From the NCBI GenBank assembly GCA_045611665.1, contig JAZKXP010000004.1, positions 1,446-65,445 of the forward strand: a DNA stretch of 64,000 bases. Direction: 5' to 3'. The notes under the pieces are model-generated. The model ran no database searches. It worked only from the letters and a program-made list of their open reading frames with translations, and was not told where the DNA came from. Below are positions 1 to 64,000 of the stretch, piece after piece. Made by a program: the position numbers and the translations under genes. Position 1 is the first letter of the stretch, and every line of letters begins with the position of its first letter. This stretch comes from Alphaproteobacteria bacterium. Lineage in GTDB: Bacteria > Pseudomonadota > Alphaproteobacteria > CAAHEQ01 > UBA3637.

Positions 1-904
1 TGCCGTCTTTAAAAATCAATTTTTTCAGTTTATTTTTATCGGCATCGTTTAAGAACGCACAGCCACGGTCAATAAATTCTTGTTTGACTTTTTCATAAAT
101 GGGTTCTTCAACAATAACGGCTTGTTCAGAGGCACAAATCACACCATTATCAAATGTTTTACTCATAATAACGGAGCTGACTGCCATTTTAATATTCGCT
201 GTTGTGTCAATGACAACCGGTGTATTACCGGCACCCACACCGATAGCCGGATTACCGGAACTGTAAGCGGCCTTTACCATACCCGGACCACCTGTAGCCA
301 AAATCAAAGCGATATTTTTATGACCCATTAAATAGCCTGTAAGGGCCGGCGTCGGATTATCAATCCAAGCGATAATATCTTCCGGAGCCCCGGCAGCTAC
401 AGCAGCATCCAATACTAATTTAGCGGCATAGTTTGTGGATTTTTTAGCGCGTGGGTGTGGCGCAAAAATAATACCGTTTCTGGTTTTAAGGGCCAGCAAA
501 GATTTAAAAATAGCCGTTGATGTCGGGTTTGTCGTCGGCACAATACCGGCAATCAAGCCAACCGGTTCGGCAATTTGTTTAAAACCACCGGCCGGATCAT
601 TACAAATCACACCGCATGTTTTTGTGTCTTTATAGGTGTTAAAAATATATTCGGCAGCAAAGTGGTTTTTAATCACTTTATCTTCCACAACACCCATACC
701 TGTTTCTTCCACAGCCATTTTGGACAGCGGAATACGAGCAGCGGCACAAGCAGCGGCCGCAGCTTTAAAAATTTTATCAACTTGTTCTTGAGTGTAGGTT
801 GCAAAAACGGCTTGAGCTTTTTTTACCTTAGCCACCAATGCATCTACATGCGCTTGTTCGGCTTCACTCAACCCGGCAGGCGCAGTCGTTTTTTTATCTG
901 TCAT
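1..904 (-). CDS. adhE: Bifunctional aldehyde-alcohol dehydrogenase AdhE-like, N-terminal acetaldehyde-CoA dehydrogenase domain; partial, the 3' part runs off the window start
   Basis: Not in the ORF track because it runs off the edge. My translation of the reverse complement from the ATG at 904..902 reads MTDKKTTAPAGLSEAEQAHVDALVAKVKKAQAVFATYTQEQVDKIFKAAAAA..IPLSKMAVEETGMGVVEDKVIKNHFAAEYIFNTYKD..TCGV..GLIAGIVPTTNPTSTAIFKSL..GGPGMVKAAYSSGNPAIGVGAGNTPVVID..MSKTFDNGVICASEQ. This is near motif-for-motif with the E. coli AdhE N-terminus. An RBS GGAGAAAG sits upstream on the minus strand. The three plus-strand track ORFs here translate to low-complexity junk. Confidence 0.8.
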   Translation of the reverse strand, partial: MTDKKTTAPAGLSEAEQAHVDALVAKVKKAQAVFATYTQEQVDKIFKAAAAACAAARIPLSKMAVEETGMGVVEDKVIKNHFAAEYIFNTYKDTKTCGVICNDPAGGFKQIAEPVGLIAGIVPTTNPTSTAIFKSLLALKTRNGIIFAPHPRAKKSTNYAAKLVLDAAVAAGAPEDIIAWIDNPTPALTGYLMGHKNIALILATGGPGMVKAAYSSGNPAIGVGAGNTPVVIDTTANIKMAVSSVIMSKTFDNGVICASEQAVIVEEPIYEKVKQEFIDRGCAFLNDADKNKLKKLIFKDG

Positions 905-989
905 ACTTTCTCCTTTAAGTTTGCTGGTTAATTATGACAGAAAGATGACACATTTTTTCCCAAAAAGCAAGAGAAAGATTATTGTTTTA

Positions 990-1406
990 TCACTTTTTCA
1001 AAAGCGCTCGAATGGCAGTTGTGGATCGCGATGGCAATTTATCGTGTGGAACTCTTTTTGAAACAATATATTGAATCCCTTTACTTTCAATAAATGCCCG
1101 TTTTTGCTCACTGTCTCCATCTTGATTAACAAAGAAAATATCGGGCTTTACAACATCTAACAATGGCGCGAAATCCATTATTCCGGTATCCGGTCCTATA
1201 AAAACCTGATGCACACAGCGCAGGGCCTCAACCATATATTTGCGTTCTTCCTGATTATATAACGCCGGCCTGTTTTTATATTTCAAAATCGTTTCATCCG
1301 ACCCGATAGAGACGTACAGTTGACCATGTTCTGCCGCTTCCTCTAAAAAGGCAATGTGCCCGGAATGAAGCACGTCAAAACACCCAGATACCATTACTTT
1401 TGTCAT
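990..1406 (-). CDS. Cytidylyltransferase-like nucleotidyltransferase (HldE domain II / TagD-like)
   Basis: 138 aa. N-terminal VSGCFDVLHSGHIAFLEEA is the (H/T)xGH signature of the CTP-transferase / ADP-heptose synthase C-domain family. Confidence 0.6.
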   Translation of the reverse strand: MTKVMVSGCFDVLHSGHIAFLEEAAEHGQLYVSIGSDETILKYKNRPALYNQEERKYMVEALRCVHQVFIGPDTGIMDFAPLLDVVKPDIFFVNQDGDSEQKRAFIESKGIQYIVSKRVPHDKLPSRSTTAIRALLKK

Positions 1407-1415
1407 AAAAACTCC

Positions 1416-2369
1416 TCATGAAAATAATCCAGCCATTTGATTTAACCGTTCAATACGTTTTTCAATTGGTGGATGTGTACTACCAAAAAACGCCATACGA
1501 TTTGGATCCAACGGATCATAAATACAGGCATGCGACATATTTTTTGATTTATCTAAAACTTCCACACGGGCATCTTGTGAAATCTTACGCAATGCACGGG
1601 CCAACGCCGCCGGATTGCGGGTAATATAAGCTGCCGTTGCATCAGCTGCATACTCTCTGGTTCTAGAAATAGCCATGCGAATAATCGGCGCCACGACAAA
1701 ATTAAAAATCAACAGCGCAAACCCAATCAAAAAAATGGCGGTTTTAGCTGTTCCTTCATCTTTATGACGCCCTCCACTGCCACCGATACGAAACAATAGT
1801 TCAGCAAGCATCGCACACACACCAAGCCCCGTAATAATAATCATATTTAGTCGGATATCCCGATTACCGATATGCCCCATTTCATGAGCAATCACCGCCT
1901 CTAACTCCAACGGTTCTAATTTTGCCACAATACCAGTTGTCAAAGCCACAGAAGCCGTCTTTGGCGAGTGTCCCGTTGCAAAAGCATTTAACGACTCGTC
2001 TTCAATTAAATACACTTTCGGAACGGGCAAACCGGCTGCAATAGCCACGTTTTCAACAGCATTATATATTTTTTTATGGGCCAACCGTCCATCATTCGGC
2101 ACCAATTCGGCACCGGCGAATCCCAACATCATTTTATCGCCCATAAAATAGGAAATCACCCCCCAAATAAGGGCTATTCCGGCAATGGGCAGAGCAAATT
2201 CCAACAACATATTCCAAGCAACAGACCACCCGTTTGGACTGTGCATAAAAGACAATCCCATCACCAAGTAAATAATGACCAATAACAAAACAGGCATAGC
2301 AAAAACCAACAACATCGTTTTAATGTTGTTGGCCCAAATATGATCATAAACCGTTTTTGACGATACCAT
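1416..2369 (-). CDS. htpX: Zinc metalloprotease HtpX
   Basis: 317 aa with N-terminal TM helices and an HEMGH zinc motif (AHEMGHIGNRD). Paired with lemA as commonly seen. Confidence 0.85.
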   Translation of the reverse strand: MVSSKTVYDHIWANNIKTMLLVFAMPVLLLVIIYLVMGLSFMHSPNGWSVAWNMLLEFALPIAGIALIWGVISYFMGDKMMLGFAGAELVPNDGRLAHKKIYNAVENVAIAAGLPVPKVYLIEDESLNAFATGHSPKTASVALTTGIVAKLEPLELEAVIAHEMGHIGNRDIRLNMIIITGLGVCAMLAELLFRIGGSGGRHKDEGTAKTAIFLIGFALLIFNFVVAPIIRMAISRTREYAADATAAYITRNPAALARALRKISQDARVEVLDKSKNMSHACIYDPLDPNRMAFFGSTHPPIEKRIERLNQMAGLFS

Positions 2370-2379
2370 TTACACCCTC

Positions 2380-2934
2380 TTAGAAAGAAACCTTTGGTGT
2401 TTGTTGAACGGCTTTTTTTTCAGCTTCATCCAATTCAAAATATTCTGCCGGTTTAAATTTAAACGCATTCGCAATCAAATTGCTCGGGAACATTTCAATT
2501 TTGGTATTCAAGCTCATCACAACCGTATTATAAAATTGACGAGCGGCTTGAATTTTATTTTCCGTATCACTGAGTTCTTGTTGTAATTCTAAAAAGTTGG
2601 TATTGGCTTTTAAGTCCGGATAGGCTTCAGACAAAGCGAACAATGATTTAAGCGTACCCGTTAAAATGTTTTCATCTTTAGCCCGTTCTACCGTATCCGT
2701 TGCATTCATAGCCACATTTCTAGCCTGAATAACCGCTTCCAACGTTTGACTTTCGTGTTTGGCGTATCCTTTAACAACTTCAACCAAATTCGGAATCAAA
2801 TCGTAACGGCGTTTCAGATGTGTATCTACCGTTGACCACGCTTCTTTCACATGTTGGCGGGCAACGACCAATTTGTTATATAAACTAATAACTAAAACAA
2901 ATAAAACAGCAACAATAACTAAAGCAATTAACAT
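2380..2934 (-). CDS. lemA: LemA family protein
   Basis: 184 aa with an N-terminal TM followed by a coiled-coil region; conserved LemA-HtpX gene pair. Confidence 0.75.
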   Translation of the reverse strand: MLIALVIVAVLFVLVISLYNKLVVARQHVKEAWSTVDTHLKRRYDLIPNLVEVVKGYAKHESQTLEAVIQARNVAMNATDTVERAKDENILTGTLKSLFALSEAYPDLKANTNFLELQQELSDTENKIQAARQFYNTVVMSLNTKIEMFPSNLIANAFKFKPAEYFELDEAEKKAVQQTPKVSF

Positions 2935-2952
2935 TTTTATTTCCTTTCATGT

Positions 2953-2981
2953 TTGACAAAATAACGAATATAAGATAGTAT
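2953..2981 (+). promoter_or_regulatory. Sigma70-like promoter for the ppa operon
   Basis: TTGACA at 2953..2958, a 17-nt spacer, then TAGTAT at 2976..2981, about 35 nt upstream of the ppa ATG. Confidence 0.45.
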
Positions 2982-3016
2982 TATCATTATTTATTATAAA
3001 AAGAAAGGATTTTTTT

Positions 3017-3565
3017 ATGCATCCGTGGCATCATGTTGAGTTATATCCCGAAACACCGGATTTAGTACCGGCCATTATTGAAATTCCCAAAGGGTGTCAA
3101 ATCAAATATGAATTAGACAAACCCAGCGGTTTATTGAAAGCAGACCGTATTTTATACAGCTCTGTTCACTATCCGGCCAACTATGGCTTTATCCCCAGAA
3201 CATACTGTGATGATAATGACCCGTTGGATGTGTTGTTATTGGGTCATACCCTTTGCCCAATGTGTATTGCCAGAGCAAAACCTATCGGTGTGATGAAAAT
3301 GGTTGATGGGGGTGAAGCCGATGATAAAATCATTGCTGTACATTTTGATGATCCGGAACTGGGGCACTATAATCACATTGACGAATTACCGCCTCATACA
3401 TTAAAAATGCTGCGTCGTTTTTTTGAAGATTACAAAATCTTAGAACAAAAAGAAGTTACAATCGATTGTTTCTTAGGCCCCGGCGAAGCTAAACAGGTTA
3501 TCGGAGCGGCGATGAAATTGTACGAGGCCGAAAAGGAAAATTTACCAGGATACAATGTTAAATGA
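3017..3565 (+). CDS. ppa: Inorganic pyrophosphatase
   Basis: 182 aa, family I soluble PPase (..[26 protein letters not shown].. pattern). The stop overlaps the next start (ATGA). Confidence 0.9.
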
Positions 3566-4422
3566 CCCCTCAAAAGATAGAGTCTCTCTTAGATATCGCC
3601 CCTAAATACGATACCATTTTTACCGATATGTTTGGTGTCATTTGGGATGGTGAGGCTTTTTTTGACGGCGTTTTTGATACTTTTGCCCATCTGAAAGAAA
3701 TAGGTAAAAAAATCTATATCATTTCCAATGCCACAACCGTTGGTTCGCTGATGAGTGAAAAAGCCGCGCGCGCCGGATTGAAGTTGGGTCAACATTTTGA
3801 TGGATTTTTGACCTCAGGCGACACATTAAAAGATAAATTATCACAGGGATTTTTTGAACAAATTGCTGCTAAAAAAGATTATCTGTTTTATATAATCGGA
3901 CGGGATAATCCTTTGTTATTTGACGGATTAGAACATCACAAAACATCCGATTTAAAAAAGGCCGATTTTGTTTATATCAGCAGTTTAATTATAAACGGCA
4001 TTCATCCCACTTCTTTAGAGGCTTTTTTACCCGATTTGGAACAAACATTGGCTTTAAATTTGCCGGTGGTATGTGCCAATCCTGACTTTTTTGCCTTATA
4101 TAAAGATTTAAAATATTATACGGGCGGTTCTGCGGCAAAATGGTATGAAGAACACGGAGGAACGACTCATTGGATTGGCAAGCCTTATACCAATATTTTT
4201 GACTATGCTTTAAAAATGACCGGTTCGAATAAAAATAAAACCGTTATGATTGGTGATACATTACGGACAGATATTGCCGGTGCCAAAAACGCCGGTTTAG
4301 ACAGTATTTTAATTACAGGACGAGGCATTACCCATGATGACATTCAAAATAGTAAAACATTGGAAGAATGCTTTAAAGAGAATCATGTGCGCCCGACCTA
4401 TTTATTAGATATGATTAAGTGA
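3562..4422 (+). CDS. HAD superfamily hydrolase, subfamily IIA (NagD-like)
   Basis: 286 aa with the HAD motif I region DMFGVIWDG, an ..ISNATT.. motif and a C-terminal [15 protein letters not shown] (HAD motifs III/IV). Confidence 0.65.
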
Positions 4423-4434
4423 AAGGAGTTTAAT

Positions 4435-5250
4435 ATGAAAACTTTAATCGGAATTCCGGCTCGCTATGGGTCAACACGTTTCCCGGGGAAACCACTAGCT
4501 AAAATTGCCGGAAAAGAAATGTTATTGCGTGTTTATGAAAATGCGATGAAAGCTGCCTCAAAATTTGACGGATGCGAAGCCATCGTTGCCACGGATGATG
4601 AACGCATTATGGCTTTTTGCGCCGAAAAAGGAATAAAGGCTCAAATGACCTCATCAGAATGCAGAACGGGAACAGACCGCATTGTGGAACTGGTTCGCTC
4701 ACAGGCTGAAAAACCGGAATTTGTCGTTAATTTACAAGGCGACAACCCCATTTGTCCAACATGGTTTATTGAAGCCATTATCGGCGCCTATTATAACGAT
4801 AACACCGTTGAAACCGTTACACCGGTTGTGAATTTATCTTGGACGGAATTGGACAGTTTGCGTGACCACAAACGTGAAACGCCATTTTCCGGTACAACGG
4901 CCGTTTTTAATGATAAAGGCGATGCTTTTTATTTTTCAAAAAACATTATTCCGGCCATTCGCAAAGAAGATAAAATCCGTGAAACAGCCGATATGTCTCC
5001 GGTCTATCGCCAAGTCGGATTATACGGATATCGCACGGATATTTTGGAAAAAATTGCCTCTTTGCCAGAAGGTGTTTATGAAAAATTAGAAGGCCTTGAA
5101 CAACTGCGTTGGATTGAAAATAATATTAAAGTGCGTTGCGTTAAAGTGGATTATCGCAACTTTACAAAAATGGCGGCTTTGTCCGGTGTAGATTCTCCGG
5201 CAGATGTGGCGCGTGTTGAAGCTGTGTTAGCTGAATATGGTGAATTTTAA
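4435..5250 (+). CDS. kdsB: 3-deoxy-manno-octulosonate cytidylyltransferase (CMP-Kdo synthetase)
   Basis: 271 aa. N-terminal IPARYGSTRFPGKPL is the KdsB signature. Confidence 0.85.
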   Translation: MKTLIGIPARYGSTRFPGKPLAKIAGKEMLLRVYENAMKAASKFDGCEAIVATDDERIMAFCAEKGIKAQMTSSECRTGTDRIVELVRSQAEKPEFVVNLQGDNPICPTWFIEAIIGAYYNDNTVETVTPVVNLSWTELDSLRDHKRETPFSGTTAVFNDKGDAFYFSKNIIPAIRKEDKIRETADMSPVYRQVGLYGYRTDILEKIASLPEGVYEKLEGLEQLRWIENNIKVRCVKVDYRNFTKMAALSGVDSPADVARVEAVLAEYGEF

Positions 5251-5262
5251 CAAGGAGGTATC

Positions 5263-5904
5263 ATGACAACTCGTTTAATTATTGCCCGTCACGGAAATAC
5301 GTTTGAAAAAGGTCAAACACCGACACGAGTCGGCGCCAGAACGGATTTAGCCTTAGTGGAAACAGAACGCGGCACAAATGTCGGTTTGTATTTGAAAAAA
5401 GCCGGATTGTTGCCGGAGGCTGTGTTTGCGGCCCCTTTGAAACGGACCACTCAAACGGCAGAATTAGCCATCAAAGCTATGGAATTGGATACCCGCGTCA
5501 TACCGGAACATTCCTTTACGGAAATTGATTATGGTCCGGATGAAAATAAAACGGAAGACGAAGTCATCGCCCGTATCGGTCCAGAGGCTATTGATTTGTG
5601 GAATAAAGAGGCTATCGTGCCAAACGGTTGGGTTGTGAACCCTAAGGGCATTATCAATGATTGGCGCGCTTTTGCCGATAAAGTGGAAAATGAATATCAT
5701 GGCAAAAATGTTTTGGTTGTATCCAGCAACGGCATTATTCGCTTTGCCCCATATTTGACAGGCGATTTTGACGGATTTTGCCGTGAACACGATATCAAAG
5801 TCGGCACCGGATGTATTTGTATTTTTGAAAAAGAAGACGGTGATGCAACATGGCGCTGCACCACTTGGAACCTCAAACCAAAAGATGCATTAGCAAATTT
5901 ATAA
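5263..5904 (+). CDS. Histidine phosphatase family protein (phosphoglycerate mutase-like)
   Basis: 213 aa with an N-terminal IIARHGNT RHG motif; last gene of the ppa-HAD-kdsB operon. Confidence 0.6.
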   Translation: MTTRLIIARHGNTFEKGQTPTRVGARTDLALVETERGTNVGLYLKKAGLLPEAVFAAPLKRTTQTAELAIKAMELDTRVIPEHSFTEIDYGPDENKTEDEVIARIGPEAIDLWNKEAIVPNGWVVNPKGIINDWRAFADKVENEYHGKNVLVVSSNGIIRFAPYLTGDFDGFCREHDIKVGTGCICIFEKEDGDATWRCTTWNLKPKDALANL

Positions 5905-5916
5905 TATCAATACAAA

Positions 5917-5947
5917 AAACGGAATCAACCTCGGTTCCGTTTTTTAA
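5917..5947 (+). terminator. Rho-independent terminator of the ppa-kdsB operon
   Basis: Stem AAACGGAA / TTCCGTTT (5917..5924 and 5935..5942) followed by a T-run. Confidence 0.6.
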
Positions 5948-6152
5948 TGTTTCTTATTCTATTTTTAAATATATCATTAACTATATTGAAATAAAAATAT
6001 ACATTTTGTTTATTTATTAAATTATTATTTTTACAATAGAGTGTCATTTTTCGAAAAAAACGATTTTTTAAAGAAAAATAATCATTTTTTACACTTTTTT
6101 GTTGCAATTATATTTTTATTGGTGTATCCATACTTTCAGATACAACAAAAAA

Positions 6153-6181
6153 TTGTCTTAAGCTTTGAGGACAAATAAAAT
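6153..6181 (+). promoter_or_regulatory. Candidate sigma70 promoter of an intergenic sRNA / small-ORF unit
   Basis: TTGTCT at 6153..6158, a 17-nt spacer, then TAAAAT at 6176..6181. Lies in a 430-nt intergenic gap between convergent genes. Confidence 0.3.
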
Positions 6182-6188
6182 CATCAGC

Positions 6189-6318
6189 CGAAACAAGATG
6201 TTTGTTGTATAGGGGGACTTTGTTCCAACCGACAGATTAATAGGGGGAGTTAATCTTGGATACGGTTGTGAATGAAGAGGATGACCGGCGACCTTTGAGA
6301 CGTCGGCCATTCTTTTTA
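6189..6318 (+). ncRNA. Candidate ~130-nt sRNA (or leader of a tiny ORF) carrying two UAGGGGGA boxes
   Basis: Bounded by the candidate promoter above and a 3' hairpin (GGCGAC..GUCGGCC with one bulge) plus UUCUUUUU at about 6283..6318. Contains the repeats AUAGGGGGAC and AUAGGGGGAG, and an internal hairpin CAACCG/CGGUUG. Confidence 0.3.
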
Positions 6319-6332
6319 TGGGTACAAAAAAT

Positions 6333-6800
6333 TTAATCTTTATGATACGGATGACCATCTAAAATGGTTTTAGCACGATAAATTTGCTCGGCAAGCACCA
6401 CACGCATCAGCATGTGAGGAAGCGTCATCCGACCAAACGATAATTTTAAATCTGCCCGCTGTCTTAAAGTTTCAGAATGTCCATTGGCTCCCCCGATTAG
6501 AAAAGCCACCGTACCAACACCGCTATCTTGCCATACACGCAAGCGGCTGGCCAACTCACGAGAGGACAGTGTTTCTCCTCGCTCATCCAACACCACAATT
6601 TTGGCATCATTTGGTAACGCCTTTAATAACAATTCGGATTCAGCCGATTTTAATTCATCTACCGGCAATGCGCGTTTTTCTTCAACCTCTTTTATTTCAA
6701 CCGGCCATCTGGTTTTGGATACATACTCATTTATCAGAGCCTCTTCAGGGCTCTTTTTTTTCATTTTACCAACGGCACCGATAATTATTTTCATTGACAC
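6333..6800 (-). CDS. rlmH: 23S rRNA (pseudouridine1915-N3)-methyltransferase RlmH
   Basis: 155 aa SPOUT-class methyltransferase of typical RlmH length; begins MKIIIGAVGKMKK. Confidence 0.8.
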   Translation of the reverse strand: MSMKIIIGAVGKMKKKSPEEALINEYVSKTRWPVEIKEVEEKRALPVDELKSAESELLLKALPNDAKIVVLDERGETLSSRELASRLRVWQDSGVGTVAFLIGGANGHSETLRQRADLKLSFGRMTLPHMLMRVVLAEQIYRAKTILDGHPYHKD

Positions 6801-7201
6801 TTCTTTTCATATTTAATAGGCAATAACTCACCGATTTTATGAACGTCATACCCTTTTTTATTATCGGCCGGCACAACAACCAGTGTATCCTTATCGCCAT
6901 AATCGGCAATAAACTCACGACATCGGCCACAAGGCGATACCAGATAGGCGTCTTTATCCCGAGCTACGGCAATTAATTTGATTTTCATATCCTCTTCAGC
7001 CATCACAGCTCTGGCAATTGCCGACGTTTCGGCACACACAGCAATAGACGGTTGCGTCGTTCCCAAATTTAATCCGGTATAAATATGCCCATTGTGTGTT
7101 AATATTGCCGCCGCCACCACAAAATGATGACCGTCTTTTTGATACCGCTGTTTAATCAGCTCTTGAGCTGCCGTTATAACCCGTTCAATATCTTTTTGCA
7201 T
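6791..7201 (-). CDS. cdd: Cytidine deaminase
   Basis: 136 aa with CAETSAI and PCGRCRE zinc-binding motifs of the cytidine/deoxycytidylate deaminase family. Confidence 0.8.
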   Translation of the reverse strand: MQKDIERVITAAQELIKQRYQKDGHHFVVAAAILTHNGHIYTGLNLGTTQPSIAVCAETSAIARAVMAEEDMKIKLIAVARDKDAYLVSPCGRCREFIADYGDKDTLVVVPADNKKGYDVHKIGELLPIKYEKKCQ

Positions 7202-7202
7202 C

Positions 7203-7844
7203 TTAATTCACCTCTTTAATCAACGCGTCCAAAGACTCTCTGGCCTCTTCTTCATATTCAGCCGCCTTCTCTTCTATTTCCTGCCGAATTTCTTGTTTAA
7301 TTTCCTCACCGGTTTTTTCGACTGTTTTTTCCTTTAATCCCTTTTGTTTGTAAGATTTAATATCTTGTTTTATCGCCTCAGGAATAAACTTTTCCAACAC
7401 TTCAGACGATTGTTGTATGTAATACACGCTGACATTTTCTTCTTCTGCCTGTAACAATTGCTGAGATGAAAACACCATGGAGGCGCAAATATAAATGATT
7501 GCGATTAATAACCAAGCCCGAAAAACGCCAAATAACAATCCCAAAATTCTATCCAATCCACTCAATGAGCTTTCTCTGAGTTTTGAGGCAATACCGGCAT
7601 TAATCAGTGTCATAATAACTAACACCAAAATGGCAACCAATACCGACCCTAACACCCCGGCAATGACTTCATTACTGATTAACTTTCCCATAATCGGTTG
7701 AGATAAAGAGTAACTGTAAAGACCGGCAATCCCGGCAACAATCCACGAGGTAATTCCCAATAATTCCCGCACTAAGCCACGATACAAGGCAAAAATAACG
7801 GATAAGAAAACCGCAATCATGACTAAAATATCAATAACACCCAT
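7203..7844 (-). CDS. cvpA: CvpA family membrane protein
   Basis: 213 aa, four predicted TM helices with a charged C-terminal tail; conserved position upstream of radA. Confidence 0.65.
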   Translation of the reverse strand: MGVIDILVMIAVFLSVIFALYRGLVRELLGITSWIVAGIAGLYSYSLSQPIMGKLISNEVIAGVLGSVLVAILVLVIMTLINAGIASKLRESSLSGLDRILGLLFGVFRAWLLIAIIYICASMVFSSQQLLQAEEENVSVYYIQQSSEVLEKFIPEAIKQDIKSYKQKGLKEKTVEKTGEEIKQEIRQEIEEKAAEYEEEARESLDALIKEVN

Positions 7845-9235
7845 TACTGACCTCCTGTGAATAAATCTACTAAGGTTTTTAAATGCCCAACTTCCATCAC
7901 TCTAATATCGGCTTGTTTATTCTTTGTTTGACGTCTGGGCGGAATCATGGCTCGTTCAAACCCCAATTTAGCCGACTCTTTCAAGCGTAAATCCGGTTGA
8001 GAAACGGCTCTGGCCTCCCCCGACAACCCAATTTCACCAAATACCACCATATCCGCCGGAACCGGTTTTTGTACCAACGAAGAAACAATAGCTGCCGCCA
8101 CAGCCATATCACATGCCGGCTCAGTAATTTTTAATCCTCCGGCAACATTCAGGTAAATATCCTTATTGGCAAATGCGACCCCACATCTGGCCTCCAATAC
8201 GGCCAAAATCATATTCAGCCGGCCACTATCCCATCCGACAACGGCCCGTCTGGGAGCAGACCCGCCTTGAGGTGCAACAAGTGCTTGGATTTCCACCAAC
8301 ATCGGGCGAGACCCTTCCACACCGGCAAATACACAGCTACCGGCGATATTCCCCCGTCGTTCGGCCAAAAACAAAGCCGATGGATTCGGAACTTCTGAAA
8401 GTCCCAGTTCCGTCATTTCAAACACACCGATTTCATCCGTTGCCCCGAACCTGTTTTTAACGGAACGCAAAATACGGAAATGATGTCCTCTGTCGCCTTC
8501 AAAATACAAAACGGTGTCAACCATATGTTCTAACACTCTGGGACCAGCCAATGTTCCTTCTTTTGTAACATGTCCCACCAAAAACAATACAAAGCCTTTG
8601 CGTTTGGCAAGGCGTATCAATTCATGACCGGCGGCGCGCACCTGTCCAACTGTCCCAGGCGCAGAATCCAGCGAATCCACATACATTGTTTGAATTGAGT
8701 CTATAACCACAATGTCAGGAGATTCTGCCGTATCTAACGTGGCTACAATATCTCGCACATTAATGGCACTGGCTAAATCCACCGGAGATGTTGCCAATCC
8801 CAAACGTTGCGCTCTCAGACGCACTTGGTCAACTGATTCTTCACCGGAAATATAGACACACTTTGTGGGACAGCCCTCTTTATTCACACCATGCGATAAT
8901 TTGGATACCGTTTGCAATAATAATGTAGATTTTCCTATCCCTGGGTCACCCCCTACTAAAATAACGGAACCAGGGACTAAACCACCACCACAGACTCGGT
9001 CCAGTTCTCCTATATTGGATTTTAAACGAAATAGAATTTCGGGCGCCCCTTTTAAATCGGAAAATTGTAATTTACGCCCGCCTTGTCCACCGGTTGCTGT
9101 CGGGCTTTCCCGTTCGGGAATTTCCTCCTCAACAATCGTATTCCACGCATTACACGCCGGACACTTTCCCGCCCATTTTGCAAAAACGGAACCGCATTCT
9201 TGACACACAAACCTTGTTTGGGCTTTTTTAACCAT
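7844..9235 (-). CDS. radA: DNA repair protein RadA
   Basis: 463 aa with an N-terminal C4 zinc finger (CQECGS..CPAC), Walker A GDPGIGKST, a KNRFG motif and a Lon-like C-terminal domain. Confidence 0.9.
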   Translation of the reverse strand: MVKKAQTRFVCQECGSVFAKWAGKCPACNAWNTIVEEEIPERESPTATGGQGGRKLQFSDLKGAPEILFRLKSNIGELDRVCGGGLVPGSVILVGGDPGIGKSTLLLQTVSKLSHGVNKEGCPTKCVYISGEESVDQVRLRAQRLGLATSPVDLASAINVRDIVATLDTAESPDIVVIDSIQTMYVDSLDSAPGTVGQVRAAGHELIRLAKRKGFVLFLVGHVTKEGTLAGPRVLEHMVDTVLYFEGDRGHHFRILRSVKNRFGATDEIGVFEMTELGLSEVPNPSALFLAERRGNIAGSCVFAGVEGSRPMLVEIQALVAPQGGSAPRRAVVGWDSGRLNMILAVLEARCGVAFANKDIYLNVAGGLKITEPACDMAVAAAIVSSLVQKPVPADMVVFGEIGLSGEARAVSQPDLRLKESAKLGFERAMIPPRRQTKNKQADIRVMEVGHLKTLVDLFTGGQ

Positions 9236-9236
9236 C

Positions 9237-10073
9237 TTAAACCTTTACTTCCATTTTAATCGGCCCATTGGCTGAACCGGCGACGAATTGACGCACATAC
9301 GGATTTTTGGTTTTTTCCAGCTCTTTAACCGTACCGACCCAAATGATTTTTCCCTCATATAACATCGCAATTTTATCGGCAATTTTCTTGGCCGAATTCA
9401 TATCATGGGTAATGGTCAGAGCCGTTGCCCCCAATTGTTTCACCGTAGATACAATTAAATCATTAATCACATCGGACATAATCGGATCTAAACCCGTGGT
9501 CGGCTCATCAAAGAAAATAACTTCCGGATTTGTGGCAATCGCCCGAGCTAAACCGACCCGTTTTTTCATACCACCGGATAAATCCGCCGGATATACATTC
9601 GCCACATCCTTATTTAACCCCACCTGAGCCAACTTTTCAATAGCAATGCGTTTAGCCTCAGCCTTTGATACCGTTTTGTTTTGCAACAATGAAAAAGCCA
9701 CATTTTCCCAAACAGACAAACTGTCGAACAAGGCCGCGCTTTGAAACAGCATGCCGATTTTAGCATTCACCTCATCCCGTTCAGAAGAAGTTAAATCAGC
9801 TAAATTTTGCCCATCAAATTCTATTACACCTTTATCAGGGTGCAACAAACCCAAAATACATTTTAAGGTAACGGATTTGCCCGTACCGGACCCGCCGATA
9901 ATCACCAAAGATTCCCCCTTGATAATATCCAAATCCACACCATTTAACACTTTCTTTTTACCGAAAGCTTTATAAACCCCCGTCAATTTAATTTTAGGCG
10001 TATTGCCCTCTCTCTTTCGGGCTATTTTTGCCCGTGCCCCTTGAGGCAAAAATTTCATCAGTATTCTTCTCAT
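9237..10073 (-). CDS. mlaF: Phospholipid ABC transporter ATP-binding protein MlaF
   Basis: ABC ATPase with Walker A GGSGTGKS, signature LSGGMKKRV and Walker B IFFDEPT. Lies directly downstream of mlaE. Confidence 0.8.
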   Translation of the reverse strand: MRRILMKFLPQGARAKIARKREGNTPKIKLTGVYKAFGKKKVLNGVDLDIIKGESLVIIGGSGTGKSVTLKCILGLLHPDKGVIEFDGQNLADLTSSERDEVNAKIGMLFQSAALFDSLSVWENVAFSLLQNKTVSKAEAKRIAIEKLAQVGLNKDVANVYPADLSGGMKKRVGLARAIATNPEVIFFDEPTTGLDPIMSDVINDLIVSTVKQLGATALTITHDMNSAKKIADKIAMLYEGKIIWVGTVKELEKTKNPYVRQFVAGSANGPIKMEVKV

Positions 10074-10861
10074 AAGGCGAAAAACACCTCCGTCAAGATA
10101 TAGTTAAAGATTAAAATTAAAATACTGGCCGACACAACGGCATTTGTTGTGGCCTGCCCAACCCCTTGAGCGCCACCTTTGGAATAAAAGCCGTTATAAC
10201 ATCCCAGCAACGTAATGATAAATCCAAACACCGCCGCCTTTGTCATACCGGAAATAATATCCATAGCCTGTAAATATTCCCACGTATTCATCAAGTATGT
10301 TGACGCATTAAAATCCAACTTATAAATACCGATTAAATAACCGCCACAGATACCGATAATATCCCCGATAAGCACCAAAATCGGCAACATAACGACACCG
10401 GCCAAAATTCTCGGCACAATTAAATACCTGAACGGATTTGTTGATAATGTTGTCAGAGCATCGATTTGTTCCGTTACCCGCATTGTACCAAGCTCTGCCG
10501 CCATTGCTGCCCCGATACGGCCGGCCACCATCAATCCCGCCATAACAGGCGCCAACTCTCGCGTTACAGAAATTAACACCACCATCGCCACAGGACCTTC
10601 GGATGAAAAGGACGAAAAGCCTGTATAGGTTTGCAAGGCAATCACCATACCGGAAAATAAGGTTGTCAATGCAACGACCGGCAGAGAATAAAAACCGATT
10701 TCAATCAGTTGCGCTCCCAAAGCCCTCACATAAAACGGGCGTTTAAAACACTGCAAAACGGCCTCTCCGGCAAACAATCCCAATCGACCAGCGGCCGCAA
10801 AAAAGTTAAGCGCCACTCGCCCGATTTTATCCACAAATTGTAATCTTATCGCTGATTTCAT
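10070..10861 (-). CDS. mlaE: Phospholipid ABC transporter permease MlaE
   Basis: The ORF is open from 11017, but the internal ATG at 10861 (MKSAIRLQFV..) gives a typical 263-aa MlaE and is preceded by a GAAGGAAAA RBS. Multi-TM permease. Confidence 0.8.
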   Translation of the reverse strand: MKSAIRLQFVDKIGRVALNFFAAAGRLGLFAGEAVLQCFKRPFYVRALGAQLIEIGFYSLPVVALTTLFSGMVIALQTYTGFSSFSSEGPVAMVVLISVTRELAPVMAGLMVAGRIGAAMAAELGTMRVTEQIDALTTLSTNPFRYLIVPRILAGVVMLPILVLIGDIIGICGGYLIGIYKLDFNASTYLMNTWEYLQAMDIISGMTKAAVFGFIITLLGCYNGFYSKGGAQGVGQATTNAVVSASILILIFNYILTEVFFAL

Positions 10862-11152
10862 TTGTTTTCCTTCTTTATGTAATATAGGGTCAGTATAAAC
10901 CGAATGAATGGGTATTGCAACAAAAAAGCATAGCGATACCCCGACAAAGTACCACCATTTTGATGACAGTTTCGTTTGTGTTTGGACGAATTCCTTTCTA
11001 AGATAAACCCATCCCATAAAATCCAGACATTTTAGAAGCCCTATCTATCGGACAGTGCATAAATATGTGTCATTTTACCTATAGCCGCAAGACGGATAAA
11101 ACAAAACAATGTCGAACATACACCAATCTGTTTGTTTTTTTAATTTTACCCA

Positions 11153-11184
11153 CAAAAAAAAGGGAGGCAGTTGTGATTCTGCCT
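11153..11184 (-). terminator. Rho-independent terminator downstream of pgm
   Basis: Stem AGGCAG / CTGCCT (11165..11170 and 11179..11184) followed on the minus strand by a U-run, which appears as the A-run 11153..11161 on the plus strand. Confidence 0.55.
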
Positions 11185-11211
11185 ACCCCCACACACAAAA
11201 CATCATTCTTA

Positions 11212-12843
11212 TCAAGTAATCACAGTAGCGACTTCTCGGTCGGTAAACCGTTTTGTATCACTTATTTGATTAAACGCCTCAATCAAATCAGCAAGCGTTT
11301 CTTGTACATCCTCATTTAAACGAGCCTTATCCGTTACCGTTTTATTGTAATAGACCCGCATTGTGGCACCACTGCTGCCCGTACCGGATAAACGCACGAC
11401 AATTCTGGCCCCTTCATGGAACACGATTTCCACAACTGGCAATTCTTCCACCACCCCCGTTGTGGGATCGGTATAAACAAATAATCCCGCTTGCTTTACC
11501 GTTAAATCACCAAATTTTTGCCCCTCAAGTGTTTTGGTTTGTTCCGTTAAATGGTGCATGACGGCATTGGCATCATCCGATTCTAACCCTTCGTAATTAT
11601 GGGTAGAACAATAAACACGACCGTATTTTTGCCAATGATCCAACGTAATTTGTTCCACGGTTTTTCCGGTTTTCGCCAAAATTGTCAACCACGCGAGCAC
11701 CGCCCAAATTCCGTCTTTTTCCCTTAAATGAGAAGAACCGGCGCCAAAACTTTCTTCCCCGCACAAAGCAATTTTATTATGGTCCAGCAACGACCCGAAA
11801 TATTTCCACCCTGTCGGTGTCGCATAAATAGGCAAACTCTTTGCCGTTGCTACCGCATCCAAAGCCGTTGATGTCGGCATAGACCGTGCAACCCCATATA
11901 ACCGCCCTTTATAGTAAGGAATTTCCTCTAAATAATCGGCAAGAATGGCCAAACTGTCAGAGGGATTCACAAAGAAATTATGTCCTAAAATCATATAGCG
12001 ATCGCCATCTCCATCCGACGCCGCTGCAAAATCCGGGCCGTTTTCACTATAGGCCATATCGACCAAATGTTTCGCATACACCAAATTTGGTTCCGGATGC
12101 AATCCACCGAAATCCGGCATAGGATCGGCATGAATAACACTCCCCTCTTTAGCGCCCAGCATTTTTTCAAAAATCCGTTTCGCATAAGGTCCCGTTACGG
12201 CATTCATTGAATCAAATACGAATTTAATGCCTTTTTTGAAATAGTTTTTCAACAAATCAAAATCGAAAATTTCTTGCATATAGTCAGCATAATCATCAAC
12301 CGAATCAACAATTTCTATTGTCATTGTCCCAATCGTTTGAATACCAACGACAGACAAATCAACATCCGACGTATCCACCATCCAATACCGATCAATTACT
12401 TTTGTTCGTTCCGCAATTTTTTGCATTAATGTTTCGGGAGCGCTTCCACCGGCGGCATTATTAAATTTAATTCCAAAATCTCCATCCGGACCTCCGGGAT
12501 TATGAGACGCAGACAAAATAAGTCCGCCAAAAGCTTCGTATTTGTTAATCAAATGAGAGGCTGCCGGTGTTGATAAAATACCGTTTTGTCCCACAATAAC
12601 ACGTCCAAATTGATTTGCGATAGCCATTTTTATAATCGTTTGAATGGCCTTTTCGTTATAGTACCGTCCATCTCCGCCAATAACCAAAGTTTTCCCTTCA
12701 AACCCTTCCAAACAATCAAAAACCGATTGCACAAAATTTTCGATGTATCCCGGTTGACGAAAGACAGATACCTTCTTACGAAGTCCTGACGTGCCCGTTT
12801 TTTGATCCATAAAAGGTTTTGTTTTTACGGCCGTAATATCCAT
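11212..12843 (-). CDS. pgm: Phosphoglucomutase (alpha-D-glucose phosphate-specific)
   Basis: Phosphoserine loop TASHNPGGP, FDQKTGTSGLRKKV near the N-terminus and CGEESFG. Start refined to the ATG at 12843, preceded by RBS GGAGAAAAAA, rather than 12912. Confidence 0.85.
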   Translation of the reverse strand: MDITAVKTKPFMDQKTGTSGLRKKVSVFRQPGYIENFVQSVFDCLEGFEGKTLVIGGDGRYYNEKAIQTIIKMAIANQFGRVIVGQNGILSTPAASHLINKYEAFGGLILSASHNPGGPDGDFGIKFNNAAGGSAPETLMQKIAERTKVIDRYWMVDTSDVDLSVVGIQTIGTMTIEIVDSVDDYADYMQEIFDFDLLKNYFKKGIKFVFDSMNAVTGPYAKRIFEKMLGAKEGSVIHADPMPDFGGLHPEPNLVYAKHLVDMAYSENGPDFAAASDGDGDRYMILGHNFFVNPSDSLAILADYLEEIPYYKGRLYGVARSMPTSTALDAVATAKSLPIYATPTGWKYFGSLLDHNKIALCGEESFGAGSSHLREKDGIWAVLAWLTILAKTGKTVEQITLDHWQKYGRVYCSTHNYEGLESDDANAVMHHLTEQTKTLEGQKFGDLTVKQAGLFVYTDPTTGVVEELPVVEIVFHEGARIVVRLSGTGSSGATMRVYYNKTVTDKARLNEDVQETLADLIEAFNQISDTKRFTDREVATVIT

Positions 12844-12976
12844 TTTTTTCTCCTTGTACTTTAATGCTTCCAATATAACGGCCCCATCAAAAAAAAGCAA
12901 GCGATTACGCAAAAGATTTTGCAGACTTTTTCATATTTTATCATAATCCCCGACCGTTTTTCTGTTTAATTTAAGC

Positions 12977-13013
12977 AAAAAAAACACTCCGTTCGAAAAA
13001 CTTCTACGGAGTG
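12977..13013 (-). terminator. Rho-independent terminator downstream of rpsT
   Basis: Stem CACTCCG / CGGAGTG (12985..12991 and 13007..13013), with a minus-strand U-run encoded by the plus-strand A8 at 12977..12984. Confidence 0.5.
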
Positions 13014-13048
13014 CATAAAAAACACAAAAAAAACACAAAAGAAAGATG

Positions 13049-13321
13049 TTAGGCTTTTTTTACTAAAGCTTTAACGGCAGCAGCCAATCTGGAAATTTTA
13101 CGGGCAGCTGTATTTTTGTGAATTGTACCACGACTGGCAGCACGAGCCATCAAAGACTCTGTTGATTTAAAAGCAGCAACAGCAGCTTCTTGATCACCGG
13201 CAGCAATCGCCTTTCTTGTTTTTTTAACTTCTGTTCTGACGGCGTTTAAACGATTGGAATTAATAATCGCTCTTTTATTATTGCGTCTGACGCGTGTTTT
13301 CGCCGATTTTAAATTGGCCAT
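13049..13321 (-). CDS. rpsT: 30S ribosomal protein S20
   Basis: 90 aa, basic, begins MANLKSAKTRVRRNNKR as in canonical bS20. Confidence 0.9.
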   Translation of the reverse strand: MANLKSAKTRVRRNNKRAIINSNRLNAVRTEVKKTRKAIAAGDQEAAVAAFKSTESLMARAASRGTIHKNTAARKISRLAAAVKALVKKA

Positions 13322-13422
13322 TTTCTTATCCTTACTGATATATTAAATTAAACTAAGGACTAATTTGTACCTCAAAAAAAAGCAAAAGTCAAGATATTTT
13401 TACAAAATATTTACTTTTTTAA

Positions 13423-14145
13423 TTATTTCATCTTATCCGCATCGGAAAAAATTGCATCTGTCGGCGGCACAGCATCGGCCATTCCTGCCGCTTCGGCAGC
13501 AGCCCGCTCTTGTTGTTCACGCAGTATTACCTGCCCCGGCAACACATCCGATTGGAAGTTGACACCTAAGATAGAATCGATTTCGGCATCAATTTTTTCC
13601 AACTCGACCAGTTTTTCCTCAACCCGTTTTTGTTGTTCTTCCAAAGCCATTTGTTTTTCATTTAACATATCCGGCAATAAAGCTTCAATAGATTTTGTCG
13701 CAATTTCAATTTCTTCCGTTGTCAAAAATTGTTCCAATAACAACGCCAACCGCGTTGCCCCTTCATGTCCGTTCATTGAGGCAATAAACGCCCACTTATA
13801 GGCCACCAAGTCATTTTGCGGCAAGACAATCCCCTTATTATACAGCTGAGCCAATCTGTATTGAGCCTCTGTATGTCCTTGCAAGGCGGCAGCCGTCAAA
13901 CAATAACTGGCCCCGAGACGTTTTTCCGTTTTTTCCATCAACAAGGCTTCACCATACAAAAACAAATCCTCTTTAGTCGGCATAAAGACGCCACCTCTGG
14001 CTTCATCAAACTGCCCGTCACATTGTGGCGGAATAACCGCTTCTTGATTGTGTTCATCAAAGGTCCAAAAAGCCCCTTGTGCCTGACTTTGAACCGATAT
14101 CAATAAAGCCCCCAAAAAGAATCCGGATAATAAAATATGTTTCAT
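13423..14145 (-). CDS. Secreted Sel1-repeat (TPR-like) protein with a C-terminal coiled coil
   Basis: Start refined to MKHILLSGFFLGALLISVQSQAQG (signal peptide) at 14145, with an AAGGA RBS. Sel1-like repeats (AQYRLAQLYNKG.., AYKWAFIASMNGHEGA), then an E/K/Q-rich coiled coil. Confidence 0.55.
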   Translation of the reverse strand: MKHILLSGFFLGALLISVQSQAQGAFWTFDEHNQEAVIPPQCDGQFDEARGGVFMPTKEDLFLYGEALLMEKTEKRLGASYCLTAAALQGHTEAQYRLAQLYNKGIVLPQNDLVAYKWAFIASMNGHEGATRLALLLEQFLTTEEIEIATKSIEALLPDMLNEKQMALEEQQKRVEEKLVELEKIDAEIDSILGVNFQSDVLPGQVILREQQERAAAEAAGMADAVPPTDAIFSDADKMK

Positions 14146-14323
14146 AAAATATCCTTTTGCTGTGTCGTCTCTTACCCTTTTAAATCTTTTTTTTTCAAAT
14201 GGCAAGCAAAAAAATGAATTATCTAAAAAAGACAAACTCTTGACATTTAACTTCTTAAAATCAGAAAAATCACACAATGGATACAACCACACGTAAATAA
14301 GATATTGTAAAATTCACATCCTT

Positions 14324-16114
14324 TTATTTGCTCTTCATCCACCATGTAAGAGACGAAACGCCTTTCATCGGAATAGTCTCGGGCATATCAAATTTATCCC
14401 AATAAACATAACGCAAAACCGGTGTATGCCAGTGAGGTATCACCAGATAAGACCACAATAAAACACGGTCAAGAGCTTGCGTGGCGATTTGCAATTCCGA
14501 TGCGGTCTTTGCAGAAATAATTTTTTCGATTAATGCATCAATGGCCTGATTTTTAATGCCGGAATAATTCATAGATCCATGCGTGTCGGCCGATTCACTC
14601 CCCCAAAAATAACGTTGTTCATTTCCGGGAGACAAAGATTGCCCCCATACGGAAACAATCATATCATAATCAAAGGTATCCAACCGATTTTTATATTGTA
14701 TCACATCGACCGTTGTAATTTTTGCCTGTATCCCCAATCGTTTTAACCGACCGGCAAAAGGTAACACAACCCGTTCCCACATCGGCGCCGACGCCGCATC
14801 CAACAAAATTTCAAAACTAAATGGTTCTCCTTGATGATTTTTTAGAACACCATCTTGCACGACCCACCCCGCCTCAACCAGCAAGTCAAGTGCTTTTTTT
14901 AGGCTATCCCGCATATCCCCATTTTTATTTTCCGGCAACACAAATGGTTTATCAAACACCGCATTCGGCACCATAGACCGATACGGAGCCAACAAAGCCT
15001 TTTCTTCCAGACTCGGCAACGGAGGTGCTTTTAAGAACGAGTTGTCAAAATAACTGGTGGTACGTCGATATAATCCATGAAACAAATTTTGATTAGCCCA
15101 ATTAAAATCAAACACGTACGACAAAGCTTCACGCACCCGAGAATCGGCAAAAACAGGCCGCCGCAAATTAAACACAAACCCCTGCATACCGCTGGGTAAA
15201 TGATGGGCGAATTCTTTTGTTTTTAAACGGCCTTCTTTTATGGCCGGCTCTTCCGTTAATGCGGCCCACTTTTTGGCTTCGTTTTCCTGACGAATATCGA
15301 TGGCACCGGCCTTAAAAGCCTCACTCATCACCGTAGCATCACGGTAATAATCATACTTAATGATTTCAAAATTATTCTGACCGCGATTGACATTCAAATC
15401 CATTGCCCAATATGACGGATTCAGCCGATATTCAATAAACTTACTCGGATCAAACTTATCCACAATATAGGCACCGCTGCCGACAGGAACATCTAATGAT
15501 GTTTTCGTAAAATCCCGATTTTGCCACCACGCTTTGCTCAAAATCGGCAGTTCCCCTAAAATCAACGGCAACTCACGATTATTAACTCCCTCTTGAAAAT
15601 CGAATCGCACACGATGTTCCCCCTGACGATAAACCCTTTCCACATCGGCATAATAATATCGATAAGTCGGCAACCCTTTATCCCGTAAAATTTCAAACGA
15701 AAAAATCACATCTTCCGGCGTAATCGGAGACCCATCCGAAAAACTTGCCTTTGGATTAATATCAAAAGCAACCCAAGAACGATCATCAGGCACTTCTATT
15801 GTTTCAGCAATCAATCCGTACAAAGAAAAAGGTTCATCTAAACTCTGACGCATTAATGTATCGTACATTAACCCAACGCCGGCCGGAGCAATCCCATTTA
15901 TCACATACGGATTAAATGTATCAAAAATGCCAATGGCTCCTTGCGTTAATGTTCCGCGTTTAGGTGCATTCGGATTGACGTATTCAAAAGAATGAAACCC
16001 TGCCGGATATTTGGGAGCTCCATGCATACTGATGCCATGCTGTGAATGAGCCCATACCGCTGAAGACACCATAATCCCCACAGTAAACACAATTATTCTT
16101 CGTAAACTCTGCAA
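14324..16114 (-). CDS. ABC transporter substrate-binding protein, family 5 (YejA/MppA/OppA-like), orphan
   Basis: 596 aa with a signal peptide (..VSSAVWAHS) and the length and architecture of SBP_bac_5. No permease or ATPase genes nearby. Overlaps the alr stop by 22 nt. Confidence 0.7.
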   Translation of the reverse strand: MQSLRRIIVFTVGIMVSSAVWAHSQHGISMHGAPKYPAGFHSFEYVNPNAPKRGTLTQGAIGIFDTFNPYVINGIAPAGVGLMYDTLMRQSLDEPFSLYGLIAETIEVPDDRSWVAFDINPKASFSDGSPITPEDVIFSFEILRDKGLPTYRYYYADVERVYRQGEHRVRFDFQEGVNNRELPLILGELPILSKAWWQNRDFTKTSLDVPVGSGAYIVDKFDPSKFIEYRLNPSYWAMDLNVNRGQNNFEIIKYDYYRDATVMSEAFKAGAIDIRQENEAKKWAALTEEPAIKEGRLKTKEFAHHLPSGMQGFVFNLRRPVFADSRVREALSYVFDFNWANQNLFHGLYRRTTSYFDNSFLKAPPLPSLEEKALLAPYRSMVPNAVFDKPFVLPENKNGDMRDSLKKALDLLVEAGWVVQDGVLKNHQGEPFSFEILLDAASAPMWERVVLPFAGRLKRLGIQAKITTVDVIQYKNRLDTFDYDMIVSVWGQSLSPGNEQRYFWGSESADTHGSMNYSGIKNQAIDALIEKIISAKTASELQIATQALDRVLLWSYLVIPHWHTPVLRYVYWDKFDMPETIPMKGVSSLTWWMKSK

Positions 16115-17160
16115 AACCGTTTTCCCTTACCTAAAGAGGATAAAATTTCATATCCGATTGTGCCGGCATCAATCGCCATATTATCGGCTCGATAGACGTC
16201 ATCCAAAATCATGGCTTTATCGCCAATCTTAACATCCTGTAAATCTGTAATATCGCACATAATATTATCCATTGAAATACGTCCGATAATAGGGGCATTT
16301 TGACCATTTATCCGAACCAATCCCCGATTAGAGAGCGATCTCATGACCCCATCTCCATATCCAATAGACACCACCGCTATTTTAGATGTTTTGGATGCTT
16401 GGAATGTGGCGCCGTACCCAACATATTCTCCCCTTTGCACCTCTGCAATCTGCAACACGGGAGCGGAAATAAACACTGTCGGTTTTAGAGCCGATACCGT
16501 TACCCCTTTGACTGTATTTAATCCATATAAAGCCGCCCCTAAACGCACCATATCAAATTGAAAATCCGCCCCCAAAAAAACACCGTCAGAAGCCGCTAAT
16601 GTTGCCGGCAGACCCAACTTATCACGTATCATTTTAAACGCACTCAGTTGTCGTTGATTCATAAAATGGAGACAATCATCGGCGCATGCCAAATGCGACA
16701 GAACATAAGAAAAACGACCCACACCGTTTGATAGCAATTCCGGAATATCCTTCTCTCGAAATCCCAAACGATTTAAGCCTGTTTCCACCTGAATAATCGG
16801 TTTAATACCATCAATATTCAAACCGTTCCACAATTTCAACATGTGAGGAGAAGCAATAACGGGCGTCAACCGATAAGTCCAAAATAAATCGGCACTATCC
16901 TCACCAATTCCTTGTAACACATAAATATCGGCATCCGGCGCACAGGAACGAATTTCCGCCCCCTCGATAGCATGCGCCACAAAAAAAGCATCACACCCCT
17001 CTTGTACTAACCGTTTTACAACCGCACTCGCCCCTAATCCATAAGCATCCGTTTTTACAACAGCCGCAGCCCGTCCTGTCGTCAAGCGCTTTAAAACACG
17101 CCAGTTGTGAGCGAGATTAGATAAAGAAACCTTAAATTCCGGTCTGGTTAATACAGGCAT
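16093..17160 (-). CDS. alr: Alanine racemase
   Basis: 355 aa with the N-terminal PLP-lysine region AVVKTDAYGLG (AVVKANAYGHG-type motif) and a C-terminal beta domain. Confidence 0.85.
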   Translation of the reverse strand: MPVLTRPEFKVSLSNLAHNWRVLKRLTTGRAAAVVKTDAYGLGASAVVKRLVQEGCDAFFVAHAIEGAEIRSCAPDADIYVLQGIGEDSADLFWTYRLTPVIASPHMLKLWNGLNIDGIKPIIQVETGLNRLGFREKDIPELLSNGVGRFSYVLSHLACADDCLHFMNQRQLSAFKMIRDKLGLPATLAASDGVFLGADFQFDMVRLGAALYGLNTVKGVTVSALKPTVFISAPVLQIAEVQRGEYVGYGATFQASKTSKIAVVSIGYGDGVMRSLSNRGLVRINGQNAPIIGRISMDNIMCDITDLQDVKIGDKAMILDDVYRADNMAIDAGTIGYEILSSLGKGKRFCRVYEE

Positions 17161-17466
17161 TTATGCATCCTTTTCCACAAAGGATACCTGTACATCATCA
17201 GGTAATGTCATTGTTTCATATTTTGAAATCGGTTCATCTTTCATGATAGACAAATGAGATTGTTGCGATTTTACATTATTTTCCTGTCGCACAGGTAACT
17301 CTGACATCTGTATCATCATTTTTTCCAATGTTTTTAAGCGTTGAAAAATATGACGTAAAATCAGCTGTTGCCGATAAAACAACACGCCGGAAAACAAAAT
17401 AAATCCAACGGCCAAAACCCACAATAAAAACGCTAAAATCCCAATTTCCCATAGAATAATTTGCAT
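17161..17466 (-). CDS. Hypothetical small membrane protein
   Basis: 101 aa with one N-terminal TM. Its stop abuts the alr start, so it is co-oriented and probably co-transcribed. Confidence 0.4.
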   Translation of the reverse strand: MQIILWEIGILAFLLWVLAVGFILFSGVLFYRQQLILRHIFQRLKTLEKMMIQMSELPVRQENNVKSQQSHLSIMKDEPISKYETMTLPDDVQVSFVEKDA

Positions 17467-17559
17467 ATATATTTCCTTTTTATGACATCTGCACCAAAAT
17501 GCTGGACTTTTTGCATTATAATGTGTATAATCTTAAAAATCAAACAAAAAGGGTAAACA

Positions 17560-18519
17560 ATGCAATATTTAGATTTTGAAAATAAAGTTTTAGAAATTGA
17601 CGCTCGGATTGAAGAGGTCAAAATATCAAAAACAAATGATGCCGAAGGATTGGCAAAGGAGTTGGAACGCCTGAAAGAAAAAAAACAAAAAGTGTTAAAT
17701 GATTTATACAAAGATTTAACGCCATGGCAAAAATGTGCCGTTGCCCGTCATGAAAACCGTCCGCATACCGTGGATTATATTAAAGCTATCTTCAAAGATT
17801 TTTCACCTTTAAGCGGGGATCGGGCTTTTGCCGAAGATAAAGCCATTATCGGCGGTCTAGCCAAACTTGGCAACGATACAGTTATGGTTATCGGTCATGA
17901 AAAAGGCCACGATACAGACTCTAGATTAGAACATAATTTCGGTATGGCAAAACCGGAAGGATATCGCAAAGTTATTCGCTTAATGCGTTTGGCGGAACAG
18001 TTTGGTATTCCCGTCGTGACGTTGGTAGATACGGCCGGCGCCTTTCCAGGGGTAGAAGGTGAAGAACGCGGACAAGGACAAGCGATTGCTTCATGCACCG
18101 AAACATGCCTTGACCTCAAAGTTCCCTTAGTCGCCACTATTATTGGGGAAGGAGGCAGCGGAGGAGCCATTGCAATGGCTGCCGGCAACACGATTATGAT
18201 GCTTAAAAACTCCATTTATTCTGTCATTTCGCCAGAAGGATGCGCGTCCATTCTATGGAAAGATCATAAATTCGCACCAAAAGCTGCCGAAATTTTGAAC
18301 TTAACTGCCGATGATTTAAAACGTTTGGGCGTTATTGATACCGTTATTACAGAACCGGCAGGAGGGGCGCATCGTTTTCCAAAAGAAACTATGTTGGCTG
18401 TTCGAGATGCGATACAAGAAGCCTTAAGCGCACTTAAAGGTAAAACCGGAGAAGAACTGAAACGCCATCGTCAAGACAAATTCTTACAAATGACACGACT
18501 GGAACAAACGGAAGAGTAG
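17560..18519 (+). CDS. accA: Acetyl-CoA carboxylase carboxyltransferase subunit alpha
   Basis: 319 aa, canonical AccA (..RPHTVDYI.., GGSGGAIAMA..). Confidence 0.9.
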   Translation: MQYLDFENKVLEIDARIEEVKISKTNDAEGLAKELERLKEKKQKVLNDLYKDLTPWQKCAVARHENRPHTVDYIKAIFKDFSPLSGDRAFAEDKAIIGGLAKLGNDTVMVIGHEKGHDTDSRLEHNFGMAKPEGYRKVIRLMRLAEQFGIPVVTLVDTAGAFPGVEGEERGQGQAIASCTETCLDLKVPLVATIIGEGGSGGAIAMAAGNTIMMLKNSIYSVISPEGCASILWKDHKFAPKAAEILNLTADDLKRLGVIDTVITEPAGGAHRFPKETMLAVRDAIQEALSALKGKTGEELKRHRQDKFLQMTRLEQTEE

Positions 18520-18602
18520 ACCGCCAAACAATTTCTCGGATATTTATTATATAAAAAATTCAAATTAAGTATTTGAATAATATACGTTTTTACACAAAAC
18601 AA

Positions 18603-18631
18603 TTGACAAAAGGCAAATTATCTGTTATACT
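18603..18631 (+). promoter_or_regulatory. Sigma70-like promoter of the hypothetical gene at 18664
   Basis: TTGACA at 18603..18608, a 17-nt spacer, then TATACT at 18626..18631. An RBS GGAGAG precedes the ATG. Confidence 0.55.
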
Positions 18632-18663
18632 GATAGAACAACCGCATAAAAATAGGAGAGAAG

Positions 18664-19146
18664 ATGTCAGAAAAAAATTTAATTATCCCAAACGCTCTTT
18701 GGTCTTTTTATGAACAAAAAAAAGAGACCGCTCTGACAAAAGAAGAGGAGCGCTTTTTCCACAAAGTGTTTCAATATGCATTACGCATCCTTAATGGGGT
18801 GCCGTGCGCTTCCAACAGAAACTCTCTCAATCAGCGGGCTATTGCTCGTACGGCTCGCACATGGTTGTTGGAATATAAAGATTTTCAAAAAAACTATGAC
18901 ACTAAAAAACAAGAATCCTCATCATCTCGCTCTCGTTTAGGTCAAGATACCGGAAAACGCGTCATTACAAAATCAGAAGTTGCCGTTACAGGACGCTCGG
19001 ACGCCTTAATTGAAGCTATGTCCGATGTTTTGCAAAGCTCGGTTTATACGGCAGATGGCCGCTATACAATGATGCGCGTAAGACATAACAGCGTTTTTAA
19101 TGAAAAAAGACGGGGCGAGCATCGTTATCCCAAGACACGTGATTAA
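18664..19146 (+). CDS. Hypothetical protein
   Basis: 160 aa with good promoter, RBS and terminator context; no recognisable motif. Confidence 0.45.
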   Translation: MSEKNLIIPNALWSFYEQKKETALTKEEERFFHKVFQYALRILNGVPCASNRNSLNQRAIARTARTWLLEYKDFQKNYDTKKQESSSSRSRLGQDTGKRVITKSEVAVTGRSDALIEAMSDVLQSSVYTADGRYTMMRVRHNSVFNEKRRGEHRYPKTRD

Positions 19147-19151
19147 CAAAT

Positions 19152-19180
19152 AAGGTCTCAAAATTTTAAGACCTTATTTT
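19152..19180. terminator. Bidirectional rho-independent terminator between convergent genes (hypothetical / ftsZ)
   Basis: 8-bp stem TAAGGTCT / AGACCTTA (19152..19159 and 19169..19176) flanked by T-runs on both strands. Confidence 0.55.
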
Positions 19181-19182
19181 TA

Positions 19183-20697
19183 CTATTTTCTCAAAAAGGA
19201 CGGCAATTCAAACCGATCATCCATAATCGTTGGAATTTCTTTATTTTCCTTTTGCGTCATTGCCTTAGGAGGACGTGTGGATTTTCCCATCAAACTGGGG
19301 ACTAAATCAAATAAACTGCCCCGCACCGTTTTCACATTCGCATCAGACCGCTTCGCTTCCACATCTACCGGCGGTTGAATGTCCGGCACTTGAACAATCG
19401 GAGTCGATGCCGGTATCGTCGGAACATCATCATCAAACAAAGGAGGTTCCGCTACGGTTGGTGTTTCATTCACTTCAACGGCAATATCCACAAAGGAAGC
19501 ATGAGACGTACCCGCACCTTCGGAAGACACCGGATTTGTTACCCGAACAGTCGTTGTCGTTGTTTGAATTAAGTCCGGTTGTTCCGGTATCGTTCGTTCA
19601 ATCACGATTGGTGTTTCCGGGGTTGTTGGAACAGGCACAACCGTTTCTTGAACCGGCACACGCGGCCTTTCCGGAGGAATCAACGGTTCGCCCTCCTTGG
19701 TGATTCCCGTTGCCACTAAAGAAACTCTGATTTTTCCATGTAATTCTTCATTCGTACAGGTACCAAAAATAATATTCGCATCGGGATCCAACTCAGAAAC
19801 GATTCGCTCTGTTGCCAAATCAACCTCACTCAAAGTCAAGTCCGTACCACCCGTGATATTAATTAAAATACTTTTTGCGCCCTTGATGGAAGAATCATCA
19901 AGCAACGGATTGGAAATGGCTTTTTCTGCCGCTTCAGAGGCACGATTTTCTCCGGAAGCTTCGCCCGTTCCCATCATAGCCCGTCCCATACCGGTAATAA
20001 CCGTTTTCACATCGGCAAAATCTAAGTTAATCAGTCCGGGATTCATCACCAAATCCGTAATCGACCGAACGCCTTGACACAACACATCATCAGCAATTCG
20101 GAAAGCCTCGGCAAACGTTGTACTATCCCCGGCAATTCGGAACAAATTTTGATTTGGAATAACAATTAAGGTATCAACAACCCGTTGTAATTCGGCAATG
20201 CCGGCCTCAGCCGTTCGCATCCGCCGAACCCCTTCAAAACGAAACGGTTTCGAAACCACACCTACCGTCAAAATACCCATTTCTTTTGCAATTTTTGCAA
20301 TCACAGGAGCGGCACCCGTCCCTGTACCGCCCCCCATTCCGGCGGTCACAAACAATAAATGTAAGCCTTGCAGATTTTCTTTGATTTTTTCGGCAGCCTC
20401 CTCCGCACTGGCACGTCCGATATCCGGATTAGCTCCGGCACCAAGCCCTTGAGTAATGGCCACACCCAACTGAATTCTATCGTTCACTAATGATTTTGAC
20501 AAAGCTTGCGCATCTGTATTGGCAACGGCAAAAGAAACACCCGTTAAATCTTGAGTAATCATATTGTTGACAGCATTGCCACCTGCCCCACCAACACCGA
20601 TCACACCGATATTGGGGGTCAATAACACCTCCGGCGGAGGTGTTGCCAACCCAATAGACAATCCGCCCGTATTATTTAAAAATTCTGACTCAGCCAT
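19183..20697 (-). CDS. ftsZ: Cell division protein FtsZ (long alphaproteobacterial-type C-terminal linker)
   Basis: 504 aa. Tubulin signature GGGTGTG, T7 loop NLDFADV, a roughly 170-aa Pro/Thr-rich linker and a C-terminal peptide ..[12 protein letters not shown]. Confidence 0.95.
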
Positions 20698-21932
20698 TGT
20701 ATCACCTTTCTTACCCTAGAATTCTTTTGTCCTTTTTGTCTGTCTGACGCATTCCATGCCGTTAAAATATTTTCTTGTCTTATCATGGCATATTTTACTA
20801 ATCCAATGCAAGTAGAAAATGTATAAGAATCAAACTGTGACGGCAATCCCTTTAAGACGGATGGCTTACCCAATCGAACGGCAGCACCCAACATATCGGC
20901 GGTTTTTTCTTTAATGCCTTGCAATCCGGCACCGCCTCCGGCTAAAATCAACCGTCTGGTTGCCGCCTGAAACATTGGATTTTCATCAATTCCGGCAGAT
21001 GTTTTTTCTAAAATATCTTCCAATCTCGGAATTAAAATAGAAATCAAATCAGACCGAGGAATTTGAATATTCGCCCCATCATCATCTGCCAAAATCGGAA
21101 CAATTAAGCGTTCTAAGTCATCTCGTGGAGACAAAAATGCCGACCCATTCAGTGTTTTTAACCGCTCAGCAACCGCCAATGAACAACCCAGCCCTTGTGC
21201 CACATCCCGTGTCATCGCATTTCCGCCGGCATGAACAAGCCCCAAATTAACCAAACACCCGCCTAAAAAAGTGGCATATCCGGTTATACCAGCCCCTAAG
21301 TCAATAACCGTTGCGCCAATATCTTTTTCTTCTTCCGAAATAATGGCAAGAGCGGAAGCATAAGGCGTTGCCACTTTCATATCTATTCCGACGTGACATC
21401 TATCCAAAACAGCCACCAAATTACGAGAACAACTTTCCGGCAAAAAGACAACATGCATATGTACACCCAAAGTCGGACCATACATTCCTCGAGGTTCTAC
21501 CCCCTGTTCCGCATTAACAACATAGCTTAATGGAAAAGAATGCAAAACTTCTTCTCCGGCCTCAATATGTTTTGCAACGGACCCGTCGACCAATCGTTTC
21601 ACATCTGATGCCGTAATTTGACGCCCATCAGCAATTTCCATTTCCTCATAATATTGAATAGACCGCATTTGATTAGATGAAATATTGACGATAACTTTAT
21701 CAATAGACCGTTCGCATTGATGTTCGGCTTGTTCTAAAACCGTTCGAATACAATCCGTCGCTTTATCCAAATCAACAATGACGCCATTTTTAATGCCTTT
21801 GGAAGGCGCATACCCCATTCCAATCACTTCCGGCTTTTGATCGGCATTCATTTTTAAGACCAAACAACACACTTTAGAGGTACCGATATCCAATACCGTC
21901 ATATAGGATTTTCTTTTACCGGTCCATTTCAT
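20676..21932 (-). CDS. ftsA: Cell division protein FtsA
   Basis: Actin-like ATPase; LDIGTSKV near the N-terminus (the probable true start is the internal MTVLDIG). Position ftsQ-ftsA-ftsZ. Confidence 0.9.
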
Positions 21933-22759
21933 TACTCTTTTTCCTCCGCTAAAGTTGCATCCGTTCGAACAATTAAGCGATCTTCAATTCTTAAGTCAAT
22001 CACAACAAAATCTTTATCCAATACCTGTTCCGTATCTTGCCATTGCATCAATCGTTCCAAGGCGGCCTCCACCTCGGTTTCCGGTAAATATACGGTGGTT
22101 CCGTCCGTTACATGGCGCAAAATTAAATTCCATCGTCTTCCCCCGACACGTACCGCAGAAACAACCATATCCCTGATAGCAGGATATTTATTAAGCGCTA
22201 TCATTAAATCAGAGGTATATTCAGGGGCATCCGGCCCAACAACCAAAATCAATCCGCTTAAAGTCGTTTCCTTATCATTAATCGGTTCACCCGTTTCATC
22301 TAACGGAAAGTAATTTTTATTATTTTGCCATACGGCAATCGGCGTTTTTTCAACAATACGAATATGCACAGTATCCGGTAAATGCCGTTCTACAGACACA
22401 CTATCAACCCATGGCAACTCAGCAATTTGACTTTGTACTTCGGATAAATCAACATCCAGTATCGGCATTCCTTGCTTTACATCCAATACCTGAACAATTT
22501 CTTCTTTTGTTGTACGATTATGCCCTTCAATATTCACCACCTGCAAAGATAAATGCGTTTTAGAAACGATTTGCTGATATAATTTAGCACTTTCCGCCAA
22601 CACTTTCTTACCGGATTGACCGGAAAAAAAAGCGGCCAACAAAAACACGATTAACACCAAAATCGCCGAGATTAATTTAACTTTTAACGGTATTAATTTT
22701 AACCGACTGTTTTTTTGTTTGTTCTTTATGCGTCGCATACGGCTCTCTCCACTAACCAC
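21932..22759 (-). CDS. ftsQ: Cell division protein FtsQ
   Basis: 275 aa with a basic N-terminus, a single TM, then POTRA-like domain; between ddl and ftsA. The start codon at 22759 is GTG on the sequence, so the ORF track evidently allows alternative starts. Confidence 0.75.
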   Translation of the reverse strand: MVSGESRMRRIKNKQKNSRLKLIPLKVKLISAILVLIVFLLAAFFSGQSGKKVLAESAKLYQQIVSKTHLSLQVVNIEGHNRTTKEEIVQVLDVKQGMPILDVDLSEVQSQIAELPWVDSVSVERHLPDTVHIRIVEKTPIAVWQNNKNYFPLDETGEPINDKETTLSGLILVVGPDAPEYTSDLMIALNKYPAIRDMVVSAVRVGGRRWNLILRHVTDGTTVYLPETEVEAALERLMQWQDTEQVLDKDFVVIDLRIEDRLIVRTDATLAEEKE

Positions 22760-23640
22760 ACAACCAACTCTTGATAGGACACACCTTGATAACGCGCCAA
22801 TTCCGGCACTAAAGATATCGGCGTCATACCGGGATTTGTATTAATTTCCAAAAACACCAAACCTTCTTCGGGGGAGGCATGATTATATCTGAAATCACTG
22901 CGAGACACCCCGCGACATCCCAACTCTTTATGTAACAAAAATGCTTGCTGCATCGCCAAATCATATATTTTTTGAGGCAACCGCGCCGGAATAATGTGTT
23001 CTGCTCCGCCTTGCGCATATTTATTGGTAAAGTCATAAAATCCGGACCGCGGAACAATTTCGACAACACCCAGCGCTCTTTCATCCGATACAGCCACCGA
23101 TATTTCAATGCCGTCAATATATTCTTCCATCATAACCGGTTTTTGAAATGGCCATGAAGACAACATCTTTTGTTCATCTTCCGAATTTTTGATAATAAAT
23201 ACACCCACAGATGACCCTTCATCATTTGGTTTTACAACATACGGCATAGGCAATGTCAAACCGTTTAAAACATCATTTTTTACCACCATCTTTTCGGCGG
23301 CAACCGTTAATCCGATATCGGCGGCAACCTTTTTTGCCAACCGTTTATTCATAGCCACAGCCGATGCTGCAACCCCCGAATGCGTATAAGGTATTTGCAA
23401 TAAATTCAAAATCCCCTGAACACATCCGTCTTCCCCAAATTTCCCATGCAGGGCATTAAAAACCACATCCGGCTTTTCACGGGTCAAAATACGGACAAAT
23501 TCGGCAACATCACGTGTTAAGTCAATCGGAAAAGGGCTGTATCCTGCCTCACTTAACGCCTGTAAAACACCTTGCCCGCTTTGTAATGAAATTTCTCTTT
23601 CCGATGAAATACCCCCCATTAAAACCGCGACCCGTTTCAT
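22726..23640 (-). CDS. ddl: D-alanine--D-alanine ligase
   Basis: 304 aa ATP-grasp enzyme (..LHGKFGEDG..; C-terminal ..FLEINTNPGMT..). Confidence 0.9.
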   Translation of the reverse strand: MKRVAVLMGGISSEREISLQSGQGVLQALSEAGYSPFPIDLTRDVAEFVRILTREKPDVVFNALHGKFGEDGCVQGILNLLQIPYTHSGVAASAVAMNKRLAKKVAADIGLTVAAEKMVVKNDVLNGLTLPMPYVVKPNDEGSSVGVFIIKNSEDEQKMLSSWPFQKPVMMEEYIDGIEISVAVSDERALGVVEIVPRSGFYDFTNKYAQGGAEHIIPARLPQKIYDLAMQQAFLLHKELGCRGVSRSDFRYNHASPEEGLVFLEINTNPGMTPISLVPELARYQGVSYQELVVWLVERAVCDA

Positions 23641-23644
23641 TTTT

Positions 23645-24580
23645 TTACTCCTTAGTTACACCTAATTTTTTAATTTCCCATTCCAACTCGACACCGGTAT
23701 CATTCCACACCTTTTCCCGAATTTCTTCACCCAAACTTTCAATATCTTTTGCCGTTGCATCTCCAAGATTAATTAAAAAATTGGTATGTTTTTCGGACAC
23801 CATGGCCCCCCCTCTACGATAGCCTCTAAAACCGGCTTTGTCAATTAAAGCCCAAGCCTGTAATCCGTGCGGATTTTTGAAAGTTGACCCCGCCGTCTTA
23901 ACCCCCGTTGGTTGATTATTTTCTCGTTTATGTTTATAATCGGCCATCGTTGCCAAAATATCTTCTGTTTTTCCTTTTTGTCCTTGAAAAACGGCACGCA
24001 CAAAAATCCAATCGTTCGGTAAATAACAGGTGCGATATCCGAAAACTTCCGTTTCTTTCGGATCAATTTCCCGAATATCACCTTCTCGCGTCACAATCGT
24101 TAAAGAGGTTAAAATATCCTCCAAACACTTTCCGTGAGCTCCTGCATTCATCCGGACAGCCCCCCCTACCGTTCCGGGAATACCGCTTAAAAATTCAAAG
24201 CCGGTCACACCGTTTTTAGCCGCTACGCGAGCCAGCTCTATTAACGAAACACCTCCGTCACACACAATTTTTGTATCTTCAACGGAAATTGTATGAAATT
24301 CTTTTCCCAAATGAATGGTAACACCGACAATGCCACCATCACGAATTAACACGTTGCTACCGCCTCCCAATAATGTCACCGGTACAGGCGGCATAAATTG
24401 TAACAACTTGGATAAATCCTCTATATCCGCGGGTTCTACATACACTTCAGCCGATCCGCCGACACCAAACCATGTTTTTTTATGTAGAGGATAATTAGTA
24501 AAAACACGCCCCCGAATCGGTGGTAAAGAATCAATTAAGGACACTTTTGTTTTAAAAATTTTTTTAAAAATGTTCCTCAT
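23645..24580 (-). CDS. murB: UDP-N-acetylenolpyruvoylglucosamine reductase
   Basis: 311 aa with FAD-binding PCMH domain motifs (GGGSN, AGSTFKNP). Confidence 0.9.
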   Translation of the reverse strand: MRNIFKKIFKTKVSLIDSLPPIRGRVFTNYPLHKKTWFGVGGSAEVYVEPADIEDLSKLLQFMPPVPVTLLGGGSNVLIRDGGIVGVTIHLGKEFHTISVEDTKIVCDGGVSLIELARVAAKNGVTGFEFLSGIPGTVGGAVRMNAGAHGKCLEDILTSLTIVTREGDIREIDPKETEVFGYRTCYLPNDWIFVRAVFQGQKGKTEDILATMADYKHKRENNQPTGVKTAGSTFKNPHGLQAWALIDKAGFRGYRRGGAMVSEKHTNFLINLGDATAKDIESLGEEIREKVWNDTGVELEWEIKKLGVTKE

Positions 24581-25971
24581 CTTTTTCCTTTCAATGCTTT
24601 AACCAATTTAATGGACTCTGCAGAAATACTGCCGGCCCCCAAACAAATAACCGTATCTCCGGCATTTGTTTCGGATTGTATTATATCGGCCAACTCTTCA
24701 AATCCGCTAAGAGATATAACATGTGGATGATATTGCGTTAAAGCATCGGCAAACGCCCGTTTATTTATTCCGTCGATTGGGACTTCGCCTGCCGGAAACA
24801 CATCACAAACTATAACGGTATCGGCATCCTTGAAACACGTTAAAAAATCTGTCCACAAATCACGTAACCGCGAATATCTATGCGGTTGAAAAACAGCAAC
24901 AACCTTCCCGGATGTACCGGAACGAACCGCTTGAACCGAGGCGGCAATTTCCACAGGATGATGACCATAATCATCATACAAAGCGACCTTATTAACTGTT
25001 CCGCGCAACGTTAACCGACGTTGGATGCCTTCAAATTTTTTAAGGGCTTTTTTTATTACGTCTTCTTTTATGCCTAAGCCAATACCCACGGCAACTGCCG
25101 CCAAGGCATTTTGCACGTTATGCAACCCAAACATATTCAGCATAACATCTTTTATTTTTACAAATTTAGCGCCCCGACGCACAAAAACATCAAACACCAA
25201 CCGGCCCTTTTTCAAACGAATATGGTCAGCATGTACATCCGCCGATTTATTTAATCCGTATGTAATGACTTTTCGGCTGTCTGTCTGTTCGGCTAACTCA
25301 CGCACAACCGGATGATCCGTGTTTAAAACACTAAATCCGTAAAAAGAGGTATTATCAACAAATAACCGATAGGCCGCTTTCATATTATCAAATTCTTTAT
25401 AATAATCCATGTGTTCGGAATCGATGTTTGTAATAACCGACACAGCATGCGGTAACCGCAAAAAAGACCCATCGGATTCATCGGCTTCCACAACCACATA
25501 TTTGCCCTTTCCAAGGCGCGCATTGGACGCTAAAGAATTTAAAATACCCCCAATCACAAAACTGGGTTTTAACCGAGCCTGCATCAAAATACTGGCGATT
25601 AAAGATGAGGTGGTTGTCTTGCCATGGGTACCGGAAATACAGATACTTTGTTTAAACCGTAATATTTCAGCCAACATCTCTGACCGATGCCCCACAGGAA
25701 TTCCCAATTGTTTTGCCGCAATTAACTCAGGGTTATCCGGTTGAATTGCCGTTGACACCACAACAGCATCCACCCCTTTTAAGTTATCAGCACTATGCCC
25801 GATAAAAACAGGAATCCCCTTATCTCGTACCCGCTTAGTATTTGCACTTTCCTTAGCATCCGATCCCTGTACACAAATACCCAAATCATCTAACATTTCG
25901 GCAATGGCACTCATTCCGATACCGCCAATACCAATAAAGTGAATCCGTTTTAAGGGGAGTGTTTTTTTCAT
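24577..25971 (-). CDS. murC: UDP-N-acetylmuramate--L-alanine ligase
   Basis: 464 aa Mur ligase (GIGGIGMS, GTHGKTTT). Confidence 0.9.
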   Translation of the reverse strand: MKKTLPLKRIHFIGIGGIGMSAIAEMLDDLGICVQGSDAKESANTKRVRDKGIPVFIGHSADNLKGVDAVVVSTAIQPDNPELIAAKQLGIPVGHRSEMLAEILRFKQSICISGTHGKTTTSSLIASILMQARLKPSFVIGGILNSLASNARLGKGKYVVVEADESDGSFLRLPHAVSVITNIDSEHMDYYKEFDNMKAAYRLFVDNTSFYGFSVLNTDHPVVRELAEQTDSRKVITYGLNKSADVHADHIRLKKGRLVFDVFVRRGAKFVKIKDVMLNMFGLHNVQNALAAVAVGIGLGIKEDVIKKALKKFEGIQRRLTLRGTVNKVALYDDYGHHPVEIAASVQAVRSGTSGKVVAVFQPHRYSRLRDLWTDFLTCFKDADTVIVCDVFPAGEVPIDGINKRAFADALTQYHPHVISLSGFEELADIIQSETNAGDTVICLGAGSISAESIKLVKALKGKR

Positions 25972-27095
25972 TTGACGTTTCCCTTTACAATATCATTCAC
26001 TAAATCCGCAATTTTATCAGACACATCCGGTTTGGCCAATTTATAAGACTGGGTTGCGGCCGTGTACAATAATTCCGGTTCATTAATCAGTTGCCCTAAG
26101 CGAACAGCAAATTTTTCGGCATCCCAATTATCTTCCGTCACCAACCAACCGGCCCCTGCATCCGAAAATTGACGTGCATTTTCCAATTGATGATTATCCG
26201 CCGAAGTCGGTAGCGGAATTAAAATAGCCGGACGACCGACAATTTGAGCCTCGGTAATTGTAGAGGCACCCGCCCGACCGATAATTAAATGAGCTTTTTC
26301 AATCAACTGGGGCATGTTATCAAAAAAGGATTTTAACTCAACATTTTTGAATCCTTTGTCTTTATATAAAATCTTGGCTTCATCCATATCTTCCGGACGC
26401 ACCTGAGCCGTTATAGACAATTTTGCCCGAACATCTTTTGGCAAAGCCAACAAAGCATGGGGTAATTTACGGGTCAAAAATTTCGCCCCCTGACTTCCTC
26501 CGAAAATCAGCAAATTAAACCCGTCATCCATTAACGGATAAGGGGCGTGTTGCTTAGCTAAAATCTGAGGTCTGACCGGTTGACCGACCCAAACGGCACG
26601 TACATTTTGAGGCAATCTCAACGTCGGATTAAAGGCCGTCAGAATCAACTTAGCACTTTTTGCCAATATTCGATTAGACCGCCCCAATACTGCATTTTGT
26701 TCGTGCAAAACAACAGGAATTCGCCACATGTGAGCAGCCATAACGGATGGAATAGATGCATATCCGCCAACGCCGATAACAACATTTGGATTTAACCGCT
26801 TTAACAACATCAAGGCCTGCACCATGCCACAGTATAATTTAAACGCACCCTTCATTTTACCCCAGAAAGATCGCCCCATTACATGCTCAGCCATCAGATG
26901 ATACGTTTTGACATCTAATCCACGAAACGCTCCCCCTCGTTTATCGGTTATAAATACAACCTCGTATCCTTTATGTATCAAAGCCTGCGAAATTGACTCA
27001 GCCGGAAAGACATGCCCTCCACTACCGCCGGTTGTTACAACGGCTAACGGTTTTTTAATTTGTTCTTGTTTCTTTTTCATCTTACCTTCTTTCAT
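25968..27095 (-). CDS. murG: Undecaprenyldiphospho-muramoylpentapeptide beta-N-acetylglucosaminyltransferase
   Basis: 375 aa GT28 enzyme with G-loop TGGSGGHVFPA. Confidence 0.9.
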   Translation of the reverse strand: MKEGKMKKKQEQIKKPLAVVTTGGSGGHVFPAESISQALIHKGYEVVFITDKRGGAFRGLDVKTYHLMAEHVMGRSFWGKMKGAFKLYCGMVQALMLLKRLNPNVVIGVGGYASIPSVMAAHMWRIPVVLHEQNAVLGRSNRILAKSAKLILTAFNPTLRLPQNVRAVWVGQPVRPQILAKQHAPYPLMDDGFNLLIFGGSQGAKFLTRKLPHALLALPKDVRAKLSITAQVRPEDMDEAKILYKDKGFKNVELKSFFDNMPQLIEKAHLIIGRAGASTITEAQIVGRPAILIPLPTSADNHQLENARQFSDAGAGWLVTEDNWDAEKFAVRLGQLINEPELLYTAATQSYKLAKPDVSDKIADLVNDIVKGNVK

Positions 27096-27098
27096 ATA

Positions 27099-28223
27099 TC
27101 ATTCTAAACCACGACTGAGCGTATGTCTTTTTGTTAGAGCCAAAATCACACCAAATGCAAAACCTATGGATACCAAAGACGACCCACCGTAAGAGATAAA
27201 CGGTAAAGTCATTCCTTTGGTCGGCAACAAATTCAGTGTTGAGCCCATGTTTACAATAGCCTGAAACGCAATCTGTGTCAATAATCCACCTACGGCAATT
27301 TGACAAAAAAGGTTGTTTTCTCCCCTCATTAACCAAAAACCCCGCAAAATAATATAAGCAAAAACCATTACCAAGACGGATGTAATAATAAAACCGAATT
27401 CTTCTGCCGATACCGCCAAAATAAAATCGGTATGTGCATCCGGTAATTCGTATTTAACAATCCCTTCCCCGGGACCTTTTCCGAACCAGCCGGCATTTTT
27501 TAATGTTTCCATTGATTTTTCAACTTGATATGCCTCTCCTTTGGCCGGATTTAAAAACCGATCAATACGAGCGTGAACATGATCAAACACAAAATATGCC
27601 ACCACAACGCCGGAGGCTAAAATTCCACTTAAAAAAGTGACAAAAGCAATCGGAATTCCGGATAAAAATAATTGTACTCCAAAAATGGCAGATACCGTCA
27701 ATAACATACCGATATCGGGTTGTAAAAACAGTAAGGTTGCAATAATAAAAAATAATATAAACGAGGCAATATATCCCGGGAATTGACGAATTAAACGACC
27801 AGAAGCCAACAACCAAGCACACACAACGGCAAAAGCCGGTTTCATAAACTCAGAAGGTTGTAACCCAACACCCAACAAATTAATCCAACGGGTAGCCCCC
27901 TTTATTTCCACACCGAATAACAAAACGTACACCATACCACATAAAGCACCCACCAAAATTAAACCGGACAATCTGCGCACCGATTTAAACGATAAAAAGG
28001 CAACCCCCATCATTACCAGAACGGCCGGTCCGATAAAAACCAATTGACGTTTAATAAAATGATACGGATCGATATGATTGCGCTCCGCCACCCCGGGGCT
28101 GGCCGCAAACGTCAAAAACAATCCAAACAACAATAACACAAATGCGCCGGTTAATAATCCTTTATCCATACTACGATAATGATTGACGCAAAATGATTGG
28201 ATTTTTTGACACAGCAGACGCAT
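27099..28223 (-). CDS. ftsW: Peptidoglycan glycosyltransferase FtsW (SEDS family)
   Basis: 374 aa, about 10 TM, SEDS family, in the dcw position. It sits directly after mraY with no intervening murD. Confidence 0.85.
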   Translation of the reverse strand: MRLLCQKIQSFCVNHYRSMDKGLLTGAFVLLLFGLFLTFAASPGVAERNHIDPYHFIKRQLVFIGPAVLVMMGVAFLSFKSVRRLSGLILVGALCGMVYVLLFGVEIKGATRWINLLGVGLQPSEFMKPAFAVVCAWLLASGRLIRQFPGYIASFILFFIIATLLFLQPDIGMLLTVSAIFGVQLFLSGIPIAFVTFLSGILASGVVVAYFVFDHVHARIDRFLNPAKGEAYQVEKSMETLKNAGWFGKGPGEGIVKYELPDAHTDFILAVSAEEFGFIITSVLVMVFAYIILRGFWLMRGENNLFCQIAVGGLLTQIAFQAIVNMGSTLNLLPTKGMTLPFISYGGSSLVSIGFAFGVILALTKRHTLSRGLE

Positions 28224-28226
28224 TTT

Positions 28227-29309
28227 TTACCTCAATTTTAATGTAGATAACGCTAAAATAGCCAACAAAATAGAAACAATCCAAAACCGAATAACAACTT
28301 GTGTTTCTTCCCACCCTTTTTTTTCAAAATGATGATGAATGGGTGCCATCAAAAAGACCCGCTTTTTTCTGAGCTTATAAGAACCCACTTGAATAATATC
28401 CGAAACTGCCTCCATCACAAATACACCGCCGGCAATAGCCAAGACAATTTCATGTTTTGTTGCTACGGCTAAGGCACCTAAGATACCGCCCAATGCCAAA
28501 GATCCCGTATCACCCATAAAGACTTGCGCCGGATGAGCATTAAACCACAAAAATCCCAAAACCGCACCAATGACCGCTCCACAGAAAATGGCCATTTCTC
28601 CGGCACCGGAAACGTAATGCATTTGTAAATAGCTTGTATAATCCACACGACCGACTAAATAAGCAATCACCATAAAAACCAATGTGGACATAATGACCGG
28701 TATACTGACCAATCCATCTAAACCATCCGTTAAATTAACGGCATTAGAGGTCCCAACCATGACGATTAAAGCAAACGGAATATAAAACCATCCTAAATCA
28801 ATAAACAAATCTTTAAAGAACGGAATGGTTAAAGTCGTACTCATCGGTCCGTGTTCCAAAAACATAATCCAAGCACAAGCTGCGGCGCTGACAAAAAACT
28901 GCAAAGCCAGTTTCTTTTTGCCGGAAATACCGTCACTGCTGCGTTTTGTTAATTTTAAATAATCATCTAATAATCCGGCAAATCCGAATCCGGCCATCAC
29001 AAACATCAACATCCAAACGTAAGGATTAAATAAATTGGCCCACAACAGTGCCGACACTGCAATGGAAATCAAAATCATCAATCCGCCCATTGTCGGTGTT
29101 CCTTTTTTCTTCAAATGGGTTTGAGGGCCATCTGACCGTATCGGCTGTCCTTCACCTTGTTTGCTTTTTAACCAACCTATAAATTTGGGTCCAAACAACC
29201 AACACAAGAAAAAGGCGGTAAACAAAGCTCCTCCAGCCCGAAAAGTGATGTATCTGAACACATTTAAAACGGAAATATCATTTGAAAAAAAGGATAATAA
29301 GTACAACAT
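28227..29309 (-). CDS. mraY: Phospho-N-acetylmuramoyl-pentapeptide transferase
   Basis: 360 aa with [12 protein letters not shown] and HHHFE motifs. Confidence 0.9.
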
Positions 29310-29310
29310 C

Positions 29311-32133
29311 CTAAGCGTTTCCTTTCAACTTCATTACAATTGTTTTTAGTCCTGAACCATTTGAGGCCTTGACCAGTACAACAGCCCCTTCCGGCAATTC
29401 ATTCAATAAAATATTTGCCAATATTTCAGGAGAGTCGGCATAGGCTCCTTGTCTGTCCGGCGGCAAAGAATTATATAAATGACGACACAAAATACCGGTT
29501 GCATAAACTTTATCTATGCCCGCCTCCAACAAATCTTTAACCAACCCGACATGCAAGGAAATTTCGTGTTCCCCCAATTCCAACATATCACCCAATACAG
29601 CAACTTTCACAGTTCCTTGACGCAACCCCAAAGAACGAATAGAGGCCGCCATAGAAGACGGATTTGCATTGTAGGCATCATCAATTAAAATCACCGTATT
29701 CCCATTAGGTAATTTGACAGTTTCTGCCGCCCCTCGACCGGCTATTGCCGAAGCCGTTCCTAAGGCTGTGGCCGCTTGTTCAACACTGGCACCAACGGCA
29801 TCTACCGCCGCCAAAACAGCCAAAGAATTCATGGCAAAATGTTCCCCTAAAAAGCCGATATCATATTTTAACGGCGTTCCGTGCCAATCGGCTGCTATTT
29901 TCGTTTTTTCACCAATAGCCATAGTTTCTTTTAAAACAAAATCGGCCTCTTTTTCATGTCCAAAAGACACAATCCGTCGGACACCACAGGCATAAGCTTT
30001 TTCTCTTAAAAATCCAAAAAACTCTTTATTTTCCGTATTTAAAATGGCCACACCCCCATCATTCATGGCGGTAAAGATTTCGGCTTTAGCCTCGGCAATT
30101 TGGTGGGTGCCGGAAAAATGAGCCAAATGTGCCGTACCAATCATGGTAATAATGGCTACATCCGGACGCACCAATAAAGATAACTCCGTCAATTCGCCGA
30201 CATGATTCATGCCCGTTTCAATAATGGCATATTGTGTATCCAACGGCATTTGTGTCAATGTCAGCGGAACACCAATGTGGTTATTATAATTACCGGCAGT
30301 TGCATATGTTTTTCCTTGCTCACTTAAAGCCGTTTTTAACATTTCTTTTGTTGTTGTTTTGCCCGAACTGCCCGTTACGGCAATCACCTTAGCCTCCGAG
30401 CGATTACGGGCAAATAATGCCAACCTGTTAAACGCTTGCATCACATCCGCAACAACGATTTGCTTTGCCTCCGGAACACCGTCAATCAAATGGTCAACCA
30501 AACAAGCAGCTGCCCCTTTTTGAACGGCCGTTTTAACAAAGGCATGGCCATCCATATTGTCTCCACGAATGGCAATATATAAATCTCCGATTTGTAATGT
30601 TCTGGTATCCCGTGAAATACCGAAAGCATTTGTTCCCATCGGCACCTGAGGTGATAGGGCAGCCCTTAATTCATGAGATTGCCACAATGGCATTTGTTCC
30701 ACATTCATAACGGCCAATAAAGCTTCAATTTTATCATCAAAAACATAAGAAACGCCGTTAATGATTTGGCCTGTTTCATGGCCTTTACCGGCAATAATCA
30801 ACACATCTTCAGCCGTCAAAGAATGAACCGCCGTTAAAATGGCCATACGTCGATCACCGATTTCAATTCCTTTCGGGCAAGCCGATACAATCTGCGTACG
30901 AATGTCGGCCGGATTTTCAAAACGCGGATTATCGTCCGTAATATAAACACTATCCGCTAAGCGGTTGGCAATTTCCCCCATCAAAGGTCTTTTAGCCACA
31001 TCCCGATTGCCACCACATCCGAAAACACAGACTAATCGCCCTTTTGTATGTGCACGCATGGTTGTCAAAACCCGTTCCAAAGCATCCGGCGTATGGGCAT
31101 AATCAATGTAAATTGATGCACCGTTTTTCAAAGTAGCAACACGTTCCAATCGCCCGGCCGGCGCCGAGACACAAGGAATAACCTGCATAATTTCTTCCGC
31201 ATTCATCCCCAATCCGACACACAGCCCTATGGCACATAAGATGTTCATAGCCTGAAAATCACCAACAACAGGCAAATCTATCTCATATGTTTTGCCGAAA
31301 GCGTATAGCGATACACGTTGCCCTTGTGGCAATGGTTTTTGTTCCAAAATTTTAAGTTCATCACCGTTTTTACCATAGGAAATAACGGATAATCCTTTTG
31401 ATATGACAACCTCCCGCAACCGGTTAAATTCCGGAATATCGGCATTCAAAACAACGGAACCTCCCATCTTAACCAAATCCATTAATTTGATTTTTGCCTC
31501 AAAATAAGCGGCCATTGTTTTATGGTAATCCAAATGATCTTGGGTGACATTTGTGAATGCGGCCGCCTCCAACTCAACCCCATTTAAACGCTGTTGGTCC
31601 AATCCATGGCTGGAAGCTTCCATCGCAACCGCTTGGACTCCGGTACGTTGTAACAGATTTAAATTTTGGTGCAATGTACACACATCGGGTGTTGTCATAG
31701 AACCGGATTGTTTAAACACGGGAGAATCAATTCCAATTGTTCCCATACTGGCCGTTGTCACACCTAATGCATTCATAATTTGTGCGACATAGTAAACCGT
31801 AGATGTTTTTCCGTTTGTGCCGGTAACGGCTACCTTTTTCACCCCTTGAGACGCATATAAAATTTGAGCCATACACGCCATTATTTCTCGGACATTCGGC
31901 ACAACAAAAACAGGAACGGAGGCAGAGACACTTTGTTCCGATACAACCGCAACACACCCATTTTGAATGGCCTGCGGAATAAAATTTGTCCCATCTTGCG
32001 CTTGACCTTTCACGGCACAAAATATGTTACCGGCTTTAATCGTTGCCGAATTACAGGATATACCCGTAATTTCCATATCCTCTCCGTGATAATCCAGCCC
32101 CGTCCGTTTTGTTAATTCGCTTAACATCATCAT
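29311..32133 (-). CDS. murE-murF: Fused MurE-MurF: UDP-MurNAc-tripeptide synthetase (meso-DAP adding) fused to UDP-MurNAc-pentapeptide synthetase
   Basis: A single 940-aa ORF. The N-terminal half has MurE P-loop GTNGKTST and the DAP-recognition DNPR motif ([11 protein letters not shown]). The C-terminal half has MurF P-loop [11 protein letters not shown] and [11 protein letters not shown]. No stop or frameshift lies between the halves. Confidence 0.85.
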
Positions 32134-33872
32134 CTTTTTTTCTTTTTCGCCTCTGTTGAAATATCTATTGATTTTTGTACATACGCCGGTAATTTATATT
32201 CCGTCACGGGCTGAACCCCTAAATGCGGAGCAATTCCCGCAATAATGTCCAACGCCACCGGTTTGGCATTCCATCCGGCCGTATTAAAATTCCACGTTTC
32301 TTTTATTCGTTTGGGATCTTCCAACACCACCAACACAGCGTATTTAGGCGCCGTCATCGGAAAAACACCCACAAAAGTTGTTCTGGATTTACCCTCAACA
32401 TACTTGCCGTTTTCAATCAAATTAGCCGTTCCCGTCTTACCGCCGACGGCATATTTTGTTACCGGATGATTTTTTTTCAAATCCCAATTCACCACAGCCC
32501 ACATCATCGGCCGCATTTGTTCACTTGTTTTTTGGGAAATCACCTGAATTTCCGTTTTGCCTTTATTGCCGTCTTTTAAAAAAGTCGGCACACGATAATA
32601 TCCTCCGTTTACCAAAGCAGAAACACCGGCAATTAAGTGCAACGGGGAAACAGATAATCCATAGCCAAATGCCACATTAGCAGAGGTAATATCCGCCCAT
32701 TTTTTATCTTTCGGGGGCATTAAAACACCGGCTCGTTCCGGCAGAGCAATGGGTAACGCCTTATAAAAACCGAAACGAGATAAAAATTCTTGTTGTTTTT
32801 TGTATCCGGACTTTTGAGCAATTTGCACCGTACCGATATTGGAAGAATGCATCAACACCTCCGGTACCATCAAAGGACGTTCTTGTCCACGATAATCGGT
32901 AATGCGTTTGCGGCCGATTTTTATCGGTTCCGATGTATCAAACGTATCCCACGGCGTAATATCTTTGTATTCTAAAGCCATTGCCGTATTAAATAATTTA
33001 AAAACAGACCCAAATTCATAAACCCCCAACGAGGCTTTATTAAATTGTTGTTGAGGGGTAAGCTTTAACGACAAATTCGGTGTATAGTCCGGCAAAGAGA
33101 CCATTGCCAAAACTTCCGCCGTATTAACATCCATAACGATGGCAGCGCCACCGACTGCTTTAAATTTTTCTATTCCCTTTTCGAGAGCCGTCCGAGCCGT
33201 TTCTTGCACCGACATATCAACGGACAAAATAATATCTTGTTCTTTTAATGCTGTATTATACGCTTTTTCCAATCCGGCAACACCATTACCGTCAATATCT
33301 ACGGAACCGACCAAATGAGAAAACAAATTACGTTGTGGATAAACCCGTTTTTCCCCGGGTGTTTCGGATAAAAAATAATACCCGAGCCAATTAACGGCAT
33401 TACGTTCTGCCGGTGTTAAATTCCGCTTAATATACCGAAAGGTTCCGCCACTGTTCAATTTATGCAATACCTCTTCATAAGACAAATCGGGTAATGCCTT
33501 TACAATATTGGCCGCAATTTCTTTTTTATCTCCTTTAACCATAGCCGGATTAACAGATAAATCAACGGTTGGAACGCTGGTTGCCAAAAGAGTGCCATGA
33601 CGACCCATGATATTTTTGCGTTCTAATTCAAAATCCGCTTTTAACACGCTGGGTATAAATTGACGCGGTTCATAATTCATAACCGTCAGATAGAACAAAC
33701 GCGCAACGATGACAGAAAAACAAACAGACATTACCCCTAAAATAAAACAGATACGACCGCGCGCTTTTTTGAGAGCCACCATTGTCGCCCCGTCTAAACA
33801 ACGATACTTATCCAATGCCGTTTGTTCAATTTCCTGACCGGGATAATAAAATGTTTCTTTTCGTTTAAACAT
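32130..33872 (-). CDS. ftsI: Peptidoglycan D,D-transpeptidase FtsI (PBP3)
   Basis: 580 aa with an N-terminal TM and transpeptidase motifs SVFK, SSN and KTGT. Confidence 0.85.
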   Translation of the reverse strand: MFKRKETFYYPGQEIEQTALDKYRCLDGATMVALKKARGRICFILGVMSVCFSVIVARLFYLTVMNYEPRQFIPSVLKADFELERKNIMGRHGTLLATSVPTVDLSVNPAMVKGDKKEIAANIVKALPDLSYEEVLHKLNSGGTFRYIKRNLTPAERNAVNWLGYYFLSETPGEKRVYPQRNLFSHLVGSVDIDGNGVAGLEKAYNTALKEQDIILSVDMSVQETARTALEKGIEKFKAVGGAAIVMDVNTAEVLAMVSLPDYTPNLSLKLTPQQQFNKASLGVYEFGSVFKLFNTAMALEYKDITPWDTFDTSEPIKIGRKRITDYRGQERPLMVPEVLMHSSNIGTVQIAQKSGYKKQQEFLSRFGFYKALPIALPERAGVLMPPKDKKWADITSANVAFGYGLSVSPLHLIAGVSALVNGGYYRVPTFLKDGNKGKTEIQVISQKTSEQMRPMMWAVVNWDLKKNHPVTKYAVGGKTGTANLIENGKYVEGKSRTTFVGVFPMTAPKYAVLVVLEDPKRIKETWNFNTAGWNAKPVALDIIAGIAPHLGVQPVTEYKLPAYVQKSIDISTEAKKKKR

Positions 33873-34189
33873 TACCGGTGCTCCTGTTGATGCGCCGTAT
33901 CGGATGTATTTTTTAACAGCGGAACTTGGTCGGCTTCAATAATCTGAGCCGCCTCAATTCGTTTATAATTTGTTTGTTCCGCAACCAGCGCCCTTAATCG
34001 TTCCGGATCATTTAAAGAGGCCCAATCCCCTTTCAACATGTGAATTTCACGTTTATCAAAAGCTATTTGACGGTGTAGCCGATAGAGTTGTTCTTCTTTT
34101 TCAATAACTTGATATTTCAACATAAACATTCCGACACCGGATGCTATAGCAATCACAAAACACAATAAGTTAAACCCCCACCGTTTCAT
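33872..34189 (-). CDS. ftsL: Cell division protein FtsL
   Basis: 105 aa bitopic protein with a single TM and a coiled coil; located between rsmH and ftsI. Confidence 0.6.
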   Translation of the reverse strand: MKRWGFNLLCFVIAIASGVGMFMLKYQVIEKEEQLYRLHRQIAFDKREIHMLKGDWASLNDPERLRALVAEQTNYKRIEAAQIIEADQVPLLKNTSDTAHQQEHR

Positions 34190-35112
34190 CCACCCTCCTT
34201 CGTTCTGAGAGCTGCCCGCAATTTAGCCGAATGAGCGCGCGGATTTAGAGCCAATTCCGCTTCATCTGCAACAATCGGCTTTTTTGTAATTATTTGAAAC
34301 AGTATCGGTTGACTTATCTTTTGAGGGGCATGCCGATTTTCATTCGGCCCCCGTCCGGAATGATACATCATAAAATTTTTAACTATTCTGTCTTCTAACG
34401 AATGAAAAGACACAACAACCAAACGTCCGTTCGGTTTCAATAACTTTAAAGACGCCGTCAATGCCCGTTCCAACTCGCCCAATTCATCATTAACAAAAAT
34501 CCGAAGCGCCTGAAACGTTCGCATGGCTGAATCCGATCCGTCTTTCGGACGGGGCATAACTTGATGGACAATATTGGCCAGTTGACCGGTTGTGGCAATT
34601 TCCTCTTGAGACCGCGCCCGCACAATAGCCGCCGCAATTCGGCGAGAAGCACGCTCTTCCCCATACCGAAACAAAATATCTGCCAGCTCTTTTTCCTTAA
34701 ATGTATTAACAACATCTTTAGCAGACAAGCCGGATTGAGCCATACGCATATCCAACGGTCCGTCAAACCGGAACGAAAACCCCCGTTGAGGTTCATCTAT
34801 TTGCATGGAGGATACGCCAATATCCAAGACAATCCCATCCACCGGCTCCGTGATATGATTAGCCATATTTCCAAAACAATCTTGAATAAAACGAAATCGC
34901 CCATTAAAATCTTGTTCGGTTTTTTGAGCCGTACTAACTGCACTCGGATCTCGGTCAAATCCGATAACCTCGTTTTCTTCAGAAGCATTTAAAATCGCCC
35001 GTGTATAGCCGCCGGCCCCAAATGTACCGTCAATATAAACGCCGTTTTTTCCTTGCAATAAGGTATTCAAAACAGGTTGCAATAAAACCGGAATATGCGG
35101 ACAAGTTTCCAT
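34186..35112 (-). CDS. rsmH: 16S rRNA (cytosine1402-N4)-methyltransferase RsmH (MraW)
   Basis: Motifs HIPVLL.., YIDGTFGAGGY and DLGVSS. The ORF is open to 35175, but the METCPHIPVLL start at 35112 matches RsmH N-termini. Confidence 0.85.
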   Translation of the reverse strand: METCPHIPVLLQPVLNTLLQGKNGVYIDGTFGAGGYTRAILNASEENEVIGFDRDPSAVSTAQKTEQDFNGRFRFIQDCFGNMANHITEPVDGIVLDIGVSSMQIDEPQRGFSFRFDGPLDMRMAQSGLSAKDVVNTFKEKELADILFRYGEERASRRIAAAIVRARSQEEIATTGQLANIVHQVMPRPKDGSDSAMRTFQALRIFVNDELGELERALTASLKLLKPNGRLVVVSFHSLEDRIVKNFMMYHSGRGPNENRHAPQKISQPILFQIITKKPIVADEAELALNPRAHSAKLRAALRTKEGG

Positions 35113-35242
35113 AAGACGCACCTTCTGCTGAAACAGGCATAAAACCTTAAAAAAACATATAAAAAAATATATCAAAATAAAGTTAATAAATTATTAACAA
35201 TCATTTGTTCCAAGTCGGAAAAAAAACAAAGAAACAGCCAAG

Positions 35243-36589
35243 CTATTCCACGACTTTGTATGTTTTTGTTTTGGGCGAATACTTAAATGTTTCAGTCCCA
35301 TAAATATCCCACTTAACCGTTATCATATCATCGCTCTGATTAAGCACCGTGGCACAATTTCTGCCGGAAATACGGCACAGTCTGTGTTCAGACACTTTAA
35401 CGATACCAGACCAATGGGGATGTTCAAAATGGAATACTTTTTCCGTCGGGTTAATGAATTCATAAAGACCTTTTTCCCCTAAAATAAATCTTTCCGTCCC
35501 ATACCTATCCCATTTAATCGTTAATATGTCATCAACAATTTTATATGTTCCAAAATCTTTACTTTGGTGTCGTTTTAACCGATTACCCTCTTTTAGCTCT
35601 AAAAAATCGGACCATGCGGAATGATTGGCAAAAATTTTATTCGGAATATCCGGCAAACACTTTTGATTGTAATACTTGTCAATAACCCGCATATCAATTT
35701 TTTCAGGCGTTTTTGGTTCTTGTAAGATATTTTTCAAGATATGACATTGTTCCAAAATTGTTTCGGACCACTGAGGGCGAATTCCTTTCAGTGTTTCAAA
35801 ACGGTCAAAAACACGCCGTTTAACTTCCAGTGTATTTTCCAGATATTTGACTGAAGATGTTGCCGATCCCGGCGTTTTGCGAACTTTTATCATATATTCA
35901 TCCGTTTTTATAAGTTGTCCGCCGGCAAAAATAATTTGCAACCAATAATCGTAATCTTCCCCCACCATCAAAGATGGGTCATACCATATATTATTATCAA
36001 CAACAAAAGAGCGCCGAACCATTGCGCCGGAATTACCAAATAAATTACCAAAAAACAAAATGACCGGAAATTTTTCCAAAGAAGTTAAAGAATACTCTTT
36101 AGCATTCTCCTTAACAGGGAGGTCAGCAAAAATCGGGGCTTGTTTTCCATTTACCGCCGTAACAGACGGATAATCAGTCATTATTTGAACTTGCGTTTCT
36201 AATTTTGTCGGGACGGCAACATCATCCGAATCCATAATAGACAAGTACTTACCTCTTGCCGCCCTCTGTGCTGTATTTCTGGCGCAACCGACACCACAAT
36301 TTTGTTCGTGTACGATTATCTTGATACGATTGTCTTTTTCGGCATACTGTCTAACAACCTCTAAAGTATTATCCGTAGAGCCATCATCAACGATAATAAA
36401 TTCAAAATCCTTAAATGATTGATTTAAAATGGACTCAATCGCTTCTCCTACCAATTTTTCACGATTGTAAACCGGCATCACAACCGATACCGTTGGCGGA
36501 AAAAGAAAATACCCTCCATACCCTATCAGAAAGCTCATCAAAAAGATACTGATTTTTAAAAAGAGTTTTGTATACTTCCTGTTAGTCAT
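35243..36589 (-). CDS. Family 2 glycosyltransferase with a duplicated C-terminal extension domain
   Basis: 448 aa with an N-terminal TM and a GT-A core (VVMPVYN, DDGSTD, DSDD). The C-terminal roughly 150 aa holds two copies of a D[DI]ILT[IV]KWD[RI]YGTE[RT]F-containing module. Confidence 0.7.
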   Translation of the reverse strand: MTNRKYTKLFLKISIFLMSFLIGYGGYFLFPPTVSVVMPVYNREKLVGEAIESILNQSFKDFEFIIVDDGSTDNTLEVVRQYAEKDNRIKIIVHEQNCGVGCARNTAQRAARGKYLSIMDSDDVAVPTKLETQVQIMTDYPSVTAVNGKQAPIFADLPVKENAKEYSLTSLEKFPVILFFGNLFGNSGAMVRRSFVVDNNIWYDPSLMVGEDYDYWLQIIFAGGQLIKTDEYMIKVRKTPGSATSSVKYLENTLEVKRRVFDRFETLKGIRPQWSETILEQCHILKNILQEPKTPEKIDMRVIDKYYNQKCLPDIPNKIFANHSAWSDFLELKEGNRLKRHQSKDFGTYKIVDDILTIKWDRYGTERFILGEKGLYEFINPTEKVFHFEHPHWSGIVKVSEHRLCRISGRNCATVLNQSDDMITVKWDIYGTETFKYSPKTKTYKVVE

Positions 36590-36618
36590 GCTGGAGGATA
36601 TTTTCCGTTGTTATTAAT

Positions 36619-37041
36619 TTATCCGACGATTTCGTTACCGCTAAACCATTGAGCAATTTCGATTTTAGCCGTTTCTTCAGCGTCAGAACCATGTACGGAA
36701 TTTTCACCGATACTTAAGGCGAATTCCTTACGAATTGTACCTTCCGCAGCATTAGCCAGATTAGTAGCCCCCATCACTTCACGATATTTAGTGATGGCGT
36801 TCTCTCCCTCCAATACTTGAACCACCACCGGAGCGGAAGTCATAAAGGAAACTAACTCATCAAAAAAAGGCTTTCCGGCATGAACACTATAAAATGTTTC
36901 GGCTTGTTTTTTGGTCATATGAACCCGTTTTTGAGCCACGATACGCAATCCGGCAGCTTCAATTTTTGCATTAATTGCCCCCGTTAAATTACGATTTGTG
37001 GCATCTGGTTTAATAATTGAAAAAGTTCTTTGAATTGACAT
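36619..37041 (-). CDS. ndk: Nucleoside diphosphate kinase
   Basis: Start [13 protein letters not shown] at 37041 is preferred over the track start at 37053, because a GGAG RBS lies inside the upstream MEKT codons. NDK motifs are complete, including catalytic His in NSVHGSD. Confidence 0.9.
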
Positions 37042-37184
37042 TGTTTTCTCCATATTTTAAAAGTTAAACATAGTGCTATCCTATCTTTTTCAAGCCGTCT
37101 TGTCAAGACCAATCCCCTCTTTATCAATACAAAACAGCCAAATCCTCACAGATTCGGCTGATAACAGATAAAATTAAAAAAAAA

Positions 37185-37382
37185 TTAAGCGGTGCGTTTT
37201 TTCAATGCTTCGGCAATAATCATCCAAATAGCGGATAGGCCGACCAAAATATAAATAATGCGTGCCAATACCCCGGCTCCGAATAAGACCGCAACCAAAT
37301 CTAAATTAAATAAACCGACCAATCCCCAGTTTAATCCACCAATCAACAACAATATCATGGCAATAATAGAAATAACATTCAT
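37185..37382 (-). CDS. Hypothetical small two-TM membrane protein
   Basis: 65 aa, entirely hydrophobic with two predicted helices. Confidence 0.35.
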   Translation of the reverse strand: MNVISIIAMILLLIGGLNWGLVGLFNLDLVAVLFGAGVLARIIYILVGLSAIWMIIAEALKKRTA

Positions 37383-37477
37383 TTTGTCCCCCTTTTCATG
37401 AATTATGTTCTAAACACCTTTGATATAGGAAGGCCTCATTCATCTCTCAAGTCGGTTACCTCAATAAAGTCAAAAAA

Positions 37478-37750
37478 CTAGACTTTTTTATCATCAAAAA
37501 CGATCCGAACGGATTTTTGATAAACATGGGCCAACAATAACAGTATTTCCATTGAAACGGCATTATAACGCCCCGCTTCATAGTCATGAATATCGGCAGC
37601 CGATACGCCCCATCCAACCATTTTAGAAACCTGATAAGCGGTCAATTCATTATCCTCACGCAATTGCAACAACTGCCGACCCAAATTTTTGCGAAACGGA
37701 ATAACTAACTGATTATAAATTTGATTAACATCTAAATACGTCTGTTTCAT
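37478..37750 (-). CDS. XRE-family helix-turn-helix transcriptional regulator
   Basis: 90 aa with an HTH around ..LTAYQVSKMVGWGVSAADIHDYEAG..; RBS GGGGGA upstream. Confidence 0.55.
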   Translation of the reverse strand: MKQTYLDVNQIYNQLVIPFRKNLGRQLLQLREDNELTAYQVSKMVGWGVSAADIHDYEAGRYNAVSMEILLLLAHVYQKSVRIVFDDKKV

Positions 37751-37763
37751 ATTTATTTCCCCC

Positions 37764-37802
37764 TAAAAAAAATAAAAAACATCCGTCCCCTTGAGGGACG
37801 GA
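37764..37802 (-). terminator. Strong rho-independent terminator (minus strand)
   Basis: 8-bp stem TCCGTCCC / GGGACGGA (37782..37789 and 37795..37802) with a 5-nt loop, followed on the minus strand by a long U-run encoded by the plus-strand A-run 37765..37779. Confidence 0.6.
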
Positions 37803-37939
37803 GCTTGAAAATCTGTTAAATGAAGTAAAACAGCTCTGCTTATTTTGTGGACCTCACATTATTGAGCAGACTTCCGCCCCATTGGGCGTTCATTCATTTA
37901 ATTAGAGTTTCAAGGCTCTACAAAGCAACTCACTTTGTA
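37803..37939 (-). ncRNA. Candidate ~170-nt sRNA between virB4 and the XRE regulator
   Basis: On the minus strand it is bounded 5' by a good promoter (feature 37946..37974) and 3' by the strong terminator at 37764..37802. Internal hairpins include ACAAAG/CUUUGU and CGCCC/GGGCG. No ORF of 60 aa or more is present. Confidence 0.3.
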
Positions 37940-37945
37940 CGAATG

Positions 37946-37974
37946 ACTATACACAAAAACGACTGTCATGTAAA
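37946..37974 (-). promoter_or_regulatory. Sigma70-like promoter on the minus strand
   Basis: Minus-strand TTTACA (plus 37969..37974), a 17-nt spacer, then TATAGT (plus 37946..37951). Confidence 0.45.
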
Positions 37975-38005
37975 GAAAAAAAATATACCGCCCGAAATAA
38001 GGCGG
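37975..38005 (-). terminator. Weak rho-independent terminator just downstream of virB4
   Basis: 5-bp GC stem CCGCC/GGCGG (37988..37992 and 38001..38005) followed on the minus strand by a U-rich tract. Confidence 0.35.
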
Positions 38006-38018
38006 CATTTACATCATA

Positions 38019-40460
38019 TTAAGCCCGATCAATATAAGCTTGCACCAAGGCATCTGTATCATTTAATTGACGCGATAATTGTTCCGCCAACAACACATTT
38101 TTATTACCGGATGAGTATACCTTTAAGTATGGGCCCAAACCACTTAAATCAACATCCAAAATCACCGATTCATGGATAGCCGGTCGACTGACCAAAATCG
38201 CATACTTGCGGTCGGCAAATTCTTTCCCCAAAATAAAGTTCATTTCTCGAGGCGTCAAATTCCAAGTGGCATAATCAGATGGGTTTGCCTGCGGGTTTCT
38301 AAAGAAAATAACCGTTTGACATTGACCGCGAATAACATCACCCAATCCATTATCATCCAAAAACCGCGGTTGTTGGAAAGCACACAAGAAAGCTTGACGT
38401 TTTTTACGTCCTTCCCGAAGCCCGACGATAAATTGCTCTTTAAACATGGGATGCTCTAACATCGGAGCTGTTTCGTCAATCATCACCAAACTTGGCGTAC
38501 CCATCGCCGATGCTTGAACGTGAATACGGTGCATAATATAGCTGATAACAGCCGGAGCCAGAGTGGCATCCGAAAAAATGTTCGTAAAGTCAAACGCCAT
38601 ATAGCGCGATCCGCCCAAATCCAAATTATCGGTCGGTGAGTTAAAAATACGCCCATATTGATCATCATTTACCCAACGTTGTAACTCGCTCCGCATGGCG
38701 GAATTCGGAGCAAAACATGATTTATACAAATTTTTCAACAGCCGTTCTTGTGGTCGTAAATATTCAAACGCCGTCACAACCGCACGGGCGATTTCTTGCT
38801 CACTCATCGCATCGGTACAGCCGGTGATATCTCTGAGCCACGTACGCAAAAACATTCTGTTATCCGATGTATCGGGTACGGCAAAAGGATTCAAGGTAAC
38901 AGCCCCTTCTCCACCATCAAAGCGGATATATGGCGCCCCCTGCATTAAAGCAAAAACCTTTGCACCGTTATTACGATCAAAAAAGTATGTATGCAAATCG
39001 GGAATACGCAAAGATTGACCGGCCATAAACGAGAAAAAGGTTGTTTTACCTTGACCGGTCGGACCGATTAAAGCGGTATGAGCCACCGCATAAGGTTCTT
39101 CGGATACATGGAATTGGAAAGCGTAAGCCGTGCCCGTAATTGTTCTGAAATACGACAAAGGAACAGGACCCCAATCGGATTTTTGTCGTCCTTCGGCCGT
39201 TTTATCAATACAGACAGCACATGCCACAACGCGTGACAAATACATAAATGTCCGCGGATAAACTTCGTAGGTCGGAAATTGAGCGAAAAACGTTGCTTGA
39301 GCCGACCATCCGTCACGGACCGGTGTTACGTTATGTAACCGGCAAATTTTTTCCACTTCTTCCTGACCAAAATCCAGCTCTTCTTTAGAATTACCGAAAA
39401 TGAACACACTCATAGCATATTCATTTAAGGTTTGTCCGTCCGCATCGGATTGGTCCATCCATTCAAGAGCCGTATTGTATTGTTCCATAACGTTTTGAGA
39501 AAAGGTCGTCAGATAAGCCATCCGTCGTTGTTGCATCAACAAAAAGTTGGCCTTCACGTGCGGAATGGCTTTAATATTATGACAAACGGTTATTTCGCAA
39601 TCAATGCTTAAGATATCGGCAACCATTTGCTCATCCATATAATCACCGGGTTTACGAATTCCCATACAAATTGCCATTTTTTCATTTTCACCGGAAAAGA
39701 ATTTAATAATCCCTTCATCTTTCGTAAAATGAATATAATCAGAGGTCAATAACGCATTTAAATATTCCCCTTGTTCCCCATGAATAACGGGTTTAGGATT
39801 TGACAGAGGACTGAGCAATTGCGCAAACAACCAAAACGGACTTTTATCTTGATGTTTGTGCGGTGTTTTTTCGGAAATCAAAACCGGACTATACATATCC
39901 AAAATAGTCAAAAGAGAGTTAGTGGCCTGTTGCAAATCTTTCATGGCCGTTTTTCGGTCATTGATAGATAAAACAATGTAATGTTTATTACGAAAAACAC
40001 GATGCAAACTGCTGATCCACATAGAAGAAATAGTTTGCAACATCTTATCGTCTTTATACATATGTTCTTCCGTCAACGGAATTTTTTCACGAATAGTAAT
40101 AACCCGCGAAACAATTTCCAATTCAGCCATCGAGTCTACCCACCGTTTTTTTGCCTCGGCCAACTCAATCCGCTCCTCCGGCAACATTAACGTCGTATCA
40201 GCCCCTTTTAATTCAAACACACGAGCCAAAGACCCATTACGCAAGTGAATTGTGGCGCCGTCTTCATCCAACTTTGAAAAGGGCAAAAAATCGGAAACAC
40301 GCGTTTCTTTTGGTCGTGGCAAGATGATATCTCCCAACCGCGTAACAAACACAGCTATAATTAACATAGCCGCCCCAATACCAAACACGGCAACGACGGT
40401 TGACAGAGAAGTTGCTCCCTGCGCTAAAACGTCAAAAACACCCATTCCTACATCATTCAT
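38019..40460 (-). CDS. virB4: Type IV secretion system ATPase VirB4/TrbE
   Basis: 813 aa with N-terminal TM segments, Walker A LIGPTGQGKTT, Walker B LVMIDETAPM and a C-terminal ..FQQPRFL.. region typical of VirB4/TrbE/CagE. Lies directly downstream of a VirB3-like gene. Confidence 0.8.
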   Translation of the reverse strand: MNDVGMGVFDVLAQGATSLSTVVAVFGIGAAMLIIAVFVTRLGDIILPRPKETRVSDFLPFSKLDEDGATIHLRNGSLARVFELKGADTTLMLPEERIELAEAKKRWVDSMAELEIVSRVITIREKIPLTEEHMYKDDKMLQTISSMWISSLHRVFRNKHYIVLSINDRKTAMKDLQQATNSLLTILDMYSPVLISEKTPHKHQDKSPFWLFAQLLSPLSNPKPVIHGEQGEYLNALLTSDYIHFTKDEGIIKFFSGENEKMAICMGIRKPGDYMDEQMVADILSIDCEITVCHNIKAIPHVKANFLLMQQRRMAYLTTFSQNVMEQYNTALEWMDQSDADGQTLNEYAMSVFIFGNSKEELDFGQEEVEKICRLHNVTPVRDGWSAQATFFAQFPTYEVYPRTFMYLSRVVACAVCIDKTAEGRQKSDWGPVPLSYFRTITGTAYAFQFHVSEEPYAVAHTALIGPTGQGKTTFFSFMAGQSLRIPDLHTYFFDRNNGAKVFALMQGAPYIRFDGGEGAVTLNPFAVPDTSDNRMFLRTWLRDITGCTDAMSEQEIARAVVTAFEYLRPQERLLKNLYKSCFAPNSAMRSELQRWVNDDQYGRIFNSPTDNLDLGGSRYMAFDFTNIFSDATLAPAVISYIMHRIHVQASAMGTPSLVMIDETAPMLEHPMFKEQFIVGLREGRKKRQAFLCAFQQPRFLDDNGLGDVIRGQCQTVIFFRNPQANPSDYATWNLTPREMNFILGKEFADRKYAILVSRPAIHESVILDVDLSGLGPYLKVYSSGNKNVLLAEQLSRQLNDTDALVQAYIDRA

Positions 40461-40472
40461 TTTAAATCCTCA

Positions 40473-40760
40473 TCATGGAGCTAACTTATTTCCGCGTGAA
40501 TAATATATATTTTTACTGGGCGTCATCATCGGCCCAGAGGCTTTCATCATATTAGATAAGTGCGGTTCTTTTACCCCGTAAATAATAATCACTAAGTGAG
40601 CCAAACCTATCGTAGCAATAAAAAAAATCGGGTTATGATGTGTGGCAATCCACATACACAAGAAAACGGATTGAACGGTAATATTTGCAATGGACGGCAC
40701 CATAGGCGCCCAAAAAACTTTCGGCGGCATTGCAACGGCTTTTAAAATTGGTTCATGCAT
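40473..40760 (-). CDS. virB3: Type IV secretion system protein VirB3/TrbD-like
   Basis: 95 aa two-TM protein of VirB3 size and topology, 12 nt upstream of virB4. Confidence 0.6.
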   Translation of the reverse strand: MHEPILKAVAMPPKVFWAPMVPSIANITVQSVFLCMWIATHHNPIFFIATIGLAHLVIIIYGVKEPHLSNMMKASGPMMTPSKNIYYSRGNKLAP

Positions 40761-40899
40761 CCCATTCTCCCGCTAAACGGTTATTATTCGGATTTATTAT
40801 ACGCATATATCGGTTAACAATAACTTAACACAAAAAAACTTTTAAAACAAGCTCTTTTTCAAAAATTTCTTATTGCTTTTCGGCAATAATATCCGTCCC

Positions 40900-41406
40900 C
40901 TATTCTTTAACTCTTTCTTGATGTTGGGACAGATTAATATCTGCTTTAGCCCGACTGACACGGACAGGATTATGTTCAGACACCGATTTAGTCGGAATAC
41001 CGTTTTTTTCAGAAGAATGGGAATATTCTCCGACACAGATAAAAAACAATGCCCCAAGCGCTCCGGCAGATGAAACCATCAAAGCACATCGTTTAAATCC
41101 CCATAAAAAAGTATGAGGAGCATCATAATTTTTCCATTCTTTACTGTGCATATATTCTTTCACACGATAAGATCCGTCATCATTCAGAACAACATCATCA
41201 ACCCACATTGTATCTTTTAGTGCATACCCACGATAACTATACAAAGAACACCACGTTCCTTTATCATGTCCCACTTTAATATATTTGGGTTGTTTGGGAT
41301 TGATATCGTAAGAAGCAGCCCTCTTTTCTATTGTACGACCAGTTATTGAACGAATATTAAATGTTCCGTCCGCATTTTCGGATATATTAAAATATTTTGA
41401 TTTCAT
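40900..41406 (-). CDS. Hypothetical tail-anchored protein
   Basis: 168 aa with no signal peptide and a single C-terminal TM (ALMVSSAGALGALFFICVG). It occupies the position where virB2 would normally be but does not resemble a T-pilin. Confidence 0.35.
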   Translation of the reverse strand: MKSKYFNISENADGTFNIRSITGRTIEKRAASYDINPKQPKYIKVGHDKGTWCSLYSYRGYALKDTMWVDDVVLNDDGSYRVKEYMHSKEWKNYDAPHTFLWGFKRCALMVSSAGALGALFFICVGEYSHSSEKNGIPTKSVSEHNPVRVSRAKADINLSQHQERVKE

Positions 41407-41576
41407 ATTGATTTTTTTGATAAACGTAAAAAACGCCTAAAGATCAAACCTCGTTATTGGTTAATAAGTATGGCAATTATACTTTTTTTAAAATATCACG
41501 TCAAGTCTTTTTGATATATCCCGAATATCCCCGTAAAAATAACCTCTTGAGCACCGAGATGATATGTTTCATGATA

Positions 41577-41897
41577 TCAATGATAGTACGATAAACACTT
41601 ATAGGCAACGGCTTCAATTTTTGCATCATTATCATCGTTTGTTTCGACTTGCGTCACCTTCAAATAATCCGCCCCGATTTTGGCCGCTTGTTTTCTGGCT
41701 TTTTTCAACGCAACATTGGAATTCCAGCTGTATGGCGTATTAATCAAAGCAATTTCTTCATAATCACAGTCAGGTTCTTCTTTAAAAACGACTTTAACCT
41801 CCTCAGGGGTAATCGGCGCGTATGACTTAGCCACCATAATATGAGTTGAGGCACATCCGCCCATTAGAAATAAACACATAAACAAAAGACGCTTCAT
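41577..41897 (-). CDS. Lipoprotein, hypothetical
   Basis: Start refined to MKRLLFMCLFLMGGCAS (lipobox LMGGC) at 41897, with a perfect AAGGAG RBS; mature protein about 90 aa. Confidence 0.5.
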   Translation of the reverse strand: MKRLLFMCLFLMGGCASTHIMVAKSYAPITPEEVKVVFKEEPDCDYEEIALINTPYSWNSNVALKKARKQAAKIGADYLKVTQVETNDDNDAKIEAVAYKCLSYYH

Positions 41898-41955
41898 TGT
41901 TTTCTCCTTAATTTTTGTTAAAGTATATCGGCTTTTATATGTTATTTCAAGCATT

Positions 41956-42918
41956 TTATGCCGCTATTTTTAAATCTGCCGTATTTTCCCATGACAAAAC
42001 CGGTATTTCGTCCGGCACCGACAGGTGGGCTTTTGCAAACAGCGTTATCGGACGGCCGTTATTCAAACACTCACCATGTCCGACCGGCACACCAGAAAAA
42101 ACGGGGGTGTTAGGCGGAATGGTCCCAATAAATTGTTCTGCTGTTTGAAGAGGTGTATCTTGCGACAGAATAAAAGCAACCTGCCGAGAATCCCCCGAAG
42201 CCCATTTTAAACAAGCCGTTAAATCTGAAGCTCTGTCTAATTCAGACACAATAAAACAGGTTTGGTGTCGTTTTGTTACAACAAAAGACGGATGAACTTG
42301 TTCCGGTAAAATATATCCCGATAAGTTTTGGACGGCTCTGGCGGCAACATTCAACGGTTTCAGGGCGCAAGCTCCGGCAGTATCTTGATGTACATCTTCC
42401 AACAAAGCATTTAATCCGCGAGAATAATAAACCGGTGTACACACACCTAAACACCCCAAATATGATTGCAAATGTACAGCATCATCAAATCCATATACCT
42501 TTAATGTTTCCGCCCGTTTAGGCAACATGCCGAACTTATCCGTCAATCGTCTTAATTCATCAACAACGGAAAAACTTCCCATGCCGTCACTTAAATACAC
42601 GGCATTATATTTAAATCCTTTTTTATTTTTGGCACAAATCGCTTCAAATATCATTGCTGCCCGTTGTTTCGGTGAATGCGTATATTCAAATCCGTCTGCA
42701 TCATAACGCCACTTGCCACAAAAAATATTATCATCATACGGCAGTATCAAGGCAACCCGTTTACTTTGAGCCCAAAAAAATAATCGTTTTTTTTCGACGT
42801 CGTCCGAATACTGTTCCAACGGTGGTTTGGCAACGCTACACGAAGACGGAATCACCACCAGATGAGAGGTACACTCTTTTGAATAAAAAAAAGTATGTAA
42901 AAACACCGGTTGTTTCAT
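41956..42918 (-). CDS. ldcA: LD-carboxypeptidase (peptidase S66, LdcA-like)
   Basis: The C-terminal GVPVGHGECLNNGRPITLFAKAHL aligns with E. coli LdcA DFGHEQRTVTLPLGAHAIL, which carries the catalytic His. Nucleophile-region YLSDGMG parallels GHSDFT. Start refined to MKQPVF at 42918 with a GGGGGAG RBS. Confidence 0.55.
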   Translation of the reverse strand: MKQPVFLHTFFYSKECTSHLVVIPSSCSVAKPPLEQYSDDVEKKRLFFWAQSKRVALILPYDDNIFCGKWRYDADGFEYTHSPKQRAAMIFEAICAKNKKGFKYNAVYLSDGMGSFSVVDELRRLTDKFGMLPKRAETLKVYGFDDAVHLQSYLGCLGVCTPVYYSRGLNALLEDVHQDTAGACALKPLNVAARAVQNLSGYILPEQVHPSFVVTKRHQTCFIVSELDRASDLTACLKWASGDSRQVAFILSQDTPLQTAEQFIGTIPPNTPVFSGVPVGHGECLNNGRPITLFAKAHLSVPDEIPVLSWENTADLKIAA

Positions 42919-43115
42919 GCTCCCCCCTGCTAAAAAAAACAAACCCTCTGTTTTATGAAGAAGACACTCTTAAAAAGCAAATAAAAAAATCAAATATAAT
43001 ACGATAGTATACAACGCCTTAACTGTTATCATACATCAGTCAGAAAAATATCGTATTTCCCTCTTGCCTTGATGGTTAATTTATGCCACAATATGAAAAA
43101 CTTAAGGAACACGCC

Positions 43116-44276
43116 ATGGAAATTCATGAATATCAAGTTAAAAAGCTGTTTAAAAAGCAAGGACTCCCCATCTTAAAAGGGGGGGTTGCCTATACTTCCG
43201 AAGAGGCCGTTCGCGTCGCCGAATCCGTTGGCGGAACACAATGGGCTATTAAAGCTCAAATTCACGACAACAATCGATTTAAAGGTTTTTTTGTAGAAGA
43301 CGATGCCGGCTCCGGCAGTGGTTTTCGGTATGCTCAAACGTTACAGGAAGTTCAACAATTTTCTCAACAAATGTTGGGAAAAACCCTGATTACACCAACC
43401 ACTCATCATCGTGGGCATGAGGTAAAAAAGGTTTATATTGAAGAAGTTGTCGATATAAAAGAACAATTTCAAATTTCCTTAAGAATTGATGAAAACACTC
43501 AGCAACGTGTTTTGATTTTGATGCGACAAAACGGCCAACTAAAACGTTATGAACTAACCAACAAAGGGATTACCTCATTTCTGCTCCATCGTATGACAAA
43601 TCGGATGAAATTATCCGGCAAAAACGCGTCTCAGTTATCGTCTATTATTCGTCAACTGTATGATTTATTTGAACAATACAAGGCACGTGCCGTGGAATTA
43701 ACCCCCTTAATTTTAACAAAATCAGATACCTTAACCATATTGGATGGACGGATTGTATTTGACGGAGATGCTCTGTTCGCCTATCCGGATATTTTTGCAT
43801 TAAAAGAAATTGATACTGGAACCGAACGTGAACATTCGGCACAACAAAATAATTTTAAATACACCAAATTAAGCGGGAATATTGCCTGTATAGTGAACGG
43901 CACCGGCTTAGGTATGGCTACCGTTGATTTAATTACAGACAAAGGTGGTACCGTTTCGTGTTTATTGGATATTGGAACGGAACCATCTAAAGAGGTTGTG
44001 GCAAAGGCTTTTCGAATGGTATTGGGTGAGCCGGATATCGAGGGGGTTCTCGTCAATATTTTTGGCGGTATTACCCGATGTGACGTCATTGCGCAAGGGC
44101 TTATTTCGGCATCTCACGAAATATCGGTTGGTATGCCTCTGGTTGTGCGAATGGACGGAACAAATGCGGCTGTCGGATGCCGTTTATTGCAAGAATCTCA
44201 TCTGCCATTTGAATTAATTGAACGCATGGACAGTGCCGTTGAAAAAATCGTTTCTCGGGTTGAGGAGGTTGCATGA
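43116..44276 (+). CDS. Succinyl-CoA synthetase beta-subunit-like ATP-grasp protein, divergent (phosphate-binding loop not conserved)
   Basis: MEIHEYQVKKLF.. is a clear SucC homolog along its full length (CIVNGTGLGMATVD, NIFGGITRCD). The ATP-grasp Gly-rich loop VHAGGRGKAGGV is replaced by IHDNNRFKGFFVEDDAGSGSGF. Start refined to 43116 with an AAGGAA RBS. Confidence 0.7.
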   Translation: MEIHEYQVKKLFKKQGLPILKGGVAYTSEEAVRVAESVGGTQWAIKAQIHDNNRFKGFFVEDDAGSGSGFRYAQTLQEVQQFSQQMLGKTLITPTTHHRGHEVKKVYIEEVVDIKEQFQISLRIDENTQQRVLILMRQNGQLKRYELTNKGITSFLLHRMTNRMKLSGKNASQLSSIIRQLYDLFEQYKARAVELTPLILTKSDTLTILDGRIVFDGDALFAYPDIFALKEIDTGTEREHSAQQNNFKYTKLSGNIACIVNGTGLGMATVDLITDKGGTVSCLLDIGTEPSKEVVAKAFRMVLGEPDIEGVLVNIFGGITRCDVIAQGLISASHEISVGMPLVVRMDGTNAAVGCRLLQESHLPFELIERMDSAVEKIVSRVEEVA

Positions 44277-45166
44277 AATTTGTTCTGCCAAACAGTTCTA
44301 CACCTATTTTAGTTCAAGGAATTACCAGCTCGTTGGGGGCTACCCATACCGAGATGGCCATTGTTTACGGGTCCAATATCGTTGCTGGTGTTGCCCGAGA
44401 AAAAGGATTAAAAACCTTTTTAAATGTCCCTATTTTTCAAACAGTTCGAGATGCCGTGCGCAAAACAAAGCCCCAAGTCAGTATGGTTTTTTCCACTCCC
44501 ATGCGGGCCTTAGCCGACGTCACCGAAGCGGCAAAATCTAAAATCCCTCTGATTATTTGCACAACCGAACATGTTCCTTTACATGACAGATTAAAAATGA
44601 CCGAAATTGCAGAAAAATACGGCGTGCGTTTATTGGGTCCCAGCTCTCCGGGGGTGGTTAATATTGATAAATGTTTGGCCGGCACCATGCCCGCTCATTT
44701 ATTTCCCAAAGGAAATGTTGGCATTGTCTCACGGTCCAGCTCTTTAACCTACGAAGCCGTTCAACAACTGGCTCAACTAAATCTGGGGGTTTCTTCATGC
44801 GTGGCTCTTGGAACTTCTTTGGTCTTAGGAACGTCTTTCATTCCGGTTGTTCAAAGTTTTTTATCCGATTCCAAAGTCAAATCTATTTTAATTATCGGAG
44901 AATTAAACGGAAATTTTGAATGCGAACTTGCCAATTGGTATAAAAATCAAAAACGCAAAAAACCTCTTGTCGTGTACATCAGCGGAAAATCCTTTCCTCG
45001 CTCGAAAAAGCTGCCTATGGTTGGCGCCCCCCATCAAACACCAGCCGAAAGAGTGGCTCTAAAACAACAAACTTTGGAACAAGTCGGCGGTGTTGTTGTT
45101 TATTCGCCCGAATTAATTGGAAAAACCGTTGCGAAAGTAATGAAAAAGGAGACACATGACGCTTGA
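44273..45166 (+). CDS. Succinyl-CoA synthetase alpha-subunit-like CoA-binding protein, divergent (catalytic His motif absent)
   Basis: Collinear with SucD (VQGITSSLG versus QGFTGSQG; IVSRSSSLTYEA versus GIVSRSGTLTYEA; IIGELNG versus MIGEIGG). The phosphohistidine motif GKRMGHAGAII is replaced by SKKLPMVGAPH. Start overlaps the SucC-like stop by 4 nt. Confidence 0.7.
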   Translation: MKFVLPNSSTPILVQGITSSLGATHTEMAIVYGSNIVAGVAREKGLKTFLNVPIFQTVRDAVRKTKPQVSMVFSTPMRALADVTEAAKSKIPLIICTTEHVPLHDRLKMTEIAEKYGVRLLGPSSPGVVNIDKCLAGTMPAHLFPKGNVGIVSRSSSLTYEAVQQLAQLNLGVSSCVALGTSLVLGTSFIPVVQSFLSDSKVKSILIIGELNGNFECELANWYKNQKRKKPLVVYISGKSFPRSKKLPMVGAPHQTPAERVALKQQTLEQVGGVVVYSPELIGKTVAKVMKKETHDA

Positions 45167-45686
45167 CGAATTGATTATGACACGGGTTTCCCATGATTTA
45201 GCCGGTATCATCGGTGCTTTGTATAATACCGCCGAATTATTGGAAATTGATCCGGCATTCGCTACCGAATCCGGCGGCATAATTAAAACAAGCACCGGCA
45301 CATTAATGGCCAGATTAAAATTTTTCCGTGCCATCTTTGGTACAGACGGCGCCCCGCTGAACACTCAAATTGTTCAAGAGTATCTCAACACGCTTTCCGC
45401 TGCATTCACCCTTAACGGAACAATAGACACACGCCGACAAGCCGTTGCCGTATTAATTTGTGCCGACACAATGATACGGGGCGGAAAAATCGATTTAACA
45501 AACCATTCCGTCACAGGGATAGGCCAAATCAAAATCGATGAGGCATTTCACCTTGCCCTATCGGGAACGCTGGATAGTATTCCACCAAAATTGGCTCCGG
45601 TTGCTTGGCTGGTAAATCACAATAAAATTCATCATCTGTCCATATCAGCCGATATAGATACCGATTGTATTACCCTGTGTTTTTAA
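45156..45686 (+). CDS. chpT: ChpT-like histidine phosphotransferase
   Basis: 176 aa. LIMTRVSHDLAGIIGALYNTAELLE matches Caulobacter ChpT LAARLCHDFISPASAIVSGLDLLE, which carries the phospho-accepting His. LKFFRAIFG matches LQFTRVAFG. Start overlaps the SucD-like gene by 11 nt. Confidence 0.65.
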   Translation: MTLDELIMTRVSHDLAGIIGALYNTAELLEIDPAFATESGGIIKTSTGTLMARLKFFRAIFGTDGAPLNTQIVQEYLNTLSAAFTLNGTIDTRRQAVAVLICADTMIRGGKIDLTNHSVTGIGQIKIDEAFHLALSGTLDSIPPKLAPVAWLVNHNKIHHLSISADIDTDCITLCF

Positions 45687-45816
45687 TTGTCAAATATCTT
45701 ATTAAATAAAAACTTGTCTTTTTATTTTGAATACGATATAGTGATCTCAGGACAGGTGTTCTGTCTCGAGGTGTCAGAACCTCATTAACTCTATTCTGTA
45801 GTACGGAATATAAACC

Positions 45817-45836
45817 CTTCCAACCGTGGTTGGAAG
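45817..45836. promoter_or_regulatory. Perfect 9+2+9 palindrome CTTCCAACCgtGGTTGGAAG upstream of the pilin gene
   Basis: Exact inverted repeat about 120 nt upstream of the pilin ATG; its geometry fits a dimeric transcription-factor operator. Confidence 0.3.
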
Positions 45837-45879
45837 ATAACAAAATAACCCAATCGGGAAATATGTTATACTATTTGAG

Positions 45880-45895
45880 TTAAGTAGTTCTGAAC
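45880..45895 (+). promoter_or_regulatory. CtrA-box-like motif TTAA-N7-TGAAC
   Basis: One mismatch to the TTAA-N7-TTAAC consensus; about 65 nt upstream of the pilin start, near a possible -10 TATACT at 45866..45871. Confidence 0.2.
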
Positions 45896-45957
45896 TTCCA
45901 GCCACTTTGTATCAAGGTGGCTTTTGTTTTAATGTAATGAACAAGAAAGGGATTTTT

Positions 45958-46383
45958 ATGACTACGAAAAAGCTTGACTCCGGTCGGTCTATGCTGGAAA
46001 TGCTTGGAACTCTCGCTATTATCGGCGTTCTGTCTGTTGGGGCGATAGCGGGATACAGTTACGGTATGGATAAATATCGGGCAAATCAAACAATTAATGA
46101 TGTGATGTTAAGGGCTGTCGATATTATCACCTATACCAACCGAGGTATAGACCCGAATACAGTCTGATGGCCGACAACAACCCCCGTCGGATATCCAACC
46201 TCTTTTGTACCGGATGAAAACAATGTCTATGGTATCCAAGTTCAAAATGTTCCCGCTCGAGTATGTAAAATGGTTGGTGATGATTCTGCTAATGTGTGTT
46301 ATGCATATATTGTCAGTCTCAATACAGGGCATATATACTTTTATGAACGCACAGATGGTAAAGCTTTTGCTATTTATAAGTAA
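45958..46383 (+). pseudogene. Type IV pilin / pseudopilin-like gene interrupted by an in-frame TGA at 46165..46167
   Basis: MTTKKLDSG|RSMLEMLGTLAIIGVLSVGAIAGY is a class III (prepilin) signal with Glu at +5 and a hydrophobic alpha-1 helix. After the TGA the same frame continues for 71 codons (WPTTTPVGYPTSF..ARVCKMVGDDSANVCYAYIV..AIYK*) and contains the Cys..Cys pair of a pilin C-terminal disulfide loop. Confidence 0.55.
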
Positions 46384-46434
46384 ATCAAAAAAGCAGGTAT
46401 TTATAATTATATCTGCCTTATTTCCACAAAAAAA

Positions 46435-46461
46435 CTCGGGACACAAAATCCCGAGTTTTTT
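46435..46461. terminator. Bidirectional rho-independent terminator (pilin / lipoprotein convergent pair)
   Basis: Stem CTCGGGA / TCCCGAG (46435..46441 and 46449..46455) with T6 following on the plus strand and an A-run preceding, which gives a U-run on the minus strand. Confidence 0.6.
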
Positions 46462-46475
46462 ATACCCCAATCACT

Positions 46476-46769
46476 TTATTTTTGTGTTTGTTTGGCGGAA
46501 GACAGAGCCGTTAAAATACCCGTTGCCATTTGAATGGTTTGATTTTCAGACACAGCATCATACATCGGTATGTCGGCCAAACATTGTTTTGTGATTTGTT
46601 TTGCCGTTTCGCTCATCCCATTTGCATACAATGTGCCATCCAAAACGGTTTGCCACCCCTTATCCGTTAAGCATGTTTTCATTTTTGCCATAACATTGCC
46701 CGTCCCTTCGGTTGCGCAAGCCGCTGTCATCAAACACATACCCAAAATTAAAAACAATCCTTTTTTCAT
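46476..46769 (-). CDS. Small lipoprotein, hypothetical
   Basis: 97 aa with signal peptide and lipobox MKKGLFLILGMCLMTAAC, and two further Cys in the mature part. Confidence 0.45.
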   Translation of the reverse strand: MKKGLFLILGMCLMTAACATEGTGNVMAKMKTCLTDKGWQTVLDGTLYANGMSETAKQITKQCLADIPMYDAVSENQTIQMATGILTALSSAKQTQK

Positions 46770-46881
46770 TTTTTTCTCCTTTCATTTTTTAATCTTTTAC
46801 CATCATACAAAATACAGCCTCAAAAATCAACAAAAACCATGAACAGCTCTGTTATTTTTTCGTTCCAATCGTTAATTTTAC

Positions 46882-46910
46882 TTGATTTTTTATGAAAAAT
46901 CGGGTTTAAT
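46882..46910 (+). promoter_or_regulatory. Candidate promoter of gatCAB
   Basis: TTGATT at 46882..46887, a 17-nt spacer, then TTTAAT at 46905..46910. Confidence 0.3.
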
Positions 46911-46939
46911 ACCTCCATTCAACAAAAGGAGAAAAAATC

Positions 46940-47227
46940 ATGGCTTTTAATGAAGAAACGGTCGCAAATGTAGCCAATTTGGCTCGTTTGAATTTAACCG
47001 ATGAACAAAAACAAAAATTCGCCGGTGAAGTGGACGGCATTTTAAATTGGGTTGAACAATTGCAAGAAGTTAATGTGGACGGTGTTGAACCGCTCATTTC
47101 TGTTACGGAACAAACCGAAGCTATTCGGTCCGATATTGTCACAGATGGCAACATTCAAGCCGATTTAATAAAAAATGCGCCGGAATCCGCTCACGGATTT
47201 TATGTTGTTCCCAAAATGGTGGAGTAA
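46940..47227 (+). CDS. gatC: Asp/Glu-tRNA(Asn/Gln) amidotransferase subunit C
   Basis: 95 aa; ..VANVANLARLNLTDEQ.. is the canonical GatC N-terminus, and an AAAGGAG RBS precedes it. Confidence 0.85.
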   Translation: MAFNEETVANVANLARLNLTDEQKQKFAGEVDGILNWVEQLQEVNVDGVEPLISVTEQTEAIRSDIVTDGNIQADLIKNAPESAHGFYVVPKMVE

Positions 47228-47230
47228 AAA

Positions 47231-48712
47231 ATGACAGATTTAATTAACTTACATATTTCTGAAGCTGCCGATTTATTGGCCAAAAAAGAAATTTCTTCCG
47301 TAGAATTAACTAAAGCTCATTTGGCCGAAATGGAAAAAGGCCGTGTTTTAAACGCCTTTATTACAGAAACGCCGGAACGTGCTTTGTCAGATGCTGAGGC
47401 CTCTGACAAACGCCGTGCCAATGGGGAAAGTTTAGGCGCTTTGGATGGCATTCCAATTGCCAACAAAGATTTGTATTGCACAAAAGATGTTCGTACAACA
47501 GCGGCCAGCAAGATTTTATCCAAATTTGTGCCGACCTATGAATCAACGGTTACTCAAAACTTAAAAGATGCCGGTACGGTTATGCTGGGTAAAGTCAATA
47601 CCGACCAATTCGCTATGGGCGGTTCCACCAGAACCAGTTATTTTGGTGAATCCAAAAACCCATGGACAGATGCAACTGGCGAATACGCCTTAACACCTGG
47701 TGGTTCCTCCGGTGGTTCTGCTGCCGCGGTTGCCGCTGGTTTGTGTATGGGCGCAACGGGTTCTGATACGGGTGGTTCCATTCGTCAACCAGCCTCTTTC
47801 TGTGGTATCACTGGCATTAAACCAACGTATGGTCGTTGCTCTCGTTGGGGTATTGTGGCATTTGCATCCTCTTTAGATCAAGCCGGCCCAATGGCTCGCA
47901 GCGTTAAAGATTGCGCTATTATGTTGGAATCTATGGCCGGATACGACAAAAAAGATTCAACATCCGTTAACACACCGGTACCAAATTATGTATCCGCTTT
48001 AACAGGTGATATTCGTGGTAAAAAAATCGGTGTGCCAAAAGAATACCGTATGGATGGTATGAATGAAGATGTTGCTAAAGTTTGGGACAAAGGTATCCAA
48101 TTTTTAAAAGATGCCGGTGCTGAAATTGTTGAGATTTCCATGCCACATACAAAATACGCTTTGCCGGTTTATTACATCATTGCTTGTGCCGAAGCATCCT
48201 CTAACCTGTCCCGCTATGATGGCGTCCGTTATACAACACGTGTAGAAGGGGCTACATTAGATGATATGTACAAAAACACACGGACAGATGGCTTTGGTGA
48301 TGAAGTTATTCGCCGTATTTTGTTAGGTACTTTTGTGTTGTCTGCTGGTTTCTATGACGCATATTACACACGCGCTCAACGTGTTCGTCGTTTGATTGCC
48401 GAAGACTTTAAAAAGGCTTTTGAAACAGTTGATGCTATCGTGGCTCCAGCCGCTCCAACACCAGCTTTAAGCTTTGCTGATATGGCCAATATGGATCCTG
48501 TTTCCACATACTTGGGCGATGTCTTTACAACACCAAGCTCTTTGGCTGGCGTTCCAGCAATAGCTTTACCGGTTGGTATGAGCTCAAACGGATTGCCTAT
48601 TGGCTTACAAATTATCGGAAAACACTTTGATGAAAACACGGTGTTCCAAGTGGCAGATGTGATGGAAAAATCTGCTGGGTTTAACTTAATGCCACATCGT
48701 GTGAAAGGATAA
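47231..48712 (+). CDS. gatA: Glutamyl-tRNA(Gln) amidotransferase subunit A
   Basis: 493 aa with the amidase signature [14 protein letters not shown] and the Ser-cisSer-Lys triad context. Confidence 0.95.
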
Positions 48713-48716
48713 GATT

Positions 48717-50168
48717 ATGTATACAATTAAAGGAAATACAAGCGATTGGGAATTAGTTATCGGTTTGGAAGTACACTGCCAAATCATCTCTAAAGCAAAA
48801 GTTTTCTCTGGTGCCAGTGCTGAATTTGGGGCCGAACAAAACACTCATGTGTCTTTGGTAGATGCTGCTTTCCCCGGTATGTTGCCGGTTTTAAATGAAG
48901 AATGTATCCGTCAATCCGTTAAAACAGGGTTGGGATTAAATGCTAAAATCAACAAGTATTCTCGTTTTGACCGCAAAAACTACTTCTATGCCGATTTACC
49001 GCAAGGGTATCAAATTTCCCAACTTTATTACCCGATTGTCGGCGAAGGCTTTATTGAAGTTCATACATCAGAGGGCGACAGAAAAATCGGTGTGGAACGA
49101 TTGCACTTAGAACAAGATGCCGGTAAATCCATTCACGATATGCACCCATCTAAATCGTTTATTGACTTGAACCGTTCGGGTGTCGGGTTAATGGAAATCG
49201 TGTCAAAACCGGATATGCGTTCTCCGGAAGAAGCCGGCGAATACTTGCGTCAGTTGCGTGCCATTGTGCGTGCTTTGGGGACTTGCGACGGTAATATGGA
49301 TGAAGGCTCTATGCGTTGCGATGTGAACGTATCTGTTCGCAAAGTCGGTGAAACAATTTTGCGTGATCGTGTTGAGGTTAAAAACGTCAACTCCGTACGT
49401 TTCGTCATGCAAGCCATTGAAATTGAAGCCAATCGTCAAGTGGAAGTATACGAAAACGGTGGCACGGTACGCCAAGAAACACGCCTGTTTGACCCGAACA
49501 ATGGGGAAACGCGTCCAATGCGTAGTAAAGAAAATGCTCACGACTATCGTTATTTCCCGGATCCAGACTTGTTGCCCGTTATTTTAACGGATGAATACAT
49601 TGAAGAAATTCGTGCCAGCTTACCTGAATTGCCGGAAGCTAAGAAAAAACGCTATGTGTCTGAACTAGGGCTTACCGACTATGACGCTCATGTGCTGACA
49701 TTGGATGTAGAAACATCTCGTTATTTTGAAGAAGCCATGGTTGGTCAAGACCCGAAAAAAGTTGCTAACTGGGTTATGGGTGATTTGTTCGGATATTTGA
49801 ATAAGAATGGCTTAACGGTTTCAAACAGCCCTGTTTCCGCTAAAAATCTTGGCGCTTTGGTGGGCTTGATTGCCGATGGGACAATCTCCGGTAAAATTGC
49901 CAAAGACGTCTTTGAAATTATGGCCGAAACCGGTAAAGAACCTGCCGTTATTGTTGAAGAAAAAGGATTAAAACAAGAATCCGATACAGGTGCTATTGAA
50001 AAATTGATTGAGGAAATTTTATCTGCTAACCAAGATAAAGTTACCGAAATCAAGGCCGGTAAAGACAAATTAAAAGGTTGGTTTGTGGGGCAAATTATGA
50101 AGGCCTCAGGCGGTAAAGTCAATCCGGCCCTCGCCAATCAATTATTGGATAAAAAATTGGCCGAATAA
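48717..50168 (+). CDS. gatB: Asp/Glu-tRNA(Asn/Gln) amidotransferase subunit B
   Basis: 483 aa. N-terminal [13 protein letters not shown] is the canonical GatB start; C-terminal YqeY-like domain. Confidence 0.95.
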
Positions 50169-50190
50169 AATCAATTTTGTAACCACATAA

Positions 50191-50220
50191 AACCCGAAGG
50201 CGTTAACCCTTCGGGTTTTA
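50191..50220 (+). terminator. Rho-independent terminator of gatCAB
   Basis: Stem AACCCGAAGG / CCTTCGGGTT (50191..50200 and 50208..50217) with a 7-nt loop, followed by TTTTA. Confidence 0.65.
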
Positions 50221-50253
50221 TACATAATAAACATGAAGGGAAATCAAATTGTT

Positions 50254-50427
50254 TCATCCTCCCCCGATGGATTCGCCGGATAAATCCCCTAAAGGTACAA
50301 CTAAAAACACAAAAATTAAAAAGCCGAAAAAAGCTCTTTCACAGGCCTCTCTGATATCATACTCATTAAACCATGTATATAATGGCCATCCGATAACCAA
50401 AGCGACAAATATCATCCACTTCATCAT
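50254..50427 (-). CDS. Candidate 57-aa small membrane protein (not in ORF track; below 60 aa)
   Basis: Minus-strand ORF MMKWMIFVALVIGWPLYTWFNEYDIREACERAFFGFLIFVFLVVPLGDLSGESIGGG with a GGAG RBS 5 nt upstream of the ATG and two hydrophobic helices. Sits between the gatB terminator and the ileS 3' end. Confidence 0.3.
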   Translation of the reverse strand: MMKWMIFVALVIGWPLYTWFNEYDIREACERAFFGFLIFVFLVVPLGDLSGESIGGG

Positions 50428-50474
50428 AAAAACTCCATTAAAAAAAGCGCCCTTTTTAGAGCGCCCTTTCTTGA

Positions 50475-53400
50475 TTATCTTTCAACAACGAAAGCCACTT
50501 GACCATCACCAAGCTCTTCTGTTTTTGCGCCGGATACAGCCGTTTCTTCGGCTCGCATCGCTACAGCCAACACTTGATCGGCAATATAGTCAGAATGCTC
50601 TTTAATTGCCTCAACCAATAATGGCGTATCCACTGTATAAATCACCGTAATACGATCAGATACATCAAAGTCGGCTTCTTTACGAGCTTGTTGAATCATA
50701 CGCACAAAGTCACGGGCAATCCCTTCTTTTTCCAAATCGGGATACAACGTTGTATCCAATTGAACAACGGCTGTATTATCCGGCAAAGCTTGACCGTTTA
50801 AACCGTCTTTTAAGACCAGGCGTAATTCAAACTCTTCGGTGGTTAAAATTTGACCTGCAATGGACAAGGTTCCATCTTCCAATACCGTCCAATCCGTTCC
50901 CTTGCTGGCGGCCATAATATCTTTCATAAAACGGCCCAAGCGTTTACCAATTAACGGTGTTTTTAAATATAAGAATGTATTGGCAACAGATGAAATATCC
51001 GTAGACAAGACAACATCTTTAACGTTCACTTCATCTTTTAACACATCAACAAAGTTTGTCAGCGTTTCAGCATTAGAACCAGCAATTGTCATTGTCTTTA
51101 ATGGCAAACGGTTACGCAATTTGTATTCTTCACGAATAGATTTTGCCGTAGAAGAAATTTGACGCACTAAGTCCATTTGAGCAATGAGTTCATGTTCATC
51201 AGCCATAGCAGATACCATTGGATAATCTGTCAAGTGAACAGATTCGCCGCCTGTTAAACCACGATAAACAAATTCACTCATCATTGGCATTAATGGTGCC
51301 ATAATCTTACTGAGTGTGACCAAAACAGTATATAATGTGTTAAATGCGCCATCATCTGTACCGTCCCAGAAACGAGCACGACTACGACGAACATACCAGT
51401 TATTTAAGATATCCAAAAATTCTGCACATTCATTGCAAGCGCGTCCCATATCATAGGCGTTCATTTGTTCTTTGACAGACACTGTTAATTGTTTTAATTT
51501 ACCCAAAATGTATCTATCCAACACATCGGTTGAGGTTGTAATTTCGTGTGCTTTAATTCCTTCAGCATTCGCATATAAGCAGAAGAAATAATAAGCGTTC
51601 CAGAATGGTAATACGGCTTTACGAGCAGCTTTAGCAACTTCTTTGCCTTCTTTATCCACCATGGCATTACCGGCTTTAACGGCTGGTGAAGAAATCAAAA
51701 ACCATCTGAGCGCATCAGAACCCATTGTGTTTAATACTTCGTATGGATCCGGATAGTTTTTAAGTTTTTTGGATAATTTAACGCCACCTTCGGCCATCAA
51801 TAAACCAGTTGCTAAACAGTGTTTGTAAGCCGGTTTACCGTGTAATGCCGTACCCAACACGTGTAAGGAATAGAACCAACCGCGAGTTTGGTCAATACCT
51901 TCAACGATAAAGTCCGCCGGGAAATGATTTTCAAACCATTCTTTACGTTCAAACGGATAATGTACTTGACCTTGAGGCATAGAACCGGATTCAAACCAAC
52001 AGTCAAATACATACGGTACACGGCGCATCATTGTTTTTCCGCTTGGGTCATCCGGATTCGGATAAACCACATCATCAATCATTGGACGGTGTAAATCAAC
52101 GACATCAAAACCTGTAGCTGCTTTAATTTCGGCCACTGAACCAAACACATCCGTTCTTGGGAAATCTGGATTATCCGATTTCCAAACGGGAAGTGGCGCA
52201 CCCCAGAAACGATTACGAGAAATGTTCCAATCCGGTGCGGATTCTAATCCTTTTCCAAAACGACCATATTTAATGTTATCTGGTGTCCAAGTGATTTCAT
52301 CATTTGTTTTCAGCATATCATCTTTGAAATCTGTCACTTTAACAAACCAAGAACTCATGGCTTTGTAAATAAGTGGTGTATCTGTACGCCAACAATATGG
52401 GTAAGAGTGAACAATCTGTTCTTTTTTAACCAACTTGCGATTTTCTTTTAACCAAGCCAAAATCGGTTCGTTTGTTTCAAAAACTTGTTTACCTTCATAA
52501 TCCGGAACTTCGGCCGTAAAGCAACCAGCTTCATCCACTGGACATACAATTGGGAAATCTTTACGAACGGCCACACAAACGTTAAAGTCATCTTCACCAA
52601 ACCCCGGAGCAATATGAACGATACCGGATCCGTCTTCGGTGGATACAAAATCACCGGCCAATACCGTAAAGCATCCTTCGGCTTTTAAATCCTTAAAGTA
52701 TGGGAACATCGGCTCATACGTTTGACCAACCAATTCAGCCCCTTTGATTGTGGCAACTTGTGTGGCATTTTGCAATTGTTGTTTGTATCGTGGCAATAAA
52801 GCTTCAGCCAATACATATTTTTCACCATTTTCTTCCATAACGGCATAATCAATATCGGCACCCACAGCAATCATCAAGTTAGACGGCAATGTCCAAGGCG
52901 TTGTTGTCCAAACTAATAAATTCATGCCATTGTCTAACTTAAACAACACTGTCACAGATGTATCTGTTTTATCACGGTATGCTTGGTTAACTTCAAAGTT
53001 TGACACCGGTGTTTGAGCCGCCCAAGAATAGGGTTGCACACGATATCCTTCATAAACCAATCCTTTGTCATATAATACTTTAAAGTTATGGATAACGGAT
53101 TCCATAAAGGACAAATCCATTGTTTTATAGTCATGGTTAAAATCCACCCAACGGCCGATACGTTTAAACATATCCACCCAAATACCGGCATATTTTAACA
53201 CGTCTTTACGACAAAAATCATTAAATTTAGCGATGCCGTATTCTTCAATAGCTTTGTGACCGGAAACACCCAGTTGTTTTTCCGCACTCATTTCGGCCGG
53301 CAATCCGTGGCAATCCCATCCCAAACGGCGTTCCACTTTTTTCCCCGCCATCGTTTGGAAACGGGCAATCGTATCTTTCACATAAGACACCATGATATGA

Positions 53401-53585
53401 CCATAGTGTGGCAATCCATTGGCGAACGGAGGACCATCATAGAAGTTAAATTCTTCAGCCCCTTCTCGTTGGCTGACGGACTTTTCAAATGTGTTATGTG
53501 TGTCCCAATAGTTGATAACATCTTCTTCCATTTTCGGAAAAGACATCTTGGCATCCAAAACCGGATAATGTTTCATTTTTGTCAT
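50475..53585 (-). CDS. ileS: Isoleucine--tRNA ligase, eukaryote-like type 2
   Basis: Class I aaRS with an HYGH variant of the HIGH motif (PPFANGLPHYGHI) and KMSKS, and no C-terminal Zn-finger extension, which is the IleRS2 pattern. Start refined to MTKMKHYP at 53585 with an AGGAAA RBS; the track ORF is open to 53645. Confidence 0.9.
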   Translation of the reverse strand: MTKMKHYPVLDAKMSFPKMEEDVINYWDTHNTFEKSVSQREGAEEFNFYDGPPFANGLPHYGHIMVSYVKDTIARFQTMAGKKVERRLGWDCHGLPAEMSAEKQLGVSGHKAIEEYGIAKFNDFCRKDVLKYAGIWVDMFKRIGRWVDFNHDYKTMDLSFMESVIHNFKVLYDKGLVYEGYRVQPYSWAAQTPVSNFEVNQAYRDKTDTSVTVLFKLDNGMNLLVWTTTPWTLPSNLMIAVGADIDYAVMEENGEKYVLAEALLPRYKQQLQNATQVATIKGAELVGQTYEPMFPYFKDLKAEGCFTVLAGDFVSTEDGSGIVHIAPGFGEDDFNVCVAVRKDFPIVCPVDEAGCFTAEVPDYEGKQVFETNEPILAWLKENRKLVKKEQIVHSYPYCWRTDTPLIYKAMSSWFVKVTDFKDDMLKTNDEITWTPDNIKYGRFGKGLESAPDWNISRNRFWGAPLPVWKSDNPDFPRTDVFGSVAEIKAATGFDVVDLHRPMIDDVVYPNPDDPSGKTMMRRVPYVFDCWFESGSMPQGQVHYPFERKEWFENHFPADFIVEGIDQTRGWFYSLHVLGTALHGKPAYKHCLATGLLMAEGGVKLSKKLKNYPDPYEVLNTMGSDALRWFLISSPAVKAGNAMVDKEGKEVAKAARKAVLPFWNAYYFFCLYANAEGIKAHEITTSTDVLDRYILGKLKQLTVSVKEQMNAYDMGRACNECAEFLDILNNWYVRRSRARFWDGTDDGAFNTLYTVLVTLSKIMAPLMPMMSEFVYRGLTGGESVHLTDYPMVSAMADEHELIAQMDLVRQISSTAKSIREEYKLRNRLPLKTMTIAGSNAETLTNFVDVLKDEVNVKDVVLSTDISSVANTFLYLKTPLIGKRLGRFMKDIMAASKGTDWTVLEDGTLSIAGQILTTEEFELRLVLKDGLNGQALPDNTAVVQLDTTLYPDLEKEGIARDFVRMIQQARKEADFDVSDRITVIYTVDTPLLVEAIKEHSDYIADQVLAVAMRAEETAVSGAKTEELGDGQVAFVVER

Positions 53586-53702
53586 AGTAATTTTCCTTTT
53601 TCTTAAATAATGAGTTATTATGCCAAAAAATCCCCAAAAAATCAAGGCTAAAATAATTAAATATCAGATTACCGAGGCAAACACCTTTTGCAGGCAAAAT
53701 TT

Positions 53703-54584
53703 TTATTCCCGATCATACGATTTCACAAGAGAAAAATACCGCTCAGAGACAACCGAAGACAAGCGACCAATCAGTGCTTTTTCATATTTTTGAACATCAG
53801 CGACATTTACACCCTTGGCATATTTTTGATAAGGTTTCATAAAGGCAGCAAAATTATCATCAGATAGTGTCATTTTTAACAGATTAATATCCGTTTTAGC
53901 CTGTGCCAATCTAGCCGCTCCAAAATCAAGTACGGCTATCAATCGTCCCTCATCATTTACCAACACATTGTTTTTATGCAAATCGTGATGACACAAAACA
54001 GGACGAACCTGTTTAAAATAGGCGTATTTAACTTCACTTAAAATCGTTGACGATAATAGCCGGCGAATTTGTCCCAATTCTTTATCATTTAAGCCCGCTT
54101 TTTCAGAGGCATAATTTTCTAACATAGCAACATCTTGTTCAAAATTCAAATCCAACACAGTCGGAATATCCTTAAAACGAACCGCCGGTATTTTGTGTAA
54201 TTTGGCAAAAAACAATCCTAAATCTGCCATTAACTCTGGATTAGTCAAATCGGATGGTGTATGACCGTTAATAATTTTTCGAACCGCACAAAATTCAATC
54301 GGATTTCCATAAACATCTGCACACGGTTTGACCGGCCGATACTCACGCCATATCGGGGTTTGATAAGGCAAATTATATCCCTTTAATACTTTTGAAACCG
54401 ACAATTCCCGTTGCAACATCAATGCCGTTCTTTTTTCGAAAGGAATTTTTACAACGTGCGTCCCATTAACCAAATAAGAATTTGCACAATTGCCGGACGT
54501 AAAAACAGCATAATACTTTAACGGCTGTCCGACAGCCTGTTGTAAGAGTGCTCCAAAATTCCCGTAATTAAATGTACTTTCCAT
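53703..54584 (-). CDS. Phosphotransferase-family kinase (APH / choline-kinase-like fold)
   Basis: 293 aa with catalytic loop CHHDLHKNNVLV and a downstream DFG (VLDFGAA), diagnostic of the APH/ChoK kinase family. Confidence 0.6.
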   Translation of the reverse strand: MESTFNYGNFGALLQQAVGQPLKYYAVFTSGNCANSYLVNGTHVVKIPFEKRTALMLQRELSVSKVLKGYNLPYQTPIWREYRPVKPCADVYGNPIEFCAVRKIINGHTPSDLTNPELMADLGLFFAKLHKIPAVRFKDIPTVLDLNFEQDVAMLENYASEKAGLNDKELGQIRRLLSSTILSEVKYAYFKQVRPVLCHHDLHKNNVLVNDEGRLIAVLDFGAARLAQAKTDINLLKMTLSDDNFAAFMKPYQKYAKGVNVADVQKYEKALIGRLSSVVSERYFSLVKSYDRE

Positions 54585-54737
54585 TTTTATTTATCTTTTT
54601 TTATCCGATTAAGATAAAAATAACATACCGTTAATGATTTGTCAATGTTTTTTATTAACAGAATATTAACATTTTTTTGTTGACAAGTTAGAAAAAATAT
54701 GCTATCTTTACAAAATACAAAAGAAAAGGGAAATCAA

Positions 54738-55205
54738 ATGAAAATGGTTTTGAATAATGGGCTGAAGGTTTTGGCCGCCCATACGCATTCTGGTCGCCTT
54801 AAACATGTGGCCGCTTCTTTAGACTCCTTGGGATTAGAGGGGTTTGCGGTTGTTGATTTTTTTAAAAACGGCCATGCTCGCGAAACGTGTGTTTGTCCAT
54901 CGGAAGGTTTTGTTTCCATGAAAACATATAATAATAACCGATTAACAACGGAAATGTTTCGTGACATTTTGCACCAAAAAACATTTTACTATATTTATAA
55001 TGAGTTAGGATATATTACAGAAACATGGCTTGATTCTTGCAATAAAGAATGGCAAGGCAATTTGGTTTTACCGCGCGATGTTATGACACATTCTCCGATT
55101 AAATTGTTTGAAGAACTGCAAACAGCTCCTCAAATGTTGGTTAAAGGCCACAATTTGGCTGTTAATCTGGAATACATTCGGTCTGAACGATCTCGCGCAG
55201 CTTAG
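54738..55205 (+). CDS. Hypothetical protein
   Basis: Start refined to MKMVLNNG at 54738 with an AAAAGGGA RBS; about 155 aa with no recognisable motif; a terminator follows. Confidence 0.4.
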   Translation: MKMVLNNGLKVLAAHTHSGRLKHVAASLDSLGLEGFAVVDFFKNGHARETCVCPSEGFVSMKTYNNNRLTTEMFRDILHQKTFYYIYNELGYITETWLDSCNKEWQGNLVLPRDVMTHSPIKLFEELQTAPQMLVKGHNLAVNLEYIRSERSRAA

Positions 55206-55223
55206 AAAGTTTTTACTCCGAAG

Positions 55224-55256
55224 AACCCCCTTTAATTTTAAAGGGGGTTTCTTTTT
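55224..55256 (+). terminator. Rho-independent terminator
   Basis: Stem AACCCCC / GGGGGTT (55224..55230 and 55243..55249) followed by TCTTTTT. Confidence 0.55.
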
Positions 55257-55500
55257 AAACTTCGGTATAATCCACATCTATTACATGATGTTTTTTTGTT
55301 GATTTTTTCGGTTCTGTCCGCATTAACCTTTCCACGGGCGTTTCCTTTTTAAACCACGTTTTGATTTTATACCATACCCGTCCGATCAGTCCGGCCACCA
55401 AGACAACAATCAACAACGGCAAAGCGATATACCATGCCACAAAAAACAAAAACGACAAAATTAAAAAAATAAATACCAACCCGACAAACAGCTGTATCAT
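55255..55500 (-). CDS. Hypothetical small membrane protein downstream of mutS
   Basis: 81 aa with two TM helices and a basic C-terminus. Its start overlaps the mutS stop (ATGA), implying translational coupling. Confidence 0.35.
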
Positions 55501-58121
55501 TGTTTCAGTTGCCCCTTCAATTCATACAGAAAATCTAACGCTTCACGCGGACTCATTAAATCCAAATTCACCTCTTTTAACCGTTCTTCTGTGACATTTT
55601 TTGTTAAAGTAGGCTCTTTCATCGCACAAAACAAGGGTAAATCCTCAAAAAGAGGTTGCTGCGCTTGTTTTTTTTCTTCCAGCCCTGCCAAAACTTCCTC
55701 TGCCCTTGTTAATACCGGAGCCGGTAAGCCGGCTAATTTGGCCACGTGAATACCATAGGACCGGTCGATAGCGCCTTCTCCGACTTCATGCAAAAAGACT
55801 ATTTCGCCTTTCCACTCTTTTGTCCGCATTGTATGCAAAGAAACACCTCGCAATCGATTAGCCAAAGCTGTTAATTCGTGATAATGTGTGGCAAATAAGC
55901 CTCGACATTTATTCACATCATGCAAATATTCCACCACAGCCCATGCCAAAGATAGCCCGTCAAAAGTAGCTGTCCCACGGCCAACTTCGTCCAAAATCAC
56001 CAAAGATTTTGCCGTCGCCCCATTTAAAATGGCGGCCACCTCTACCATTTCCACCATAAAAGTAGAGCGCCCTCTGGCTAAATCATCCGAAGCCCCGACT
56101 CGAGAGTAAATTTTATCCACCAACCCTATTTTTGCATATTCAGCCGGAACAAAACTTCCCATTTGCGCCATAATGGCAATCAAGGCGTTTTGTCGTAAAA
56201 AGGTGCTTTTACCCGCCATATTCGGACCGGTTAATAACCACAAATTATTTTCTTCTTCACCCAACGTACAATCGTTCGGAACAAAAGTATCGCGTTGTTT
56301 TCCCAATGCCTCTTCCACTACAGGGTGACGTCCTTTATGTATGACAAATTCTTCCCCCTCTGTCATAACCGGACGTGTCCAAGCGTGTTTATCTGCCAAA
56401 TACGCCAACGAACTGGCAACATCAACAGCGGCCATAGCCGTAGAGGCCCTTAATAAGACATCACTTAACGATAAAACTTTTTCCCTCAATCGTTCAAATA
56501 AATCTATTTCCATCGCAACCCGAGTTTCATCAGCGTGCATGATTTTTGTCTCTAAATCCGTTAATTCAGCCGTCGTAAAGCGTACACAATTTACCATTGT
56601 TTGACGATGAATAAACCCGCGTTCTTTTTCCCTTAACAACGGTTCAGCAAATCGAACAGGAACTTCGATAAAATATCCGACAACACCGTTAAAGGCAATT
56701 TTCAGTTGATTAATCCCCGTTTGCTCACAGTATTTAGCTTGCAAATCCGCTAAGACTTTTTTTGCATTATTTTTGATATTAGCCAATTCATCTAAAGCGG
56801 CTGAATATCCGGGCCGAATAAAACCGCCATCCCGAATTAATACCGGTAAATCTTTATCATCTTCACCGATAGCAGAACGAATTTCATCCGTTAAAGCCGA
56901 CCAATCTCCCATTTGTTGTTTATCTTCTTCCAGCGCTAACGGAACCAGAGCATCTTGCATTTTTGCCCGCAACTGAGGAATTTTATCTAATGTTCTTAAA
57001 ATCCCGACCATATCCTTTGGTCCGCCCCGTTTAACGGACAAACGCGTAATCGCCCGTTCTAAATCGGCCGAATACTTTAAAATGGATCGAACATCCTCAC
57101 GAATACCCGGATTTTGCATAAAATAATCTATTTTATCCAACCGTCCGTTGATAGTCTTTAAATCGATTAACGGCGCCGATAAATACAAAGACAACAACCG
57201 TCCGCCGGCCGGTGTTTGCGTTGCATCAATTACTTTTAGTAAACTGGAGGCATTTTTATCATCCGACAACGAATGGGTCAATTCTAAACTCCGTCTGGTC
57301 GACGGATCTATTTCCATAAAGACACCACTCATAATCCGTTCCGGTGTTTGCAATAACGGAATAACACCCCGTTGCGTATCCAACATATAGTGTATTAAAA
57401 CACCGGCAGCAATCGTTTCGGGTTTTGAAAACGCTCTAAACTCTGAGGCTTCATGCGCTTTAAAGAAATGTTCCAGCTCTTGTTTTGTTTGTATATAATT
57501 AAATTTTTCCGAGGGAATATATGTAATATCCAACCCTGTATCCCCAAACAAAAACGGATGTGTTTGATGCATTTCTTTTGTGATTAACACTTCTGAAGCG
57601 TCCAACCGTCCTAAAACGCAAGACACAGAAGCAGCCGGAACAATTTGGGTATAAAAATCACCGGTAGACATATCCGCCCACGCTATACCAAAACCATCCG
57701 CACCTTCCGCTACACACACCAAATAATTATGACGCCGCGCATTTAACAAACTGTCTTCGGTCAACGTTCCGGCCGTCACAATACGGGTAATACCTCGACG
57801 CACAACGGATTTGTAGCCTCGTTTTTTGGCCTCAGTCGGACTTTCCAATTGTTCTCCGATAGCGACTTTGTAACCGGCCTTAACCAATCTCACCAGATAA
57901 TTTTCATATGCGTGGAATGGGACACCGCACATCGGTATCGGATCACCCAAGTGTTTACCGCGATAGGTTAAAACAATATCCAATGCCTGAGCGGCAATTT
58001 TTGCATCTTCAAAAAATAATTCATAAAAATCACCCATACGATAAAACAACAAACAATCCGGACATTCGGCTTTTGTTTCCAAATATTGTTGCATCATTGG
58101 GGTTGTTTTAGGGTCACTCAT
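55497..58121 (-). CDS. mutS: DNA mismatch repair protein MutS
   Basis: 874 aa with the N-terminal mismatch-binding motif GDFYELF, Walker [10 protein letters not shown] and the C-terminal HTH-like region. Confidence 0.95.
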
Positions 58122-58162
58122 TTTTTCTTTCCTTTTTTTATGAAAAGTATTATACTCTTTTT

Positions 58163-59599
58163 ATGAAAAAAAATAAAGTCAAAAAGAAACAAAATCACAC
58201 CGGTTTTTGGGGGCAAATCATAGAGATTGTCTTTACTCCCCGTTTTTTTGCCCGTATTTTTGTATTAGACATTCCGATTTTGCTCATCTTAACCGCCCTA
58301 ATCGCCTTTAAAGAAATCTCTTGGATACAAGGCATCGGCTATTTTGTCGTCATTTTCATTATTACCGGCATCGTCACAACCATCGTTTTTAAAGAATTGG
58401 AAAATTTTATTACTTATTTACGCTCATTAGCGCAAGGGGTTGATGCCGAACTCCCCAGATTTCACCGAGGCATTTTTGGCTCTTTCAGATTAGCGGATGC
58501 TTTTTTGGCGGTCAAAAACTTATGGTCGGAACAAACATTATCTGATGCCAGCATTTTGGAACGTTTACCGGATCCGTTAATTATGGTGAATCAAAACGCC
58601 AATATTGTTTTCGCCAATTTAATTGCTCGCGATTTTTTCGGAGACAACCTGCTACACAAACCCATACAAGACCTCTTTCAAACAGAAACGTTTACGGGTG
58701 CCATTACGCAAATTCTGTCAGACCAAACAAAAACACAATGGTTTGAGTATGATTATCAAGATGAAGAAACATACTCTTTTATGGTACGAATGGATCGGTT
58801 ACCGGCAATTGCCAAAAATAATGCGATTGCCGTCATTGTTATGCATGATATTTCGGCCTTCAAACGCTTTCGCCATCAACAATCCGATTTTTTTGCCAAT
58901 GCTTCTCACGAATTAAAAACCCCGCTTTCTATTTTATCCGGCCTAATCGAAACCATGCAAGGACCGGCAAAAGATGATGAAGCAGCCCGAGATAAATTTT
59001 TAAAAATGATGGCAGAACAAACGGAACGAATGACTAACTTAGTGCAAGATTTACTCAGCTTATCTCGGTTACAAATGATGGATAAAACCCATCAAAACGA
59101 TATTATTTTAATACCGGATTTGTTAAAAGGGGTTGTCGAAAGCTTACACATTCGAGCCAGCACCTTATACAAAAAATTAGAATTAAAAATTATTCATGAC
59201 CTACCTCGTGTTATCGGAAATCGCTCAGAATTACAACAAGCTGTCCAAAATTTGATTGATAATGCCATTAAATACGGAGAAGACAATTCCGTTATTACAA
59301 TCAAAGCCAACCTCACCAACGGTTTTCCCAAAAAATCGGACAGATACTTTGACGATGTCCGACAAGTTATTGCCATTTCCGTACACAATACGGGAAATCC
59401 GATTTCCGCCCAACATCGCACACGCATTTTCGAACGGTTCTATCGGTTAGATTCTCTTAAATCCCGCAGAACGGAAGGAACCGGACTGGGCCTTGGAATC
59501 GTACAGCAAATCGTTCAAAAACACGATGGATTAATTGATGTGACCAGCTCGTTAAACGCCGGTACGACTTTTACAATTTATTTACCCGTGGATTTGTAA
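58163..59599 (+). CDS. Sensor histidine kinase (PhoR-like; TM - PAS - HisKA - HATPase)
   Basis: 478 aa with two N-terminal TM helices, H-box FFANASHELKTPLS, N-box LIDNAIKYG and a G-box GTGLGLGIV. Confidence 0.8.
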   Translation: MKKNKVKKKQNHTGFWGQIIEIVFTPRFFARIFVLDIPILLILTALIAFKEISWIQGIGYFVVIFIITGIVTTIVFKELENFITYLRSLAQGVDAELPRFHRGIFGSFRLADAFLAVKNLWSEQTLSDASILERLPDPLIMVNQNANIVFANLIARDFFGDNLLHKPIQDLFQTETFTGAITQILSDQTKTQWFEYDYQDEETYSFMVRMDRLPAIAKNNAIAVIVMHDISAFKRFRHQQSDFFANASHELKTPLSILSGLIETMQGPAKDDEAARDKFLKMMAEQTERMTNLVQDLLSLSRLQMMDKTHQNDIILIPDLLKGVVESLHIRASTLYKKLELKIIHDLPRVIGNRSELQQAVQNLIDNAIKYGEDNSVITIKANLTNGFPKKSDRYFDDVRQVIAISVHNTGNPISAQHRTRIFERFYRLDSLKSRRTEGTGLGLGIVQQIVQKHDGLIDVTSSLNAGTTFTIYLPVDL

Positions 59600-60058
59600 T
59601 CACGATCAAAAGATTGGGACTTTGGCGGAAGGCACCAAATTATCTTTGTACAGCATTTTACAATAACCCAACCATTTGATTTGATGAACAATCGGGTCCA
59701 TCCCGATACATACACATCACGTTCAATGAAGAAAAGAATGTGTCGGGGAGTTGAAACATCATGCTACGAAATGACCCTCTCGTCTTTTAATGCAATGCAT
59801 CTGGACATAAACGAAAGCTCCCCGACCCAATATATTGGACCAAATAGGAAAAGATACAACCGAAACAATCCTAAAGTTGATAACGAATGTATCTTCGGTG
59901 AAACGATATAAAATCGTTCGTAAGCAATCAGAGTGTTTCTTGACTCCGGAAGCACACTTTCTTCCTATCGGCATACAACCGATGTTTTCTTTTTTAGCAT
60001 ACTATTTTATGAATGGCAATAAAAAAACATAAAACGATATGCTTTTTTATTTTTTAAC

Positions 60059-60087
60059 TTGACAATAAGTAATTTAAGTCGTATAAG
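60059..60087 (+). promoter_or_regulatory. Sigma70 promoter of rho
   Basis: TTGACA at 60059..60064, a 17-nt spacer, then TATAAG at 60082..60087, with an A/T-rich UP-like tract immediately upstream. Confidence 0.55.
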
Positions 60088-60164
60088 TAACCTTAAGCAA
60101 GTCCTTGCTTTTCAAATATTTTTTATCCCCACTCTTTCCCAATACATTTTTAAAAGGAATACCT

Positions 60165-61424
60165 ATGCAATTACAAGATTTAAAGAAAAAAACACCATCT
60201 GAGTTGTTGACATACGCCGAAGAATTGGCTGTCGAAAATGCGGCATCTTTACGTACTCAGGATTTAATGTATGCCATTTTAAAACAATTAGCGGACACAG
60301 GTACCCCTTTGTATGGATCCGGTGTATTGGAAGTTATGCAAGATGGTTTTGGGTTTTTACGCTCCGCAGAGGCCAATTATTTGGCCGGACCTGATGATAT
60401 TTATGTGGCTCCTCAGCAAATTAAAAAATACGGATTGCGTACAGGAGACACAATTGAAGGAGAGTTGGGGGCCCCAAAAAACGGAGAGAAATACTTTTCT
60501 TTGGTTAGTGTTGATCGAGTCAATTTTGTTTCACCCGAAGAATTAAGACATCGGATTAACTTTGATGATTTAACCCCGCTTTATCCGGAAAAATCAATTT
60601 GTATGGAACACGACAAATCCCCGAATGATAAGGATTTAACAGCACGTATTGTGGATTTAATCTGTCCGCAGGGGTTCGGGCAACGCTCGTTAATCGTGGC
60701 CCCTCCCAGAACGGGTAAAACGGTGATGTTGAAAAATATTGCTCACGCGATTTCTGCTAACTATCCGGAGGCACATTTAATTATGTTGCTCATTGATGAA
60801 CGGCCGGAAGAGGTGACGGATATGATTCGGTCGGTCAAGGGGGAAGTCATCAGCTCTACTTTCGACGAACCGGCCTCTCGCCACGTACAAGTTGCCGAAA
60901 TGGTAATAGAAAAGGCAAAACGTTTGGTAGAACATAAAAAAGATGTTATTATTCTACTAGATTCCATCACACGCTTGGCTCGGGCCTATAATACCGTTAT
61001 TCCCTCTTCCGGTAAAGTTTTAACAGGTGGTGTAGATGCCAATGCCTTGCAAAAACCAAAACGTTTCTTTGGGGCCGCCAGAAATATTGAAGAAGGAGGA
61101 TCTTTAACCATTTTCGGAACAGCATTAATTGATACAGGTTCTCGCATGGATGAAGTTATCTTTGAAGAGTTTAAAGGAACAGGTAACAGTGAAATTATCC
61201 TCGACAGAAAAGTATCCGACAAACGCATTTTCCCGGCAATTGATGTCACAAAATCCGGTACACGTAAAGAAGAATTACTGGTCGACAAAACACGCTTGCC
61301 AAAAATGTGGATGCTCCGTCGTGTCTTAATGCCAATGGGTGTTACGGATTCGATGGAATTTTTGATGGATAAATTGCGTCAAACAAAGACGAACGACGAT
61401 TTCTTTTCTTCAATGAATCAATAA
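60165..61424 (+). CDS. rho: Transcription termination factor Rho
   Basis: Start refined to [15 protein letters not shown] at 60165 with an AAGGAA RBS. Walker A PPRTGKT and the Q/R-loop region [12 protein letters not shown]. The track ORF start at 60105 would add an unconserved 20 aa. Confidence 0.9.
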
Positions 61425-61454
61425 GTTTTAATATCGCACACCTAAAAAAAAGCA

Positions 61455-61889
61455 TCAACGTGTTTTAGATGTGTCTCGGTTACCCCTTGAAAGTTCAGAA
61501 CTGATTTTTTGAGGGGCATTTATATATTCTTCCAATAAAGTACCGATGGCTTGCAATCTGGCAATATAGGCTTTGTCCGTACTTTGCGTCACCGCAGCCA
61601 TTAGTTTTAAATTATTTTCAATAACCAACCGCGCATATTGCCGATGATGTAAGCATTTTAAATCTTGAATAGCTGTTTGCAGATAAAGACGGGCAGAACG
61701 AACCTGTTGAATTCTTTCTGTTTCGCACAAAGCATAATTTTCAGCCAATTGTTCTTTTGCCATTTTAATTCTTAAAAATGCCCAAGCCTCTTCTTTTTGC
61801 TCCTCCGCCGTTTTCCAAGCATCAGGCACTTTCCCAACCAACATTAACCGTTCATTTTTTTCATCCGGAACCAAATTAATATCCTGCAT
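61455..61889 (-). CDS. Hypothetical cytoplasmic protein
   Basis: 144 aa, helical with no motif; separated by 17 nt from the membrane-protein gene upstream. Confidence 0.4.
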   Translation of the reverse strand: MQDINLVPDEKNERLMLVGKVPDAWKTAEEQKEEAWAFLRIKMAKEQLAENYALCETERIQQVRSARLYLQTAIQDLKCLHHRQYARLVIENNLKLMAAVTQSTDKAYIARLQAIGTLLEEYINAPQKISSELSRGNRDTSKTR

Positions 61890-61906
61890 TGATAAAACTC
61901 CTTTAT

Positions 61907-63052
61907 TTATCTATGTTTCTTTTTTGAAGAACGAAACAGAATGTTTAACGCATTTGCCAGGGGAGACCTCCCCAAAAAGAAAGAAGCAGCACCTCCGGTG
62001 TTTTCTTCTGAACGAATTTTTTCTTCATACAGTTGAATACCTTGATGAATGAAATAATTCAGACGTTGTTCTTGTTCGGGATAAGAAACACCCAATGCTA
62101 TAGCATAGGGTAACAAATCCCTATTCGTTTTTGTTTCTTGATAAACAATTTGTGTCGTAGATAAAAACATCTTAAATCCTTCCAGATGTTCTTGTAACCG
62201 TTTTCCTTTAATTGTCGGTCGCCCCATTAAATAACCGAAAACGGTTATCACAAATACGCTACCAAACACAATGCAAGACGTATATAAATTTTGGCAAAAC
62301 AGAAATGTTACGCCGGCAAACAAAAAAGCTGTTGGAACGGCCAACAAAAGACGTCGTATTAACGTTCCTTTGGATAAAGCATATACAACCAAGCCCAATA
62401 TGGCTCCTTCAACAACAATCATATTGCCGGATTGACTGAAAAACAATTCAAAAAAAGTAAAAAATGTATCCAGCGAGAAACACAACGGAAGCAAAAAATA
62501 AAATAAACCCGCCATAGGCCAAACATAGTTATGATTGGTAGCATAAATATTATCGGTACTTTTTTTTGCAATAAATTCAAAGCTGTTATTTAATCCATAT
62601 ACATCCTCATTCGGTGTATGAGATTTGATAATTAAAGGATTGTTTCCCATCGTTAAAGGATACATCCTTTCTTCCCCGTTTGATGGGGTTTTATCGGTAC
62701 GGCAAAACTTAAATGTTTGTGTTTTTGGTTCAAAATTCATTGTCAAAAAACCATTGACGACCATCTGTAATAAGGTGGCTGTTGTAGCCGTAGAGGACCA
62801 ATGATTTTTATTGATTAACATATAAGCTGTCCCAACCGACACATCTGACGGTGCTCGATACTGAGGCATAACCGTTTTTTTAATCGGATCACGACCTTGA
62901 CAATACCAAACGACACAATAATACGCTATCAAGAAGAAAAATAAAAGCGTCACATTCCGTTGAGCAATCCCCGATATATCCATCATCATTTTTGGGGCCC
63001 CTAAAACAGGGAAAGACACAGCCATCAGAACGAGCAACAAGATTGTTTTCAT
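61907..63052 (-). CDS. Multi-pass membrane protein, DUF2207-C-terminal-like (paralog 1)
   Basis: Start refined to MKTILLLVLMAVSFPVLGAP at 63052, which overlaps the upstream stop (ATGA) and follows a GAGGAG RBS. Motifs W..GRDP, ATLLQMVVNGFL and LPYAIALGV, with about 6 TM helices. Confidence 0.45.
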   Translation of the reverse strand: MKTILLLVLMAVSFPVLGAPKMMMDISGIAQRNVTLLFFFLIAYYCVVWYCQGRDPIKKTVMPQYRAPSDVSVGTAYMLINKNHWSSTATTATLLQMVVNGFLTMNFEPKTQTFKFCRTDKTPSNGEERMYPLTMGNNPLIIKSHTPNEDVYGLNNSFEFIAKKSTDNIYATNHNYVWPMAGLFYFLLPLCFSLDTFFTFFELFFSQSGNMIVVEGAILGLVVYALSKGTLIRRLLLAVPTAFLFAGVTFLFCQNLYTSCIVFGSVFVITVFGYLMGRPTIKGKRLQEHLEGFKMFLSTTQIVYQETKTNRDLLPYAIALGVSYPEQEQRLNYFIHQGIQLYEEKIRSEENTGGAASFFLGRSPLANALNILFRSSKKKHR

Positions 63053-64000
63053 GATTTTATCTCCTCTACCGCATTCATAACCAATTGTTTGCAGTCCGGT
63101 TGAAATAAGCGTTGAAGCATGTTGTCTTTTGCATCCGGCAATATCTGATCCCAAACACCATCAATATCCAACGCCAAAGCATAAGGCAGCATCTCTTTTA
63201 AATCAGAACTTTTTATACTGATATCGTCATTTTTACACACTGCCCTTAAAAACATTCTCAGTCCCGCAATTTGTTTAAAGACGGAGTGCTTTTTATTCTT
63301 TGATACAAACGTGCCAATACCATACATCACCACAACTATCAGGAAAAAAACTTGTGGCCAATCAGTATGTAACGCCTGCCCTAACGGTTCTAAAATATAA
63401 ATCAGCGGGAAACAACACAACGCCGCAATCAAAAAATACCGTTGAAAAGGATACTTGTAATAAATAACATTTTTTGTTTTATCCTTGGTTAAAGCAGCCA
63501 ATTCCTTATTAAATTGATTCAATAAGGGATTCATCCCGTTATCTAATGTTATGGAACCATCGGAACCAACAACACTGTCATACAAAAATTCATCTTCGGT
63601 TTTTGCAACACGCCCCGTCCGATTAAAAACACAAGCCGTAATTTGAACTCCTTCTTTTGTATTGGTTGTTCGTGTTTTTAGTTCTAAAAAACCGTTGCAA
63701 ACCATTTGTATTAATGAAATAAATACCGCTTTTTTTATCCATCTGTCATTCATGATAAAATAAATTTGAGCGGCCGACCACTCTTTTGGCAGAGAATACA
63801 TTGGCATAACCGTCGGACCATAAGTTCGACGAAACCACTTCGTAGTGGATTGAACAATGTGATAGCCTAACTTAAGCGCAATCCCCCCTACCCCGAAAAT
63901 AAGAAGAACTTCCGGTTTCCCATATATCAAAAAAAACAAAATACCCATACCGATACATATCATTATCAGTGTTTTTTTTGATAAAACTTTATAAAAATGA
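63049..64000 (-). CDS. Multi-pass membrane protein, DUF2207-C-terminal-like (paralog 2; N-terminus may extend past the window end)
   Basis: Shares LIQMVCNGFL and LPYALALDI motifs and topology with paralog 1. The reading frame is still open at coordinate 64000. Confidence 0.45.
   Translation of the reverse strand, partial: HFYKVLSKKTLIMICIGMGILFFLIYGKPEVLLIFGVGGIALKLGYHIVQSTTKWFRRTYGPTVMPMYSLPKEWSAAQIYFIMNDRWIKKAVFISLIQMVCNGFLELKTRTTNTKEGVQITACVFNRTGRVAKTEDEFLYDSVVGSDGSITLDNGMNPLLNQFNKELAALTKDKTKNVIYYKYPFQRYFLIAALCCFPLIYILEPLGQALHTDWPQVFFLIVVVMYGIGTFVSKNKKHSVFKQIAGLRMFLRAVCKNDDISIKSSDLKEMLPYALALDIDGVWDQILPDAKDNMLQRLFQPDCKQLVMNAVEEIKS

What the first reader, a model, noticed from the sequence alone, without database searches (positions are those of the whole stretch)
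27099..32133. Single-ORF MurE-MurF fusion and absence of murD from an otherwise complete dcw cluster
A 940-aa ORF carries a complete MurE ([12 protein letters not shown]) followed without interruption by a complete MurF ([22 protein letters not shown]). In the canonical cluster these are separate adjacent genes. In addition, mraY is followed directly by ftsW with only a 3-nt gap, so the murD that normally lies between them is missing from the cluster. All other dcw genes are present in standard order. The result is either an unusual enzyme architecture (bifunctional sequential ligase) plus a relocated murD, or an assembly artefact that removed a stop codon.
Basis: seen in the sequence. Interest (0 to 1): 0.55.

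Follow-up and report, generated by a model that had tools for sequence, protein, structure and literature searches.

The report
Fused MurE-MurF ligase, murD outside cluster
Two consecutive cell-wall enzymes (MurE and MurF) are made here as one 940-residue protein, and the murD gene is not in its usual place; the fusion is real and conserved, but it is a known and common enzyme architecture, so the finding is ordinary.

Summary
On the minus strand, 29311-32133 is one uninterrupted 940-aa ORF holding a complete MurE followed by a complete MurF. mraY (28227-29309) is followed after 3 nt by ftsW (27099-28223). No murD-like sequence occurs anywhere in the 64 kb. The fusion is not an assembly artefact. 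More than 120 independent protein clusters (100 to 48% identity; NCBI, ENA, Logan and JGI assemblies) are full-length fusions with a gap-free junction. All six related loci examined have the same fused gene and the same mraY-ftsW adjacency.

The architecture is known. MurE-MurF is the most prevalent Mur chimera (PMC10214165), the best PDB match is the Bordetella pertussis chimera 8F5D, and NCBIfam has a model for it. This protein is a separate, linker-less variant that keeps the MurF N-terminal "cap" which the Bordetella type lacks.

A murD-less mraY-ftsW junction also occurs in about 10 unrelated loci that I sampled. I could not locate murD in this lineage with the tools available, so "relocated elsewhere in the genome" is an inference from the otherwise intact pathway. 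Interest is low.

The parts
29311..32133 (-). murE-murF fusion gene: 940-aa bifunctional UDP-MurNAc-tripeptide synthetase (meso-DAP-adding, DNPR motif) and D-Ala-D-Ala-adding enzyme. The MurE module is about residues 1-479 and the MurF module about 480-940, with no linker.
30685..30705 (-). Fusion junction (codons about 477-483, ...[12 protein letters not shown]...). It is in frame, has no stop and has no gap in the alignment of 23 homologues. Met481 is not conserved, so there is no conserved internal start.
28227..29309 (-). mraY (360 aa, TIGR00445 at 431 bits)
28224..28226 (-). 3-nt spacer between the mraY stop and the ftsW start. This is the position where murD normally lies; no remnant is present.
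27099..28223 (-). ftsW (374 aa; the best NCBIfam match is TIGR02614 ftsW at 318 bits, just under its 337.5-bit cut-off)
19183..27095 (-). Rest of the cluster downstream: murG 25968-27095, murC 24577-25971, murB 23645-24580, ddl 22726-23640, ftsQ 21932-22759, ftsA 20676-21932, ftsZ 19183-20697. The genes are tightly packed or overlapping.
32130..35175 (-). Upstream part of the cluster: rsmH 34186-35175, ftsL candidate 33872-34189, ftsI 32130-33872. The ftsI stop overlaps the start of the fusion gene by 4 nt.
35243..37053 (-). ndk (36619-37053) and a GT2 glycosyltransferase (35243-36589), occupying the place where mraZ would be.

Best explanation
The 940-aa ORF is a genuine, vertically inherited gene fusion. 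It encodes a bifunctional Mur ligase. The N-terminal MurE module adds meso-diaminopimelate to UDP-MurNAc-L-Ala-D-Glu. The C-terminal MurF module then adds D-Ala-D-Ala, giving the UDP-MurNAc-pentapeptide that the next gene product, MraY, uses. The fusion joins the last residues of MurE directly to the first residues of MurF with no linker. The simplest origin is loss of the murE stop at the usual overlapping stop/start junction; this origin is inferred.

It belongs to the known class of natural MurE-MurF chimeras. It is probably an independent fusion event from the beta-proteobacterial (Bordetella) type, because it keeps the MurF N-terminal cap segment that the Bordetella type has lost.

murD was cleanly excised from between mraY and ftsW in an ancestor of this uncultured, low-GC alphaproteobacterial lineage (labelled 'Alphaproteobacteria bacterium' MAGs in NCBI). 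It is most likely encoded elsewhere on the chromosome. That last step is inferred from the intact rest of the pathway, not shown.
For: Shown:
- The ORF has two complete Mur-ligase domain sets with intact P-loops and specificity motifs.
- The NCBIfam bifunctional MurE/MurF model NF008896 aligns end to end (22-939 against 29-959 of 965).
- More than 120 clusters of full-length homologues (927-954 aa, 100 to 48% identity) come from independent assemblies.
- The 23-sequence alignment has no gap or stop at the junction.
- Separate MurE proteins of outgroups align up to residue 467-478, and separate MurF proteins from residue 475-483. The estimated linker is 0 residues, against -23 in a Burkholderiaceae fusion.
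- 8F5D lacks query residues about 479-495 and 498-503.
- The AF2 model has pLDDT 90.8. Its halves superpose on MurE (4C13, TM 0.90) and MurF (4QF5, TM 0.87).
- Six related loci with 75-48% identity in the fusion all show the fused gene and mraY directly followed by ftsW (L001, L002, L084, L085, L086, L092).

Support for murD lying elsewhere:
- murC, murB, ddl, alr, mraY, murG, ftsW and ftsI are all intact and conserved.
- murD-less mraY-ftsW junctions recur in unrelated lineages: 4 of 54 GTDB loci and 6 of 45 metagenome loci.
Against: No murD of this lineage was found, so relocation is not demonstrated. None of the loci examined (window 64 kb; six related loci with up to 10 kb on each side) contains it. 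The protein scores 854 bits against NF008896, below that model's 1023-bit cut-off. The whole-chain superposition of the AF2 model on 8F5D is poor (TM 0.40-0.47, rmsd 15.7 A), so the Bordetella inter-module geometry is not confirmed for this variant. No expression or activity data exist. Internal initiation or proteolytic separation of the two halves cannot be excluded.
Confidence: 0.87

Rival explanations
1. Assembly or sequencing artefact: murE and murF are really separate genes, and an indel or base error removed the stop codon in this contig.
For: In most alphaproteobacterial outgroups murE and murF are separate, adjacent and overlapping genes. A single-base error could therefore join them in principle.
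Against: The same uninterrupted fusion is present in more than 120 independently assembled clusters down to 48% identity. It is also in six related loci from different samples and assemblers. The junction is gap-free and partly conserved, with W484 invariant.
Confidence: 0.01
2. murD is truly absent from this lineage. Either D-glutamate addition is done by a non-orthologous or very divergent enzyme (or by one of the remaining Mur ligases), or the stem peptide is unusual.
For: No MurD was found in any of the roughly 150 kb of sequence from this lineage that was examined. A MurD-seeded search and a profile search of 1.84 billion representatives produced no candidate attributable to the lineage. 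The cluster proteins of the lineage are long-branch: MurC is only 47-49% identical to Rhodospirillales MurC.
Against: The searches could not have reached it. Calibration shows that outgroups with about 60% MurC identity already score 410-490 bits, below the 494-bit cut of the top-150 list. MurD of this lineage is expected to score lower still. Only a small fraction of any genome was visible. The MurE module carries the standard MurE signature and scores above the MurE cut-off, which implies the normal UDP-MurNAc-L-Ala-D-Glu substrate. The in-cluster MurC is a clear MurC (TIGR01082 at 515 bits) and scores only 114 bits against the murD model, below its 212-bit cut-off. From general knowledge, dcw genes often lie outside the cluster.
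Confidence: 0.04
3. The fused ORF is transcribed as one gene but yields two separate enzymes, through internal translation initiation near Met481 or through proteolysis, so there is no bifunctional polypeptide in the cell.
For: A Met codon (M481) sits exactly at the inferred MurF start.
Against: M481 is not conserved; it is Q, K, T and other residues in homologues. The B. pertussis chimera is purified and crystallised as one polypeptide (PMC10214165). The junction folds as a continuous helix-loop-helix with pLDDT of about 90 or more in the AF2 model, averaged over 10-residue blocks.
Confidence: 0.05

Closest known systems
Bordetella pertussis MurE-MurF chimera (PDB 8F5D; Shirakawa et al. 2023, PMC10214165; NCBIfam NF008896/PRK11929)
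   Same: It is a single polypeptide with MurE followed by MurF and six Mur-ligase domains. It sits at the same position in the dcw cluster, between ftsI and mraY, and has no long linker. It is the best sequence and fold match.
   Different: Sequence identity is only about 32%. The score against NF008896 is below the cut-off. The window protein keeps about 23 residues at the junction (the MurF N-terminal cap region) that the Bordetella and Burkholderiaceae chimeras lack. In Bordetella, murD is present between mraY and ftsW (L024). The predicted inter-module orientation does not superpose.
Separate MurE and MurF of Alphaproteobacteria (for example Skermanella, Phaeospirillum, Kordiimonas loci L013, L016, L027)
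   Same: Each half is most similar to these proteins: 45-48% identity for MurE and 38-44% for MurF. Both halves have the same motifs and the same meso-DAP specificity motif DNPR.
   Different: In those taxa there are two genes with a stop between them. mraZ and murD are present in the cluster.
Linker-less MurE-MurF fusions in other lineages (SAR11/Pelagibacteraceae L007 and L079, Micropepsaceae L004, Desulfotignum L009, Myxococcota L012 and L030)
   Same: They are single ORFs with direct or near-direct junctions, with estimated linkers of 0-9 residues.
   Different: Identity is low (33-44%), and the fusions are probably independent. Most of these loci keep murD between mraY and ftsW. L030, L089 and L090 combine the fusion with loss of murD from the cluster, as the window does.

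Membership tests
Natural MurE-MurF chimera (PMC10214165) | One polypeptide with a complete MurE (N, central and C domains) followed by a complete MurF (N, central and C domains) | tested here: met
   Pfam finds PF01225, PF08245 and PF02875, each twice. NCBIfam matches MurE NF001124 at 664 bits (cut-off 476) and MurF TIGR01143 at 501 bits (cut-off 288.6).
Natural MurE-MurF chimera (PMC10214165) | ATP-binding P-loops and substrate motifs of both modules intact | tested here: met
   [22 protein letters not shown] and DDAYNANP are present and invariant in 23 homologues.
Natural MurE-MurF chimera (PMC10214165) | The fusion is conserved in relatives, so it is not a one-off error | tested here: met
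   More than 120 full-length clusters and six related loci.
Natural MurE-MurF chimera (PMC10214165) | Both activities are carried by the single polypeptide | not testable with these tools
   This needs enzyme assays on the purified protein. It has been shown only for B. pertussis, as cited in PMC10214165.
Beta-proteobacterial bifunctional MurE/MurF equivalog (NCBIfam NF008896) | Score at or above the curated cut-off of 1023 bits | tested here: not met
   The score is 854.3 bits, although the alignment is end to end.
B. pertussis subtype of the linker-less chimera | The MurF N-terminal cap is missing and the hydrophobic patch is covered by the MurE C-terminus | tested here: not met
   The alignment to 8F5D shows that the window protein has about 23 extra residues at the junction (479-495 and 498-503). 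The estimated linker is 0 residues, against -23 in a Burkholderiaceae fusion.
B. pertussis subtype of the linker-less chimera | Rigid, elongated head-to-tail arrangement as in 8F5D | tested here: inconclusive
   The AF2 model is confident (pLDDT 90.8, pTM 0.81). Its whole-chain TM to 8F5D is 0.40-0.47 with rmsd 15.7 A, while the halves fit MurE and MurF at TM 0.87-0.90. The predicted inter-module geometry is not reliable evidence either way.
Canonical proteobacterial dcw cluster (mraZ-rsmH-ftsL-ftsI-murE-murF-mraY-murD-ftsW-murG-murC-murB-ddl-ftsQAZ) | murD between mraY and ftsW | tested here: not met
   The gap is 3 nt and there is no MurD in the 64 kb. For comparison, murD is present in 50 of 54 outgroup loci.
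Canonical proteobacterial dcw cluster (mraZ-rsmH-ftsL-ftsI-murE-murF-mraY-murD-ftsW-murG-murC-murB-ddl-ftsQAZ) | mraZ at the head of the cluster | tested here: not met
   Neither E. coli MraZ nor the MraZ of related locus L085 finds a match in the window. ndk and a GT2 gene occupy that position.
Canonical proteobacterial dcw cluster (mraZ-rsmH-ftsL-ftsI-murE-murF-mraY-murD-ftsW-murG-murC-murB-ddl-ftsQAZ) | The remaining genes are present in standard order and on one strand | tested here: met

The most novel reading that the evidence does not exclude
This whole deep-branching, low-GC alphaproteobacterial lineage lacks an orthologous MurD. D-glutamate is then added to UDP-MurNAc-L-Ala by something else: a xenologous or highly divergent ligase encoded elsewhere, or a second activity of one of the remaining Mur ligases. 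On this reading, the tight MurE-MurF fusion and the loss of murD would be linked parts of a rewired cytoplasmic peptidoglycan pathway.
Probability: 0.04. Interest if true: 0.75.

Novelty: new member of a known kind. Interest (0 to 1): 0.14.

Why it matters
It matters little for new biology. The finding adds an uncultured alphaproteobacterial lineage to the list of taxa that carry the well-known MurE-MurF chimera. It also shows a plain end-to-start, cap-retaining junction that differs from the crystallised Bordetella type.

It has some practical value for annotation. The NCBI records call these proteins only 'MurE', so the MurF function could be scored as missing in pathway reconstructions of these MAGs. 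A cluster-based search would likewise score murD as missing.

The recurrence of murD-less dcw clusters in several unrelated lineages is a small data point for studies of how the dcw cluster erodes.

Tried and rejected
1. **Search for murD in the window and related loci.** I used phmmer --max and tblastn with E. coli MurD and six alphaproteobacterial MurDs. Only paralogue-level hits to MurC and the fusion came back.

2. **Genome-contig scan with the fusion alignment**. These were useful as a control set, but the scan did not name the lineage or give its genomes.

3. **Metagenome-contig scan with the fusion**. Most hits were SAR11-like fusions, and only one short locus of this lineage was returned (L092).

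4. **Ddl search**. I hoped that the L002 lineage, which lacks ddl in the cluster, keeps ddl next to murD elsewhere. Only in-cluster ddl genes were returned.

5. **MurD of the nearest outgroup (L019) as seed**. All 120 top hits were Rhodospirillales at 56% identity or more. None matched the contig lengths of this lineage.

6. **MurD profile against 1.84 billion representatives**.
   - I screened the 150 hits by amino-acid composition and nearest neighbours.
   - I looked up 10 of them and one genomic context (an ordinary dcw cluster with murD). None is attributable to the lineage.
   - Calibration shows that MurD of this lineage would score well below the 494-bit list cut, so this route could not succeed.

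7. **Exact look-up of the window's own fusion protein.** It is not on record.

8. **Supplement of PMC10214165.** It is not held as text.

9. **A mechanistic link between the fusion and loss of murD from the cluster.** I considered and rejected this. Fused genes with murD present (L004, L007, L009, L024, L079) and unfused genes without murD (L028, L032, L033) both exist.
Full report
**Observation**

The region lies in a compact division and cell-wall (dcw) cluster on the minus strand. The gene order is:

| Gene | Coordinates |
|---|---|
| ndk | 36619-37053 |
| GT2 glycosyltransferase | 35243-36589 |
| rsmH | 34186-35175 |
| ftsL candidate | 33872-34189 |
| ftsI | 32130-33872 |
| 940-aa ORF | 29311-32133 |
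| mraY | 28227-29309 |
| ftsW | 27099-28223 |
| murG | 25968-27095 |
| murC | 24577-25971 |
| murB | 23645-24580 |
| ddl | 22726-23640 |
| ftsQ | 21932-22759 |
| ftsA | 20676-21932 |
| ftsZ | 19183-20697 |

Intergenic distances within the cluster proper (rsmH to ftsZ) run from -34 to +4 nt. Upstream, ndk and the GT2 gene are 29 nt apart, and the GT2 gene and rsmH 67 nt.

The 940-aa ORF carries two full sets of the three Mur-ligase Pfam domains. It scores above the curated cut-offs of both MurE (NF001124, 664 bits against 476, residues 14-478) and MurF (TIGR01143, 501 bits against 288.6, residues 509-935).

mraY ends in TAA. Three bases later ftsW starts.

E. coli MurD and six alphaproteobacterial MurDs find nothing in the 64 kb except weak paralogous matches to MurC and to the fusion. 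The core observation is therefore confirmed.

One side statement is wrong. mraZ is also missing from the cluster and from the window.

**The fusion is not an artefact**

A search of 5.8 billion protein clusters returned at least 120 full-length homologues of 927-954 aa. They run from 100% down to 48% identity and come from NCBI, ENA, Logan and JGI assemblies. All carry the doubled domain set.

In an alignment of 23 of them the junction region (...[24 protein letters not shown]...) has no gap and no stop. W484 is invariant. Met481, which sits where MurF would start, is not conserved, so there is no conserved internal start codon.

Related loci from independent assemblies were examined: L001 (75% identity), L086 (58%), L002 (50%), L085 (49%), L084 (48-49%) and the short L092 (50%). 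They all show the same picture. The first five carry the complete single-ORF fusion, and in all six mraY is directly followed by ftsW. L092 is a 3.9-kb contig that starts inside the gene, so it holds only the downstream part of the ORF.

These loci differ widely in their flanks, in GC content (35-46%) and in protein identity. MurC falls to about 52% identity. The arrangement is therefore old and inherited, not a local error.

**What it is**

The best match among solved structures is 8F5D, the Bordetella pertussis MurE-MurF chimera. The E-value is 8e-127 and the match spans residues 26-800 across both modules. NCBIfam holds a dedicated model for the bifunctional enzyme (NF008896). It aligns end to end, but at 854 bits it is below the 1023-bit cut-off.

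Shirakawa et al. 2023 (PMC10214165) report the following:
- MurE-MurF is the most prevalent natural Mur chimera, making up 64% of all chimeras.
- 96% of these chimeras are in Proteobacteria, including alpha-proteobacteria.
- They exist in linker-containing and linker-less forms.
- Both modules are active in the Bordetella protein.

The architecture is therefore known.

In my own control sets, single-ORF fusions appeared in about 10 of 80 GTDB loci. These included Micropepsaceae, Pelagibacteraceae, Desulfotignum, Myxococcota and Burkholderiaceae. They also appeared in 67 of 80 metagenome loci, which were mostly low-GC, SAR11-like sequences.

**Which variant it is**

Separate MurE proteins of alphaproteobacterial outgroups align to the fusion up to residue 467-478. 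Separate MurF proteins align from residue 475-483. Extrapolating from the ends of E. coli MurE and MurF gives a linker of 0 residues for the window and for L001 and L002. The same estimate gives 0-9 for other fusions and -23 for a Burkholderiaceae fusion.

In agreement with this, the alignment to 8F5D shows that the Bordetella protein lacks window residues about 479-495 and 498-503. This is the MurF N-terminal 'cap' region, which the paper says is missing in the crystallised chimera. The window protein is therefore a plain end-to-start fusion that keeps the cap.

Three points suggest an independent fusion event. This is an inference; no phylogeny was made.
- Each half is more similar to separate alphaproteobacterial MurE and MurF (45-48% and 38-44%) than to the Bordetella chimera (32%).
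- The NF008896 score is below its cut-off.
- The junction differs from the Bordetella type.

An AlphaFold2 model built on the 23-sequence alignment is confident, with pLDDT 90.8 and pTM 0.81. Its halves superpose on MurE (4C13, TM 0.90) and MurF (4QF5, TM 0.87). The whole chain superposes poorly on 8F5D (TM 0.40-0.47, rmsd 15.7 A). I treat the inter-module geometry as undetermined.

**Mechanism**

The mechanism follows from established knowledge of Mur ligases. The MurE module has the DNPR motif, so it is the meso-DAP type. It converts UDP-MurNAc-L-Ala-D-Glu to the tripeptide. The MurF module adds D-Ala-D-Ala, which Ddl and Alr supply; both are encoded in the window. The next gene product, MraY, makes lipid I. 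The suggested benefits of fusion are fixed 1:1 stoichiometry and proximity of two consecutive active sites (PMC10214165). Neither was tested here.

**murD**

Among the outgroup loci that hold both mraY and ftsW, 50 of 54 have murD between them, so its absence is a derived state. It is not unique to this lineage, however. The same murD-less junction occurs in the following loci:
- L028 (Geminicoccaceae).
- L030 (Myxococcales, which also has a fused murE-murF).
- L032 and L033 (other alphaproteobacterial MAGs).
- L089 and L090 (fused murE-murF, GC 53-57%, more similar to Rhodospirillales than to the window lineage).
- L161, L164 and L166 (GC 35-37%, distant).

Fusion and loss of murD from the cluster also occur separately, so they are independent traits.

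I could not find murD of this lineage:
- A Ddl search returned only in-cluster genes.
- A search seeded with the nearest outgroup MurD returned only Rhodospirillales.
- A MurD profile search of 1.84 billion representatives listed 150 hits at 494 bits or more. None could be tied to the lineage.
- A calibration explains the failure. Outgroup orders whose MurC is about 60% identical to Rhodospirillales already score 410-490 bits with that MurD profile. MurC of the window lineage is only 47-49% identical.

The statement that murD lies elsewhere in the genome therefore rests on inference. Every other enzyme of the pathway is intact and conserved. The MurE module is a standard MurE, which needs the MurD product as its substrate. 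MurC is a clear MurC (TIGR01082 at 515 bits; murD model at 114 bits, below its 212-bit cut-off). I put about 0.04 on true absence of an orthologous MurD.

**Verdict**

- The feature is real, and the artefact reading is rejected.
- The fusion is a new member, with a cap-retaining linker-less junction, of a known and common chimera class.
- The missing murD is a lineage-wide rearrangement of a kind that recurs elsewhere.
- Interest is low.
- The decisive check is a murD HMM search of the complete MAGs, which these tools could not do.

Noticed in passing
window 35243-37053 (-): mraZ is missing from the head of the dcw cluster. ndk sits there instead, as it does in L001, L002, L084 and L086; L085 keeps mraZ. 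In the window a 448-aa family-2 glycosyltransferase is inserted between ndk and rsmH. L086 has a shorter GT2 gene at the same place.
   Followed up: partly
window 38019-42942 (-): A lone VirB4/TrbE-like ATPase (813 aa, TIGR00929 E = 1e-103, below the cut-off) lies beside the dcw cluster. It is followed by four ORFs (95, 168, 125 and 328 aa) with no Pfam or NCBIfam match. The VirB4 gene and small neighbouring ORFs are also present in L001. No other type IV secretion components were recognised.
   Followed up: no
window 16093-17160 (-): Alanine racemase (alr) lies about 2 kb beyond ftsZ, close to the dcw cluster. D-Ala supply, Ddl and the MurF module are therefore encoded within 16 kb of each other.
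   Followed up: no
L002 17468-19330: In this related lineage (50% identity) ddl is also absent from the cluster: murB is followed by ftsQ. The Ddl search did not recover its ddl. This is a second case of cluster erosion in the same group.
   Followed up: partly
L089, L090 (metagenome contigs); L030 (Myxococcales MAG): Other lineages combine a single-ORF murE-murF with a murD-less mraY-ftsW junction. L089 and L090 (GC 53-57%) are closer to Rhodospirillales than to the window lineage in all cluster proteins. The combination may therefore have arisen more than once.
   Followed up: partly
L161, L164, L166: These are low-GC (35-37%) metagenome loci with separate murE and murF, and mraY directly followed by ftsW without murD. 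Their MraY is only about 36% identical to alphaproteobacterial MraY (L085, L089, L090). Their taxon is unknown.
   Followed up: no
window 24577-25971 (-) and related loci: MurC of this lineage is a long branch. It is 47-49% identical to Rhodospirillales MurC, whereas other alphaproteobacterial orders are 58-73% identical. MraY and FtsW are much less divergent relative to the same outgroups.
   Followed up: partly
window 29311-32133, AF2 model ma197a6258fce: The confident model (pLDDT 90.8) places the MurE and MurF modules in a relative orientation that does not superpose on the 8F5D crystal structure (TM 0.40-0.47). Each module fits known structures well. This could reflect the retained MurF cap, or simply AF2's uncertainty about inter-domain geometry.
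   Followed up: no
L086 15063-15359: A 98-aa ORF without a Pfam hit is inserted between ftsW and murG in this related locus. It is absent from the window and from the other related loci.
   Followed up: no
window 1-64000: GC skew is negative on the plus strand across almost the whole window, so the cumulative skew falls almost steadily with only brief local upturns. Most genes are on the minus strand. There is no sign of a replication origin or terminus in the window.
   Followed up: no

Follow-up and report, generated by a model that had tools for sequence, protein, structure and literature searches.

Succinyl-CoA synthetase-like protein pairs without the catalytic histidine are encoded in operons with chpT or divK in uncultured gut Alphaproteobacteria

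ChpT is the phosphotransferase of the CckA-ChpT-CtrA cell-cycle relay. The window analysed here is a 64-kb stretch of DNA from an uncultured gut alphaproteobacterium, and in it a chpT-like gene is preceded by homologues of both subunits of succinyl-CoA synthetase, a Krebs-cycle enzyme. From the open reading frames, the three overlapping genes at 43116-45686 on the + strand form an operon in the order sucC-like, sucD-like, chpT. This raises the question of whether the pair is still an enzyme and, if not, what it does beside a gene for phosphorelay signalling. The features of the locus are as follows.

43104..43109, + strand: Shine-Dalgarno-like AAGGAA, 6 nt 5' of the ORF1 ATG at 43116 (direct sequence reading)
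43116..44276, + strand: ORF1, SucC-like (succinyl-CoA synthetase beta-like) subunit, 386 aa from the ATG
44273..45166, + strand: ORF2, SucD-like (succinyl-CoA synthetase alpha-like) subunit, 297 aa
45146..45151, + strand: strong Shine-Dalgarno AAGGAG in the terminal part of ORF2, 4 nt 5' of the chpT ATG (direct reading)
45156..45686, + strand: ORF3, compact ChpT-family histidine phosphotransferase, 176 aa
45900..45922, + strand: terminator-like hairpin with a T-run behind it, 214 nt past the chpT stop (consensus scan only)

A preliminary description of this DNA gave overlaps of 4 nt between the SucC-like and SucD-like genes and of 11 nt between the SucD-like gene and chpT, and both are exact. 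It also called the genes translationally fused, which is not the case; they overlap instead and are probably translationally coupled. There is a second ATG for ORF1 upstream, at 43083, but we favour the start at 43116 because homologues begin at the equivalent MEIHEYQ. The hairpin at 45900..45922 may possibly mark the end of the operon; the scan count was not clearly greater than that of shuffled controls, and the following small ORF already begins within this hairpin.

The first two proteins are collinear homologues of succinyl-CoA synthetase beta and alpha, as had been proposed. ORF1 contains the Pfam domains ATP-grasp_2 and Ligase_CoA and ORF2 contains CoA_binding and Succ_CoA_lig. Full-length collinear alignments to SucCD of Escherichia coli (1jkj/2scu) and Campylobacter jejuni (6mel) have E values of 1e-62 to 1e-66, and the pair shares with SucCD its domain architecture, its beta-then-alpha gene order and its overlapping stop and start. 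Despite matching over their full lengths, both proteins fall under the curated NCBIfam equivalog cut-offs (ORF1 against SucC, 341.7 bits, cut-off 370; ORF2 against SucD, 264.8 bits, cut-off 336), whereas the other housekeeping proteins of the window (Pgm, AccA, RadA, FtsZ, FtsA and Ddl) score well above theirs. To judge from these comparisons, the low scores do not arise from chance or from genome-wide drift. MtkAB (malate-CoA ligase), citryl-CoA synthetase, ATP-citrate lyase, acetyl-CoA synthetase (ADP-forming) and FdrA gave weaker matches to the pair, all scoring below SucCD. The NDP-forming acyl-CoA synthetases share domains with the pair but use a phosphohistidine mechanism, and the pair has no phosphohistidine. 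No other family of these enzymes explains the link to a phosphorelay.

The residues that the preliminary description reported as lost are lost. In the alignment of ORF2 to solved succinyl-CoA synthetases (6mel_A) the GHAGA motif aligns to P-M-V-G-A, so that the catalytic His (His246 in E. coli) corresponds to Met249. Among the homologues listed, GHAGA is absent from all 120 SucD-like sequences, and the position of the His is occupied by L, V, F, I or M in 26/26 aligned family members. The equivalent of Glu208-alpha (GEIGG) is retained in the window protein as Glu210 (IIGELNG), but this position is not under conservation in the family, since the residue varies between K, Q, D and E. The CoA site of ORF2 is eroded as well: QGFTGxxG has become QGITSSLG, TPG has become ARE, VP has become ST, ITEG has become TTEH and NC has become SS (NCPG to SSPG). 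The CoA-binding residues of the alpha N-terminal domain are altered across the whole SucD-like family. In ORF1 the canonical loop HAGGRG-GGG aligns to HDNNRFKGFFVEDDAGSGSG, with a 10-residue insertion (alignment to 6mel_B and 1jkj_B). In 25/25 aligned family members other residues and an insertion stand in place of this Gly-rich loop (HAGGRGKAGG), which serves the nucleotide phosphates in the ATP-grasp domain of beta, and the equivalents of E107 and Y109 are likewise lost. On the evidence of these alignments, we read the pair as a descendant of succinyl-CoA synthetase that has become unable to run its reaction: the phosphohistidine is missing, the position of Glu208-alpha varies within the family, and the nucleotide Gly-loop and the CoA contacts have been replaced.

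The pair is nevertheless maintained. The SucC-like/SucD-like family is monophyletic on a long stem, and its hosts are uncultured animal and human gut Alphaproteobacteria; some members carry the NCBI pipeline label 'succinate--CoA ligase subunit alpha'. Over 25 species have intact ORFs for the pair, with dN/dS values of 0.04-0.12 in the SucC-like and 0.04-0.07 in the SucD-like gene. The catalytic loss is a family trait rather than decay: these values indicate strong purifying selection, and the phylogeny indicates one ancient clade that has long retained the pair.

What is kept is unevenly distributed. The SucC-like family retains 59/159 of the columns conserved in canonical proteins and the SucD-like family 53/120. 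Within the SucC-like family, identity is 0.41 in the ATP-grasp domain against 0.65 in the C-terminal domain; this CoA-ligase domain is well conserved in ORF1, where a family-specific LDIGTEP replaces LDVGGGA. The beta helix motif NGAGLAM has become NG[ST]GLG. In the alpha subunit SRSGT has become an invariant RSSS, and the new family-invariant motifs are PAHLFPKG, RSSSL and GPSSPG. The former His loop, with an identity of 0.28, is the least conserved segment of the SucD-like protein and, at residues 241-256, the only low-confidence part of the AF2 model of ORF2 (pLDDT 92), a fold that matches succinyl-CoA synthetase alpha chains with Foldseek TM scores of 0.87-0.89. Conservation peaks in the alpha subunit and in the C-terminal domain of beta, which together make up the contact surface of the subunits and what used to be active site I, and it is this region that bears the new invariant motifs. 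We infer that the two subunits form a heterodimer.

The assignment of the third gene to the ChpT family was upheld, although ORF3 has no Pfam match and scores far below the cut-offs of the NCBIfam ChpT models (32.6 bits, E=5e-8, cut-off 240; 20.9 bits, cut-off 225). In PDB sequence searches its best matches are all ChpT; the single sequence finds Brucella ChpT (4qpj) with E=1.6e-6, and a profile finds it with 9e-10. When the AF2 model of ORF3 (pLDDT 94) was compared with the PDB using Foldseek, the top seven matches were all ChpT structures (TM 0.74-0.80), well ahead of true kinases. The closest known proteins are the ChpT of Caulobacter (CC_3470; 4fmt/4fpp) and that of Brucella (4qpj/4qpk). 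Like these proteins, ORF3 is modelled as a two-helix DHp-like hairpin (helices 3-31 and 33-61) followed by a degenerate CA-like alpha/beta domain, and it has the H-D-L motif. The predicted phospho-accepting residue is His13, in TRVSHDLAG (motif T-R-x-S-H-D-L), which aligns to the Brucella ChpT motif and is invariant in alignments of 29 and of 28 relatives. ORF3 differs from the Caulobacter and Brucella proteins in its length (176 aa against the usual 200-225 aa), in having no N-terminal extension and in being too divergent for the Pfam PF10090 model. Both close and distant relatives of ORF3 do match PF10090, and the family profile grades into PF10090 proteins. dN/dS for chpT is 0.11-0.17. Taken together, the sequence matches and the predicted structure indicate that ORF3 is a ChpT histidine phosphotransferase of a divergent, compact subfamily. 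The searches and alignments therefore yielded neither a conserved catalytic His or Gly-rich loop in the pair nor a third gene that fails to match ChpT, the outcomes that the preliminary description had set against itself.

Gene context was compared across 25 GTDB species-representative genomes that carry the pair. In 12/25, chpT lies directly 3' of the pair with an overlap or a gap of no more than 10 nt, so the trio noted in the window recurs in related genomes but is not universal. This linkage is present in the earliest-branching members (L029 and L030) and in three other subclades. Five further ChpT subfamilies were looked up and the same trio was found in 5/5; wherever the surroundings of a short-type chpT gene were examined, a SucD-like gene overlaps it with its 3' end or ends directly beside it. 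In 7/25, which form a subclade without an adjacent chpT, a divK orthologue lies immediately 5' of the pair on the same strand. It encodes a 121-aa single-domain receiver whose best PDB match is Caulobacter DivK (1m5t; E=3.8e-40, 139 bits, with the next match at 73 bits). A ctrA gene whose product passes the NCBIfam equivalog cut-off (364-366 bits against 350) is present in two lineages, directly beside chpT in the early-branching L029 and at a distance of 3.4 kb downstream in L067; GcrA is present in L061. Neither chpT nor divK adjoins the pair in 5/25 (L020, L022, L023, L027 and L028). Within the 64-kb window there is no CtrA, GcrA or DivK, and the histidine kinase at 58163-59599 is PhoR-like; cckA was not found in any locus examined. 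The genomes are compact, unrelated housekeeping genes in them often overlap, and the housekeeping genes ileS, rho, gatCAB, cdaA and gap also recur as neighbours of the pair.

The gene context suggests that the pair is a pseudoenzyme heterodimer recruited as a lineage-specific accessory of the DivK/ChpT/CtrA phosphorelay, a reading to which we give a probability of about 50%. The cell would produce the pair in stoichiometric amounts with ChpT or, in one subclade, with DivK. The pair would bind either the relay proteins directly or a small ligand, the latter in the remodelled pocket at site I; by either route it would tune the flow of phosphate to CtrA. Any ligand is inferred, as is, from operon context, the physical or functional coupling to the relay. 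The preliminary description had proposed such a pseudoenzyme module feeding the cell-cycle relay, and this part of it gains from the conserved family, from the operons with chpT and divK and from the presence of ctrA beside or near the genes in two lineages, while still being drawn from gene context. Since remodelling has affected the CoA, His and nucleotide sites alike, its suggestion of a specific input from succinyl-CoA or TCA-cycle status lacks support.

The pocket, as remodelled, could equally well have a new function of an unrelated kind, enzymatic or binding. The pair may be a neofunctionalised enzyme or a small-molecule binder with no part in the phosphorelay, its place beside chpT or divK reflecting inherited gene order and the co-expression of growth genes in compact genomes. 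We regard this as a possible but less probable explanation. The invariant cluster of PAHLFPKG, RSSS and GTEP at succinyl-CoA synthetase site I fits a new site, and constraint on the SucCD-like sequences is no stronger in lineages with the chpT linkage than in those without it. The five species without any relay gene beside the pair and the recurrent housekeeping neighbours also agree with it. However, chpT and divK belong to one network and have been placed independently in the operon of the pair in different subclades, and one early-branching member has ctrA directly next to the operon. With some 1500-2000 genes per genome and about ten core CtrA-pathway genes, we estimate the chance of a second such adjacency to be on the order of 1%. 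The invariable position of the short-type chpT downstream of the pair, wherever its context was examined, also argues against this explanation.

Much less probable is direct participation in phosphoryl chemistry. The old phosphohistidine pocket would then receive the phosphorylated residue of a relay protein, phospho-His in the case of ChpT and phospho-Asp in that of DivK, and the pair would be a sink for phosphate, a cofactor for phosphatase action or an alternative phosphodonor. In succinyl-CoA synthetase the N-termini of two helices bind the phosphoryl group, and in this family those N-termini are strongly conserved though altered (alpha RSSS, beta NG[ST]GLG), while the enzyme's own His loop is its least conserved part and is modelled with low pLDDT. 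The partners are moreover carriers of phospho-His and phospho-Asp. Against this, Glu208-alpha gives support to the phosphohistidine at site I, and the equivalent position varies in this family; the best 150 ChpT-family representatives, moreover, include no fusion proteins and give no other direct hint. Phosphorylation driven by ATP is unlikely because the ATP-grasp nucleotide site is eroded. It is similarly doubtful that the pair drains or supplies relay phosphate according to a bound metabolite by docking these phosphorylated residues; if it did, it would provide a metabolic input to the CtrA switch that bypasses or supplements CckA, and would be a phosphorelay component of an as yet undescribed type. 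We consider it very improbable that the pair is a working succinyl-CoA synthetase, or a related acyl-CoA synthetase of unusual sequence, or a pair of decaying pseudogenes. The full-length collinear homology, the normal beta-alpha order with overlapping stop and start, and the pipeline name given to some members would suit these explanations. But a phosphohistidine is obligatory in this enzyme superfamily and its position is hydrophobic in every member examined, the Gly-loop and CoA contacts have been lost as well, and both subunits fall under cut-offs that the other housekeeping proteins of the window exceed. Decay to pseudogenes is excluded because the ORFs are intact across more than 25 species with dN/dS of 0.04-0.12; purifying selection refutes this version.

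A role as a phosphorelay accessory would have parallels in Caulobacter. There, cell division or the CtrA pathway is under the control of KidO, GdhZ and CitA, which are derived from enzymes or are moonlighting ones, and the effect of CitA is independent of catalysis (PMC7083601). Like the pair, KidO (oxidoreductase-like), GdhZ and the citrate synthase CitA have the folds of central-metabolism enzymes, and the ancestor of the pair was, like CitA, an enzyme of the Krebs cycle. They differ from the pair in fold and ancestry. They were found by genetics in Caulobacter and are not reported to be in operons with chpT or divK, whereas the role of the pair is drawn from its operons. CitA is still an active enzyme, in contrast with the family-wide loss of catalytic residues in the pair. 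The pair is also set apart from SucCD itself, which sits with mdh/sucAB, by its operons with chpT or divK, and the proximity of ctrA in related genomes is a feature that its ChpT shares with the Caulobacter and Brucella proteins.

In the literature we found no published description of a dead SucCD-like pair beside ChpT. To our knowledge, the coupling of central metabolism to the CtrA switch in alphaproteobacteria is only partly understood, and this operon is a hint that proteins derived from metabolism may be linked to cell-cycle signalling in a way not yet described. Comparative genomics extends it to a whole family of Krebs-cycle-enzyme derivatives without catalytic residues, found repeatedly in operons with the core relay genes chpT, divK and ctrA. 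The annotation 'succinate--CoA ligase' on some members would mislead metabolic reconstructions of these gut bacteria. The hosts are uncultured, but the proteins of the pair are small and soluble, so that their study in vitro is feasible. If the link is functional, the pair would be, as far as the literature searched shows, the first pseudoenzyme derived from succinyl-CoA synthetase, and a new accessory component of a very well studied signalling pathway.

The three genes of the trio lie on the forward strand of the window, and three conserved ORFs upstream of them are divergently oriented.

40900-41406, - strand: conserved ORF
41577-41954, - strand: conserved ORF
41956-42942, - strand: conserved ORF
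6 nt 5' of the ORF1 ATG at 43116, + strand: AAGGAA
43116-44276, + strand: ORF1, SucC-like, 386 aa
44273-45166, + strand: ORF2, SucD-like, 297 aa
4 nt 5' of the ORF3 ATG, within the end of ORF2, + strand: strong AAGGAG
45156-45686, + strand: ORF3, ChpT-like, 176 aa
45900-45922, after ORF3: terminator-like hairpin

The coordinates confirm the overlaps given in the preliminary description, 4 nt (ATGA) between ORF1 and ORF2 and 11 nt between ORF2 and ORF3. An alternative ATG at 43083 is probably not the start used for ORF1, because homologues begin at the equivalent of 43116. The hairpin was the only one that the terminator scan found after ORF3; promoter and terminator scans of the window were otherwise uninformative, and Rfam and tRNA scans of it gave no Rfam family and no tRNA. 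The three divergent ORFs are also present in two related loci (L002 and L006) and match no Pfam or NCBIfam family.

ORF1 carries the Pfam domains ATP-grasp_2 and Ligase_CoA, and ORF2 carries CoA_binding and Succ_CoA_lig. Both match the corresponding NCBIfam models from end to end, as expected of the SucC and SucD homologues they had been proposed to be, but score below the curated cut-offs (ORF1 against SucC, 341.7 versus 370; ORF2 against SucD, 264.8 versus 336). Fast evolution of the whole genome could produce such scores. However, housekeeping proteins of the window clear their cut-offs (Pgm, 801 versus 378; RadA, 567 versus 403; AccA, 452 versus 357; FtsZ, 407 versus 295; Ddl, 364 versus 243; and likewise FtsA), and the weak scores are therefore not a genome-wide effect. 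The control genes ddl, ftsA and ftsZ, with ftsQ, are annotated at 19183-23640, in a dcw (division and cell-wall) cluster of ordinary type (19183-33872, - strand); mraW is annotated at 34186-35175, and the genes between the ftsZ region and mraW are putatively of mur type, judging by size and position only.

Aligned to solved succinyl-CoA synthetases, ORF2 has K-K-L-P-M-V-G-A where these have the alpha loop K-R-M-G-H-A-G-A, and the catalytic His is therefore Met249. The beta loop H-A-G-G-R-G-x-G-G-G pairs with HDNNRFKGFFVEDDAGSGSG in ORF1, which includes a 10-residue insertion. Both the loss of the phosphohistidine and the replacement of the Gly-rich loop, claimed previously, thus hold. The AF2 model of the SucD-like protein (pLDDT 92) resembles succinyl-CoA synthetase alpha chains (TM 0.87-0.89) and is uncertain only at residues 241-256, the former His loop.

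These changes are shared by a family. ORF2, searched against 5.8 billion proteins, gave 1153 matches, the best 120 of which (48-100% identity) come from MAGs mostly labelled Alphaproteobacteria and all lack GHAGA. A scan of GTDB species representatives found the His-less type in 25 genomes (45-83% identity), all of them MAGs of an uncultured 'Alphaproteobacteria bacterium' from the guts of ruminants, other animals and humans, and at every locus the SucC-like gene is directly upstream of the SucD-like gene. Canonical SucD of other phyla (35-40% identity), picked up by the same scan, served as the reference set. Of the columns with a conservation of at least 90% among the canonical sequences, the family keeps only 53 of 120 in alpha and 59 of 159 in beta. 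At the catalytic His position 26/26 aligned members have L, V, F, I or M, and at the Glu208-alpha equivalent the residue is K, Q, D or E; the motifs GIGGDP, TPG, VP, ITEG and NC are all altered, and all 25 aligned beta members have a replacement for the Gly-loop. Other motifs are invariant within the family: PAHLFPKG, RSSSL and GPSSPG in alpha, and LDVGTEP in beta where the canonical protein has LDVGGGA. Conservation within the family is uneven.

Within-family identity by region
Beta ATP-grasp domain: 0.41
Beta C-terminal domain: 0.65
Alpha N- and C-terminal domains: about 0.6
Former His loop and C-terminal tail of alpha: 0.28

Selection on all three genes is clearly purifying, with dN/dS of 0.04-0.12 for the SucC-like, 0.04-0.07 for the SucD-like and 0.11-0.17 for the ChpT-like gene, the estimates being cleanest for pairs with dS of 0.5-1.1. 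Loss of catalytic residues might reflect pseudogene decay, but this is ruled out: more than 25 species have intact ORFs, with dN/dS of 0.04-0.12. We conclude that the SucC-like and SucD-like proteins are a succinyl-CoA synthetase-derived pseudoenzyme pair. It is highly likely that this dead pair has no succinyl-CoA synthetase activity and is under selection, and it very probably still forms an alpha/beta dimer. The nucleotide domain is drifting, and the surroundings of former site I are kept under a constraint that is probably new.

ORF3 has no match in Pfam and a weak one to NCBIfam ChpT. Used alone, it matches Brucella ChpT (4qpj) at 1.6e-6, and a 29-sequence profile brings this match to 9e-10; the top seven PDB fold matches of its AF2 model (pLDDT 94) are all ChpT (4qpj, 4qpk, 4fmt and 4fpp; TM 0.74-0.80), with true histidine kinases far behind (TM 0.46 or below). 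A profile search of 1.84 billion representatives found 1458 relatives, ranging without a break from the short 175-184 aa type to proteins of 195-225 aa that match HPTransfase (PF10090); His13, within T-R-x-S-H-D-L, does not vary among the aligned relatives. As had been supposed, ORF3 belongs to the ChpT family. The best 150 ChpT-family representatives are all of 238 aa or less and include no SucD-ChpT fusion.

In 12 of the 25 GTDB loci the ChpT-like gene comes straight after the SucD-like gene, with an overlap of 1-14 nt or a gap of at most 10 nt. A neighbour-joining tree made from the pair, concatenated, shows a monophyletic family on a long stem, and the chpT-linked members include the earliest branches (L029 and L030) and three other subclades. 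This suggests that the linkage is ancestral and was lost later at least twice. Five further short-type ChpT subfamilies whose context was initially unknown all proved to lie downstream of SucC-like and SucD-like genes, tightly spaced. Many of the SucD-like and ChpT-like database matches also agree exactly in the length of their longest contig, a faint hint that they may share contigs. A comparison for positions conserved only in chpT-linked members gave few differences, all conservative, and thus no extra constraint relative to the unlinked lineages.

In one subclade of seven species, which lacks an adjacent chpT, a gene for a 121-aa single-domain receiver immediately precedes the SucC-like gene, in the same orientation (4-nt overlap or 8-19 nt gap). 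Its best PDB match is Caulobacter DivK (1m5t; E=3.8e-40, 139 bits; next match 73 bits). In Caulobacter, divK is normally paired with pleD.

DivK orthologues upstream of the SucC-like gene
L010: 1711-2076
L011: 1573-1938
L012: 6509-6874
L015: 8479-8847
L017: 1628-2035
L021: 921-1445
L026: 3755-4345

Additionally, ctrA is tail to tail with chpT in L029, whereas in L067 it lies beyond ileS, 3.4 kb downstream (364 and 366 bits versus the NCBIfam equivalog cut-off of 350), and GcrA is present in L061. None of chpT, divK or ctrA adjoins the pair in five species (L020, L022, L023, L027 and L028), and the L013 locus is too short to judge. No cckA was seen in any related locus examined, and a histidine kinase of the window (58163-59599) was rejected as CckA because it is PhoR-like. 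A more canonical ChpT of 202 aa from another gut alphaproteobacterium (P0404; L065/L066) has no linked SucCD-like gene; the 286-aa ORF preceding it was ruled out as a further-degraded SucD (hhalign probability 0.4%).

Several other neighbours were recorded.

L058 5070-5972; L059 1054-1956; L060 748-1650; L061 5070-5951; L068 5058-5963: cdaA (diadenylate cyclase)
Window 46940-50168: gatCAB, 1.25 kb downstream of the trio
L012 4286-6066: gatCA, adjoining divK and the dead pair
L021 5590-9102; L068 8808-12317: pyruvate:ferredoxin oxidoreductase, about 1170 aa, adjoining the dead pair (L021 identified from N-terminal sequence only)
Window 38019-40460, - strand: VirB4/CagE-type type IV secretion ATPase, 813 aa (PF03135 in the identical gene of L002)
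Window 40473-40760, - strand: small membrane ORF beside this ATPase
Window 45907-46421; L001 1973-3040: prepilin-like ORF, N-terminus GRSMLEMLGTLAIIGVLS
L004 15606-18752, same in L005: three tandem mTERF genes (PF02536)
L004 5929-7059, same in L005: ankyrin-repeat protein

In one subclade cdaA immediately precedes the SucC-like gene and shares its strand (gap about 11-35 nt; 210 bits on TIGR00159 versus a cut-off of 189 in L058), giving the order cdaA-sucC*-sucD*-chpT (asterisks mark the dead pair) and making a second-messenger synthase the third signalling-type neighbour. Foldseek matches the SucD-like model best to 9a6e_B, in an integrative model of a GatB-SucD complex; with gatCAB near the pair, this may be coincidence or conserved synteny. 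Pyruvate:ferredoxin oxidoreductase beside the pair in two lineages indicates an anaerobic, fermentative metabolism, and these lineages may lack a complete oxidative TCA cycle. The ATPase and the small membrane ORF are about 2.6 kb upstream of the trio, with no other T4SS gene recognised nearby. The prepilin-like ORF is just 86 aa in the window in comparison with 353 aa in a near-identical strain (L001); window 46092-46421 (330 bp) and L001 2107-3040 (934 bp) are non-homologous, and here nucleotide identity falls from 98.9% to 91.3%. The region resembles either a variable pilin cassette or a recombination breakpoint. The mTERF family is typical of eukaryotic organelles; the Pfam matches of the ankyrin-repeat protein are faint. 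Both kinds of protein, unusual in bacteria, point to a lifestyle in association with a host or protist.

Two different members of the CtrA network are thus operonic with the dead pair in separate subclades, and ctrA adjoins it in an early branch. In these compact genomes ileS, rho, gatCAB and cdaA also recur as neighbours. By a rough estimate, the probability of a second independent adjacency to a CtrA-network gene arising by chance is about 1%; the divK and chpT operons together with the ctrA adjacency make chance hard to credit. The most economical reading of the gene context, to which we give a probability of about 0.5, is that the dead dimer serves the DivK/ChpT/CtrA phosphorelay as an accessory. 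The pair may bind ChpT or DivK directly, may sense a ligand in the remodelled pocket or, less likely, may itself take part in phosphoryl transfer. The sensing of succinyl-CoA or TCA status suggested in the preliminary description is not supported, because changes affect the CoA-, His- and nucleotide-binding residues alike.

In full-text searches we found no paper that links ChpT with succinyl-CoA synthetase or concerns a succinyl-CoA synthetase pseudoenzyme, and searches on RF32 metabolism and on ChpT gene neighbourhoods gave no description of the trio. There are precedents in Caulobacter: the oxidoreductase-like KidO negatively controls the pathway that activates CtrA, GdhZ is a regulator of division and the citrate synthase CitA exerts control over CtrA independently of its catalytic activity (PMC7083601). 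The dead pair is a derivative of the succinyl-CoA synthetase superfamily and a candidate enzyme-derived regulator of the cell cycle.
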